A stretch of 64,000 nt of DNA from Amoebophrya sp. A120 (lineage: Eukaryota > Protista > Dinoflagellata). The position numbers and the translations under genes were made by a program. Positions 1 through 64,000 of this stretch are shown here, one piece after another. Below the pieces are notes generated by a model. The model was not told the origin of the DNA. It saw nothing but the letters and a program-made list of their open reading frames with translations, and did not search any database. Every line of letters begins with the position of its first letter. Position 1 is the stretch's first letter. The stretch spans positions 1 to 64,000 of the forward strand of contig CAJINV010000003.1 of NCBI GenBank assembly GCA_905178155.1. The letters run 5' to 3'.

Positions 1-160
1 TTCCGGAAGGGGTCCCAAACCCGGCACCCCAGAAGGCGCAGCAGCACCGGGGCCGGCGGTCGCGACCCGCATCAGGGAAGACCCGGGCTTCCGGAAGGGA
101 TCCCAAACCCGGCACCCCAGAAGGCGGGCCGCAGTGTGTCCCAAACCCGCACCCCAGCGG
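1..160. repeat. GC-rich direct repeat, ~88-bp period, truncated by window start
   Basis: ttccggaaggg(g/a)tcccaaacccggcaccccagaaggcg at 1 and 89, with a partial copy tcccaaacccgcaccccag at ~139. Confidence 0.7.
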
Positions 161-1372
161 CGCTCTGGGCAGGCGCCCGCAGTGTCGCGGCCGTGCGCGC
201 AGCGCCGCTGCGACCGCCGGAAAAGCGAGCGAGGGGAGGCTTGGCACTGGCCACGCTGCCCGCGTTTCTGATGCGATGCGCCGCCAGCATCTCTCCGCCA
301 GGACGACCGGCAGCCCGGTCGCGGGCGCCGCGAATTGGGCCAGCATGTAAACGCCGCGCCCGTCCCCGTTCTTCCCGGCTTCCACCTGCGGCGGGCGCGG
401 TCTTTTACGGGGACGGCCCTTTGCAGCCCAACTCCACGGTGCTCGATGCGACGCGGGGGGCGCGGCCGCGCGTGCCGAGGGCCTCGGCCAGCGCCCGCGC
501 GCGCGGCGTTCTAACTTGCTCGTCGGCGATCCCGAATGTGCCCCCAGGTGCACGGCGCGGCCCACCGAACGGCCCGCCGAACGCAGCTCAGGGTGCTGCG
601 CCCACCGAACGGCCCGCTCGCCCTGCGTGCGCTCGTGACACTTCGCTGGGCGCCGTGGTCCGCTCTCGCCGTGCGCGCCGGGTCCGAGACGGGAGTGCGC
701 AGTGCGGGCAGCTTGCCACATTGCATATGCGCAGTTCGGGCCCGGAAGCGTTGCACATAGCATTTCTGGGCGCTACAGGTCCCGGTCGCCGTTTCGTTTT
801 TTTTTTCACTCGTCTTGTTCCTGCTTGAGCGTGGACATGGTTCGCGAAATAGGGCGCTCAGTGCGAGACATCGTTCGTTTTCGTAAGCAGTCGGCTGTTT
901 TCGGGAAAACAAAAGTAAGTACGCACAAAAGATATGAATGCGCGTCATCGTATAGTTAGTCGGAACGAATAGCAAACGAAATGCAACGTATACACCTGGG
1001 CTCGTGGCGTTGTTCATGGTGCGACTTCAATTTTAGTCGCTAGTAGGATATGCAAGCAGCTTTTCGGACAGCTAAGATGTTATGGCTTGGCTCCTCTTAT
1101 CCGGACTGAAATAGGCTTCGAGACAATTGCGAACTCTCGGGCATAATAGGTAGTTTGCAAATGCAGTATACTTAGTACACCTGTTCAAGATAGCGATAAT
1201 TATTTTTTTCGTTTTGGATTCCAGTCCTCGCAAGGGGCAAACCTGGTTCAACTTCGCAAAAATGAGATGGCTTCGATTCGTGCTCTTGCCGTGAATTCGG
1301 CGCCCGCCCGTCTCTCGATTTTATTACTGTGTCGCGACGGACTGTAGGGGGCTGCAGAAGGTCGACGGATCA

Positions 1373-2005
1373 GTGGCCATTCTTCGCGATAGTTGCAACA
1401 AAATGCCGCCAGCCGAATCTCGTGCAGAAGAAATTGGCACAGCGTCGTCTTCGCGACCCCAATTTCCAGGCGCCAGCAGTAACAACACTGCAGTGCTGCA
1501 CGGCTCGGCCGCGCAGAATAGCGGGTCCATTTTTCCAGGAAATGAGCCGCAAAGGTCGATCTTTAATGCCAACGGACACGCCTTCAAATGGACTCGCAGC
1601 GACAATGAAATTGACCGCGGACTAATCAGTGGAAGCCATGACGAGATGGCGTGTGGTGGCAGCATGTTTTCGGATTGCGAGGATTGCAGCATCGACGAGG
1701 AGAATAGCGAAGGCGACGTCGAACCCGCTCTGCGAAGCGTTGTGCGCTCTGCACCTGATGGAGCTTCGGCACTGGCGATGAACTTTCAGCAGAGATTGTT
1801 ACATGCGGTCCGAGGACTAGACCAGGAACAGCGCCTGAAACCTGAAGAGCTACGCACTCACCTCGAACATCTCGTAGCGATAGCCGACTCGCGCGAGCTG
1901 CTGGTTAATGACAAGCCTTTGTGGGAAGGGTTTGTTGCATGTCAGACACGCGAGGGCGCAGCTGCGTTTCTGGCGAAGAACAATCCGTATTATGTTTATA
2001 TGTAG
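1373..2005 (+). CDS. Hypothetical protein (210-aa ORF; possibly a first exon)
   Basis: ORF with protein-like composition (acidic patch, helical C-terminus) and AT-rich flanks; no recognised motif. Confidence 0.35.
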   Translation: MAILRDSCNKMPPAESRAEEIGTASSSRPQFPGASSNNTAVLHGSAAQNSGSIFPGNEPQRSIFNANGHAFKWTRSDNEIDRGLISGSHDEMACGGSMFSDCEDCSIDEENSEGDVEPALRSVVRSAPDGASALAMNFQQRLLHAVRGLDQEQRLKPEELRTHLEHLVAIADSRELLVNDKPLWEGFVACQTREGAAAFLAKNNPYYVYM

Positions 2006-2737
2006 TGCACTGCAAGCAGTAAAATAATTTACCCTGAGTATCGTTTTCCAACTTTTGTTCTAGGTGTTTAAATTAATATGTAGTCGTAGTAGTAGTAGTA
2101 GTGATTCCCAGCAAGGGGAGAGAGTATGCGCATGCTTTTGATTTGTGGAGTGATTCCCAGTAGTATGCCAAATAATATGCGCATGATTTTGATTTTCACG
2201 CGTGGTTCAGAATTTATCACCTACTTTTTAACGCTGTGGCGCCACATGAATTTACGTTGCATCTGACAGGTTTCGTATCAGTTGGCGGCAATTGGCAACA
2301 ATGCAAGGTTCTGCGCAGGACAAGGGGTTACAGGCAGGGCAATCCGCAGCGAAGCGACAGCGAGTTAATACCCCGAAGGCCCAGGGGCCAGCGAACAAGC
2401 AAGGAGCGCAATCGTCACAGCCAAAAAGATATCCAAATCAAAGACATGTTCTCTAAATCCAATTTTCCATCGACGAGCAGGCATCGTGTCGAACAGTGGT
2501 GAAGGTATTGTGCGTGCGTGCCGAGTAGAAGATGAGGTCAGCATGACAACCAAAATGTTTCTGTATCACGCTACATCGGACACTGCGCATGGGTGTTTGT
2601 GCAGCGCCTGCGCAGGTTTATCTTTTGATGTTACAACGCAAGATGACACATCTCTGACACTGCGAACAAACGCCGCAGACGGTCATGTGCTGATCTGCAA
2701 GGGCGGGAAGGACTGGGTGTAACATGGTTTTTTTCAT

Positions 2738-3708
2738 TTGGAGAAATACATCAAGACAACAGCCATTGCCCACGGGTCCGCCGTCGGAGCAGCCCATCGC
2801 GGAAACGCAAAGGCGACGCACTCTAAGCAGGTGGCCAGCGGGACGAATAGCACGAAGAAAAAAAATGGTAAAAATGAGAAGACAATTTCGAGTAGCGGTA
2901 GCTTGGCGCAGCGAGTCCTATCAATTGCAAATATGTCTGGGTCTGGAAGATTCCTCTGAGACTTGTCACGCATGTTTTGCATGAGCCCTCGTGATGGGTG
3001 TGGTGCATGCCCTGGCGTCACAGATTTTTGAAGGCTTCTTGATGCCTATCCCGCATGACAAATGCCCCCTCCGCGTAACAACAATTAGACTCATTTTGCT
3101 GCCCAGGCAATACCTCGGGTCCAATCCCGCACTGAAGCTTGGCCTAGTCTTCCCGACATCATGCCTCGAGGCATTGGTCGTGAAGGGGATGACTATGGGT
3201 CGAGGGGCAAAAAGGCTCATGCAATACAGATATTTTTTGAATCCAAATGCAGCGTCACAAGTTGCATTCTTCCAGACTCAGACATATTTGCACTTGATAG
3301 GGCCAGCAAAGGAAGAAAAACAATAGTGCTGTTGCCATTAGTGGCGCCGACCCCCCGGTTGCAGTCACGACCACGAACAAGCGACCGGCCGAGACGGACC
3401 TAGAGGATATGGACGGCCCTACGGGAAAAGTCAACGAGTTGGCCAGCGGACTTTTGCAAAAGATCCGAATCTCGATGGGGTATGTTATTTCACGGGAATA
3501 CGTCGCTCAAATTGACAGATTCGAGCACCTTTTCGCGAAGACAGAGCAACACGACCTTGCGGATTCGAGCTTCCAAGGCACAAGCGCGCCACTGTTCCTC
3601 ACCAACGGCAATGAGGAAGCCTTCGGCATCCATCGCACCAAACGCATCGGCGACGACATCGAAGCACTTTACTCGCTGTACAAAATCGTGCTGAATTATG
3701 CCCGGTAA
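2738..3708 (+). CDS. Exons of a hypothetical protein, possibly the N-terminal part of the downstream kinase gene
   Basis: Removing element 2919-3299 plus 5 nt joins ORF 2738 (..SLAQRV) in frame to QQRKKNNSAV..EDMDGPTGK (ORF 3409); possible GT donor at ~3705. Confidence 0.5.
2919..3299. mobile_element. Introner family A (TIR TATnnnTGCAAATATGTCTGGGTCTGGA) with ~115-bp extra internal segment
   Basis: tatcaattgcaaatatgtctgggtctggaag ... cttccagactcagacatatttgcacttgata; degenerate flanks agtcc/gggcc. Confidence 0.85.
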
Positions 3709-4514
3709 AGCACATTGTCCAAAATCATTTTCATACGAAACGCAGGAGCGTAGGCGGAAAGAGTGCATAATCATTCTAGCGCAACATGGTGTTCGCTCCG
3801 CATGAGGTAGAGGCACCAGACTTTCATACAACCGAAAAAGGAAGAGCAAGAGATCGACTTGGGTTTTCCATGTACACTTCTGCGAAAAGGTTAAGGTTTG
3901 GGGATGATTTGGAACATGCATATGCTAGCTGTTACCAATCAAGACTTAGCGGAATGCGAGCTCTACCGTGCCGCGTTTATGGTGCAACCGTTTCTGCGTT
4001 TTATCTTACGATAGTAAAGTGAAGTAGTTATGGCCCTCGAAAAACTGGTCTACCAGATTGGAAAATGCATTGATTTGCATTGCATGTCCGACCGCATCGT
4101 GCGCGGGACCTGAAGTTTTAAGATCATTGAACCGGTACAGATTGATTGGTGACCAGTCTCAACAACTGTAGAGGCCTTTCTCTCTCGTTCGAACTATTGG
4201 CCATTGCAACCTTCTCGTCTGAATACGTTCGTGATGAACACTACGAGCCAACACTCTTTGTGGGGGATTCGCGAAGGTGCGCTATCTGCGGGCAATGGCG
4301 CTCTAAGACGGAGGAGATCAACGGGTATTTTTGGCTTTTCGAAAAATAAAGTTTTTAAGCAAAGAACATTTTTTGGCTACGTCGCCGCTTTTTACCTCCG
4401 CGCAAGCATGTCTCGGACAGCACGGCTGACAACCCTGCACCCCAGAATTTCTAAGTATGGTAGCTGCAATGTACTTATATACAGCTGTGGAAAAAAATTC
4501 GAAAAAGGTATAGA

Positions 4515-6113
4515 GTGTGTCCCTACGCTCCTGGCTGCGGATCATGTCATTTTCTCGCGGAGAAGCTCCGAGAAAGGACGGAAGCAAGGCAAGTTGGGAG
4601 AAACCCTACGTCGACAAAGCGCGGAACCCAGGACCTCATTCTTGAAACGGAGGTGAACGTGAAACCATGCCGGCAGGTCCATGTGCTCATTGTGACGACC
4701 AAGAAACGGAGAAACGTGCGCTACGTGGCCAAGGGATACATCGTCCAAGAGAGCGGGCGCGACACGGTCGTCTTGTCCGGGAAGGATGCGCGCGACGGCT
4801 TGTTGTCGAGCGAGCAGCAGAAGGCGGGGACGAAGCAAGCCGGCCCCCTGTCCGCTGCAGCGCCTGGCGACACAAAACAGTGCGGCGAGGGGAAAGGAGC
4901 AAGTTCGAGTGAGAAAGACACGAGGACCGGGAGCATGAAAGTGCAAGGTGATGGTGCACCGCAGGCGAATCCCGGAAATGCGCCCCTTGCTGGCCTCGAC
5001 GGGCAGGGCGTCTTTGTCGACGGTAAGAACCAGCAGAAAAAAAGGCCGATCCAGGTTAACGAGGACGAAGAGGCTGCACTGTTGCAACACGAAGCCCAAA
5101 TGTTGCACGACCTGAACAAGGATGACGACAGCGCCCTCGTTGTAGCACTCGCTTACAAGCAAGCGCACCACAGGGACCGGGACGGCGAGCGAGTGCAGGG
5201 AGTGACGGCGAACGAACGCCTCGCGTCATTCCGGATTAACGGCAAGCTGTACACAGGGCTGTTGATGGAACACGCAGGCGAAACGATCGAAAAATATGTG
5301 CTGAACCACCAGGAGGATGAGTTCGGGTTCGAGAAGCTCGCGCCCATTCTGTTGGCGATAGGGCGCGCAGTGAAACACGTCTGGAAAAATGGTGTAGTCC
5401 ATAATGACTTTCGTCAGCCGAACGCCTGCTATGACGAAAAGGACAAAGTGACCATCATTGACTTGGAACACTCGAAGCGAATCGTCAACATCACCCAAAC
5501 CGACGACGCTGCGTTTTTCCGGCGTGTTTTTTGTGGAGGAGCGGCGCCCGTGCTGTACTCAAAGGCGCTCTGCACAACGGCAGTCCCGCGAGCACTACCG
5601 TACACGAAAAAATCCGCTCAAACCATCCCAGTCACCTTTCCCTATGTCAGCCCCAGCCTCTGTTTTGCTTTCAGCAAACTTGGCACAGGCGGCATCACAG
5701 TCGATCTGTTCCACCAAGATCTTTACCAGTTCGCCATCATGCTGTACAACGTCACTAAAGGTTTGTGGCGTGACGTATCCGATGCGTCCGCGGGGAACGC
5801 ATGTGGCCGCTTCTGCGCTGCCTTACCGCACGTTAGCGAGTGCCTCGTCGGTCCCAGCTCTGGCGAACAGCCCTTGTCGCCCCAGGAGAAGTGCAAGCAG
5901 CTGCTTCACCGCTTTCAAACGGACATGCAGAGCGTACGCGATGCCCTGTGTCCACTTGTAGCGGGTGCGCTAGGCGAGGATGCGGCGGAATATTTACGAA
6001 CCCAAGTCCTTGTGGATCCGGAGCTGGCTTTCATAGCACAGCAGCCACCTGCGCTCCTAGTCCGACCGGAGAGACTGAACGACGATCGGTTAGCGCCGCT
6101 TGAGGTGCCATAG
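4515..6113 (+). CDS. Divergent protein kinase-like domain protein (probably 3' exon of a larger gene)
   Basis: YVAK (subdomain II-like), LLMEHAG (hinge), VVHNDFRQPN (catalytic loop HxDxxxxN), IIDLEHS (DFG equivalent), DLYQFAIMLY (subdomain IX). True start uncertain. Confidence 0.7.
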   Translation: MCPYAPGCGSCHFLAEKLRERTEARQVGRNPTSTKRGTQDLILETEVNVKPCRQVHVLIVTTKKRRNVRYVAKGYIVQESGRDTVVLSGKDARDGLLSSEQQKAGTKQAGPLSAAAPGDTKQCGEGKGASSSEKDTRTGSMKVQGDGAPQANPGNAPLAGLDGQGVFVDGKNQQKKRPIQVNEDEEAALLQHEAQMLHDLNKDDDSALVVALAYKQAHHRDRDGERVQGVTANERLASFRINGKLYTGLLMEHAGETIEKYVLNHQEDEFGFEKLAPILLAIGRAVKHVWKNGVVHNDFRQPNACYDEKDKVTIIDLEHSKRIVNITQTDDAAFFRRVFCGGAAPVLYSKALCTTAVPRALPYTKKSAQTIPVTFPYVSPSLCFAFSKLGTGGITVDLFHQDLYQFAIMLYNVTKGLWRDVSDASAGNACGRFCAALPHVSECLVGPSSGEQPLSPQEKCKQLLHRFQTDMQSVRDALCPLVAGALGEDAAEYLRTQVLVDPELAFIAQQPPALLVRPERLNDDRLAPLEVP

Positions 6114-6774
6114 GCACGGGCTGTTGTTTTATGTTGCAAAATGCAAGTTCAGTATGCTTCGCTTATTGTACTCGGAATTTTTTGCTTTCCTGTTATATTG
6201 ATTTCTTGCTGAGGAATTACGAATATGACCGACCGGACCCGCAGAATCTGAAAAAATACACACATGGCAGAAATAGTGTTTACCTCGAGGTCTTCGAAGA
6301 TGATACGTCCCTCCCTCTCTGTCGCATACAATGTGATTAGTGCGGAGCTGGAAAATGCGAACGACCTTCCGTGTCCAACGGTCAACACAGATGTTTAAGA
6401 GCACTTCAGCGCAACCAACCACAAACCAACATATCTACTTGTACTCAGCATCGTTATTGGGTGTCATGCTGCTACTGGAGTAGAAGTAGGGTATGAATAT
6501 GAAAGATAATACTGCCGTGACCACATCAATGTGATGAAAAATGGATTGGTCAGACAGTGACGACTGTTCCCGATTCATTGTCATGGTCGGCGTGGACCGG
6601 CAGCTTTGCCTGCCCGGAAATGCAGTGGCTTCAGAAGTAGTTGTGCTTGTGCTGCAAAATTTAATTGATTCTTTTTGGTGAGCCATTACGTTTTTTGTTT
6701 ATGTTTTTGAAAGAGCGAGCAAATGCGTGTGCGTTATCTGTTTCTACGTCTCTCCGTTATTCCATTTTGTGTGA

Positions 6775-7066
6775 TTCTCACAAAAGAATCAGTCGTCGGT
6801 GGGAAAGGGGTGCGAATACATACACGTAACACAGCCGGATTGCATTGATTGATGTATTGCCAAAAGTCGGTTCTCACAAAAGAATCAGTCGTCGGTGGGA
6901 AAACAAGGGGTGCGAATACATACGCGTAACACAGCCGGATTGCATTGATTGATGTATTCTCAAAAGTCGGTTCTCACAAAAGAATCAGTCGTCGGTGGGA
7001 AAGGGGTGCGAATACATACTCGTAACACAGCCGGATTGCATTGATTGATGTATTCCCAAAAGTCGG
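6775..7066. repeat. Tandem repeat, 3 x 96-100 bp
   Basis: Units begin ttctcacaaaagaatcagtcgtcggtggga at 6775, 6871 and 6971 and are nearly identical throughout; no unique spacers. Confidence 0.95.
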
Positions 7067-7331
7067 GTCTTTTGTTTTTGAGAATTGTGCTTTCCTCTTT
7101 TTCGCGAAAAAACTGTTTATACGACTAAAGAACTGCGAAAAAACGAGGACGACGAGCCAAGACCATTCCACTTTCCTATCTGAAAATGTCGATGCGCTAT
7201 GTCGCTGTCTTTAGTGTGTGATTTGTATATTTTTCACAAAAAAACTGTTTTGCACCACAAAAGAACTCACAGACTCTTAATTTTTCTGCACAACTCAACG
7301 TGATAGCACAGCACTACCTGCAATTAGAATC

Positions 7332-8918
7332 ATGGGCGCCGCAAAATCTCGTCTGAGAAAAAGGAAGACAGATGCGGTTGCAGCGCCGTCGCCATGTCCA
7401 ACGCTGCCCAGCGCGACGAAGCGCGAGCGGTATGCGGCGTTAACTGCTCTCCCGCTACTTCCTACACCACTGCGACGAATATCAAGTTTCCTCTCACCTT
7501 TGAAGCGCCGACAAGAGGAAATAGAACAAAAAATCATCGAGCGCAAGAAGCAGGCGCTGGTGCACGAGCTCGCATTGGCCGACGGGGTTTTCGACAATAT
7601 GGAGGAGCTCGCCTTCGCCGGTGATATCCTGAGTAAAAACGTCCCCACACCATAGTCAAGATGGGGAATCGGCTACACAAATCCACAAGTTTTGGCTGTT
7701 TTGCATGACAAATTTGGATTCGTAGTGTAGTGCTGTTTGAGCTAGCTCAGCAGCATTACAGATCTAGCATACCATGCTGATTGGAGCATGACAAATTGCA
7801 AAACACGACTGGAAAATGCTTCTCATGGGGCTCCGCATGAGAAACATTTTCAGCAGGCAGATTTGCATTACAACTATAGGGTTGCGAAAAGTTGGTTAGC
7901 GGCCGGGAGATGATGGTGATGGCACTTCTGTGTCCGCCTGACCTACCCCCCCTGCGTGTCAAGCCATCTGCGGCCTGGGGCAGAGGGGGGGGCAAAGTGT
8001 GCTGCAATTCCTTTAGCATTACAACTATGGGGTGGGGACGTTTTTAAATAGGATAGGCGATCCCGATAGTCTTACCGGAGAGCAGCGCGCCATGGACCTT
8101 TTGTGCGTAGAAGAATGGGGGCAGCGCCTGGACAACTGCCGCTATCGAGTGCAAATATGTGTGGATCTGGAAGATTGTCGTGTCTATTTGCATGACCCCG
8201 GAACCTGATGCCTCACTGCATGACCTAGCATCACAGATTTCTAGAGTGCTTTGCCTTTTCTGCGCGAGAAGTGCGCTGGTCGCGTAAGTAACGCAAACTG
8301 GACTCCTCCTGATGGTCATGCAACACAAATTTTTTCAGAATCCAGAGACAGCATCACAAGTTGGAAGCTTTCAGACCCAGACATATTTGCAATGCAGACA
8401 AATCTTAAGCTACACGGCACCAGCGCGAAATCGGCCGCGGATCTTCTGAAGGAGGAATTTCACTTTAACCCGAGATATGCCTATTATCAAATGCAAATAT
8501 GTCTGGGTCTGGGAGATTCCGGGATTTGTCATGCTAGTCTGGCATGACTCTGAGCCCTCTACTGCGTGGCCGCGAATAGCTCCTGCTCCCTTTCATGCAA
8601 AAACGCAGCTTCTCATGCAGAGTACGCAACTCAGAACCATGAAAAAAAACTTGCCATGCTTGGCAGCGCATTGCAGTGAGCTCACTATTCCCTTCCTTGC
8701 ATCACAAGTTTCCAGACCCAGACCTTTTTGCATTTGATACCTACCCAAAAATAGCAAGACTACTGCCGAAGGGTATCCGCGGCCACTTTGAAATTTGTCA
8801 CGCCCAGTATGAAGGTACGACCCCCCCCCACAAAATGGCCACGCTTGGCCATTTACTTTTTTGGTTCCGAAAGGGGTATCGCGCTTTTACTTTGCCCAAA
8901 GCCAAGCAGTGCTCTTGA
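7332..8918 (+). CDS. Hypothetical protein interrupted by three introners
   Basis: Removing 7625-8055, 8143-8398 and 8485-8739 (each plus 5 nt) gives one frame MGAAKSRLRK..FAGDPDSLTGEQ..DNCRLKLHG..PRYAYPKIARLL..; 3' end uncertain. Confidence 0.55.
7625..8055. mobile_element. Introner family C (TIR TATCCTGAGnAAAAACGTCCCCAC) with nested insertion
   Basis: tatcctgagtaaaaacgtccccacacc ... ggggtggggacgtttttaaataggata; flanks ggtga/ggcga. Confidence 0.85.
8143..8398. mobile_element. Introner family A, degenerate
   Basis: tatcgagtgcaaatatgtgtggatctgg ... tcagacccagacatatttgcaatgcaga; flanking 5-mers no longer match (gccgc/caaat). Confidence 0.75.
8485..8739. mobile_element. Introner family A
   Basis: TIRs intact; flanks cctat/cctac. 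Confidence 0.88.
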
Positions 8919-10189
8919 ATGCTGGTTCATATGGGCCGGGGGCTCTTGAATGCTGGCCACAAGAAGGAGTCACATCCATGATTACTTGTTACTTATTAGC
9001 ATTACAAATTTGGGCAATAGCCACAGCTAGGGCGACAACAGCTGCAGGCGGAGCACTACGCAAGATGCTGGGCATTTGTAGTGCCTGTTGGAGGAGTTTC
9101 ACAGCAGTGGTATCGTCTGTGAATGCTGCAATAAGTGGCAAGCGGGGAAGATGGTTCAACGCCTTCATACAAGGCATACGCAACCAAGCGAAGCCACCAC
9201 GCTCGTGCCATGCTCTCCAATACGGTTGGAAATGATTTACTGAGAGGGCGCGCGCACCCTCTGTGTATAGGCTATTTGCTTCCAAAATTTCCGGCGCATG
9301 TTCGTCAAGCGTCGGCCTTTCGCGTCACCAAATCAGCGACAAATTAGCGAGCTCAGAAATGTGGTAAAGGATGGGCAGGCTTTGGCAGCTAATTCCCATG
9401 CTAGAGGCCCACCATCCCTCGTGGGGGGGGGGGGGCGCGTTTTTTTTTTTTTTTGTGTGGGGATTGCCCCATAGCATGGGGGTTACTTGGTGTAAGTTAC
9501 TGCATTTTTAGCCTGGCAAATCGGGCCTGTCGCATGCAGTCTGGCTCAAAGGAAATGAGCCAAAAGGGGCCGCTCCTCCTGATCCAGTTCTCTTACCTTT
9601 TGTCCGCGAAGTCGGCAACTTTTTCATCTCGAAATGTGCAAATCTCAAAAAAGCAAAAGGAGTGGCCATGTTTTGAAGGCTAACCCCGACGTAATGGGCC
9701 TGCTTGCTTCCTCTTATGAGGGTGAGTACTCCTGTCGGGGATTGAGTCCTTGGCATGTAGATTAGCGATGGAGACGTGCTGCCGAGAGCCTTTTTTGCCG
9801 GCGGGGCTGGATGGCTATTTGAGCCCCCAGTCCCGATTTTATGATGCCGATCCAGGTGTTCCGAAAGACCTCCCAGGTGGTGTCGCTGTTAGTTCTCGTT
9901 CTGCCTCGTCACTTTTGGGCCATAGCTGGCCACGTTTCACAGGCAAAACACCATTTCAGATGGTCACTCCCCCTCACGAGTGGGGCTGCCTTTTCCGCCT
10001 GGCTAGTTCCGCCCCCGGGGACCTTTCTTCGCACAAAACGCAACGTAATAGATGCTGCTGATTTAAACTCTTAACAGGCCCGGACAATAAAGCGCGCTAC
10101 TTGGTAACATAAAAGCCCATGCTTTGCCAACCAAATAAGTATCGAAGCGAGGTCATTTGGAGGGGGGGATGTACTCTCTCATACGCACG

Positions 10190-10531
10190 AAGATACATTT
10201 ATGGAACTCTCAGGATCGAAATCGTCAAAGCCGAAACGGTTGGCCATGCATAAAATGGATGCCATTTGCAACCCAGTTGCCAAGCAGCGCATGACAAGTT
10301 TGGGTAGAGCCGAGATCCAGCCTGTGTCTGGCTTGCTGTTTAGGTAAGGAATACGTCTTTTGTCATGCAACTTTAGCAGCCCCAATTCTACCCCTCAACA
10401 GCCTTACAATCTTCCTACCTTGCTTACTCTGCAAGACAGGCACTTGGTGGGTTGCATTTTATGCATAGCAAATCATTTCAACTTTACCGATTTCGATCCT
10501 GACACACCCATAACGTTCTTTGTTCCTGACA
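10190..10531. mobile_element. Degenerate long-TIR element (candidate additional introner/MITE family)
   Basis: Left arm ttatggaactctcaggatcgaaatcgtcaaagccgaaacggttggccatgcataaaatg is an imperfect reverse complement of cattttatgcatagcaaatcatttcaactttaccgatttcgatcctgacacacccataa (~10455-10513); ends and direct repeat unclear. Confidence 0.55.
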
Positions 10532-10582
10532 CTCCGCGGCTACGGCGCGCTGTCAAGAAGGCCATTACGGTGGCTGGGTCCC

Positions 10583-10843
10583 TATGCGGTGCAGTTGTGT
10601 CGGGGTCTGGAAGGGTGCAACTTGTGGTGCTGTCTTTGGATTCTAGTAAAATTTGTCTTGCGTGATCAGGAAGACGGGCCCGGCTGGTGCTATGCGGAGA
10701 GAGCGTGTCTCATGCGGGATAGGCATCAAGGAGGCCGCAGGAAATCTGTGGTGCTAGAGCGTACAGCACAGATATCATGGATGATGCAAATTGTGCATGA
10801 CAGACTTGGGCTCTTCCACACCCAGACATAGTCGCCGTTGATA
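10583..10843. mobile_element. Introner family A, degenerate
   Basis: tatgcggtgcagttgtgtcggggtctggaag ... cttccacacccagacatagtcgccgttgata; 261 bp like other A copies. Confidence 0.7.
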
Positions 10844-12184
10844 ATCAAAAAGAACCGGGCCGGGTGCATATATGTACTACAAAATGGTGGAAGAGCTGGA
10901 AGGGATCACCGCGCTCCATATCCTGGTCAAAAACCCCAGCCCGAGACATGTCATGGTGTAACTCTGCGCCGCCCGCGGATGCGGCTCCCGGTACAATTGC
11001 AGTTCGCGGCCTTGTCGTGCGTGCCCAAACTGACGAGGGGCTTCAGTCGGTTTTGCTTCGCGACCCAAGAAGCCACGCGCGCGGCAGCGCTATCGTCGCC
11101 GTTCTGCGTTGCCCCCGGGCCGCCCTTTGAGAGCTCTACTGGAGCAGGAAAGCTTGCTTGCGTCTGACATGGATTTAGTCGCGCTTTGGTGTGCTACTGT
11201 GTCCCTGGCACGGGCGCACCCGGCGCCTCGCACGAGGTCCTGATCCCTAATAGCTAGGAGGCTCTCGCGCTTCTTTTGTTGTTACGGGGATCACGATCGC
11301 GTAGTGGTTGCAGTTAGGCGTGCATTTGATGCGCGACTCCAAGATTCTGGCTTTCTCCTTCGCGAAAGTCGAGAAGCAACGCTTAGGCGGACGACCTGCA
11401 CAGAACTAGAACAGCAGTCGCCTCTTTACGCTTCTTCTTGGCGCGACCGCGGCGTCTATATCGAAGTTTTAGCTTAGGCCAACTGAAGCGATCGGCGAAC
11501 GGGGTGGCTTCGTCAAACAGGGGCGCACGTCTTGAGCAACGGGGGCACAATGACTTGCACTAGGACAACCGCTTGGAAGGACCAGCTGCGCAAGGAGGGA
11601 CGCAGGGGAAGGTCCGCGCCAGCCAGATGGGATGGTAGTGGTACACGACTTGCTGGACGGGGTAGCGCAGCAGTTTTTGCATTTTGGCTCAACTGTTTTT
11701 GAGTGTATGTATTTTTAGATTTATTCCTTCGTTGCAGAGTCACGAAGGTGTTGGCGCGTTTTGGAGTTTGGAATCTTTCTGAGGTCTTCACACGCTTACC
11801 GAGTCACACGTGTGGCATCATGGTAGTTGTCATGTCCGCACTATGCCTGGTGCTGGTTCACCATGTACCTGAGTACGCATAACGCTGGAACACCACGAGG
11901 AGTAGGCGTTACTCGGGATCGATCGTCACCGTAGTGCGTCCCAGGTATCCTCGGTGCATCCGGCGTTTCACAATTAAGTATTAGGATCTGATCAATGGCG
12001 ACACGTAGGCCGTAAAGGTCGCCCTAGTGGTTGGGGCGGATAGGGAAAGTTAGTCTGACTCACAAGATAGGTTCTGGATTATTGTGAGTAGCAAAATTGA
12101 GTACGATAAATTGGGTGGGTAAGTTTTTGAACAGGATAAAAGCAGCGGCCACGACCTGCGCACAAGATTTGCTGCACGCATGCG

Positions 12185-12449
12185 TATCAAATGTAAAAAT
12201 GTCTGAGTCTGGAAGCTTGGCAGGTTTGTCATGCATATTTTGGAAGACTCATGATGTCTGTGATGCATGCTCTAGCATGACAGATTTTTAAAGGCCTTTG
12301 CGATGCCTCTACCGCATGAGAAATGCCCTCTCCGGGTAGCACAAACTGGAGTTCTGACGCCGGTCATGCAATGCAAATTTTTTTATAGAATCCAGAGACA
12401 GCATCACAAGTTTAGAATCTTCTAGACCCAGACATTTTTACAATTGATA
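12185..12449. mobile_element. Introner family A
   Basis: TIRs present; flanks atgcg/ctgcg; host gene not resolved. Confidence 0.85.
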
Positions 12450-15400
12450 CTGCGGGGCACTAAACAACTCCTACGCCCGTGCCGTACAAGGCCAAGTCAC
12501 AGACCGCGTGACGCCATTTGGCAAAGTCTTCGCAAGAGCGCTGAGTATTGTTACTTTGTGCGCTCTTCTATTTTTCATCTTCTCGCGGTCGGGTAGTTAT
12601 GCTTTCATGCGCGCAACATAAACGAGCGGAGAAGGATGTCATGCGTGAAAAAAAAAAATTACTGCAGGAGTCGAGCTAAGGGCGGCCATTATGAGACTGC
12701 ACCGCCCCCCCTTCTCTTCAAAGTCACCGCCTCGGGCTGTGCACTTCGTCACGAAAAAATGGAAACCAAGTATGTAAAGCGCTGCGCTTTTGTTTCTCAA
12801 ATAGCGGAAGTATTAGATGTTTCGGGGTATGTTGATTGGCGCCACCTCATTGGGGATGGGCGCAGGAATGCGACTGAGCTAGCAATCCGCCCAAGCCCCC
12901 AAGTGCGCAGGGTGCTCCTCTTCATATTGAGGCAGGACCGCCCCCTACCGCGGTGTCTCGCTTCAAAAGTGAGGCCAGTTTGGGTCTATCCCTTGGGATT
13001 TATTGGGCGACGCTCTGCCTCGAGCATGTCGATCTCAACGATTCACCCATTTTGAGGCCAGAAAGAGCATGACTTGGATGAGGGCAAGCCCCGCTTGATA
13101 GCCCACTCTTTGTGCTCCAGGCTTCGCAGCATGGCCTCGATTTGCGCGTCCAAAAGTGCGGCTAGTTTGCGAAACTGATCGCATTTTTATCGCCCCCTGC
13201 AGGGGCTCCGTGTCGTGCAGTCTAGCGTCAAAAATTGCATTGACGTTTCTGCATCTCCGCCTCACCTCAGGTGGCAACGCCTCTTCCAAAGCGGCATCGT
13301 CCACTGCCTTCCTTTTTTTGGCCTCATTTCTGAAGTCGTTGACCCCATGCCTTCGACGAGGCCGCAAAACTTCAGTATTTGGCGAGCATTTCCTGAACAT
13401 CAATGGAACTGAACAGTCCACAGGCAGAATCAGACCGAGAAACTAAATGTCGTCTGCCTCTGCGTGATGTACGGGTAATCTTTTGTGGGGTGACGAAAGG
13501 AAGCAACGTTTTGCCCGTTGGTTGGTAAACATTGCCAGGGCCACCAGGTGGCTCGATGGAAACTGCATGTGAATGCGGCACAAAAAAAAACAGCGCGCAT
13601 CGACAGTATGTGCTAGGCAAAAGAAGCAGAATTTGACCACCGAAGGATGCGGAACGTGGTGCCTAACAGATACGGTAGTATTGCTCGAGGTGGTGACTTC
13701 GCGGGGGAGGCGGGTGGTGCAGTTCCATAGCAGTGACGCGGAGTCTATCCTGGGCAAAGACAAACCACCCCATAGTTGTCTTTTGCCGAAACATCTGTAA
13801 TGCGCATCCGCATAAGAGGGATTTGTATTCGGATTCTGGGACTTGTAATGCTTTCAACAGGATAGACAAGCATCTTTATGATGCGGCTGTTCATGCTAAC
13901 CAGGGCGGCGCTGCAGGTAGAAACTTGTCATGCACATCATCCAAAAGTTAAAGCAAAGGCTTCTTGTGTTGCAGATTTTGATTTACTATCGGGTGGGGAT
14001 CTTTTTGCTCAGGATATACCAAACACAAGAGGTGGTTCGGGAGGCGTTTGCTGTCGAAGTTGCTCAGGTCCACGGCCCACCTGTCTACAGAGATGTCCCA
14101 GCTGTCTCCAGAGGTGCAGGGCACTGCCTTACTTGTGGCGCTTTGGGTATCGGAAAAAAAGCCAGGGCCGCCCCATCTTCCTCCGTAAATAATTGCACCG
14201 CGCGCCGTGGTGGTGACAAAATAAACGAGCCGTCTTGCAGCTTTGCCTCTCGGGGCACAGGAGTCCGCTTGGCTTTCTAGCACACGAGCGGAGGGCCTCC
14301 GCTCGATGCCGTCCTAGACCGCCCCTGGGATTTCTGTGCCCAGCTGCCTGGGGCATTTCTCCGCCCACAGCGAGTTCTTTAGTTGCTCAACACAACGATA
14401 AAGCGCGACGGCTTCTTCGCCAGGTGAAGTTGTTGCGTCGCTTTTCACGTGCTTGCCTGCACAGTTTTGCTGAATCCGTCACGCGACAGGCTCGACCAGA
14501 CGAGTCTCTTTGCTCTTCGGACAGTGCAACTTACTCTATGGGATGCGCTTGCCCGTCTAGGATTTTGTTTTTGGCCTACTCGGCCGTTCTCGCTTTTGCT
14601 TCGGGGTCTGCTCGCTTTGCTGCGAGCGGGTGCGTGGTTTGTTTAGTGCTTCACGAACACGTCTGTTCGTTCCGGCGTCGCTTTGCGAAGGACGGCGGCA
14701 GCCCTTTGGGTTGTAGATTGTTTCACGTTGTTGTGAAAGACCTCATGGGAAGAAAGATCGACTTGCGGTCTTCGCTGGCATGGAATGTCGTTAAAGAGTA
14801 CCCTTGCAGTTGGAGTCACGATTTGCATCGACAATGCTGTTGCAGTGCTTGTACTTGTTTTAGGTCGTGCTATGTACATTATATATTTTCTCTTGACACT
14901 GTCTAGCTTAGCACCTCCTGCTCCGCTACAACAATTTAAAAATTTTGATAGTAATTGATGACCCCAACAGAGATGCGCGTTTTGTAATATTGTCTTTGGC
15001 GCTTCAGTTTCGTTTGCCAATTCCTGCTGCATACAACACATGAGTAGTGTCACAAAATATTGAGCAGAACAAGGGCTCCCTCTGTAAGCTTGAACGAACA
15101 GTCAAGGTCGCATGTTAGCTTCTTGTCCTAGAAGATGTGCCTTAGGCATTGCTCTCGCTGACGACTTCGCTTCAGCTCTACTGTTGGCTACCGCTGAAGA
15201 CTTCGCTTCAGCTCTCCCTTAAGTAGTCAGACCGTGCCTGTGACACGTATCGTCGTGTGGTCCCGTTGCTCATATCCTGTGTAGGTGCAATGAAGTCGAA
15301 GTGCACCCATCAAAACTTTTTGAGATACTGCCTTGAACCGTCTGACCCCGTCTAACGGTTCTGCGCCGTTCGTTTCGCGGCTTCGCTGAGTCTACACCAT

Positions 15401-15528
15401 TTTTCTTTGCTGTGCACATCGAAATCTAAGGTAACATCGCTATATTTCTTACTTGCCAGCAGTGCAATTATTTTCGGACGTGGTACTAGGGCGCGCCTTT
15501 CATGAGGATACTCCGAGATGCGAACGGA

Positions 15529-15810
15529 TATCATTAGCAAAAACCTCTCCGCCACAGAGTCAAGATAGCAAATCTGCTAGACAAATCAGCCAGCTTTGGG
15601 TGTTCTGCATGACAGGTTTGGTCTCGTAGTGTCATCCTCTTTAGCTATTTTAGCAGCATCAAAGATCTAGCATGTCATGCCGATTGGAGTATCGCAAATT
15701 CCAAAACGCAAGGAAATCACTCTTCTCGTGGGGCTCCGCCCGAGAAGTTTTGGAAGCATCATGCAGATTTGTAGGACAAATTTGGGGTGGGGACGTTTTT
15801 ACATAGGATA
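15529..15810. mobile_element. Introner family C, partly degenerate
   Basis: tatcattagcaaaaacctctccgcc ... ggggtggggacgtttttacataggata; interior similar to 33054 copy; flanks acgga/gcgaa. Confidence 0.8.
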
Positions 15811-16031
15811 GCGAAAGGCTTACCGTACTGTCAATACGAGGAGAGTATTAGTGCGGCGCAGAACGACGAGGGTAAGTATTGGTGCGTATAGTGTTCTTTG
15901 TTGGCATGCCATGCGATGGAACATGCGTCCACTGACGATTAGGACTAACTTTTATTAAAAATAGAACAACATCAAATCTACTCCCAGGTGCACAGGCTGA
16001 ACCACTACTGGGGATTGGCGTAATCCCTCCG

Positions 16032-16418
16032 ATGGAGGACGAGGAGGACTCGTTCCTGGCCCCGCAAGAACGTGAACCGTCGCTGTCATCCATCGAGGAT
16101 GACGACGACGATGATGACGACCACGACGTCAACAAGCCGAGCGACGAGCAGGAGGTGGAGAGCAGGGAGGAAAAAGCCAACCTCGAGGACGTGCAGGTGG
16201 AGTTAGACCTGCGGTTCCGTTGTGCGCAGGTGGTCATTCCGACTATGCCGCGACCGGTGTTCACGCCGCTGACCCGGGTGATGTTGCAGCGGACTCCGCT
16301 GACCATTCCGGTGCGCACTCTCCAGCTGCCACCGCTCCAGCCCATTCGGCTGGTTCCTGTGTCGCTGCTGATCCCAAAACGACAGGACAATCATACGAAT
16401 GGAAACACAGCCGTGTAA
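16032..16418 (+). CDS. Hypothetical acidic/Pro-rich terminal exon
   Basis: GC-rich codon-like ORF with poly-Asp; plausible acceptor ctcccag at ~15988; AT-rich sequence after stop. Confidence 0.4.
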   Translation: MEDEEDSFLAPQEREPSLSSIEDDDDDDDDHDVNKPSDEQEVESREEKANLEDVQVELDLRFRCAQVVIPTMPRPVFTPLTRVMLQRTPLTIPVRTLQLPPLQPIRLVPVSLLIPKRQDNHTNGNTAV

Positions 16419-17416
16419 AAAGTTTCTACAGAAAACTTCAATTTGATTTTACATTGCAACATAAAAAATTTCTACAAACATTTTTGGCACAAGATCGAGT
16501 TTTTTGAAGAAAATCAGTGACAGGAAGTCAAAGCAGCAGCCGCCGCTACTTTTTTTTTACCGCATTACATACAAATTCGATGTTCTCCGTCGTTCTTTAT
16601 GTGTGAGTATCAAGATCGGCCCACCTGTGCCTTGTTTATTGGGGTGTTAAAGTGAGAGGATATGTCTCCAGTAATTTTGCATTGCGATATGAAGTAAAAG
16701 CAACTATGTAGCCTGGTCTCCCTGCCGTTGCCACTGGATGCTTCATCCTGCTGAAGCTCCAGGCTATCGGGCCCGCCGTAAGTTGCCCAAGTTTGTGCAG
16801 TCTCACTGACGCCATTATTTGGCATTTCCGTTGCTTATTTACTTGTTATAGGGAACGGCGTAGCTCGATGCTGCAGAAACGAATTCAATGGGAGTGAAGT
16901 GTGCGTGTGAGCTGGGTGGTTGCGCTATGATCAAGTCATCATGGCACTGAGACTGGCCGTGTAGAAGTGCGGGACCGTAAGCTTGAGAGGTGGTATGGCT
17001 ATACAATTAGTAACCTTAAGATTTGAAAATTAGAAGTTACAACTGACTTTTGGCGCTGAATTGCTTTCTCCGAACCCCGATTACAGTGGGGGGAGGAGTT
17101 AGCAGGCAGTGTCATCCCGGGCGTCCGTTCCACCGCAGACGTGAATGTGAGGGACCGTGCAAATGAGGAATTGCACATTTGAGCAAGGACCTGGGGGTTG
17201 TATCTCCAACTGCAAACACGCAACCCAATGAGTTCAAATCCAGCGGGCGCATGCTAAACGAACACAAGAGGAAGAACGAAGTTTTGAGGACGACAAGAAA
17301 AGCAGAAGCCATAGCCATCCTTCTACGTCGTTATTGCGACTTTTATATGCCTTTTGTCAGCAATTTTTTTTAAAAAAAAAAAAAAAAAAAGTTGCAACTC
17401 ATACTCATTGGTCAAG

Positions 17417-19448
17417 ATGGCCTCGTCCCACTCGTCGTCGCAATCGCAAAAGCGCATCCCAGAGCAAGCGACGCAACGCAAGGACCAAGTGGCCAAGTAC
17501 GACCAGGATCTTTTCTGGGACATGGTCCACCTGAGTCTTCCGCTCCAAACTGTACTATGTTCAAATCATCATGTTGAGTAAGGACTTTTGTCGCGTGCGA
17601 GCTAAAAGCTCGCTTAGTTGCGTGGGATTTCATCAAGGTGCTCTTTCATTCCTCGTGTGAGATGTGTTTTCGTCGTCATGTTCGGGAGCAAAAACAAAAA
17701 AAAATATTACAGCTGCTGGAACAGTGGACCTGGATGTATGACGCCATGATTTTCCCGAAGCATCCTGAAGCACAGGCGTTCTTGTACGTCACGGAAGATG
17801 AGCAGAATTCCATGGAAGTACGCAATATTGTTTCCGCAGCACAAAAACTGTTACTGCTGTTCGTAGTTGGGTCTTTGGCTCCTTCTTTACTTATTTGCAT
17901 TAGACTTGTGACCAACTGATAGGCTGCATGAGGTCAGACTAGAGGCATTTAAAGAAAATGTTTCACACCACGAAAGGGGAGCCGTTCTGTGTGTTTACGT
18001 GCTGGGAAATCGTCGCATAAATGGATTGTTCAAAACTTCCACGTGCATATCGGCGCAACCAAGAAGTACAGCGCTTCAAAGATTCACACCTTGACCGACT
18101 ACGACATGGCGGTCTTGATTGAGATGCTGGACCCCGAGAAGAAGCAGAATACGATAGATACTGAAACGCGCACCCGATAGCATTCGGCTTTCGTAGGAAG
18201 AATTCGTTTTCCGTATGGAAGAATCAGACGAGGTCATGCAGATAGATCATTTTGATTATCATCGACATCAATGTGAACATGGTGAAATTTCCGTGCTGCA
18301 TTCATTGCTCTGGAAACAAACGAAGCGTCGGGCTGCGGACATTTTTCCTATCATACGCTAGTTGTTGCGAAGCAACCCGAATGTGCAGAAGCTCTTCACG
18401 GTACGAACGGGCAGCAGCTTAAGCTCGTGAAAATAAGATGCGTGGTGGTCGAGATATCGTTATTTTTCTTTTGCTAGAAGTAGAATATGTGGGTGTGCGG
18501 TTGGCTGTCATGCAGCGTACTGCAGTCGGCGTTGAGCTTGAAGCCACGCCATGCTCATGAATCAATATAGTAATGATAATTTTTGGAGGATGTACACCAT
18601 ACTTTTTCTCTTATAGTGTCCATAATCATAACAATAACAGACCTGCCTTGTCTGGCTTCAGTACCAGTTTGCGAATCCAGGATTCGCCTGCGTCGTCGAG
18701 ATGATGCGCGCGAAGCATCTTCGCTTCGTATCCAAAGACGCAAATGGAGAAGTGGTTCTTGGAGAAGGAGGAAAGCCACAGTTCAAAGAGCGAGATGGGC
18801 TCAAACACTTCTACCGCAAAGAGATCGCTTTGCTGCGGAGACGGCTCCTCTACAAAGCATACTGGTACAAGATATTGCTGCATGATTTTTTTGTTACACA
18901 AGCAGCACAAAGATACTCTACTGCCTTCGACTTCTCGATGATCTTCAGGAATTTGTTTTCGCTCCGCATGCAGTGTGATGACGAGGTTCCTGTTGAAATA
19001 TTCACGACACTACAGCAACTGCGTTACAAAGGGCGCGGCCCAGCCAGCTACCGACAGCGACGATAAGCATTCTGAATCCACCACCGCGTTTTTGACTCTA
19101 GTCTGATCATGCGCCATGCTTTCTCGATGAACTTACTCCGACGTGCATGTCACTTCCATTTCTTTCGCAGAGGTTTTGTATACTAACTTTACTAGACTTC
19201 GAAGCCAACGCATGTGTTTGCAATATGATTGTAGGCGAGGCCATAAACGCACATTTTTCCCTAGGAGTCTGGCCATGCTGTACGCAGGCATTGATCTGAA
19301 CCAGCTGAACAGTATGAAAAGTCGAGCCGGCGCCGAGGCCGTCAAAACCAGGAGTGGCGCGCCGGTCTCCATCGAGGAGTTTACCGGAGTCGTGCAGGCA
19401 GAAGAGCTCCCAGACGACGAAGAGCTAGCGTTCCTTGCGAACTTGTGA
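17417..19448 (+). CDS. Probable multi-exon hypothetical protein (structure unresolved)
   Basis: Chain of protein-like + strand ORF segments (17417, 17638, 17989, 18701, ~19265) separated by AT-rich intron-like gaps; no recognised domain. Confidence 0.35.
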
Positions 19449-20359
19449 AATTGCGCGATTAGCACAGAATGCATGCTATTGCTTCATAGCTTCGTTGCAT
19501 CTCTGGTGGTTGAAGTAAGACGAGAGAAGTGATTTTATCTGTAAATTCGATGATTTTTTCAGTCGTGTCCGAGTCATCTAAGAATTTTGCAAATGCTAGG
19601 CGACATTTGTTTGAAAGCATTGGTAAGTACTAAGACTATCAAAACCGATTGCAGACGCACATCTCCGACAGAAGCATGACGTGTACACAATAACAAAGAG
19701 GAAAACCATCTAGAATACATGATAGCTATGAAAAATAACTGTACACCTAACAACAACAAAAAAACGAGTTGTTTCTCATCTGTTTATTCCAATGCACACG
19801 AATGCAAATTCTCATCAGTTAAAGGGCTTGGAAAAGAGTACCAGCATGATAACTTTGGACTGGGTGAAGCATAGGCGATATTAGCGCAAGGGCTTCATCA
19901 AGTGAGCATGAGAGCCCTAGGTTCTTCGAGGTTCGGTTGCAGTGTCCAGCAGCGGGTGGACCACTGGGAAGCTTGTGGCCTGTCCGGTCGAATGCTATCG
20001 AGTTGCTGCGCTCGGTCCAGCACTGCTAGATCATACAGAATTGGACGAATGTGTCCGAAATTGATGCGCGAGAGAAATAGCACGCATTGAGACTAACTGA
20101 AATCGATCTTGCGGTCAAGGAGGCTTGACGGGATCACATCTCGCTAGCAAGCGGTTACTCCGTATGTATCATGGGTCGGCTCCTGTTGACATGCTTTCAA
20201 ATTGATTACTTACACCGCGCCTTTGGTCGAAAAATGACTGCATGTTAATTGGGTATCTGTGCGATTATTGTTGTACTTCTCCTAGTAAAAATAGTGCTCG
20301 CGCTTTTTCATTTATTTTGATTGCGTTTACATCTTCATCCTGAGCCTCACCAGTCCGAG

Positions 20360-23300
20360 ATGCGTTGGGTATTTCGTGCCCAGATTTTTATGCTTCTGCT
20401 GCCCTCCCTCGGGAGGGCCACTGGCTCTGCGGCAGGTCCCCGTGCGAGCAGCAGCCGGCATCTTCGGGAGTGGCTGCAAACCGTCGCAATTTCAATTCCG
20501 CCCGGGGGCCAACTTCCGGATGTGGGCGAGCTGACCGGGGGGCAGTGCGACTCCCTTTCGATCGACGACATAGCCCTGCGTCCCCGCGTCAGCCGAAATC
20601 GCACCATATTGGACTTCGACCTGGATGTTCGGACCGTGGATTTGAAGTGCACCCTGCACTTGCAACAAGCAGCGAGACGCCAGGCTGCGCGCGGATCCTC
20701 CGCAAAGATGGAGGTGAACAGCCCCGTCGCGTCGTCCGGCCTGGCGCTCCCGGAGGTTGTGGACCACGGCAACTTTGCCGCCCAATTCCAAATGCGGCTC
20801 ATCGCTTCCGGTGCAAGTGCGGCGATCGAGCTGCGTGTGCGGAACGCGGAACCCTTTCCCGGTGCCAGTAAGCTTCTTCCGGGATCCATCGACCTGCAGC
20901 GCTGCAGCATCAGCCCCAACGTCGCGCGGGTTGAGTTTTTCGGATCGCAGAACGCGACCTTGATTGACGAGCTGAACCGCAACCAGGCGCCCGTGTACCA
21001 AGCCCGTATCAACGAGATCGCGACCCCGCTGCTGTGCACGCAGCTGGGTGACCAGATGGCCACCGTTTCGACATTGTTCCAAACGAAGCTAGCGATGATT
21101 CTGTTTTCCCTCGCGGCAGACGACACCAGCATGCTGCCGCAGTTCGAAGAGCAAACTCCGGTTTACGCCGCAGTAGAGCGGGAAAAGCTGTACGATTTCG
21201 CCGATTTGTACTCAGCGCCGCTAGTTCCGTTGGTTCAACGTATGGATTGCAAATATGTCTGGGTCTGGAAGAGTAGAACTTGTAATGCTGTCTGCGGATT
21301 CTAATAAAAATATCTGTGTTGCACGAGCAGCAAGAGGAGTCAGTTCTTGGCACGCGGAGAGGGCATTTCTCATGCGTAATTAGCATCACGGAGCTCTCAA
21401 AAAAACTGTGATGCTAGCACCAGCATCAAAGACCGCACGGGCCATGCAAAATGTGCATGACAAGCCCGGACTCATCCAGACCCAGACATATTTGCAGTTG
21501 ATACAGCGGTGGTTGGAGCAACTCTTTGGCCGCGACGTCGACCAGGCGGACAGGGAGTTGCACAATCTGCTACCCGACGCCCGCACGCTCGCGATTCGCC
21601 CGACGACCGTGTTTGACGTTGCGTTGCCCGCGGTGGGTGGTACTAGTTCCGGCGGCCAGGAGCCGCGTCCGCCCACGGTTGTCCAGCTGCGGCCCAATTT
21701 GGTGGAGCTCGGACTCGGCACCCTCGCACAGGTGAGCTCCTCCTTCACGAACCAATCGCTGTCGGGCCTCGTCGGTATCAGCGACCTCACGATCAAAATG
21801 CGACTTGGCGCGCTGTTTTCGTCAGCTCTGGGCAATTCTCATGAAGAGGATCATCTTCTGTTTTCGGAGATGGTAAAAAACGGCACGCGACGTGTAGCAA
21901 CGACCGACATGTTGTCATCATCATCATCGCGGCCTACAGAGACTTCCTCCGGAAAAACGGAGAAACATGCTACTACTCCCAGTTCATCCACCGCGTCCAC
22001 CTCTCGACCGTTGTTGACTGCCGGGGCCCTGGATTTGCAGGACGTGCAATTCTCCATTGTTTTGAAGAATGTGGAGGTGGATGCGCGACTGGCGTTAGGT
22101 ATGTTCGCCAACCGCTTCGAAGGCCTGGACATGCTGCAGCGACAAGATCCGCATTGCCTCCTGCAGACGCTGTTGAACGAGACCGACCCGCAATCTGTGG
22201 TTCCTAGTACAACTTCGTGGAACAGAATGAGGAAGGCGAAGTCGGTTCTCGCACGGGCTCGCACGTCCGCGGTGGCCGAAATAACGCAGACGGAGGACTC
22301 GACGTGGAGCGTGGGCGCGGAGTTGTTGCGGCTGTTCGTGACACTGACTCCCACCGCGGTGCGGCTGGAGCAGCTGTCCAGCTGGGCGGAGGACCCGCTG
22401 GAGAACGCCTTGCGGGCAAGTTTGAACGACCTGCTGGCCGCAGTCTTGGAGGCCTACGACGCGGAGACCGTCGGGAAAATCGTCCGCGGCGCCGTGGCCA
22501 GTGCGGGCGTGGGGGCGGCCAACCGCGCGGCCGCGACCCTGATCCGCGCCAGCGCGCAGCACCCGTGTCGCGGTAAAGGCCGGGACGGTGTGGTGGTGGC
22601 GCCAATTGTGCCGACGGCGTTCGCCACCGGCGCTTTGATCTGCGGGTGCGCGGGCCTGCTGTTCCTGCTCAGCGCGTGCGGAAAATTTCTGCGCGGCCGC
22701 TACGGGCGGCGGTCGCTCCTCCCGCCGGACAACCTCGCGGAGAGCCTGGATTTCGCGCGAAAGAAATCCGGCATTTTGTTGGAGGCGGACAGCACCCAGC
22801 TGACGCCATCCTCGAGTCTCGCGACCCCGAGTGATGAAATCGGGAGCTTTGCGTCGACGACGGCGCGGGACACGACTTCCTTGAGCACCAGTCCGGTGTC
22901 TTCCTGCGACGAACATAGTACCCAACATTTAGTACGAGCGGCCACGACGGCGAAGCGCCATCTTGGTGCCCGGTCGGTAGACGAAGAAACAGATCGATCG
23001 TACACGACCGAGTCCACGACAACCACGCCCGCGGTGTCTCCCGCCGAAGAAGCAGACGGATATAATCATCTCCCACAAACCGTTGTAGGAGGTTTGGCCA
23101 TTGTTCCGATGGTGCAAGACGAAGAAGCTCCGTCCAACATGCGAAGAACTGCGGGTCGTAGTACCACGAGTAAAATAAATACCCAGGATGTGCCGGAACA
23201 AGGAGCCTGCGCTCGACGCCAGCCCCTGTTGCTGGTAGAAGAACCCGGTGGAGCAACAAACAGCGTCGAAACCGCGCCGGGCGAGCTTTCGCCGACCGAT

Positions 23301-25451
23301 CGCGAGCTCCTCGCGCTGGCGGCCTGTCCCGAGATTCCGCCCCTGGTCTCGCACGGAATCGGCCTGCTGACCGTTGCCTGCGTCGGGCTCTACCTCGCCA
23401 GCAACCTCTCGGTCGCGGTGTCGATGGGGTTTTTGGCGGCCGGCGATGTTCCCGACCCCGCGGGCGGACCGGGCACTGCTGCAACCCGTCGGGTGTCGGT
23501 GCTCGTGCCGGATATGTTCGCGTTCGCGCTGGCGAACAGCGTGACGGACATGTGGAGTGCGAAGTGCTACCTGTTCGCGGTCGCAATCCTGCTTTTCTCC
23601 GGGGTGTGGCCCTACGTGAAGTTGTTCGTCATTTTGAAATGCTGGTACGCGACGCCGAGGAAGGTGGTGGGTCCGGACGGAGCCGGTAGTGCCAGAGCAC
23701 GAAGGGGTCACCAGCAGTTTCGCGAACTCTTTTCCCGGTTTTCCACGAAGCAGCGGGAACAGTGGCTGGAAATCTTGGACGCGTCGTATGAAAATGAAAA
23801 ATCCCGCCTCCCCATACCAAAACGGAAATTTGTGATGCTGATTTGTGACCACAAATCAGCTTTGTATTGCAGAGAGGCACTGCGGCCAGATCCCCAGGCT
23901 AGGTAGGGGCGTATGGGTCTAGTAGTTCAGCATGGCAAACGCCCCCCCTTTAGGCCCAGCAGCATGACAAATCGCTTCCATAATGGGGCGGAAGCATCTG
24001 CCCTTGTCTTCTTGCAAGACAGGCGCGATTTGTGACCTTAAATCCGCAACGCAAATTTTTGGAAACATTACTTTTCAATATGGGGAGGGGGGATTTTTCC
24101 TCTCAATACGTCGGGCAAGGTGAGCCTCGTGGATTCTTTCGTGTTGGTTGTGTTCGCTGCCACTTTCCGCTTCGTCTGGCCGCTGCGCAACCCGGAAACG
24201 GGCGCCGAACTCGGTTTGGGCATCGACATCCTGTACGAGCTGCCGTTCTTCTTTTTCATTGCCGCCACCATCCTGATATGCATTGCAAAAGTATCGTACT
24301 GGTATAAATTGCATTGCAAATTTTCGCAAGAACAAATACAAAAATGCAATTTTTCATGCTATTTCAGGTAGAAAAATGGATTTGTCATGCATATCTGCAA
24401 TTAGTACGAGAGCGATACTTTTGCACAGGATACCTGAGTCTGGTGTTGGGCCACGTGGTGCTGTTCGTGCACCGGTTCGTGCTCAACCAGCACGTGCGGC
24501 AGAACGGGCTGCAGCGCCGCACCCCCTTATGGGAGATGGCGGGCCACAACCGAGGGTACAAGAACCGCGTGGCGGCGGCGCTCGTTTGCCTGTTGGTAGT
24601 GCACGTCCACGGTTTTACGCTGCCCATGGTGCGGTTCCACTTTGCCGGGGCCGCGAGTGTGTTGAACCAGTTGACGGGGCAGCCCAACACCGCTGCGTAT
24701 TCCCTGCTGGACCTCGCGCGGGGGCTGGAGAAGAGCAAAAACACAGGGTTCATCCAGGTGGTGGTCTATCTGTTTGGGTTCGGCTTTCCCGTGCTGTTCG
24801 TCGTGGGCCTGTTCCTGCTGTGGGTACTGCCCCTCCGCCCGAGCCAGCACTACTTCGGCTTCCTCTGCTGTCAGACGTTGCGGGCGTGGGCGGGCTTGGA
24901 CGTTTTTGTGCTTTCCGTGGCGTTGCTATCTCAAGGAAGAAAGAGGTGTGGCGTGGACTGGTCCAACGTTCTTGTTGCAGCCGCGGAGCACCATGGTTGC
25001 AGATAAAAAGTGTTTTAGTATGTTCATCTGCGTCAACATGTTGGGCAAAAGAGTTTATAATATAATGCCGCAAAGTCAACTGCATCTAGCGCTGGCATTG
25101 CAAAACAACCTGTCCTCCACATCATTTTTTTTTTTTGTTTGATTTCGTGCCGCCTCGCAGTGCGACCTGTTCGTGCGGTTCATTGTGCATTTCGGGAGTT
25201 TGGCGCCGGTGTGCCAGGCGCTGGAGAAAAACACGGGGTGGAACTGCTTCGAAGTGGTTGCGGAGGCGGAGTGGCTCAATGTCACCTATCTGCTCTTCTT
25301 CACGGTCGTGGCCACGCAGGCGCTCGGGGTCACCGTCTGCAATGCAATCTCGAAAATTCGCAGCGAAGAAACCCGGTCCGTCGTGCTGCAGCACGTTGCG
25401 CCGCCCTTGGCAGACGTCACGGAAAGCCGCGGAGCGGATACTGCTAGCTGA
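20360..25451 (+). CDS. Multi-pass membrane protein with two PqiA-like (paraquat-inducible protein A) domains and a large N-terminal luminal region
   Basis: Signal-like MRWVFRAQIFMLLLPSL; motifs NSVTDMWSAKCYLFAVAILLFSGVWPYVKL, ILDASGKVSLVDSFV (formed only after removing 23787-24108) and LRAWAGLDVFVLSV; four non-canonical interruptions. Confidence 0.7.
21241..21503. mobile_element. Introner family A
   Basis: Flanks caacg/cagcg; removal gives PLVQRWLEQ. Confidence 0.9.
23787..24108. mobile_element. Introner family D (TIR TATnnnAGGAAAAATCCCCCCTCCCCATA)
   Basis: Perfect flanks cgtcg/cgtcg; removal gives ILDASGKVSL. Confidence 0.9.
24277..24432. mobile_element. Introner family E (TIR TATnnnnTGCAAAAGTATCGTACT), 156 bp
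   Basis: Perfect flanks cctga/cctga; removal gives ATILSLVLGH. Confidence 0.9.
24927..25145. mobile_element. Degenerate introner-like interruption (boundaries uncertain)
   Basis: tatctcaaggaagaaagaggtgtggcgtggac is loosely complementary to gtcctccacatcattttttttttttgtttgat; separates two coding segments; no clear direct repeat. Confidence 0.45.
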
Positions 25452-26482
25452 GTATCTATAATGTCGTTGTCGTTGATGAAAAACAATTACACGACCTTGT
25501 GGGAAGAACGCACAAGAAGCAAGTCGTAGACACAGGTACAACTAGGAGGAGGACGGCAGTTCAACTGCCTTCCTGTGAAGATCGTGTACTGCAAGCGGGG
25601 CTGTTGTACTATCCCAACTAGCGCTGCATTGCAGATAAAGGTGATAACTTCGTGCTGTTTGTATATGAATATCTTGCCGCGGCTGTCACACGGTAGAAGT
25701 TTTCGGTCTATTTCTAGCCTATGTTCCACCTGGTCGCACACTGTGCAAGCCCGGCGAGCGCAGCAAAAACATGTAGACCATGATTATCGTTCTCCGATGA
25801 AACGCCGTGATGAAGAACAACTGGCTCATCTCGTACAACTTAGTTGTTTGGATATTGTCCGCTCTGCTCTCGTCTTCTCGGCTTCGTTGTTAATCACCAA
25901 AAATCGTCCACCGTTCAAAAAAAGGTCTATCATATGTTGGATCACTTGATCTGAAGAAAGGTTTTCGTTCGTAATTCGTACGGTTTTCCATTCGTGCAAC
26001 ACAGTATAGGTTTGAACTTGTGATGAAACCTGAAATGAAATCGTTCTTTTGCTGTGTCGTCCATCGCTTCATCGTCCCCTTCGTCTTGTTTTGCTGCAAA
26101 ATTTGTTTGTTTGAAACGGTAGATCTGCAAAGAAAAAAAGAATGTCTATGTCATTGGAATTGCACCAGACCCCCCGATATGAATTCTAACCCCCTGGAAA
26201 AATTATATTCAATCCCTTTTGATTAACACTAAACCCATTCCCCTCCGTGTTGGATGAGATCAGATACACACACACCCAGCACCGGACTGCAAGAAGTGTC
26301 TCCGGTCGATTACTTAAAATGAAGACCGGTTGCGAAGATGTAACGTAGTCCTTACCTCGCCTTGTCATGAAAGGCAATGATGGCTCTTATTTCAACGCTT
26401 CAAGCAGTTCTTCCTTGCTAGTCGCGGTGTTTGCCTCACTGGCTTCCGTTCGCTCCCACTGAAAAAACGGTGCTGGTGGACC

Positions 26483-29400
26483 ATGCGAAAGAAGTTTGAG
26501 GCGTTGACCACTGGTGGTGGTGGTGGTGGAAGTAGAGCCTCTCGGGGGGCGTTGCTGGTCGGCTTATGGTGCGCGATGGATTTCCGGTCCACCCCGCTGG
26601 GCTATCGCGTTGGCATCAAGAGTTCCTCTCGGAAAGTAAACTCCGCCACCATCCTCCGCAGCCGTGCTACTGGGGATACTACGAGTCGACCCCGGTCGCG
26701 CTTGGAGCAGGGTCTGAAAAAAGTGCCGCAACATGCGCCGGCTGCCGAAATTGTCGGCGAGGGTGAGGAAGGTCGAGCAGGTGTGGAGCCGGCTGCCGAA
26801 AATGTCAGCGAGGACGACGAGGGAAGAGCACGTGTTGAGCTGGCTGCCGACATTGTCAGCGAGAACGTTGTTGGACGCGTAGTTGGGGAGCCACGCGACG
26901 GGCGGGAGCCAAGCTTTGCCCAGGTTTCTACTTCAATAACTAACTGGGAAGATATCGAAGCGACGAATCAGAACGAACCTTGGGTCACAAGACTTCTGGA
27001 TTTATGTAAAAAAGATCAGGATCCTAATTTTTTTCCTCAGAACTGTTGGAACAATGTCGACACGTGCCAAGTGCTGAAAGGGTATGAGTTCAAGGCTGGA
27101 AGTGGCACCATAATGGCGGACTTCAACCTCTGGGGGAAGGGCGATCTTGTGGGCGCCGGCACAGAAAGGAACTATGATCCCCTGGTGGGTACGACGGAGG
27201 CCGACAAGGGGGTGATACTGGCGCGAAACGGGAACGGGATCGACACCTTTTATCCTGCATTGGATTGGGTGGAACAGTGCCAGAATCTCTGCGCTGCATG
27301 GCCCAACACGGGACGATTCACCGGTCATGGCGAGCAAAAGTGCGTCGCCTGGCAGGTATACACATACAAGCCAGGGGTGCATGGAGTATCCAGCGCAACT
27401 ACGTATCGCGAGCCCCGAACGGCTGGAATCGCCTGCCGACTTTACAGCAAGGTGCCTCCCGGTTCCGACCAAATCGTTCCGAATTACGAGTACACGCAGG
27501 GCGGGGACAATCATGCTTTTTCAACAGGAACGACAATAGTAAGCAGACTTGGAACACCTTGCTCCAGGGACGCGACGGACTTTAGCAAGTGCGAGTCGGA
27601 AACATACGGATTGTTTCTGGATTGGCCAGACGGCGCGACGGGGGAACAAACGCACCCCGACGGTGGCATGTTTAAGCGCAACGCACGAGTAAACCCCGGT
27701 GATTGGCAGAACGCTATCAAAGACCAAGGTATCTTTAAAGATGTGGAAATCAATCTACAGACAAACGAACAAACTGGTGTTGTCACCGGGCTGCCGCGAC
27801 TGGGTCCCCCAGGTAGTGGAGAGTGGAAAGTCAAAGGAATTGAGATTGGATCCGGACAACAAGCTATCGAGTGGGAACAGACTCCGGGGGACCTGGCAGG
27901 TCGCTGGGTGGAGTACCTCCAGCCCCGCGGTGGGGCTCTAGCCCCGGGCCACGGCTTTTGGATCTGCCTGGCTTATTGTCGGATTACGCCATGGTGTCTC
28001 GGAATGAGCGCAGGAATTGGGCACTGGGAATGGGGTTACGATGGTTGCTGGCTTCGCGAATTGCAGCCCGCAGACAGAAAATATCCCGTCCGATGGGATC
28101 CGAATGATGATCGCGCGGAAGTCCATTCCGTATACAGCATCTGCAGCGTGGGCAAATTCCAGCCTCTTCTACCGGAAGAGCAGCCCCCGGAAACAACCCC
28201 GGCTCCGCCAACAACCCCAGCTCCAACGACCCCGGCTCCAACGACCCCGGTTGTCACGACCCCGGCTGTCACGACTACGGCCGCCCCCCATGTTCTCAGT
28301 ACGAGTACCACCACACCGGCAGCGATGAAAGAGGACAACACAACGTACGCGCAGGAGCAGACCGACGAGGAGTCGGACAATTGGTGGATCTGGATTCCGT
28401 TGGCGGCCCTTCTCTTGCTGTGTCTCTTGTGCCTGCTGTGCTCCTGCTGTTGCAAGGCGGACGAAGACGACGACGACGACGACGCGCAATCCCCGCTGGG
28501 CGCCCCCAGACGGGGGAGTGCGGTGCGCGGGCGGCGCGGCGGCGGAGGCAGGGGTGGCGGCCGTGACAGCGGTGGTCATTTCGGAACATCAAATAAGCAC
28601 CATCACCATCACCACCATCACCATGTGCACCGGGACAACAAGAAGATGAAGCTACTGCCCGAAGAGACCGAGCAGGCCCTTCTCGCGGAGGGCTTCAGCC
28701 CGTCCTACGCGAAGAAGCTGGCCAAGGTGATTTGCGACCCGGATCCGAAAAAGGACGACGACTCGTTACCGCCGCCAAAGCACCACCGCGACCTCGCGGC
28801 GCTGCAGAAAGCGCAGTTTGGCGGGTTCGAGAACGCCGCGGAGCTGCGGCAGGTATTTGCGGCGAAGGTGAAGGTGAAGCGGGACAACAAGTTGAAGGGG
28901 GCGGCGATGAAGGACCCCGGACTGGGGTACTGGGAGACGCTGCTGCGCGCCGACGGGTTCTCCCCGGCGTTCGCGAAGAAGGGCGCCAAGCGGCTCGCGA
29001 AAGCGCGGTCGGACGAGGCGCTGGAGGCTCCGGCGGACGACAAGGACCTGGCGCTGTGGCACCTGCGCGGGCTCGCGGGGACGGAGTGCGCCGCGGAGGT
29101 GAAGGGCGCGTTCCTGCGCGCGGCGACGAACAAAAAGGCTCCGCTGAACAAAAACCTGATCACGCCCGAATTCGGGGAGGCGGAGGCCATCGCGCTGGCG
29201 CACGGCTTCACGCCGGCGTTCGCCAAGACGCTGGCCACCGCGTTGACGGACACCAAGCCGGGCACGCCCGCCGCGAAGAAGAAGCTGCCGGCCTGGAAGA
29301 CGGAATCGGACCGGGACGTGCTAGATGCGCTGGGGCTGGGCCCCGTCGAGAAGGTGACGGTCCAGGACATGCTGCAATTCTTCTCGCCCCGCGTGCAGCG

Positions 29401-32400
29401 GAAGCGGCTGGCGACCAAGGCCGGGGACAAGGTGACCGTGTCGGCGAAGGAGTGCGAGGAGGCGTTGGTGAACTCGGGCGTGTCGTTATCCTTTGGAAAA
29501 ACGTGTCCACCCCCTAGTTGTCATGCAAATCTGCATGCGTAAAACGTCTTTCATGCGGAGCCCCATGAGAGGACGCATTGTCTAGCACTATTTTGGAATC
29601 TGTGATGCTCGAATCAGCATGAGAAGCTAGATTTGTGATGCTGCTGCACTAACAAAATGCGACTACATCGCGAGCCCAAACTTGGCATGCGCAACAGCCA
29701 AAACTTGTTGATTTGTGTTGCAGATGGCATCCCAACTTGACTACGGGGTCGTCGTGGGGACGTTTTTACATATGATAGTCGTCGATTTTGGCGCGGCGGC
29801 TGGCCCAGCAGGCGGCGGACCGGAACAACCGGAAGCCGCTGGACACGCAGAACCTCGACGAGCTCGACCAGAAGGCGCTGGCGGCCCTGGGGCTGGGCGG
29901 CACCGAGACCGCGACGGAGCTGCGCGGGCTGGTGGCGGTGAAGACCGCGAAGAAGAAGACGAAAAAGCGGGCCGCGAAGGTGGCGGCGGCGAAGGATTGG
30001 CGGCCCGAGCTCGGGGAGGTGGAAACCGCCCTGAAGGAGGTCGGGCTGTCGCCCAAGTATCGGAAGAAATTGGCCGCGCAGATTGTCAGCGCAAACCTGG
30101 ACCCGAGCTCCGTCATCGAGCGCCCCGAGGGTAAGGACCTCCGGATCGTGCTGAACTTCGGGTTTGGCCCGAAGGAGACCGTGATGGCGCTAAAGATGGC
30201 GCTCCAGCCCGCGAAGACCAAGCACAAATCGTCCAAGAAGGGGGCCGCGGCCAAGACGAGCTTGAAGTCGAACGATTCGGACGCGACCAGCAGCCGCACG
30301 TCCAAGGATTCCGCGCGGCTCTCCAAGCGCGGCAAGGGCGAAACGAAGCACAAACGCCACAAGGATAGCGGGAAGCTGTCCACCGCTTCGGAAAACAGCG
30401 GCCTCTCGAGTAGCAGCGCCCCCTCCAGCCGGGAGGGCTTCAAGAAGGACAAGAAGCAGGGGAAGAACAAAGACAGCCGGAAGGAATCCGACCTCGAAGC
30501 GGAGGAAACGTTCACGCCGGGGGGCCGGGTGCTGAAAGTGGACGGGGAGGACGACGGCTACGGCAATTTGGTGTTGAAAAAGAAGAAGAAACACCAGCAC
30601 AAGGACCACCACGACAAGAACAAGCCCGGGGTCTTCGCGGCGCCGAGCATAGGCCACAGCAAGCAGGACCACGAGGACCAAAACCTGGCTTCCTCCTCGC
30701 CCGCACTAACCGCAGACAGCTACGGACGCGAGGCCCGCGCGGTCTTCGAGAAGGCCATCCTCGCGCAGGGGCTGAGCCTATCAAATGCAAAAATGTCTGG
30801 GTCTGGAAATTTGTGATGCTAAAAGTGAATCATGATAGACGTACTGCAATACGCAGCTACGCATAACAAATTTTTTGGCTGCCATGTCTTACGTATTCCG
30901 CATGGCAAACTGCGTTTTTGAATGACAGGTAAGTAGAGGGCTTTTTCGTGCCTATGCAACGCAGATTCTCGAGTCATGCCAGACAATCATGACAAACTTG
31001 CATTCTTCCAGACTCAGACATTTTTGCATTTGATAGAGCCCGCACTACGCCAAGAAGCTGGCCAAGGCGCTGGCCAATCCGGACATTGACGAGAATTTGG
31101 TCTCTCTGCCCCCCGCGGTTGGCGCCGACCTGGAGATCATGTCGCAGACGATGGGCATCGACGGCACCGGCGTGGAGCACGCGCAGCTCGCCCGCGAAAA
31201 GTTTATCAAGGCCGCGAAGAAGTTGCCGCCCGAGGCGCTGCACCACAGCAGCTCCGACGACCAGTTGTCCGACGGCGCGCGGGGCGAGCGGGTGTCTGCT
31301 GCGCACGACGACGACGAGGAGGACAATATCCCTCCGGAGCTGCAGGCGCTCGCGGCCACATCGGGGTTCAACAACTTGACCTCCACTTTGTCCGGCTCCG
31401 TGCACAGTCTACCCTCCATCGACCTGAACCTGGCTTCCAATTTGCAGCTGGGGGAGGTGGAGCATATCTACCTCGTGTCCGGGTTCTCTCCCGCGTATGC
31501 GAAAAAGGCGGCGAAGCGGGTGGTGGCGAAGGATTCCGGGGTTGAGTTACCGGAAGAGGAGGACTACAAGGTGGAGGAGCATGAGGTGATATGCATTGCA
31601 AATATGTCTGGGTCTGGAACACTGCAACTTGTCATGCTAAAGCAGAAGCATGCTAAAATTTGTGTTGCATGATTGCCAAAAGCTGTGCACTTTCGACCAA
31701 GTTGAGAGGGAGTTTCTCATACAGGAGGGGCATGATAGAGACCTCACAGAATCTGTCATGCTAAATTTTGCATTTCAGACCTCAGGGGTCATGGAAAATC
31801 AGCATGACAAATTTTGCATTCTTCGAGACCCAGACATGTTTGCATTTGATAGGTGACGAAGGAGGACAAGAAGCTCTTGTCCGCGCTCGGATTCGAGAAC
31901 GACGGCGCCGCGACGCAGCACGAGAAGATGGACCACTTCATGAAGCTATGCATTGCAAATATGTCTGGGTCTGGATAAATTGGAATCTGTATTGCGCGTC
32001 TTGCACTCCTGTAAAATCTGTATTGCGTGACCGACAAAAGCGCGAATTCTCTGTCATGCAAAAACGCAGTTTCTCATGCGTATTACACATGAGGAAACGT
32101 CCTAAAAATTTGTCATGCTTGGCTGCTCTCAGGAGTATGCTCGATCATCGCCACTTAGCATTACAAGTTTCCAGACCCAGACATATTTGCAATGCATAGA
32201 AGCAGCTCGCCCGGGAGAAGAAGCGGGAGGCGCTGCAGGCAAAAGCCCAGTCCGGCTGTGTACCCTGGCTGTGCCCCGGCGACCGGGAGGCCCGGCGCGC
32301 TTTGCGGGAGCTGGAGGCCGAGATCGCGGCCGACGCCGAGGAGCACGACGCGCTGGAGTTCGCCGGGTTGGAGGTGGAGAACGCGGTGCACGAGGACGAG

Positions 32401-33452
32401 GCGAAGAAGGCGCTGGTCCGGGCCGGGGTGGACGAAAAGGCCGCGGAGAAGCTGGCGTCGAAATTAGCGGACGCGGATAACGTGGCACAGGAGCTGAGTG
32501 AGAAGGAGAAAAAGGAGCTGAAATCCGTCCTGGGCGACGCCGCAGACACGCCGGGGGTGGACTACGGCAAGGTGGCTTCCCAGCTGATGTCGCAGCAGGC
32601 GGACTGCTTCGTGGACTCGTTGTCGCCGGAGGCCTTCGAAATGTACGTGAACAGCAAACGGCTCGCGTCCAAATCCCCCATGTCCACACTGCTCTCGTCC
32701 TACGGCGCCAGTGGCGAGAGCGGCCTCTATGGATTGTAAAAATGTCTGGGTCTGGAAGATTGCAACTTGTCATGCTAAATCTGAATCATGCAGAAATTTG
32801 TGTTGCATGAGTGCCAAAAGGTGTCCACTTTCGACCAAGTTTGGAGGGAGTTTCTCATGCAGGATAGGCATGGCAGAGACCCCACAGACTCTGTCATGCT
32901 AGGTCCCGCATTCCAGACCTCACGAGTCATGGAAAACCTGCATGACAAGTTTACACTCTTCCAGACCCAGACATTTTTGCATTTCATAGCCTCGTCGGGG
33001 TGCCCATTTCCGATCTCAGCAGCAAGGAGTTCGCGAATTTCAGCCCGACGTCTTATCCTGAGCAAAAACGTCCCCTCCCCAGAGTCAAGATGGGAAATCT
33101 GCTAGACAAATCCACCAGATTTTTGTTTTTGTGCATGACAAGTTGTTTGGCCATGTAGTGTAATCCTGTTTGGCTAGCTCAGAAGCATCACAGATCTAGC
33201 ATAGCATGCTGGATCGAGCAGCACAAATTCCAAAACACGACTAGAAATTGCTTCTCATGGGTCTGCGCATGAGAAACATTTTAGGCGTGCAGATTTGCAT
33301 GACAGCTCGGGGGTGGGGACGTTTTTACAAATGACACGTCTTCGGCCTTCGTCAAGAGCGGACTGGCGTCGGATTTGGCCAGCGAGCCACTCTCCGCTGC
33401 GCAAAAGCGCGAGATCATGAAATCAAGAATACGAGAGCAGTGCAACTTCTGA
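26483..33452 (+). CDS. Single-pass membrane protein: two PAN/apple-like modules, Pro/Thr stalk, TM helix with Cys cluster, long cytoplasmic helical-repeat tail (paralog 1); six introners
   Basis: CQNLCAAW..KCVAWQVY..ACRLYS and CLAYCRITPWCLGM..GCWLR; PTTPAP stalk; WWIWIPLAALLLLCLLCLLCSCCCK; repeated G(F/L)SPxxAKKLA; six perfect 5-bp-repeat excisions give one frame collinear with paralog 2, ending EQCNF*. Confidence 0.85.
29487..29777. mobile_element. Introner family C (opposite orientation to 33054 copy)
   Basis: Flanks gtcgt/gtcgt; removal gives NSGVSSILARRL. Confidence 0.92.
30779..31035. mobile_element. Introner family A
   Basis: Flanks gagcc/gagcc; removal gives GLSPHYAKKLA (paralog: GLTPAYAKKLA). 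Confidence 0.93.
31590..31851. mobile_element. Introner family A
   Basis: Flanks ggtga/ggtga; removal gives HEVTKEDKKLLSALGF. Confidence 0.93.
31947..32198. mobile_element. Introner family A
   Basis: Flanks gaagc/gaagc; removal gives FMKQLAREKK (paralog: FMKQTAQEKK). Confidence 0.93.
32728..32988. mobile_element. Introner family A
   Basis: Flanks gcctc/gcctc; removal gives ESGLVGVPISDL. Confidence 0.93.
33054..33336. mobile_element. Introner family C
   Basis: Flanks cgtct/cgtct; right end is ACA rather than ATA; removal gives FSPTSSAFVKSG. Confidence 0.9.
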
Positions 33453-34655
33453 AGCTAGTTGCTGGTTGTTCCACATAGAAAAGGACTTTTTTTATCGTAT
33501 TGGCCGCGAAAGAATGACAAGAACAATCTTCCCGTATGCTGGTTACAGCATACTAAAATCCAGAAGATATTAACGCAGGAGTTTTCGGAGGAGGCGAAGC
33601 TGAGATTTCAACAGTGCTACCCCAACAAGTCTCTCGCTTTTGCTTTTTCTGAATCATCAAATTTTAGTAAGTTTTTTTGCTTTTTTTCATTACTTTTCAG
33701 CTTTTTCGATTCCATACTTTTTTCCATACATTTGGCGCCCATTGATTTCCACAATGCGCAAATACGACCCCCCTCAAGACGTCGAAAATATATTCTCCCC
33801 TTATTCTCACAAACCTGACCCACCATAGAACGCGTTCACTAACGCAAGAGCCTTTCGGAGGCAGAACTCTTTATGGGCGCTCGTTCTATCCTTCTTTCCT
33901 GTGGTTACTTAGAAGCCTGCTTCTGTGTCGTCTTTCTAATTCGTTCCGGATTGATGAAGTTGTTCTTTGCCTCGTTTTTCGTTCCTCATGAATGTACCCG
34001 ATGAAACAAAAGTGTAAAGCAATCGTGCAACCAAGCCAAACTTCGTAGTCGTACCTTTCGTGCATTTTTCTCACATCATTCGTATGAAGTGCAGCGGTCA
34101 AAAAATCCGCTAACTCGCTTCACACTTTCTCGTCGTTCTTTGTACCGAACATGTATGCAAACGCAGTTGTACTGCGCAAATTACCGCCGCTAGAGCATCT
34201 TCGAGGCAATCGCCATATTGAGATCATTTTTCTGATCGGCATTGCTGGCATTCCAGGACCCATACATAGTTACCTACACGACACTGCAGTAGTACAGCAT
34301 GATACGTCAATATACACCTCCAACCGCAATTGAATAGGCAAGCGCATGCGTGTCTCCAACTCTAAATTCAATGCTGGCTGTGCACTTGCGACGAGGAGAA
34401 TACTTGGGACGCATGTGCCGTACCGAAGGAAGATTTTGGAGGTGATGCTAGTTGACGCTTTACCACCTTTCTAAAACTAAAAAGTAAATTTTTTCGAACT
34501 GCGACGAGTGCTGGAGGTCGTCCAGAAAACGAATAATGTCGGGGTCGCACCACGGCGCGCCGTGTGTTTGCTTCGGGGTCGTGCTGCTGGTTGATCCACC
34601 TGCTGCTGATTGGACCACTTCCGGGTGAAGTTTTTTCTGTCGGCAAGGTGGAAAA

Positions 34656-37600
34656 ATGGGTACCAGAGTCGCAGAGCGGTGGCCGTGGTGGTCGTTCCTG
34701 CGGACAGTAGTCCTGGTGTGGTTGTTCACTCCGGGGTGCTGTTTTAGTAGTACCTTTTATGTTGATGTCGGCCACGCAGCTTTCTTGACTCCCATCCAGG
34801 GGCTTCGCTTCTCAGTGGTCAAAAGGCACTCGAGCGCGAAGTCGGCGACCGTTATACACCAACCTCGCTCGTCGCGCCCGAAGCCGGCCCGGATTTATCG
34901 AGAGCAACCAGGAGTGGAGAACCAGATAGAGGAGAATACAGGGCCATCTTCCCGTGGCGAGCACGACGACATCACTCTGCAACATGCAATATTATCTGGA
35001 GTCACCGAGAAGGACGTCGATAAAGGTCGTGCACGAAAGAGCTACGCGCCTGTAAAAACTGCTGAGTCCGGTGCTGGTCCGCCGTTTCTGCAAGTGGACG
35101 TCGAAAGGGAAAGAATTGCACGGGACAAGATATCAGACGCGAGTGGACAAGAAGAAGAATTTCACAAGAAGCGGGAAATATTAGATTACGTACCTGTGGA
35201 ACTACAACAGACCGTACTAGAACTGAACAGAGCGCCCTTATCCGAGCCTGGCGAGGATGGCATAGGGGCCTCGGGCGTCGATGGTGGCTGTGTGCTCTGT
35301 CCCGAACTTGGCGTGGCCGGCCCCGTGCTGACCGTGATCGGGGTACTGCTCATAATCTCGGCCGCCATAGCCATGTGTCTCTACTGCGGTGGCGACGACG
35401 AGGCGAAGGTGCGGGCCATCTACAACGCGCGCGAACATCAACATCATCAACTACAACCCGGAGGTGCTGCTCATGGATACGGCTACGGTGGTAGCCCTGG
35501 TGGCCACGGGGGTCACGCGGACCACCAAACCTACGGGGCGGCAAGTACTACAACCGGTGCGCCGGGAAATAGATGGCGCCAAAACCACAACCAGCGCGAC
35601 AACGATATCACCAAGCTGAACGTGGAATTTACGGAGGCCGAGCAGGCGCTGCTGGCGGACGGATTCACGCCGAGATATGCGCGGATGCTGGCGGGTTTGG
35701 TCGCGGGCGACTTGCACGTGGACGATGAGCCGGTGCCGCCGCCGCAGGGCCACCGGGATCTCGCGGTCATGCAGCGGCTGCAGTTTGGCGGAATCGGCAA
35801 CGCCGGCGAGTTGCGCCAGCTCTTCGGGAAAAAGGTGCGGCAAAAGCGGGAAAACAAGTGGCGGGGCGTATCCTGATTAAAAACGTCCCCACACCAGAGT
35901 CAAGATGGGGATTTTGCAACACAAACCTAGGAGTTTTGGGAGTCACGCATGACAAGTTTCAGTCCGTAAGGTAGTGCAAGTTAGCAAGGAAAGCCGCACC
36001 ACAAATCGATTTGCCAATCCTGTTTACAGCATTACAAGTTCCCAAACACGATTGAAAATGCCTGTCATGGGGTTGCGCATCACAAATGTTCCTGTCGTGG
36101 CAAATCTGCATGGCAACTCTGGTGTGGGGACGTTTTTACTCAGGATAGGGCGCGCAACTGAATGACCCGGGGATGGGATACTGGGAGACCGTATCAAGTG
36201 TAAAAATGTCTGGGTCTGGAAGAATGAAACTTGTGATGCTGAACTTGGATTCCAAAAGAATCTGTATTGCATGAGCAGCAAAGAGAACGCAACTCGTGCT
36301 GAGCGGACGAGAGGGCATTTGTCATGCGGAATAAGCATCAAGAAGCCGTCAAAGAATCTGTGATGCTAGGGCATGCATCACCGACATCATGGCTTATGTA
36401 AAACGTGCATGACAAGTATCAGAATCTTCCCGACCCAGACCACATAGTTGCAATCCATAAACCGCATTGCGCGCGGACGGTTTTTCGCCGGAGGCCGCCA
36501 AAGGCGTCGCGCGGGGGATTGCGATGGGACGGGACCCGGAGTTTATCCTTCCGTCGCCGCAGTGGGGCCGGGACCTGGCCCTGTGGCACGAGAGATCCCT
36601 CGGAGGAGCCGAGTGTCTCGCGGAGGTCAAGGGGGCGTTTGCGCGTAAGAAACCGCCGAAGCGCGAGGACCTCGCCGTGAACACGATCCGCGGGGCAGTG
36701 GTCATAACCCCGACCTTCGAGGAGGCGCTGGCCGTGACCACCGCCCACGGGCTCTCGCCGGAGTATTCGAAGGTTTTGTCCGGCATTCTGTGTGTGACGA
36801 CAAGTACCAACACCGCTGCCGCGGCCCGGCCGCTGCCGCAGGCGACTTTACCAGTAGACCAGGAAGTGCTCGAGGCCCTGCGATTCGCGCCCGGCGATAC
36901 GGTCGGCGAGATGATGCGGTTTCTGTCGCCCCGCGTGCAGAAGAAGCGGCAGGCTTTGCATATGGGGGCGCAGGCAACAGTGTCAACGCAGGAGGCGGAG
37001 GCGACGTTGAAAGCCGCGGGGCTGTCGCCCTCGGTCGCGTCGCTGCTTGCGGTTAAACTCGCGCAGCCCGGGGAGGGGAAGAGGCAAATAGTAGAACAAA
37101 CCCAGGGGCTAATTGCGGCCGATAAGGACGCCCTGGCCGCCCTCGGCATTGGCGGCACGGAGACGGCGGCGGAGCTGCGGGGTGTGGTCGCCGCGAAGAC
37201 CGAAAAGCGGAAGAAGCTCGCCGAGGACCTGGGGAACCAGGCGGATTTATCCGCAACGGAGGCCGAGACGACGCTGAAAGCGGCGGGTATTTCTCCCTCT
37301 GTCGCGTCGCTCTTGGCCGTCAAACTCGCGAACCCCGGGGACTCCAAAAAGGCTCAAGTGGAAACACCGCACCTCACCGCGGCGGACCAGGACGCGCTTG
37401 CGGCCCTAGGGTTAAACGGCGCGGCCACCCACGCGGAAATGCGGGGCGTGCTGTTCGCAAAGACCGAGAAGCGGAAGAAGGTAGCGCGACACCAGGGAAA
37501 AATGGAACAGACGTTGAAGGAGGAGGGTTTGTCGCCCTCCGTCGCGTCGTTGCTCGCGGTTAAACTCGCGAACCCCGGGGCGAATCAGGTATTAGAAACG

Positions 37601-40600
37601 GAGGCGCTGAACGTGGCAGACCAGAACGCGTTGGCGGCTCTGGGACTCGGCGGGGCGGCGACCCACGCGGAGATGCAGGGCGCCCTGTTCGCGAAAGCGG
37701 AGACGAAGAAGAAGGTGGCCCAGGAACAGGGGAAAATGGAGGCGGCGCTGAAGGAGGAGGGAGTGTCGCCGGCGGCAGCGTCACTACTCGCTTTGCGGTT
37801 GGCGAACCCCGCCGAAGCGGCGGCCAAACTAGAGACCACCGACCTGGCGGAAACCGACCGGCAGGCGCTCGCCGCGCTCGGACTCGGCGGCACGGAAACC
37901 GCCGCGGAGCTAAAAGGCGCCCTGGCCGCAAAAACGAAAAAGAAGAAAAAGAAGAAGGTGGCACCAGTAGCCGCTGTGGTTCCTGAATTGCAGCCGGCTT
38001 GGCAGCCAGAGGTTACCGAAGTGGAAATCGCGTTGAAGGACGTTGGGTTGTCGGAGAAGTACCGAAAGCAGCTTGCCACGCAGATCGCGACGGCGAAAAT
38101 AGAGCCGGGCACTGCCATTGTCCGCCCGGAGGGGAAGGATCTTCGTATTTTGCGCGACCTGGGCTTCGGCGAGCACGAGACGGCATTGACGTTGAAATTA
38201 GCGCTTCAGCCACCGCCGGTGAAGAAGACGCCGAAGAGGAAAGTCAAAAAGAAGCAGGTCGCGGGCATAGGTCAACAACCGAGTGCAGCAATCCCGTCGC
38301 CGCCGGCGCCCGGGCAGGATGACGACGAAAACTTTGCGGGCGGGCCGGGCGGAAAAACCACGACGTCAAAGCATACCAAGGGTGGTGCAGCTCCGGGTGT
38401 AAAAAAGAAGAGAACCAAGTCGTTGGACCGGAGTGATTTGTCTAGCGAGGTTTCCAATAATTCCAGTTTGTCCTCCTCGAAGCGGCGCCCGAAGAAAGTC
38501 GTGAAGAAGGCTATCAAAGACAGCGCTGGCGTGACGACCGCGGAGGACGACACAGACGACTCAACGAAAGGCACGAAAAATAAGGCGAAGAAAGAAAAGC
38601 TAAAAAAGACTGCAAGCGGAAACAAACTTGTGGGCGACGGCGTTGTGTTGCAAGGAGCCGGTGATATCACAACCGAGGAAGATGAAGATAGCACAAGCAG
38701 CAAGAAGACGCCCAAGAAGAAAGACAAAGACAGCAAAAAGGCATCGAAAGACAAAGACAAACTTCGAGGACAAGAAGACGGAGATGACACTAGCGGCGGT
38801 GCGGGAGCGGATGTAAGGAAAAAGAAGAAGGACAAATCTGAAAAACAGCAGGAGAAAAAGAAACACGCAGCACCAGCTGAGAAGGCTGATTTGCAGCTGA
38901 ATCTGCAAGCGGACGTTGCCGACGACCCGGACGGAAAAACGCCGCAGGAAACCGCCGTGTCGAGCGCGCCACTCGTATTGAAGGCTCGCAAGAAGAGAAA
39001 AGACAAGGCGGAAAAAAACGAGCCCGTGCTAACTGCGGACAGCTACGGGCACGAGGCCCGCGCGGTCTTCGAGCAGGCCATCGTGTCCAAGGGTTTGACG
39101 CCCGCGTACGCGAAGAAGCTGGCCACCGCGCTGGCAAACCCCGACATCGACGAGACGGGGGTGGACCTGCCCGCCGCGGAGGGCGCCGATCTTGAAGTCT
39201 TGACGAATGTCATGGGCGGCGCCATCGGAACCACCACGGAGCACGCGCAGCTCGCGCGGGCGCAGTTCATCAAGGTCGCGGCGGCCCTGCCGCCGGAGGC
39301 ATTAGTCGAAATCGACACCGACCTGGAGTCGGCGCCGACGGAAGCGCCGGCTGGCGCGGAAGCGGAGGAGGAAGTCGCGGAGGAGGAGGACGCCGCGGTC
39401 GGTTCGGAGGAGGGCGGTATTGCTTCGGAGGTAGAAGAGCCCGGAACAATCCCTCCCTCGGGAGATCGTTCCTCGCCCCCGGGCGTAGAGGACGGGTCGG
39501 TTCCGGCGGCGATAAGTCCACCCGTAGCTGCCCCCGTCCGCGCTTCCGCGGCCGAGCGCTCGATGCTCGAGCAGCTTTCGCCCTCGCAGCTCGCAGAGAT
39601 AGAAAACCTAGAGAAAATGTATGCCGAGGCGGGCTTCTCTCCCGGCTACGCCAAGCAGGCGGCGATTCGGATCGTCACGCAAGACGCCGGCGTAATTCCG
39701 GACGACTGGACCGAAAGCGCGGATCCGATCACCGCTACCGAGAAAGACGAGCAGTTGGTGGCCGCCCTCGGGTTCAAACCAGACGCGGTGACTACGGCGC
39801 ATTCGAAAATGGACAAGTTCATGAAACAAACCGCCCAGGAGAAGAAGAAAGCGGATTTGGAAGCGGAAAAAAAACAGCTCGAGGAGAAGCGCGCCGCGCT
39901 GGACGCGCTCGCGCAGCCGGGGTGCTGCTGCCGGGGAAGCGCCGCGGCGGTGGCGGCTTTGGAGGAAATTGACGCGAGCCTGGTTTTGCTGGAAGCCGCC
40001 CGCGTGGCGCTCGAGGCCGCGATTGCCGAGACGGCCGAGGAGGTGAAACACACCGAAACAGCACAAGGTGCGACTCCCTCCGTGGAGAACGCAGTAAAAG
40101 CGGACGAGGCCAAGGCCGCGCTGGTGAAACAAGGCGTGGACGCCGCGGCCGCAGAGCAGCTTGCGGAAAAACTGGCCAACGCCGAGAACGTGGCGATCAA
40201 GCTGACCGACGAGGACCGCGCACAGCTCGCGCCCGTGCTTGGTAACAGCCCGGCGGGTCAGGAAGTTGCCGGAGTCGAGGATGTTGGCCAGCAGCACGCG
40301 GCTTCTTCACCTCAACTGGACTACGGGCAGTTGACGTCGCAGCTGATGAAAACGCAAGCCGACTGCTTCGTCCAGTCGCTGTCCCCGGAGGCCTTCGATT
40401 TCTACTGCGACGGCAAGCGGCTCGCGTCGTCCGCGCCCATGTCTGTCTGCCCATCGTCATCCGTCCCGGAGGGGGACGGTGGGCAGCACAACTACACGGG
40501 GGAAGGAATTCCGGTCTCCGAGCTCACGAGCACCGACTTCGCGAACTTCCAACCCACCTCCACCGTCGACGAGGTCATCCTGTCCGGCGCGGGGGCGGCA

Positions 40601-40690
40601 CTCTCGCCCCAGCAAAAACGCAAGGTCATGAAGGACAGAATACGCAAGCAGCACGAGGAACTTGTGTCCAGCACCAGCGAGACAAGGTAG
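34656..40690 (+). CDS. Single-pass membrane protein with short ectodomain and long cytoplasmic helical-repeat tail (paralog 2); two introners
   Basis: Signal-like WWSFLRTVVLVWLF; TM GPVLTVIGVLLIISAAIAMCLYC; removing 35869-36147 and 36192-36459 gives KWRGAQLNDPGMGYWETALRADGFSP, matching KLKGAAMKDPGLGYWETLLRADGFSP in paralog 1; 1407-aa last exon. Confidence 0.85.
35869..36147. mobile_element. Introner family C
   Basis: Flanks gggcg/gggcg; TIR tatcctgattaaaaacgtccccacacc / ggtgtggggacgtttttactcaggata. Confidence 0.93.
36192..36459. mobile_element. Introner family A
   Basis: Flanks gaccg/aaccg; only 44 bp from the preceding element. Confidence 0.9.
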
Positions 40691-41466
40691 TAAAAGTAGA
40701 AAAACGCGAGTTGTTTTTGATGTGCGATGAAGAGAAAAGTACGACGAACTACGTCGAAGGTGCAGCGAATAGGTAGTACGGGCTGTAGCTGCGGTGGTCT
40801 TACTTTTGTCAACACTGCATTTTTATAACTAGAACTACTATACTCGAGAAGCGACGGTATGTGTTACTTCTCAATGTAAGTTTTGTACAACTGAAAACAT
40901 GCACTCGAATACCCATCTATGAGTTGAGAACGCCAGCGGTATGCGTTCGACTGATCATGAGACGTAAGCTACTCCAAGTACGTATTTGTGCCCATCCCAG
41001 TCTTTTTCTGTGGATGCACCTGTGTGTTCATGTTTGTCGGAGTTTCTGTACGCTTTTGGCACTCCTGATACGCAGATCCGTTTTTTTTTTCTTTAGTACC
41101 TGCTTGCTGAGCCAGATCCCGTGTAGGCTGGTATAAAGTTAGAACTTATGATGTCAAAACGACATTAAGATCATCAAAAGCCTTTGTCTTGTTTTTTCAC
41201 GGTACTATCTCTTGAGCTCGGTGAAATTTTGAATCTCTTGACGGGGTGAGCTCGGTGAAATTTTGAATCTCATCTACTCTTTTCAAAGCCTTGCGCAGCC
41301 GGATCTTGCATTTTTCTACAATACCGAGTGCAGTTCCGAATCGGTCAGTATCGTCTCTTGTTTGTTTCTGCGTAGAGAGGTAGAGGACAGCACACGTGCG
41401 AAGGTCATTGTGCGAGAAGTGGTACTACAACAGGTATAGTGGTAGAGGCAAGGAAAGCGTGGTCAT

Positions 41467-43517
41467 ATGCAGGCACAGTCGCGAGCTTGGACCGCCCTGG
41501 GCGAAGTCGAGTGTACGGACGGCGTGCGGTACGCTACGATTAACGGTGTACCGTACGAGGACCTCAGCACTATCGACATGGAGCAGTACGAGTGGGGAAA
41601 ATCCGTCTCTGCTCCCACCACCGGAGGCGTGCGGTATGATCCGCCTACCACTTGGAACCCGTACCTGGAAAACGACCTTTTTTACCACATCCGGCGGCAG
41701 GGACCCGGGACGGATCCGGGGGACGACGGCTGGTTGCATCCGTTCCACGACATACCAGCTCGTGGAGAGTTCAGGTTTCAGAATTATATTTTTGCAACGA
41801 TGCTTCTACATCACTTCATCTTCGCGTTGTATGATAAAAAAACTGCTGCCTGAATCTTACAAATCTTCTCATATGGTTACACACACAGGACGAACCCGCC
41901 ATCCGCTTTCGCGGACACTGTGGAAACCGGATTCGACGACGCTTTTAAAACCCTGAGGATTCGGTATCCAGTGCAAAAATTTCTGGGTCTGGAAGAATGC
42001 AACTTGTCATGCTAAATCTGAATCATGCAAAAATCTGTGTTGCATGATTAGACGAGGTCCCAGGATCAGGTAGACGAGGTCCCAGACCGAAGTGGTAGGC
42101 GCTTAGGGTGAACTATGTATGTAGCGCTTAGGGCCCTTCCGTACGGCCAATTTGTATGTCCCGCAACGGGGTTCGCCTAAGTCGGTCATTTGTATGCAAG
42201 GCGTTGGGTTACCCGGTCGGCAGAGCCGATCCACAACGAACGAACGATGATTCCCAAAAGTCGTCCGGTTTTGACCAAGTCGGGAGGGAGTCTCTTATGC
42301 AGGATAGGCATGATAGAGATCGTACAGAATCTGTCATGCTTGGCCCTGCATTCCAGACCTCATGCGTCATGGAAAAGCTCCATGACAAATCGCGCACTCT
42401 TCCAGACCCAGACATATTTGCATTTGATATTCGGCGCCTGTATGCGATGCAGAACAGACACTGCTCGTCGCGGAGCCTCTGGCCGCGGCGTGTCTATAAA
42501 AAATTCTCTGCAATGATAAATTAATAGTGATGTATGAACATTGGTTTTGGTAGACTTCAGTTCGCCACCATATGGTTTTTCTTTTTTCGTGATGCAGTTG
42601 TGAGGACATCTACGCCAGCACCTTTCTGTGTCACAGTCGTGCTGAGATGCTGCGCCGAATTCAGCTGTGGGAGTCGTGGAAGCGCCGTTTAGCTGATCTC
42701 TTGTGGAAGTGCAGAAAATACGCATTGCAAAGTTTCGATTGATATCGCATCGGGATGAAAAATGTGTTGGTTTTTTTTCCACCGTGAAAAATTGCAATTG
42801 GCTTTCTAAGTAAGCAGTACTTAGAACTAGAAGTTGTGCGGCCTTGTTTCGGCCAAGAAAGGTACTAATGGAAATCTGAATGTTGAATACTTACGGCAAA
42901 AATGAAATAGTGGATGCGATACTACTTTGACTTTTTCAGACGATAAAAAGCAGCGAATGGCTTTGGCAGGGAGCACGTACAACAACGAGACGCAAGAACA
43001 TGAACACGGGGACGACCTCCGGGAAGATGTTCCTTTGTGTCGCTACCCGCTCGTGGCCTTGTTGCTCCGGAGGCTGCAGACCAGTGCGGTTCAAGAAAAC
43101 CTAAGCGCTTTGGAGGCGCTGATCGGATTCGCGTTCGCGTGCGCGGAATTGCAAATGGTGGACGAGTTTGAATGCGAAAAAGCGCTGCGAACCTTGTCGG
43201 CGCGGGGGTACATGTATGAAGTGCAAAAGCCTCGTACTAGTATAAATTGCATTACAAATTTCCATGCCATGAGAGATGAAATTGGTAAATGCTGTTTTAG
43301 CTAAGGAAGGCGATATGTCATGCATGTCTGCAATTATTACGAGAGCGATACTTTTGCAGTGCATAACATGTCTGCGGAGGAGTCTGCAAAGTGGGAGCAG
43401 CAGCGCGAAGCCCTGCAGCTGCAACGGTTGCAGGATCTGTCCGAAATCTACGACGAGTTACCACCTATTTTGCACGGTGCTGCAAGAGGTACAACACTGG
43501 AGAGGCAGGAGGACTGA
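41467..43517 (+). CDS. Hypothetical protein(s), multi-exon, with canonical introns and two introners
   Basis: Coding-like segments 41467-41773, 41889-41964 plus 42435 onward (LRIRRLYAMQ) and ~42940-43517 (RGYMSAEESAKW after excision); may be one or two genes; start uncertain. Confidence 0.5.
41965..42429. mobile_element. Introner family A carrying a nested 197-bp insertion
   Basis: Flanks ttcgg/ttcgg; interior collinear with 31590 and 32728 copies except 42050-42246. Confidence 0.9.
42050..42246 (+). mobile_element. Putative truncated non-LTR retroposon/SINE-like insertion inside an introner
   Basis: Flanked by atgatt duplication; ends in a hairpin followed by an (aacg)3 tail. Confidence 0.55.
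43215..43365. mobile_element. Introner family E, 151 bp
   Basis: Flanks acatg/acatg; ends similar to 24277 copy. Confidence 0.9.
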
Positions 43518-44395
43518 GTTGACGAAAATCTCCTGCGTCACCTTGTTTTTAAACTGCGAAAAAAGAACTGCTCTCAACATCTCGACTACTTATTAACAAA
43601 TACTATTGTTCTTTACTGATACTGTTCTTCCAAACGTAATAGAGAGATATGTGGAACAATAATATCCCGCGCCGTTGTGCCTTCTCCACGGCGGTGCGAG
43701 CCCCAAGGATATTTACTATTCCGGCCCTCTAATACCGAAAAGAAAATGAAACAGCAGATATTTTCCGGCTCTTCTATTTTCCGGTTCTTTTGCCGGCGTC
43801 AAAGCCAAGAAAAAAAGGGAAAACAAAATGACAAGATCTTTTATTGATGAATTTCTCGGCTCTGCTAGCTGCAAAGAATCGACACAGTTTTTACCGACTC
43901 GACAAGGTTGCTGCGCGTTTGCAGTGAAGCCCGACCACGCAAGACCAGAGATGTTTTTGGCCCGCAGTCAACGGCAGAAGAAAATGATCCAGCCGCGTTA
44001 TGTTTTTTTGCCGACCTCTGCTTTCTTTCAATCGCACATCGCCTTCGTTTCCGAGGCAGGAGCAAGATCATAGCGGCTGTTTTTTTTCCGATTCAGAAGT
44101 AATGCCCACTGCGTCTTTTCACTGCTGAAAGCAGCTTTGTCAAAGCAAAAATCAAAACCGTTCATCTCTGCATAGATCTTCGAGCACGTCGTTCTGACAG
44201 CGTTAGCAAGGTCCTTGTTCACTGGATCATTTTTCTCTGCGGTGTTGCAGCCGTGTCGGGTAGTGAAGTTGTCTTGATGTCTTGTTCGTCCCTCGACAAT
44301 TTACCACATTACTGCAGTTAGGAGTTACAGTTAGTAAAGAGAAAGACGTTGCAGCAAAATACAATAAGACAGCACCTCCACAACCAGCGGTGAAG

Positions 44396-47300
44396 ATGTT
44401 GCGTCACAGTTTCTTCTTCGGAGGACTCTCCGCGGTGGTTTCCTCAGCCTCGTTTGTCTGGGGCTATAAACACAAGAAACGGAGCGCGTACGCAGCGAAT
44501 GCCGGAACAGATCAGCCGCCCATGCCGGGTGGAGCAGCGGACGGCCTGCAACGGCCGTTGCTCCTGCAAGAAGGTGGCGAGCTACAAGGTTCAGCAGCCG
44601 CGATGCAGCTGCCACAAGCCGCCGCGAGTTCTAGCAGCGACACCGCAACAGGCGTGCGAACGCTGATCCGCCAAGTGCCCGGCGGCGCCTCTTTGTCCTC
44701 CGGCGCCGTGGCGATTCCGCGCGGTAAGCTGCCAATTGCAGTGTCCACCACGACGGGACAAGGTTCGCAACTCCTTGCGCCGAGCGCGTTGCCCGGAGCG
44801 GCGCAGCCCTTTTTGAGTCAACCTAGTACCGTGGTGGCGCCGCAGACCTTGCTTCCCGAGGCAGAGGACCACGACCTGGCCAGCCTCGTCGACCACTACC
44901 GCGATCAGCTCCGCAAGAAACCGAAAAACGCTCCGGAGGCGGAAGCTGCCGGGGATCTGGAAACCGGCAACGCGTCTGGACCACTCCGGCGGCGGCGACG
45001 GAACAATGCTGCAGCGGCCGGGAGCGCGTCGCCCACTTCCTCTGAGACCGCCGCATTGACGAGCCACCAGCAGTTGGCCCCGCAGCAGAGCGAATATACC
45101 ACCGTGATGAGCTACACAGGCGACGGGCAACAAGGGAACGCAGCATCCAGCACCAGCGCAAACCCAGTCGCGCCGAACACGCAGCAATGTGGTGCCATGG
45201 CTCACGTGCGCAGAAGGTCCGGCGACCTCTCCATGGCGGCACTGAGGTTTAGCTTGGAGGAATCGACTCGCGACGCCTACATCGGAGTATCTGCCAGGTA
45301 TAGGTTTTGTTCTTGATTTTACTCTAGATATTTTACAACCACGACCAGAATCTTCAGGGGCGCATTGAATTTTTTTTCATGCACGTTTTGTTTGATGATA
45401 CTCGTCCATCTACGGACACTGCGGCTGCACCTCCACCCACTCTCGTCTCTGTTCGGGCCTACAAGTAGCTGATGTGAAAAAAATGTAGGGAGAAAGTGCG
45501 ACGGATTGGAGCGTTCTTGCGAAACGACATCATGAACGGGAAGATCGTGGCCACTATGAGCACCCTGGCGTTGGGACACATTATGGCGTCGCTTGTGGAG
45601 CCGGAGCTGCAAGAGAAGCCTGTAGTCGGGTCGCTAATCAACCTCGGGTTCTCCATCCCCTTCTATTTCGTCTTCTGGCTCGGCGACATGTGGGTAAGCT
45701 GGTTGTAGGACCTGTGCGGGATTCTTTATTGCGCTTGTTTTTTCTATCTTTCGATTTGATGTTGTTTCAACTCTTTTTGCATGATGTCAGAGGTAACGTA
45801 TTTATCTTGCGTCGACGAGTACAGTGATGGGGTTATCTTTATGGTTATCTGATCTTTTGTTTTCTTTGGACTGATTCCGTCTCTGTAACCATAACCTGTG
45901 TGTTGTTATGTCTGGTACGATATCGGAAACCTTGAGACAGTAAAAACACGTATACGTCGAAAACTTTCAACCCAGAACACGTGGGGCACGCCGAAGTTGC
46001 AGACGCTGAAGAGATATCAAATGCAAATATGTTAGGGTCTGGTAAGGTTGAACCTGTATTGCGTGTTTCGCATTCCTACAAAATCTGTATTGCATAAGCA
46101 GCAAATAAAGCACGAGTACCACACTTTCGTCATGTAAGAACGCAGTTTGTAATGCGTCCTGCGCATGACAGAACGTTTGAAAATTTTGTCATGCTGCGCC
46201 GCACTTAAAGTCACACTCAATCATGGCCATTCAGCATAACAAGTTTCCAGCCCCAGACATATTTGCAATGCATAATAGAAAGTACGGCGAGCTCGAAGCG
46301 AAGGTGGGGGAACTGAAGGTCGTGCGTATCAAATGCAAAAATGTCTGGGTCTGGAAGAATTCATGTTTGTCATGCTTGTCTGGCATGACTCTTAAATCTG
46401 TCATGCACGTTACCCAAGAGCTCCGTTTTTCTGTGATGCAGAAGCGCAGATTGTCATGCAGAATAGGCAACACCGAGGAGCTCAGAAACTCAAACTTGTC
46501 ATGCTGAGCCAGCATTTGTAGCCTTATTATGAGACGCCCCCTAGCATCACAAGTTTCCAGACCCAGACACTTTTACATTTGATAGTGCGTGACAATCTGC
46601 GAAAGTGGCGCAACAACGTCGAGTGGATCGCCCGGGGGGAGCGGTACGGCCTGTACGATGACGGAGCGAACGACATTACGGTATAGGTCGGGTTTAGTTT
46701 TTTCTTTTTACTATCGACTTGATAGTACTACTAGTAGATATAGCCAGCGGATGAACCTCGGTCTCGATCCCAAAACTTTTTCGTGCACTACCCTACGAGG
46801 AAATGATGTTGTTCCAGTTGATCATAGGATAAATAAAGAAATGATGATGTTGTTCCAGTTGATCATAGACAAAACTCAACTGCACACCCAGGTACAGCAG
46901 AGCATGGCGGAGTTGTTTGAAAAGTCGTTTCCGGCACCGGACGCCGCCTCGTCCTTCATGGCTTCGACGCAGTCCTCCGTGCCCGCCATGCCCTCCACAC
47001 AGCCGCTGCAGGCGGGCATTGCCGCCTACGCCGCCGCCGCCAAGGGCTTCCCGCACAAGGACGCGAAGGGCAACTGGATTCCCAACGAGTTCAGCGGACA
47101 AGGGCTGGACCCCAGTCGCGAGTCCTGGTTCAAATCGCTGGGGGAGCACACAAAAACGGAACTCCGCACGTATAACCTGCTCAGGTGTTACAATCTCAAA
47201 CGTTGCAATAGAATGATCTGGAGTTTGTGTTGCAAGAAGTGCATTATCTAGCCGAAACTCTCATAGGATTGCGCATGACAAGTTTCGGAGCTCCGAACCG

Positions 47301-48451
47301 CACTAGAATTATCTGGCGAAATTTGTATTGCAGAAAGCGGAACGCTCTGCGAGTCTCTCATGCTCATCATGCAACACAAATCCCAGATTATCTATTGTCA
47401 CGTTTGAGATGGTAACCGATTTGAGGAGGTCATAGCACGAAGATGCGGGCGTACCGTCGCCGCGTGCAGCACGCGCTCGCGCTGCAGACCCGCCTCAGTG
47501 GAGAAGTATATATTCATATCTTCTTAATTCTTGCAGACTTTTTATTTGAGGAACTTATTCTTTTTCTTGCGTATTAGTGCATAACCCCAAACCTCCGAAC
47601 GGCCTAGCATAGTAGGTCTACTACGTGAACAAGGTGAACGTAGGGCTACTTCTATGTCCGAGAATGTGAAGATTCCACTGGTCAATGTAGCAGAAGAAAA
47701 TGTGGATCATATCTCCCCCCCCGCGAAAAAAAAAAATATAGGTGCAGGAAGAGTTCTACTTTCAGCTAGCGCTGATCGACGAGTTGCGGAGCCGCGCCGT
47801 GGGAGAGTACCTGCAAGAGTGCCAGCAGGAGTTGGACGAGGCCGACTCAGATTCCGACAGCAGCAGCAACCCGTGGGAGCACCTAACGCCGGACCAGGAG
47901 GAGGAACTGCAAAAAATGCTGGACGGCTGTTCGGACCGCACCAAGCTCTCCTGCCTGCGCCGCAGCTGGCGCAGGTTTTGGGCGTGCGGGACCGCCCCGA
48001 CGAAGGCCGCGGACGGCGAGCACAACTTCTACACGCTGCAGCAGGATTTGTATCCAGTGGACACTTGCGCCCTGGGCTGCGATGAGAATGGTATTAGGAT
48101 GATAGATCACCGGTTTTTTACTTGCATTTTGATTTTGCACTTCGTGTGGTGTTGGGTACAATTCTTCTCATTCGATCAATTTACTTGTTTCGCCCCCTGG
48201 GCACTTGCTGTTTTGTTCACGTACGCCGCTTACTTACTTTTGGAGAAGTGATGAAACTTCTATCGATTCGACAAAACGACCTTCTAGGTGGTGAGTGTGG
48301 GCCGCAAAAGGATGATGGTTCGGAGCTGGTGTGGGCCGGGGAAAAGAGTCCGCTCAGCATGCTTGCCAAGGTCCGGGCAAAGGAAACCCTGGCGACGCTG
48401 GACCTCATCGAGAAGGCACTGGATACGCCAGACGACGCAGCGATGGAGTAA
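44396..48451 (+). CDS. Hypothetical membrane protein, multi-exon (GT-AG introns plus three introners)
   Basis: Signal-like MLRHSFFFGGLSAVVSSASFVWG; hydrophobic exon ~45490-45693; excisions give LQTLKRKYGELE, KVVRDNLRKW and ELRTKMRAY; GT donors at ~45298, 45694, 46681; some acceptors approximate. Confidence 0.6.
46015..46274. mobile_element. Introner family A
   Basis: Flanks agaga/ataga. Confidence 0.88.
46327..46584. mobile_element. Introner family A (opposite orientation to 30779 copy)
   Basis: Flanks gtgcg/gtgcg. Confidence 0.92.
47171..47434. mobile_element. Introner family G (TIR TATRACCTnCTCA..GTTACnATCTCAAACG)
   Basis: tataacctgctcaggtgttacaatctcaaacg ... cgtttgagatggtaaccgatttgaggaggtcata; flanks gcacg/gcacg. 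Confidence 0.9.
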
Positions 48452-49123
48452 ACGCAGACGTCGCTCGCATCATGAACGTTGTCACGAGGGGCGGTCCGCC
48501 TCGCAATGAAGATGTGTTTCAACAAAACCTGCTGAATGAAAGGATATCTCAAGTTTATCGCGTTTCTGTTTTGTACCTGGTCCTGATACTTTGTTTAGAG
48601 AATGTTTTTCTAAGTAAGAGACGTTTACTTTATTCAGCAAGTTTTACCGAGAATAAGTGATTAGACCCGCAGGAGACATGGGTCCTGCAACCTACTGCGA
48701 AACTTTTCAAAATACGTCTGCTTTTCAGAATATTAGGTTTTACGCCTGCTTTTCTGTAATCCGAAAGTTGAGCGTAAAACAAAACCGATTTATTTCGCAA
48801 GCACCAGAGGAATTTATTCAGAGAGATCGAAACACGTAGCACTCGTCAAGGTTCGTTGTACAGAGGTTTTTTATCAAATTTGAGAACACAGACAAGGAGA
48901 ACTCCCCTTAGCCAGATCGATTATTTCTCAGCCAAGATTTGTCCATCCACGTTGCGCAATTATACTTACTTTCGAAAACGCGGATAGAGGTTGATGCTGC
49001 TCGGAGACGTTCGATGCAGAGAAATCGAACTTCGAAAGCTGTGCAGCTTTTGCTGCTCGATAGTACGAAGGTCTGTTTGTTCGTCACAACTCGCCTCGCT
49101 TCGAAGAAGATCTCGATCGCTTC

Positions 49124-52100
49124 TTGCATCTCGCTCGATCTTCCTGCTTGTCTGCTTTGGAAGCAGGCAAAAGTAAAATTTGTAGGGACGTCGGATCGAC
49201 GCAATATTTTCGATACCGACGAACAAAAATTGCAAGTGCACGTTCATGCGGTGGACTCGACGAGTGGTTCTGCTGGTGCTGCCGCCCTCCACGAAAAAAT
49301 AAAGATCATCTGTCACACGATCGAAATATGTGGGCATCCGAGCGTGAAAGTTGGCTGCAGCAGCTGCTCGAGAGTTGCAATTTCAGTTCTCCGAGGGCGA
49401 CCGCCTCCGCCGCTAGCACAAAGCTGCATTTTCTTGGCGGCCATTCGAAGACCAGTTTTGCGGACGCGAACGACAAAGCTCCGGAGGTCTCGGAAGACGC
49501 CAACAACAATGCGAACGATGTTGGCCCCCTGGTCCGAGACGATCCGTCCGTGCGATACTTAAATTTCACCCATGATGCAGAAAAACCGTTTTCCGGGCGG
49601 TACCATGCGACGAAAAAGCCGGTGGATGCTGCCGTGGACCCAACGCGTGGAGCCAAAATGAACGGTCCCCCTGGTGGTCCCGCCGAAAATAGCAGTTCGA
49701 AAAATGCAGCGCAAACCTGGGAAGGCCCGGAGGGGAAGGATCGCAAGATGCGGTGCACGGTCGAGCGACGCAAGAAGAAGGAGGTGCTGCGGCGGATGCG
49801 GACGGAAGCCAGGCCATCCACTTACCGGTGGCACTGCACGGAGCTGCAACCGCCGAACACCTCGGGGTCCCGGCCGGTCGAGACGGTGTTCGTCGGTATC
49901 AAAAGGAAAAATCCCCCCTCCCCATATCGAAAAGGAAACTTGTGATGCTGGATTTGCGTACACAAATCAGATCTGTATTGCTGGAGAGGACTGTAGGCAT
50001 ATGCCAAGCCTGAAGCGGAAGGCGTTGACGTAGGCGACTAGCATGACAAACGTCTATGCTGTAAGCCTAGCAGCATCACAAACCGCCTGCATAAAGAGGC
50101 GGACTCTCTGGCTTTGCGTTCTTGCACGACAGACAGGATTTGTGGCCACAAATCTGCATCAGAAATTTTCGGAAGGATGCGCTTTCAATATGGGGAGGGG
50201 GGATCTTTCGTTACAATAGTCGGACCGCCCTTCCGCCACGACCGCGAAGTCTACTTGCGAGTCCCTCTGGCCCGGGACACGACCTCCAGCGCGAAGAACA
50301 ACGACCAAGCTTCCGGAGGATTGCAGACCCGGATCCGGGACGGGGGTGCTCTCGTCGTCGAGTCCAGCGTCTGCCGGGATGCGGAGCGCCGCGCGGTGCA
50401 GCGCGGTTGTGTGGACGTGCAGCAAGAGGAACAAACCCCCGTAGGGCAAATAAATTCTGCTGCAGAGGGCCACGAGGTAAATACCGTGGCCGAACCGTGC
50501 CTGAACTTGTCCAGTTGCCCGACCGCAAGCCTGCGTCCGGCATTGCAGCAGGCCGCGGAGGAGAGCAAGGGGCGGTGCGTCGTGGACGATTTGGAGGTGG
50601 AGGACGTCAGCGTGGATCCACGCATATTGCGAGGAAAAATCCCCCCTCCCCATATTGAAAGCGCATCCTTCTGAGCATTTGTGATGCAGATTTGGGACCA
50701 CCAATCGGGTCTGTCTTGCAAGCAGGCGCATTCACGCTGTCCACCACGTTATGCAGGCGATTTGTAATGCTGTAAGGCCTACAGGGTAGCCGTCTACCAT
50801 GCTAGGCGCCTACAAGACAAGGCCCCGGCCTAGGCTTAGGATCTGCGTGCAGTTCTCTACTGCAACACAAATCTGATTTGTGTATCCGGATCCAGCATCA
50901 GAAGTTTCGTTTTGATCTGGTGAGGGGGTATTTTTCCTTTCAATAACACACGCTCGAAATTCTCGACGGCCCGCGACTCAAGCCGGGATTTCTCGACCCC
51001 GCTTTCGACCAGGGCATCCTGCGCGAGCCGTGGGAAAGTGAGGACCTGGCGTTCGAAACGCCCGGGACGAAGCGGAAGTTTGTCGTGCGGCTCGGCCACA
51101 ACCCCAACTACCTGCGGAATTCCCAGTGGCTCCAGAACTTTTTGGAGGGGGAACGGAAAGCAAACGGGTCGCAGGCGTCCGCCGCGAAAGGGCTGGGCGG
51201 GCAATACGCGTGTAGCCCCAATACGGAGTACCAAGTGGATACCGCAAACGCCGGCTTCTACCCGGACCTGCCGCCCACACCCTTCGCGCCGCGGGAGGTT
51301 TCCCGTCCGGTTCTGCGACACGACGTTTTGGTGGAGAGAGGGTGGTTGGATCACAAGGACCCTTTTTTGGAGCAGGGGCGCGGTGGGGAAGGCGTTGTTT
51401 CTGCGTTCGACGCTGAGGTTCGCATGAAGTCTGCTTTTCTGCAAGTCGCTGGTAGTGCTCCTGCGCGTGGAAAAAATTTCAACGAAGTAGGTTTTGCCGA
51501 CACTAAGGATCATGAAGCAGGAGCAGCGCCTTCTGGACCTGCGGTCCTCTCGCAGCAAGGAACCAAGAGCGCGAACAAAGTGACGAATCTCGTCGGTGGC
51601 AGTAGAAAAAGACACCGCGGAGTGCTGCACCCCGCCCTGGCTTCGAATTTTTACGCAAGAACTTCGTTCTACCTGGACTGCAGCACGCTCCCGGCCTCCG
51701 CGACCGTGAGCACCTCGAAAAAGACGCCCTTCGACGAAACACAGCAGGCGGAGGAGGAGGAAAAGCGGTTCCAGCACCTGGCGCCCACCGCGGCCGACGG
51801 TATTTTGCAGCCGATAAACACCGGCCGCGAGGTGCGCAAGACCGCGCGGGAGTCCTTCTTTGGGTGGAACGTGCAGGACGAAGACCAGGAAGACAAAAAG
51901 GACGCGTACGGGCTAAACCACCGGCCCTTTTGCGCCTGGTTCCGCGACTTCTTCCGGGAAAACAAGTCCTTCACGAAGAGCGAACGGAAAAACTTCACGC
52001 CGCAAACCTGCCAGGGAAACCGGCTATTGCTCGTGCACGAGAACCCCGATATGTGGTACCGGTGCTGTCTGCGGTCCAGCAAGTCGGGTTTCTTCTCCGG

Positions 52101-52902
52101 CTTTTTCCGGGACAGCCGTCCTTACGAGTGGAGCCGGGCGGTGAACGAGGCCAACGAGTCCGCGGTCGGCGGTCCCGGGGGCGCGGATTTGCGTCCGGTG
52201 CTTGATTGCGAGCACGTGTCGGCTACGGTGCCATTGTCCGCGTCGGAGTCGATACGGGCCTCGATGAAAAAGACGCCCGACAAAAGCATGCTGGCAAACA
52301 TCAAGTCCTATTTCGACAACGAGCAGGAAACCGCCGAGAAAGCCGCCGCGGCCCACGCCGCCGCGGTTGAAGACGCGAAGTCCGTGCAGGAGCGGTTGGC
52401 GTGCCTGGAAACGAGGTACCCGACCGAAGCCAAGCTGCGGGGGTGCGGGGACCCCTTGGCCGGGACGCAGGTGCCCTGCAACTTCGTGGACGGGCTGTGT
52501 GTGCAGGCTAGCAAATTCGAGAGCTTCGTTCAGGAGGGGCCGAGCAAGAAGCAAGTGGAGCCCAAAGCGTGCGTTCGGCTCGGGGCGCCGGGGGAGATGC
52601 GGCCGCTGTACCGTCGCGGAAAAGTGCAAATGTCGCGGGCTTTCACCTACTGGTTTCCGAAGGCCGACCAGGCGAAAGCGCGCTGCGGCCCGGGGTCGCC
52701 GGGACTGCAAGCCTTCCGAGACGCGCAGACCGCACTTCCTGCTTCGGCAGACCAAAGTTCTTCACAGCGGCTCTTCCCCGGGGGACCGCTGGAGCCGGTG
52801 AACTTTGCGAAAAGACTAAAGCTCTACGAGAGGTGGCCGCCGGAAACTGTCACGCAGCCACAAGAGTACGCCGCCGGGGCCTATGACGTTGTGTTTTTAT
52901 GA
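49124..52902 (+). CDS. Hypothetical Cys-containing protein with two family D introners (start uncertain)
   Basis: Excisions give VFVGPPFRHD and VDPRTLEILDG, joining three ORFs into the frame of the 605-aa ORF 51085-52902. Confidence 0.7.
49897..50218. mobile_element. Introner family D
   Basis: Flanks gtcgg/gtcgg; 322 bp. Confidence 0.92.
50625..50945. mobile_element. Introner family D (opposite orientation to 49897 copy)
   Basis: Flanks acgca/acaca; 321 bp. Confidence 0.9.
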
Positions 52903-53582
52903 ATAGACGTTCTCTATTGGATTTCACGTCGGTAATATTCCGTTTCAGTACCGAAAATCTGTAGGATTGTGTGGATTCCGTTTCAGAAGAAAAACCGAAG
53001 CTCGCAGCTGTAAGATGGACCGGGTAGGGGTATCTCTTTTGATAACGCAGTAAAACGGTTGTATTCCGAACTCCTGTAGTGGAAATAAAGCACTTTTGTT
53101 CACGTGTTCGACAACACAAGAATCATTGATGTTGTATCGGTTGCACATAGAACGGCATGGCTATTGAACAAGACTTTTTTCGAGGTCTATTGAGACAAGC
53201 CATTCAGGTTCGATCCATAGCACGGCGGCATACGAAAAGGTGAAGATCCAGTGTCTGCTTTTTTCATTGCGCACACAAGATCGATGTTACTTTGGTACTT
53301 TCGCAGCAGCAGCAAACAAGCCCGTATTTGATCCGTCGAGGCATATAATCTAGACCGTCGATCAACACTTCGTACCTGTGAAGGCATTTTTGGTGTCCAT
53401 AGCCGTTGTGAATTGGAATAATTCATCTGAATCAAAAATAAGAATTGCGTTGACAGCTCCGCATCGGTACAACATCCACAGAATTGTTGTATACAAGTGA
53501 AGATCCTCGTTGGTATTCTGACCTCGTCTCGAGTCTAGTATACTTTCCTATTCGTTGTACTGAAAGACAGGCTCTGAAAAAA

Positions 53583-54057
53583 ATGTCGGCCTCGGCAGTG
53601 AAGCGATTTCTTCCTTTGGCGGACCGAGTTTTGGTTCAAGCCTTCAAAGCGGAAGCAAAGACAGCCACGGGCATCTACCTTCCGGAAGCAGCCAAGCAGT
53701 CTATCAACCAAGCAAAGGTACTACACGCTCATCATTCATGATTTTTTTTTACTTCATTCGTGATTTCAAAAAGCGGCTCTGTCTCTTTAATCACTGTAAA
53801 GGAGGTTTTTGTTCACGTTTGCTGCATTTGCTTCTTTCGTTTTCAAACAAGAAAAAGAACAACAGGTGATTTCCGTGGGTAAGGGGCGACTCGGAGCCGA
53901 CGACAAGATTTTGCCGATGAGCGTGAAAATTGGGGACACGGTGATTATCCCGGAGTACGGCGGCATGACCATCAAGTTTGATTCCGAAGAGTACAAGTTG
54001 TTCCGGGATGACGACATCGTGGGGGTCATGGCTGAAGAAGCTTCCGCTGCCGCTTGA
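53583..54057 (+). CDS. HSP10: 10-kDa chaperonin (Hsp10/Cpn10), 2 exons: 53583-53717, 53866-54057
   Basis: RFLPLADRVLV..KTATGIYLPE..AKVISVGKG..SVKIGDTVIIPEYGG..LFRDDDIVG; one GT-AG intron. Confidence 0.97.
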
Positions 54058-55098
54058 TAAGGTCGCGTCATCTTGTTTCATCGGCGCGTTCATTTTCTCG
54101 CGCACTAACGGCGACACGACGAATTCCCTCATGGATTTCTGACCAGAACAAAATGCACAACAACGACGTCTACAGCAAACTCAACTCGGGGCAATCTTCT
54201 ACACAATGAAGCGGTTTAATATCATGATTTCGGGAGGACGACTCGTCGCTGCTGCACCGCAGGCGCAGCATCAATGTCGCATCCAAACTGATGTGACGCA
54301 ACAACATCCTCCGGGGCGGATAAGTACTGACACCTAAAGATGAAACCTGGTAAGGAGTTTCAGACCGTTTATATTCAAAAGAGTACTGATTTTTAGTACT
54401 CAAAAATATCTCCCGATGAAAAACCTTCTTGCGGTCGGGAGTCGCTTGCGTTACGACCGTCGTTCTTCTTTTTATTATGCTGGGATCTTCTTGAGAACAT
54501 GCAAATGAAAATGAATCGGCTGCATAATTGCGGTGACGGCTGTGTGCGCGGAACCGGGAAGAGGCGTCCGTTTCTTCTGTTGTACAGAACATATACGAAC
54601 GCTCTCTGTATGCTGTGTTTATTGCTTTCGCAAACGCAATCGCCGCGATCTGAACCACGATCTCCTACTGTCTCCCTCTCGGTGTCGGACTTGATGCGCT
54701 ACAATTTTGAATACTGGAAAAAGCTAAATTCGATGAACAAGGGCTGCTGGTTTGCTCTGCGCGAAAAAAGACAAAGATCAACACTGCGATGCGATCTGGC
54801 GCGGCGTGACAACATTTTTTGCTTCCTCTCGTGGCGGTTTTGCGCTTTTTTGGCTTATTTTGCAAAAAGTACTATTTCAGTACGGAAGTAGCAGTAGGAG
54901 GAATCGCCCACCATGTTGCTTTTGATCATTTGATATTGTTTAAGCAGGGTGAGAAACCACATCTACTTGAAACACAACGGCGAAAAAGTAGACATAGTCT
55001 CAACTAGTAGATCTCTGTTGTGTAGTAGAAACATTTTTCTAGCTACCACGTTCACCGATTGGTACAAGAGCAACTGACGCGAACATTCAGGTCTATAA

Positions 55099-59077
<3,979 letters not shown>

Positions 59078-59770
59078 AGATCCATCATCTCCGCTTAAGA
59101 GGCGTCTGCAGCGATAGATCTTGGCAGAGTGGATGAACAACAGGGAAAAAAATTACTTGTGTTTGGCAACACATACTAACACAGCGGGATCATTTTTGCC
59201 TCTGCATTTTTAGGCGACATCATATTGATCTTTCTTCTTTGGTGAAAATGCTGAATCAAAAGCAAAACTTGACTATGAAGAAGTGCCCACATATAGAGAT
59301 CACGCATGGCATATCGTAGCTGACGTCTTTCTTTTTCCCTTGGACGTCAGCATCGCGAAAGACGTTCTTGCCCCTTTTCATCTTAAACGAGCCGTCACGT
59401 ACTGTGTAAATGAATTTGGTACACTGTAGGCATAGGGATCAAATGACCCAAATCACAGTTGATCCACCGCCAAGATCCAAGCAAATCAGCATGAATCCAT
59501 GAAATCGATCAAGAGAGAGATGATAGAAATGACCGGCACAGCTATGACGATTGTGCCCGGCTTAGCCTGATTGCTGAACCTTTGAACTTTGTACCCCAAT
59601 GAACTCAGTGACGTGGATACTAGTAGGCGGATCAACCTAAGTAAGTTTTTTGCATTCTGAGCGTTCTTACAATCTTGAGCCAAAGAGCTAGCTAGGTTTT
59701 ACACCTCTGCACATTTATCCTTACTCGAGTAGTTTCTGTGTTTGCGCATAACTTCCACACACAACACAAA

Positions 59771-61657
59771 ATGGCCAAAGCAGATGGGAAATGGAAAATC
59801 CCGACCCTTAAGACTCAGTCTGACTGGTCTAAGTGGTCCTTCGATCTCGAGATGATCCTGGAGTCGAAGCCTGATTGGGATGGTTACCAGGGTGGTGCTA
59901 CCTCCACTACTAGCCTGACCTTCAAGGACTTCTTCGACGGGTATCGCTCGAACGATCCGGCCTTCGCCATTAATCAGATCAACCAGCATGGTGATTACCA
60001 CGAAGCGCGAGGGCGTAAGCTTTCCGCTGCCATTGTCGCCTCGTTGGATGGTGAAGCTCACGAGTGTGTTCGTGAGTTGACCGGTGCGGATGCGCGTCAT
60101 CTGTTCGCGATCCTTGACGCTCTGTACAAGAAATACGCTTCGCAGCGTACTTCCTCCCGCTTGTACTGGTTAGAGCAACTGCTGTCGCAAAAGCAGAAGC
60201 CGGGAGAGGGCGTTGGATCTTTCATCGCTAAGAAAACCAAGGCTATTCGTGAGCAATTGGAATCGAGAATCACTATTGACGAGCTGACTATCGGAGCCAT
60301 TCTGATGGGTGTGCTGCCCTCCTTCGCTCCGGTTACTTCCTCCATCTTGGCTAACGTCAAGCAGTCCACCGATGTTCAGTCGCTGATCGATGTCCTTCGG
60401 GAGTACGAGCGTGCTGCGGGGAATGGAAAGAAGGAAGAGCCTATTGCGAATGCTGCCCAGGCTCAGCAGATTAAATCCCTGCAGAGCCAGGTCAAGGCGT
60501 TGAAGGTGGAGGTCAAAAAGAAAGGCGGCAAGCCTACCCCCGTCCGTTGCTCGCACTGCCGTCGCCCTGGTCATCCGGTTGAAAAGTGTTGGGTCAAGCA
60601 CCCGCACTTGCGCCCGGCTTCCAAAGGTAGCGGAAAGGTGAATAACAAGAAGAATAAGAAGAAGCAGGAAGAAGGTGATGATGACGGTGAGGAGACTCAC
60701 TTCGTTGGCGTCGGATCCTCCAAAGACTTCGGCTGGGGAAAGAATGACGACGATGATATGTCTTCTTCCGAGTCCGCTGATGTCTGTGAGCCTGTTAAGG
60801 AAAACACTACTGGCAGCAACACTGATGAAAGTATGAATGTGAACAAGAAGGAAGAGAGTGGATTTTTGAAAAGTCCCACAGGTTGGGCGTGTTTCTACTT
60901 GTTTTTCCTTTGTGTGTTCGCTGTCTGTCAGCCCGTAGTAGCTGTTGACCCATTCTGGGAACTCGCGTTCACCAGTTTGAGAATTGTCAATGATCTGACG
61001 GTGACGAACGTGCCCGGGTTAGCGGGTTACGTGGTTCAGCCTTTGACAAATTTGACAGCTTTGAACGGTCTCGACTTCGTGACGATTGTGCCCGCAGCAG
61101 TGTGTTTCACGTTTCTGGCTTTGCTGGTCGCGTGGTCTCTGTGGGGGCGTGGTGATGTCACGCAGCCCGTAATGTGTTGTAGACCTAGAGATACTGACGT
61201 CGAGTTCAGGGCGAAAACCTTGAGGATTCCGCTTCGGGTTTCTGGTCGTAGGTTTTCCCGTAATGTGCTGGCCTGGCGTAGGCGGAAACGCTCGCCCCGG
61301 GTTGGTCATTGTTTCCTTGATTCGTCTTGTCCGCGTGTTGCTGCCGGCCTGGCCGCGCACACGACGTTCAAGCGAAGTCAAGTTTGTGGAGCTGAAGCCC
61401 CTAGTGGTGCAGGCGTCCACATGGTCAATAAGGTGATGGGCAGGAAGTCACATAAGAAGCTGCAGAAGCTGCGGCTGATTGTGGACAGTGGCGCAAGTCA
61501 TAACATGTTCCCAGATCCTGACTTGTTTGAAAGTTTCACGGGCGAAGCGGTCACCCTGAACACTGCTGACGGACCGTGCAAGGAAGTGGCCCAGTATGGA
61601 GTTCTTAAAAGCCTAACAGCCTCGGAATTCGCACTGGGCTCTATCATCCTTCTCTGA
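59771..61657 (+). CDS. gag: Copia gag-protease ORF
   Basis: Zinc knuckle CSHCRRPGHPVEKC (~60548-60589); aspartic protease LIVDSGASHNM (~61476). Confidence 0.9.
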   Translation: MAKADGKWKIPTLKTQSDWSKWSFDLEMILESKPDWDGYQGGATSTTSLTFKDFFDGYRSNDPAFAINQINQHGDYHEARGRKLSAAIVASLDGEAHECVRELTGADARHLFAILDALYKKYASQRTSSRLYWLEQLLSQKQKPGEGVGSFIAKKTKAIREQLESRITIDELTIGAILMGVLPSFAPVTSSILANVKQSTDVQSLIDVLREYERAAGNGKKEEPIANAAQAQQIKSLQSQVKALKVEVKKKGGKPTPVRCSHCRRPGHPVEKCWVKHPHLRPASKGSGKVNNKKNKKKQEEGDDDGEETHFVGVGSSKDFGWGKNDDDDMSSSESADVCEPVKENTTGSNTDESMNVNKKEESGFLKSPTGWACFYLFFLCVFAVCQPVVAVDPFWELAFTSLRIVNDLTVTNVPGLAGYVVQPLTNLTALNGLDFVTIVPAAVCFTFLALLVAWSLWGRGDVTQPVMCCRPRDTDVEFRAKTLRIPLRVSGRRFSRNVLAWRRRKRSPRVGHCFLDSSCPRVAAGLAAHTTFKRSQVCGAEAPSGAGVHMVNKVMGRKSHKKLQKLRLIVDSGASHNMFPDPDLFESFTGEAVTLNTADGPCKEVAQYGVLKSLTASEFALGSIILL

Positions 61658-64000
61658 CTGTGTGTTTGCTGTCCGTGGAGACTTTCGCCCAGGAGGAGAA
61701 TGGGAGCTACTACCATGCGAAGGATGAGAGATGGTTGAAAGATTTCAGCGGGTACAAGCATAGGGTCAATATTGTGAAGCGGCTGCCTTGTGTCGGGTTT
61801 TACCTGATGGATGGCGATGCTATCGCAAATTTGGTTTCCAATACGAATTTCGGCTGTTCTGCGCTGCGATTACATTTCGGAGCTCAGGGGATCAAGGTGC
61901 ATTGTCCTGAGTGCGCGCTCAGCAAGAGTTACGGGAGCCACTCGCACCGGAAGAAGCGACCTGTCGCGTACCTCCATGAAAATTGGATGGATCAGGTCGA
62001 GACGGACTCCTTCTCCGGCGGGCTACCGCCTAGCATGGATGGGAGTACGATCTGCATCACCATCCGAGACAGTTATACTGATTGGCTGGAGCCTTTCGGC
62101 ATCAAGTCCCAGGATGAGTGTGGTGAAGCGTTGAAGAAGTTTTGCACTCAAGTAGGCAAGCCAAAAGCCTCGCGCTGCGACAATGAGCCAGTCCTGAAAG
62201 GGGTGAATGGTCCTTGGAGGGCAGCTTGCAGGGAGCTCGGTATTGTTGCTGGCCACAGCATCATCCGGGAGCCGCAAACCAACGGGAACGCTGAGCGGTG
62301 GCATAGGGCTCTTGGGGATGGTCTTCGGGCTAACCTTCAAGGGGTAGATCCTCGGCTTTGGGATTGGTGTGCGCGCTACGTCGCTCACATCAAGAACAGG
62401 CTGCAGCGCAAGACCAATGCCCTAGCTCCTTACTACAAGAGGCTTCAGCGGGCCGCTGAATGCAATTACTTCAGGCGTTTCGGATGCGTGGCCTACGTGA
62501 AAACGCATGTCCACGACGATCCGCAGAAGGTTCCAAAACTGGCGGACAGGTATGAGAAAGGTGTTTTTCTCGGCTATAGTCGTGCAAGCTCCTCGTATCT
62601 GGTCGGTGTCTTTCACAAGAATGACAATTGCCGGGATGGGCAGAGATTTTGTGTGATCGAGTCAAAATCCGTAAAGTTCGATGAGGATACTCTCGCGCCG
62701 GATGTGACAACGCTGCGCAAGTCGTTAGAAGGGTCGCCAGAGTTCCGACCTCCTGCTGATCTTGACCCAGCCGAGGCAGTTGGGAGGCGCCTAGCCCTTC
62801 GATCTGCGTTGGATGGAGTCGTAGAGAGGCTAGAGGGAGTTTCTGTGGGGGCTTCGAAAGACGACGAGCCAGCGCCAAAGCGTCGGAAGCTGGACAAAGC
62901 CGCTGACGATGCTAAGCAGCAACAAGAGCTGCTACCACCGGAGACGGCTGGCGATGGTTCGCCAAAATCTCCTGGTCAAAAGGACCTGCCTGATCAGCAG
63001 GGCGCCGGAGATGGCCCAAAAGACCAACAAGCGGAACAACCCGCAGGACCTTCAGGAAAAGGCCCCGACTGCACTGATCTTATCGATGACGAGCTCAACC
63101 CATTCAAATGGCGTCAGAAGGGTGGAGTTCTCATAAAGGTGAGAAACAGGCGCGGGCGCCCGAAAGGTCTTACTCGCGACAAGTGTCCATATTGGCGAAA
63201 GCCTGGACGGAAATCCAAGCAGGACAAAACCGCTTCGGATATTGTTAGGCCCATTGGGGACCCGTCTAAGGATGAAAATCCGGAAGCGGCTGCAGCTGGA
63301 AATGGTGCGGGGGCAATTCTCGATTGGGATTTGGCTCAGTCCTTTTATTCAGTTTCAGAAAAGTCCAGAACCAAAGACGGCGACGCAGTTTGTTGGACAA
63401 TACAAGTTACAAGGAAAGAGGCACTTGAGGGGCCAGATGCCGCCAAGTGGTTGGAAGCTGATACGCTAGAGCGTACGCAGCTGGAAGCGCTTAAGTGCTG
63501 GCGACCGCTTGAAGATGGTGAGTTCACTGACCAGGATGAGGTAGCTCCTTCGGTGGTGATATACACTCGTAAGAGGTGCGGAAAGTACAGAGCTCGCTTG
63601 GTTGCGCTTGGTAACAGGCAAACCAAAGTGATGAAAGCTGAGATCTTTTCTCCCACTGTCTCACACGCTGCTACTCGTTCCTTGCTTGTAGATGCTGCGG
63701 CATCGGGGAAATTTGTTGAGGGCTTTGATATTTCAAACGCTTTCATCAGATCGACCCTTGAGGATTCTGATCGAGTTTTCGTCAGACTTCCACAGCACTG
63801 GAGTGCTGACCCACGCGGGGACCGTGTTAGATTGTTAAAATCTCTCTACGGCCTGCGGTGTGCACCTCGAAAGTGGTATGACTGCTATTCGAAATACTTG
63901 CTGAGTGATGGCTGGAAGCGATCACCGCAAGAACCTGGTCTGTTCAAGAAGGGCAAGCTCACCTTGGCGATCTATGTCGATGATAGTTTTATCACTGGCC
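61609..64000 (+). CDS. pol: Copia pol (protease C-terminus, integrase, reverse transcriptase), in the -1 frame relative to gag, running off the window end
   Basis: LYHPSLTVCLLSV; integrase VETDSF..IRDSYT..RCDN..PQTNGNAER; RT KYRARLVALG, FDISNAF, LKSLYGLRCAPRKW, IYVDD. Confidence 0.92.

Follow-up and report, generated by a model that had tools for sequence, protein, structure and literature searches.

The window analysed here, the first 64,000 nucleotides of contig CAJINV010000003.1 of the dinoflagellate Amoebophrya sp. A120 (assembly GCA_905178155.1), contains genes interrupted by short inverted-repeat elements of 151–465 nt. These are the inverted-repeat introners already described by Farhat et al. 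2021 (PMC7789003), and carry the defining features: terminal inverted repeats (TIRs) starting with TAT, then seven variable bases and at least three A; a 3–5 nt border repeat; repeated copies in families; and non-canonical borders. The genes and introners considered are as follows.

26483..33452, + strand: P0001 host gene with six introners; product, A120 protein P0001 (1777 aa, no named function)
34656..40690, + strand: paralog of the P0001 gene; its two introners, 35869-36147 (+1) and 36192-36459 (-1), face opposite ways
49328..52902, + strand: host gene of the family D pair; product, A120 protein P0122 (973 aa)
55159..59077, + strand: Hsp60 gene (P0004) with four introners, 55687, 56717 (polarity -1), 57456 (+1) and 56035 (polarity unassigned); outside the span of the initial annotation
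29487..29777, polarity -1: family C introner, perfect 5-nt repeat
30779..31035, polarity +1: family A introner, inverted relative to 31947 (same gene) and 46327
31590..31851, polarity -1: family A introner, GT-AG possible in one register
31947..32198, polarity -1: family A introner
32728..32988, polarity -1: family A introner
33054..33336, polarity +1: family C introner, inverted relative to 29487, perfect 5-nt repeat
46015..46274, polarity -1: family A introner, 4/5 repeat
46327..46584, polarity -1: family A introner in a + strand reading frame, perfect repeat
49897..50218, polarity -1: family D introner, perfect repeat
50625..50945, polarity +1: family D introner, 4/5 repeat

The initial annotation had proposed, from three inverted pairs of copies, that the same introner is tolerated in either orientation and that its excision signal is strand-symmetric. 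All three pairs are indeed reverse complements, at 73–78% identity. The family C copies, 29487-29777 and 33054-33336, lie inverted in one gene and are identical at 217/295 positions of a global alignment as reverse complements (interior z=21, versus 4 on the same strand; 100 shuffles), and the family D copies, 49897-50218 and 50625-50945, also inverted within one gene, at 253/324 (global alignment; interior z=25 versus 6, shuffles). The family A copies 30779-31035 and 46327-46584, both in + strand genes, are identical as reverse complements at 193/264 positions (z=14 versus -1, shuffles). The six copies have ends of the TAT..ATA type, that at 33054 terminating in ACA, and five of their 5-nt flanking repeats are perfect, the sixth matching at 4/5; at position 3 of this repeat (50625), the annotated protein has the base of the left copy. 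A further inverted family A pair within the P0001 gene, 30779 and 31947, was absent from the initial annotation.

Removal of each element plus 5 nt yields a single + strand ORF, 26381-33452, through the six elements of the P0001 gene, and another, 49064-52902, through both family D copies, matching P0001 and P0122, respectively, with 0 differences; the annotated Hsp60 protein is likewise reproduced exactly, and aligns without gaps to homologs over its four introner sites. The host proteins are 100% identical to Amoebophrya sp. A120 proteins. Alignment of P0001 with its paralog is gapless through 30779, 31590, 31947 and both introner sites of the paralog (35869 and 36192). At 32728 and 33054 it is gapped on or next to the junction, and at 29487 the alignment is weak. 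At every independently framed site, a number of nucleotides beyond the element equal to 5 modulo 3 is needed (88/88, and 69/69 outside the window; 93/93 in a second count), and retention of the element would be disruptive in 82/85. Removal of the element plus 2 or 8 nt also keeps the frame, but is contradicted by the gapless Hsp60 and paralog alignments at the sites that these cover. The excision unit is identical for both orientations (46 and 35 oriented sites).

Besides its four introners, the Hsp60 gene contains six more introns, whose 5′ borders carry GT. The host strand of 46327 is + by open frame and codon model (16.5 vs 1.6); no annotated protein was found for its gene, and a search of a 92-aa exon against representative proteins gave one weak, unrelated-looking match. 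Pfam matches were found in 5/29 exons (kinase, PqiA, two Cpn60 and copia gag), with none for P0001 or P0122. Rfam models of the group I and group II catalytic cores gave 0 matches at gathering score across 29000-51500, and a search of viral contigs gave 0 matches.

The tabulation of orientation against host transcription that the initial annotation proposed was carried out on the window plus 291 further copies from another assembly, a sample rather than a genome-wide census, in which direct repeats matched at 5/5 in 226 and at 4/5 in 45 of the 291 locus copies. Both orientations are tolerated generally, at 96:115 (p=0.22), or 76:92 among strong strand calls only, and neighbouring elements share or oppose orientation in 80:73 cases; the one family that departs from balance is A (51:76, p=0.03 before any correction for the five families). 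The excision signal is accordingly strand-symmetric, since orientation is close to 1:1 and the same 5 nt are removed either way.

This symmetry probably resides in the ends of the elements, which are bipartite, with a conserved tip, variable positions 4–7 and a conserved core. Across 219 elements, the sense 5′ and reverse-complemented sense 3′ ends show no difference at any of positions 1–24 (all p>0.13), with 133 rare variants on 5′ and 141 on 3′ ends, whereas the intrinsic left and right ends do differ (family E, p down to 3e-9). Orientation is probably irrelevant because either direction of insertion gives the transcript the same ends and, through the TIRs, a directional RNA machine sees the same linear signals. 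The initial exclusion of linear donor and acceptor reading, and of the spliceosome, therefore does not follow; nor does its premise that spliceosomal introns are directional extend to introners, since those of several Polarella classes, and of Aureococcus as cited in the same preprint, become introns whichever way they insert (Roy et al., 10.1101/2020.10.14.339549). End conservation is no higher within coding sequence than outside it, and may alternatively reflect recent transposition rather than splicing.

The view that the signal lies outside the polar interior and, at most sites, outside GT-AG dinucleotides was borne out. GT-AG is impossible in every frame-exact register at 153/168 perfect-repeat sites and possible at 15/168, which rules out canonical GT-AG co-option as a general rule; GT/GC/GA-AG is absent at 146/168, and GT/GC-AG is possible in just 3/31 window copies. 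GT-AG-capable sites number 15 in sense against 5 in antisense (of 168) and, in a separate comparison, 9/70 in sense against a phase-matched 4.0 (p=0.017); this mild excess shows only that such sites are kept more often. No target preference was found within the repeat (positions -5..-1, each with p>0.1), and a target-site preference was rejected more broadly, with 1/16 positions at p=0.04. No branch-point consensus was found, CTRAY occurring in 6/167 on either strand. Where the two copies of a repeat differ, the mismatch is at a third codon position in 17/26 cases (37% of sites), which hints that both copies are under coding constraint, although the excess is not significant against the strictest model with one free copy (p=0.16).

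The initial annotation also held that recognition, if on RNA, depends on a stem formed by the TIRs, an idea already present in the Fig. 4 legend of Farhat et al. (PMC7789003), and suggested a search for compensatory left–right changes. The evidence for such a stem is mixed. Folding of 167 sense strands predicts it in 98%, with a core pairing probability of 0.88 on both strands, and family A shows left–right covariation at position 14 (142 vs 98 expected) and position 10 (141 vs 112), which persists after clustering by interior (z 2.6–6.9). Covariation is absent (z about -1) at positions 4, 5 and 7, which pair in 111, 117 and 69 of 219, and the sense strand has no folding advantage over the antisense (p=0.13). 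Overall, there is no preference for G-U over A-C (195 vs 173, p=0.27), although rare variants lean towards G-U (70 vs 49, p=0.07). At covarying position 10 the ratio is 13 G-U to 16 A-C, consistent with a process that acts on DNA without regard to strand, for example conversion of one end by the other. The G-U skews at individual positions 17 and 21 reflect a mixture of families, with E predominating at 21.

The closest known system is that of the A120 introners themselves, which come from the same organism, start with TAT followed by seven variable bases and a run of A, are flanked by a 5-nt direct repeat, have non-canonical borders and are fitted by the same hairpin model, with no structural difference from the available description (PMC7789003). 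That text, as far as available, does not treat orientation relative to host genes, counted here; most of the Farhat-type families in the present set form one superfamily with consistent polarity. Polarella and Aureococcus introners are likewise DNA-transposon introns, several classes occurring in either orientation and Polarella classes 6, 8 and 10 biased to one, but they draw GT/GC/GA and AG from the element or target duplication at constrained targets (10.1101/2020.10.14.339549), whereas the A120 sites mostly lack GT-AG (153/168) and show no sign of target constraint. The nonconventional introns of Euglena (PMC12501133) share non-canonical borders, direct repeats, TIRs and a proposed MITE-like origin. 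Their signature, N3CDG / CH'G N5-6|R, is a defined code that is asymmetric in part and places a purine at the start of the following exon; no such asymmetry was found in the A120 elements, and young repeat families like those of A120 are not described in the available account. Fritillaria borealis has TIR- and TSD-bearing introns, reportedly removed by an adapted U2 spliceosome, with mainly AG-AC/AG-AT borders, in contrast to A120, which has no dominant dinucleotide (review PMC11282704). Among transposons, IS3EU/GingerRoot share TA..TA ends, occasionally TG..CA, and Ginger2 a 4–5 bp duplication (PMC10045372); the 6-bp duplication of IS3EU/GingerRoot differs from the 5 here and is incompatible with the reading frames.

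The elements are non-autonomous inverted-repeat transposons that duplicate 5 nt of target and are oriented almost at random within genes; they are short, with TIRs and orientation-free insertion, as in MITEs and other non-autonomous TIR DNA transposons. A DDE transposase acting in trans would carry out insertion, and removal, which takes one of the two target copies along, probably takes place in RNA, as the transcript-based annotation suggests. There is about an even chance that the remover is a relaxed, U1-less spliceosome reading the symmetric ends: a U2-type machine that would recognise the TAT/ATA tips and, at positions 8–24, the conserved core, perhaps aided by the terminal stem predicted on both strands. 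In A120, 83/89 spliceosomal proteins and U2/U4/U5/U6 are present, with U1 undetected, and non-canonical introns in the annotation come from transcript alignments (Farhat et al. 2021, PMC7789003). The exact match to three annotated proteins favours the account as a whole; a spliceosome in particular is favoured because these components are present, ordinary introns share the Hsp60 gene, GT-AG-capable sites are mildly enriched in sense, and precedents exist in Polarella and Fritillaria. It is disfavoured because a spliceosome should distinguish the 5′ end from the 3′ end, whereas no asymmetry with host direction is seen, and because most sites lack GT-AG and no branch-point consensus was found.

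A possible, if doubtful, account is a non-spliceosomal RNA machine that recognises the terminal stem, which brings the two 5-nt repeats together, and then cuts and ligates inside the repeat; this is the RNA version of the initial proposal, and a machine of this kind has been proposed for Euglena nonconventional introns. Complete 5′/3′ symmetry, absence of target preference and branch motif, the near-universal predicted stem, family A covariation, the rare-variant lean to G-U and the requirement for terminal motifs in Euglena knock-ins (PMC12501133) argue for it; the lack of an overall G-U preference, the DNA-like pattern at position 10, the non-covarying positions 4, 5 and 7 and the equal folding of both strands argue against. 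Rather unlikely is the fuller claim that A120 possesses a second, two-fold-symmetric RNA splicing system that reads the terminal stem without regard to direction or to the dinucleotides at the borders, and can join exons at any point in the 5-nt repeat; the third-position bias of repeat mismatches is a hint of it. Excision from DNA before transcription by a transposase-like synapse, as with ciliate internal eliminated sequences, is highly improbable, and nothing was found to support this part of the initial annotation. A transposase would be expected to read strand-symmetric, bipartite ends, and loss of one target copy is precise excision, but such end anatomy is explained by the elements being transposons. 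They are present in two independent assemblies, and no germline/soma split is known in this organism. Farhat et al. (PMC7789003) give the elements as RNA-validated introns, with putative transposases in A25 only. It is scarcely credible that elements are kept in mRNA, with junction reads arising by reverse-transcriptase template switching and ribosomes hopping between repeats. Every 5-nt repeat contains one whole codon, and direct repeats flanking a hairpin are the usual template-switch substrate. Hopping requires matched codons, however, yet 6/26 repeat mismatches lie at that codon's first or second positions (hand count), and up to six elements per gene would demand serial hops.

Because the elements, the hairpin idea and introners in either orientation are all published, the value of the result lies in the constraint it sets and not in any new system. 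The counts place the signal in the symmetric ends, and not in the interior, target sequence or GT-AG, while inverted pairs within one transcript, together with imperfect repeats such as those at 50625, 46015, 21241, 36192, 7625 and 8485, provide natural controls within any RNA data set. The question of how non-canonical introns in their tens of thousands are removed by Amoebophrya with no detectable U1 is thereby narrowed, not answered; if a second, symmetric system were at work, every new copy that this transposon superfamily inserts would be a perfect intron from the outset.

The window holds 31 elements of 151–465 nt with TAT..ATA-type inverted ends and flanking 5-nt repeats. These are the introners of Farhat et al. 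(PMC7789003), the accessible parts of which describe inverted repeats starting from TAT, direct repeats of 3–5 nt, a hairpin model for the A120 introners, and a U1 that went undetected. Three elements (8143–8398, 10583–10843 and 13746–14016) have ends that look intact and a recognisable 5-nt repeat absent (0–2 of 5); the frame across 8143 stays open even so once 5 nt are removed. Landmarks of the window are as follows.

6775–7070: a 100-nt unit in three tandem copies
26483–33452, + strand: the P0001 gene, encoding a large unnamed protein with internal repeats
34656–40690: its tandem paralogue, of the same description
43971–44243: a further stretch bounded by inverted repeats, without TAT ends
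49328–52902, + strand: the P0122 gene
59696–64000: a Copia-type LTR retroelement, with a weak gag Pfam match, pol-like text downstream by eye, and a first frame ending at 61657

Introner sites differ between the two tandem paralogues, so that each gives empty sites for the other.

Excising each element with 5 nt left four long + strand frames of 1309, 1811, 1834 and 1061 codons. The initial annotation had placed inverted family C copies (29487 and 33054) in one gene and inverted family D copies (49897 and 50625) in another, and a single open frame does run across each pair: the second frame covers both C copies, along with an inverted family A pair (30779/31947) previously overlooked, and the fourth covers both D copies. 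The matches from exon searches were Amoebophrya sp. A120 proteins with 100% identity, the element-free products being P0001 (1777 aa) and P0122 (973 aa) with zero differences. Hsp60 (P0004) was matched over 1–574; across the four elements in its gene, which are interspersed with six ordinary introns, it is gapless against other Hsp60s and a bacterial GroEL. As the A120 gene models were built from transcript alignments, according to the consulted sections of PMC7789003, the annotated proteins constitute indirect RNA evidence for element removal.

The C and D pairs and a third, family A pair (30779/46327) align as reverse complements, with identities of 74%, 78% and 73%, respectively; with 40 nt cut off each end, interior z-scores were 21, 25 and 14 for the reverse complement, versus 4, 6 and −1 for the same strand. 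For a wider sample, the family A end pattern was sought in metagenome_contigs (12 of 64 parts scanned), giving at least 171 stretches (at least 169 loci), all contigs of one other assembly carrying the same families at 72–96% identity; family A ends were ascertained by the search pattern, and other families came in via the flanks. These loci yielded 291 distinct elements, of which 226 have a perfect repeat. Host strand was assigned with a codon model for which four window genes served as the training set. The model called 31/31 window elements + (the gene held out where applicable, six weak calls taken as +); 82 loci received confident calls, 34 of them two or more, and no locus was mixed. Of the locus elements, 148 had strong calls, 48 were assigned the call of their locus, and 95 were dropped.

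One network of consistent polarity joins 302/322 elements through 8427 links with no conflicts. Against the host strand, orientation was 96:115 (p=0.22), or 76:92 among window elements and strong strand calls, and the removal required was the same both ways; tolerance of both orientations is thus real and general. By end type the ratios were A 51:76 (p=0.03), C 15:9, D 7:8, E 19:18 and F 3:4, and family A is perhaps mildly skewed. An A subcluster containing 12185, 21241, 36192 and 56717 stood at 9:27, possibly by chance, as one of many clusters.

Both flanking frames were independently fixed in 88/297 elements tested, and in every one of the 88 the number of extra bases to be removed was 5 mod 3 (46 in one orientation, 35 in the other, seven unoriented; 69/69 outside the window); dropping the repeat filter gave 93/93. 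P0122 carries the left copy's base at repeat position 3 of 50625, and of 26 mismatches between repeat copies 17 lie in the third position of a codon, which hints weakly at use of both copies. Insertion phase was skewed 32:42:14 (p=0.001) across the window and loci, alike in both orientations, with no clear target preference at the insertion sites that would account for it.

From this tolerance, the initial annotation had concluded that linear donor and acceptor signals were excluded, which does not follow. Intrinsic left and right ends differ within families; comparison of the sense 5′ end with the reverse-complemented sense 3′ end in 219 host-oriented elements showed no difference at any of 24 positions. 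The transcript therefore receives the same ends from either orientation, and orientation would matter no more to a directional machine that reads linear motifs at the ends than to one that recognises a stem. There is also precedent in Polarella: a preprint (Roy et al., 10.1101/2020.10.14.339549) reports classes whose insertions become spliceosomal introns whichever way they face, as is the case in Aureococcus.

The ends are bipartite: positions 1–3 pair in 213–215/219 elements, and positions 4, 5 and 7 in 111, 117 and 69. From position 8 inward the core mostly pairs left to right, its stem predicted alike on both strands (0.88, n=167). The compensatory test proposed in the initial annotation gave a positive result for family A at positions 10 and 14, one that survived clustering by interior, but G-U was not favoured over A-C (195:173 overall; 13:16 at position 10), only rare variants leaning to G-U (70:49, p=0.07). 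End conservation was no higher in coding than in non-coding context. Processes acting on the DNA of a young transposon may therefore underlie the left-right coupling, and the signature of the ends is not yet assignable to splicing. At positions 4–7, the same small set of four-letter variants is found at left and right ends alike across interior subfamilies, the two ends varying independently, unlike the coupled positions 10 and 14; this suggests end exchange or conversion. Interiors carry a short motif that is arrayed facing inward close to either end and is distributed in a polar manner further in, and families with different ends have this polarity in common; these motifs may be transposase binding sites.

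Removal by a relaxed, U1-less spliceosome reading the symmetric ends, with the stem assisting, has in our judgement an even chance of being correct. GT-AG is possible at 15/168 perfect-repeat sites in any of six frame-exact registers (versus five sites when the antisense strand is read), slightly above phase-matched background (9/70 versus 4.0, p=0.017), and neither GT-AG nor GC-AG is possible in any of the six cited copies. Canonical splicing is limited by this scarcity, by the absent target preference, and by the lack of a branch consensus in the elements. A non-spliceosomal stem machine like the one proposed for Euglena (PMC12501133, consulted in part) is a possible but doubtful alternative. 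Excision from DNA is very improbable, and retention in mRNA with ribosomes hopping across slightly more so.

The elements and their hairpin model are already published and form a known class, and the introner search of Gozashti et al. 2022 (PMC9860276, in the part consulted) allowed for opposite-orientation insertions. In Farhat et al., "orientation" occurs four times in the main text and three in the supplement text, the passages displayed concerning gene order; no orientation analysis for A120 was found in the literature searched, although supplementary figures S19–S25, Current Biology papers and Huff 2016 may bear on the point. Tolerance of both orientations is a real and expected property of this known class, to which some useful new constraints have been added.
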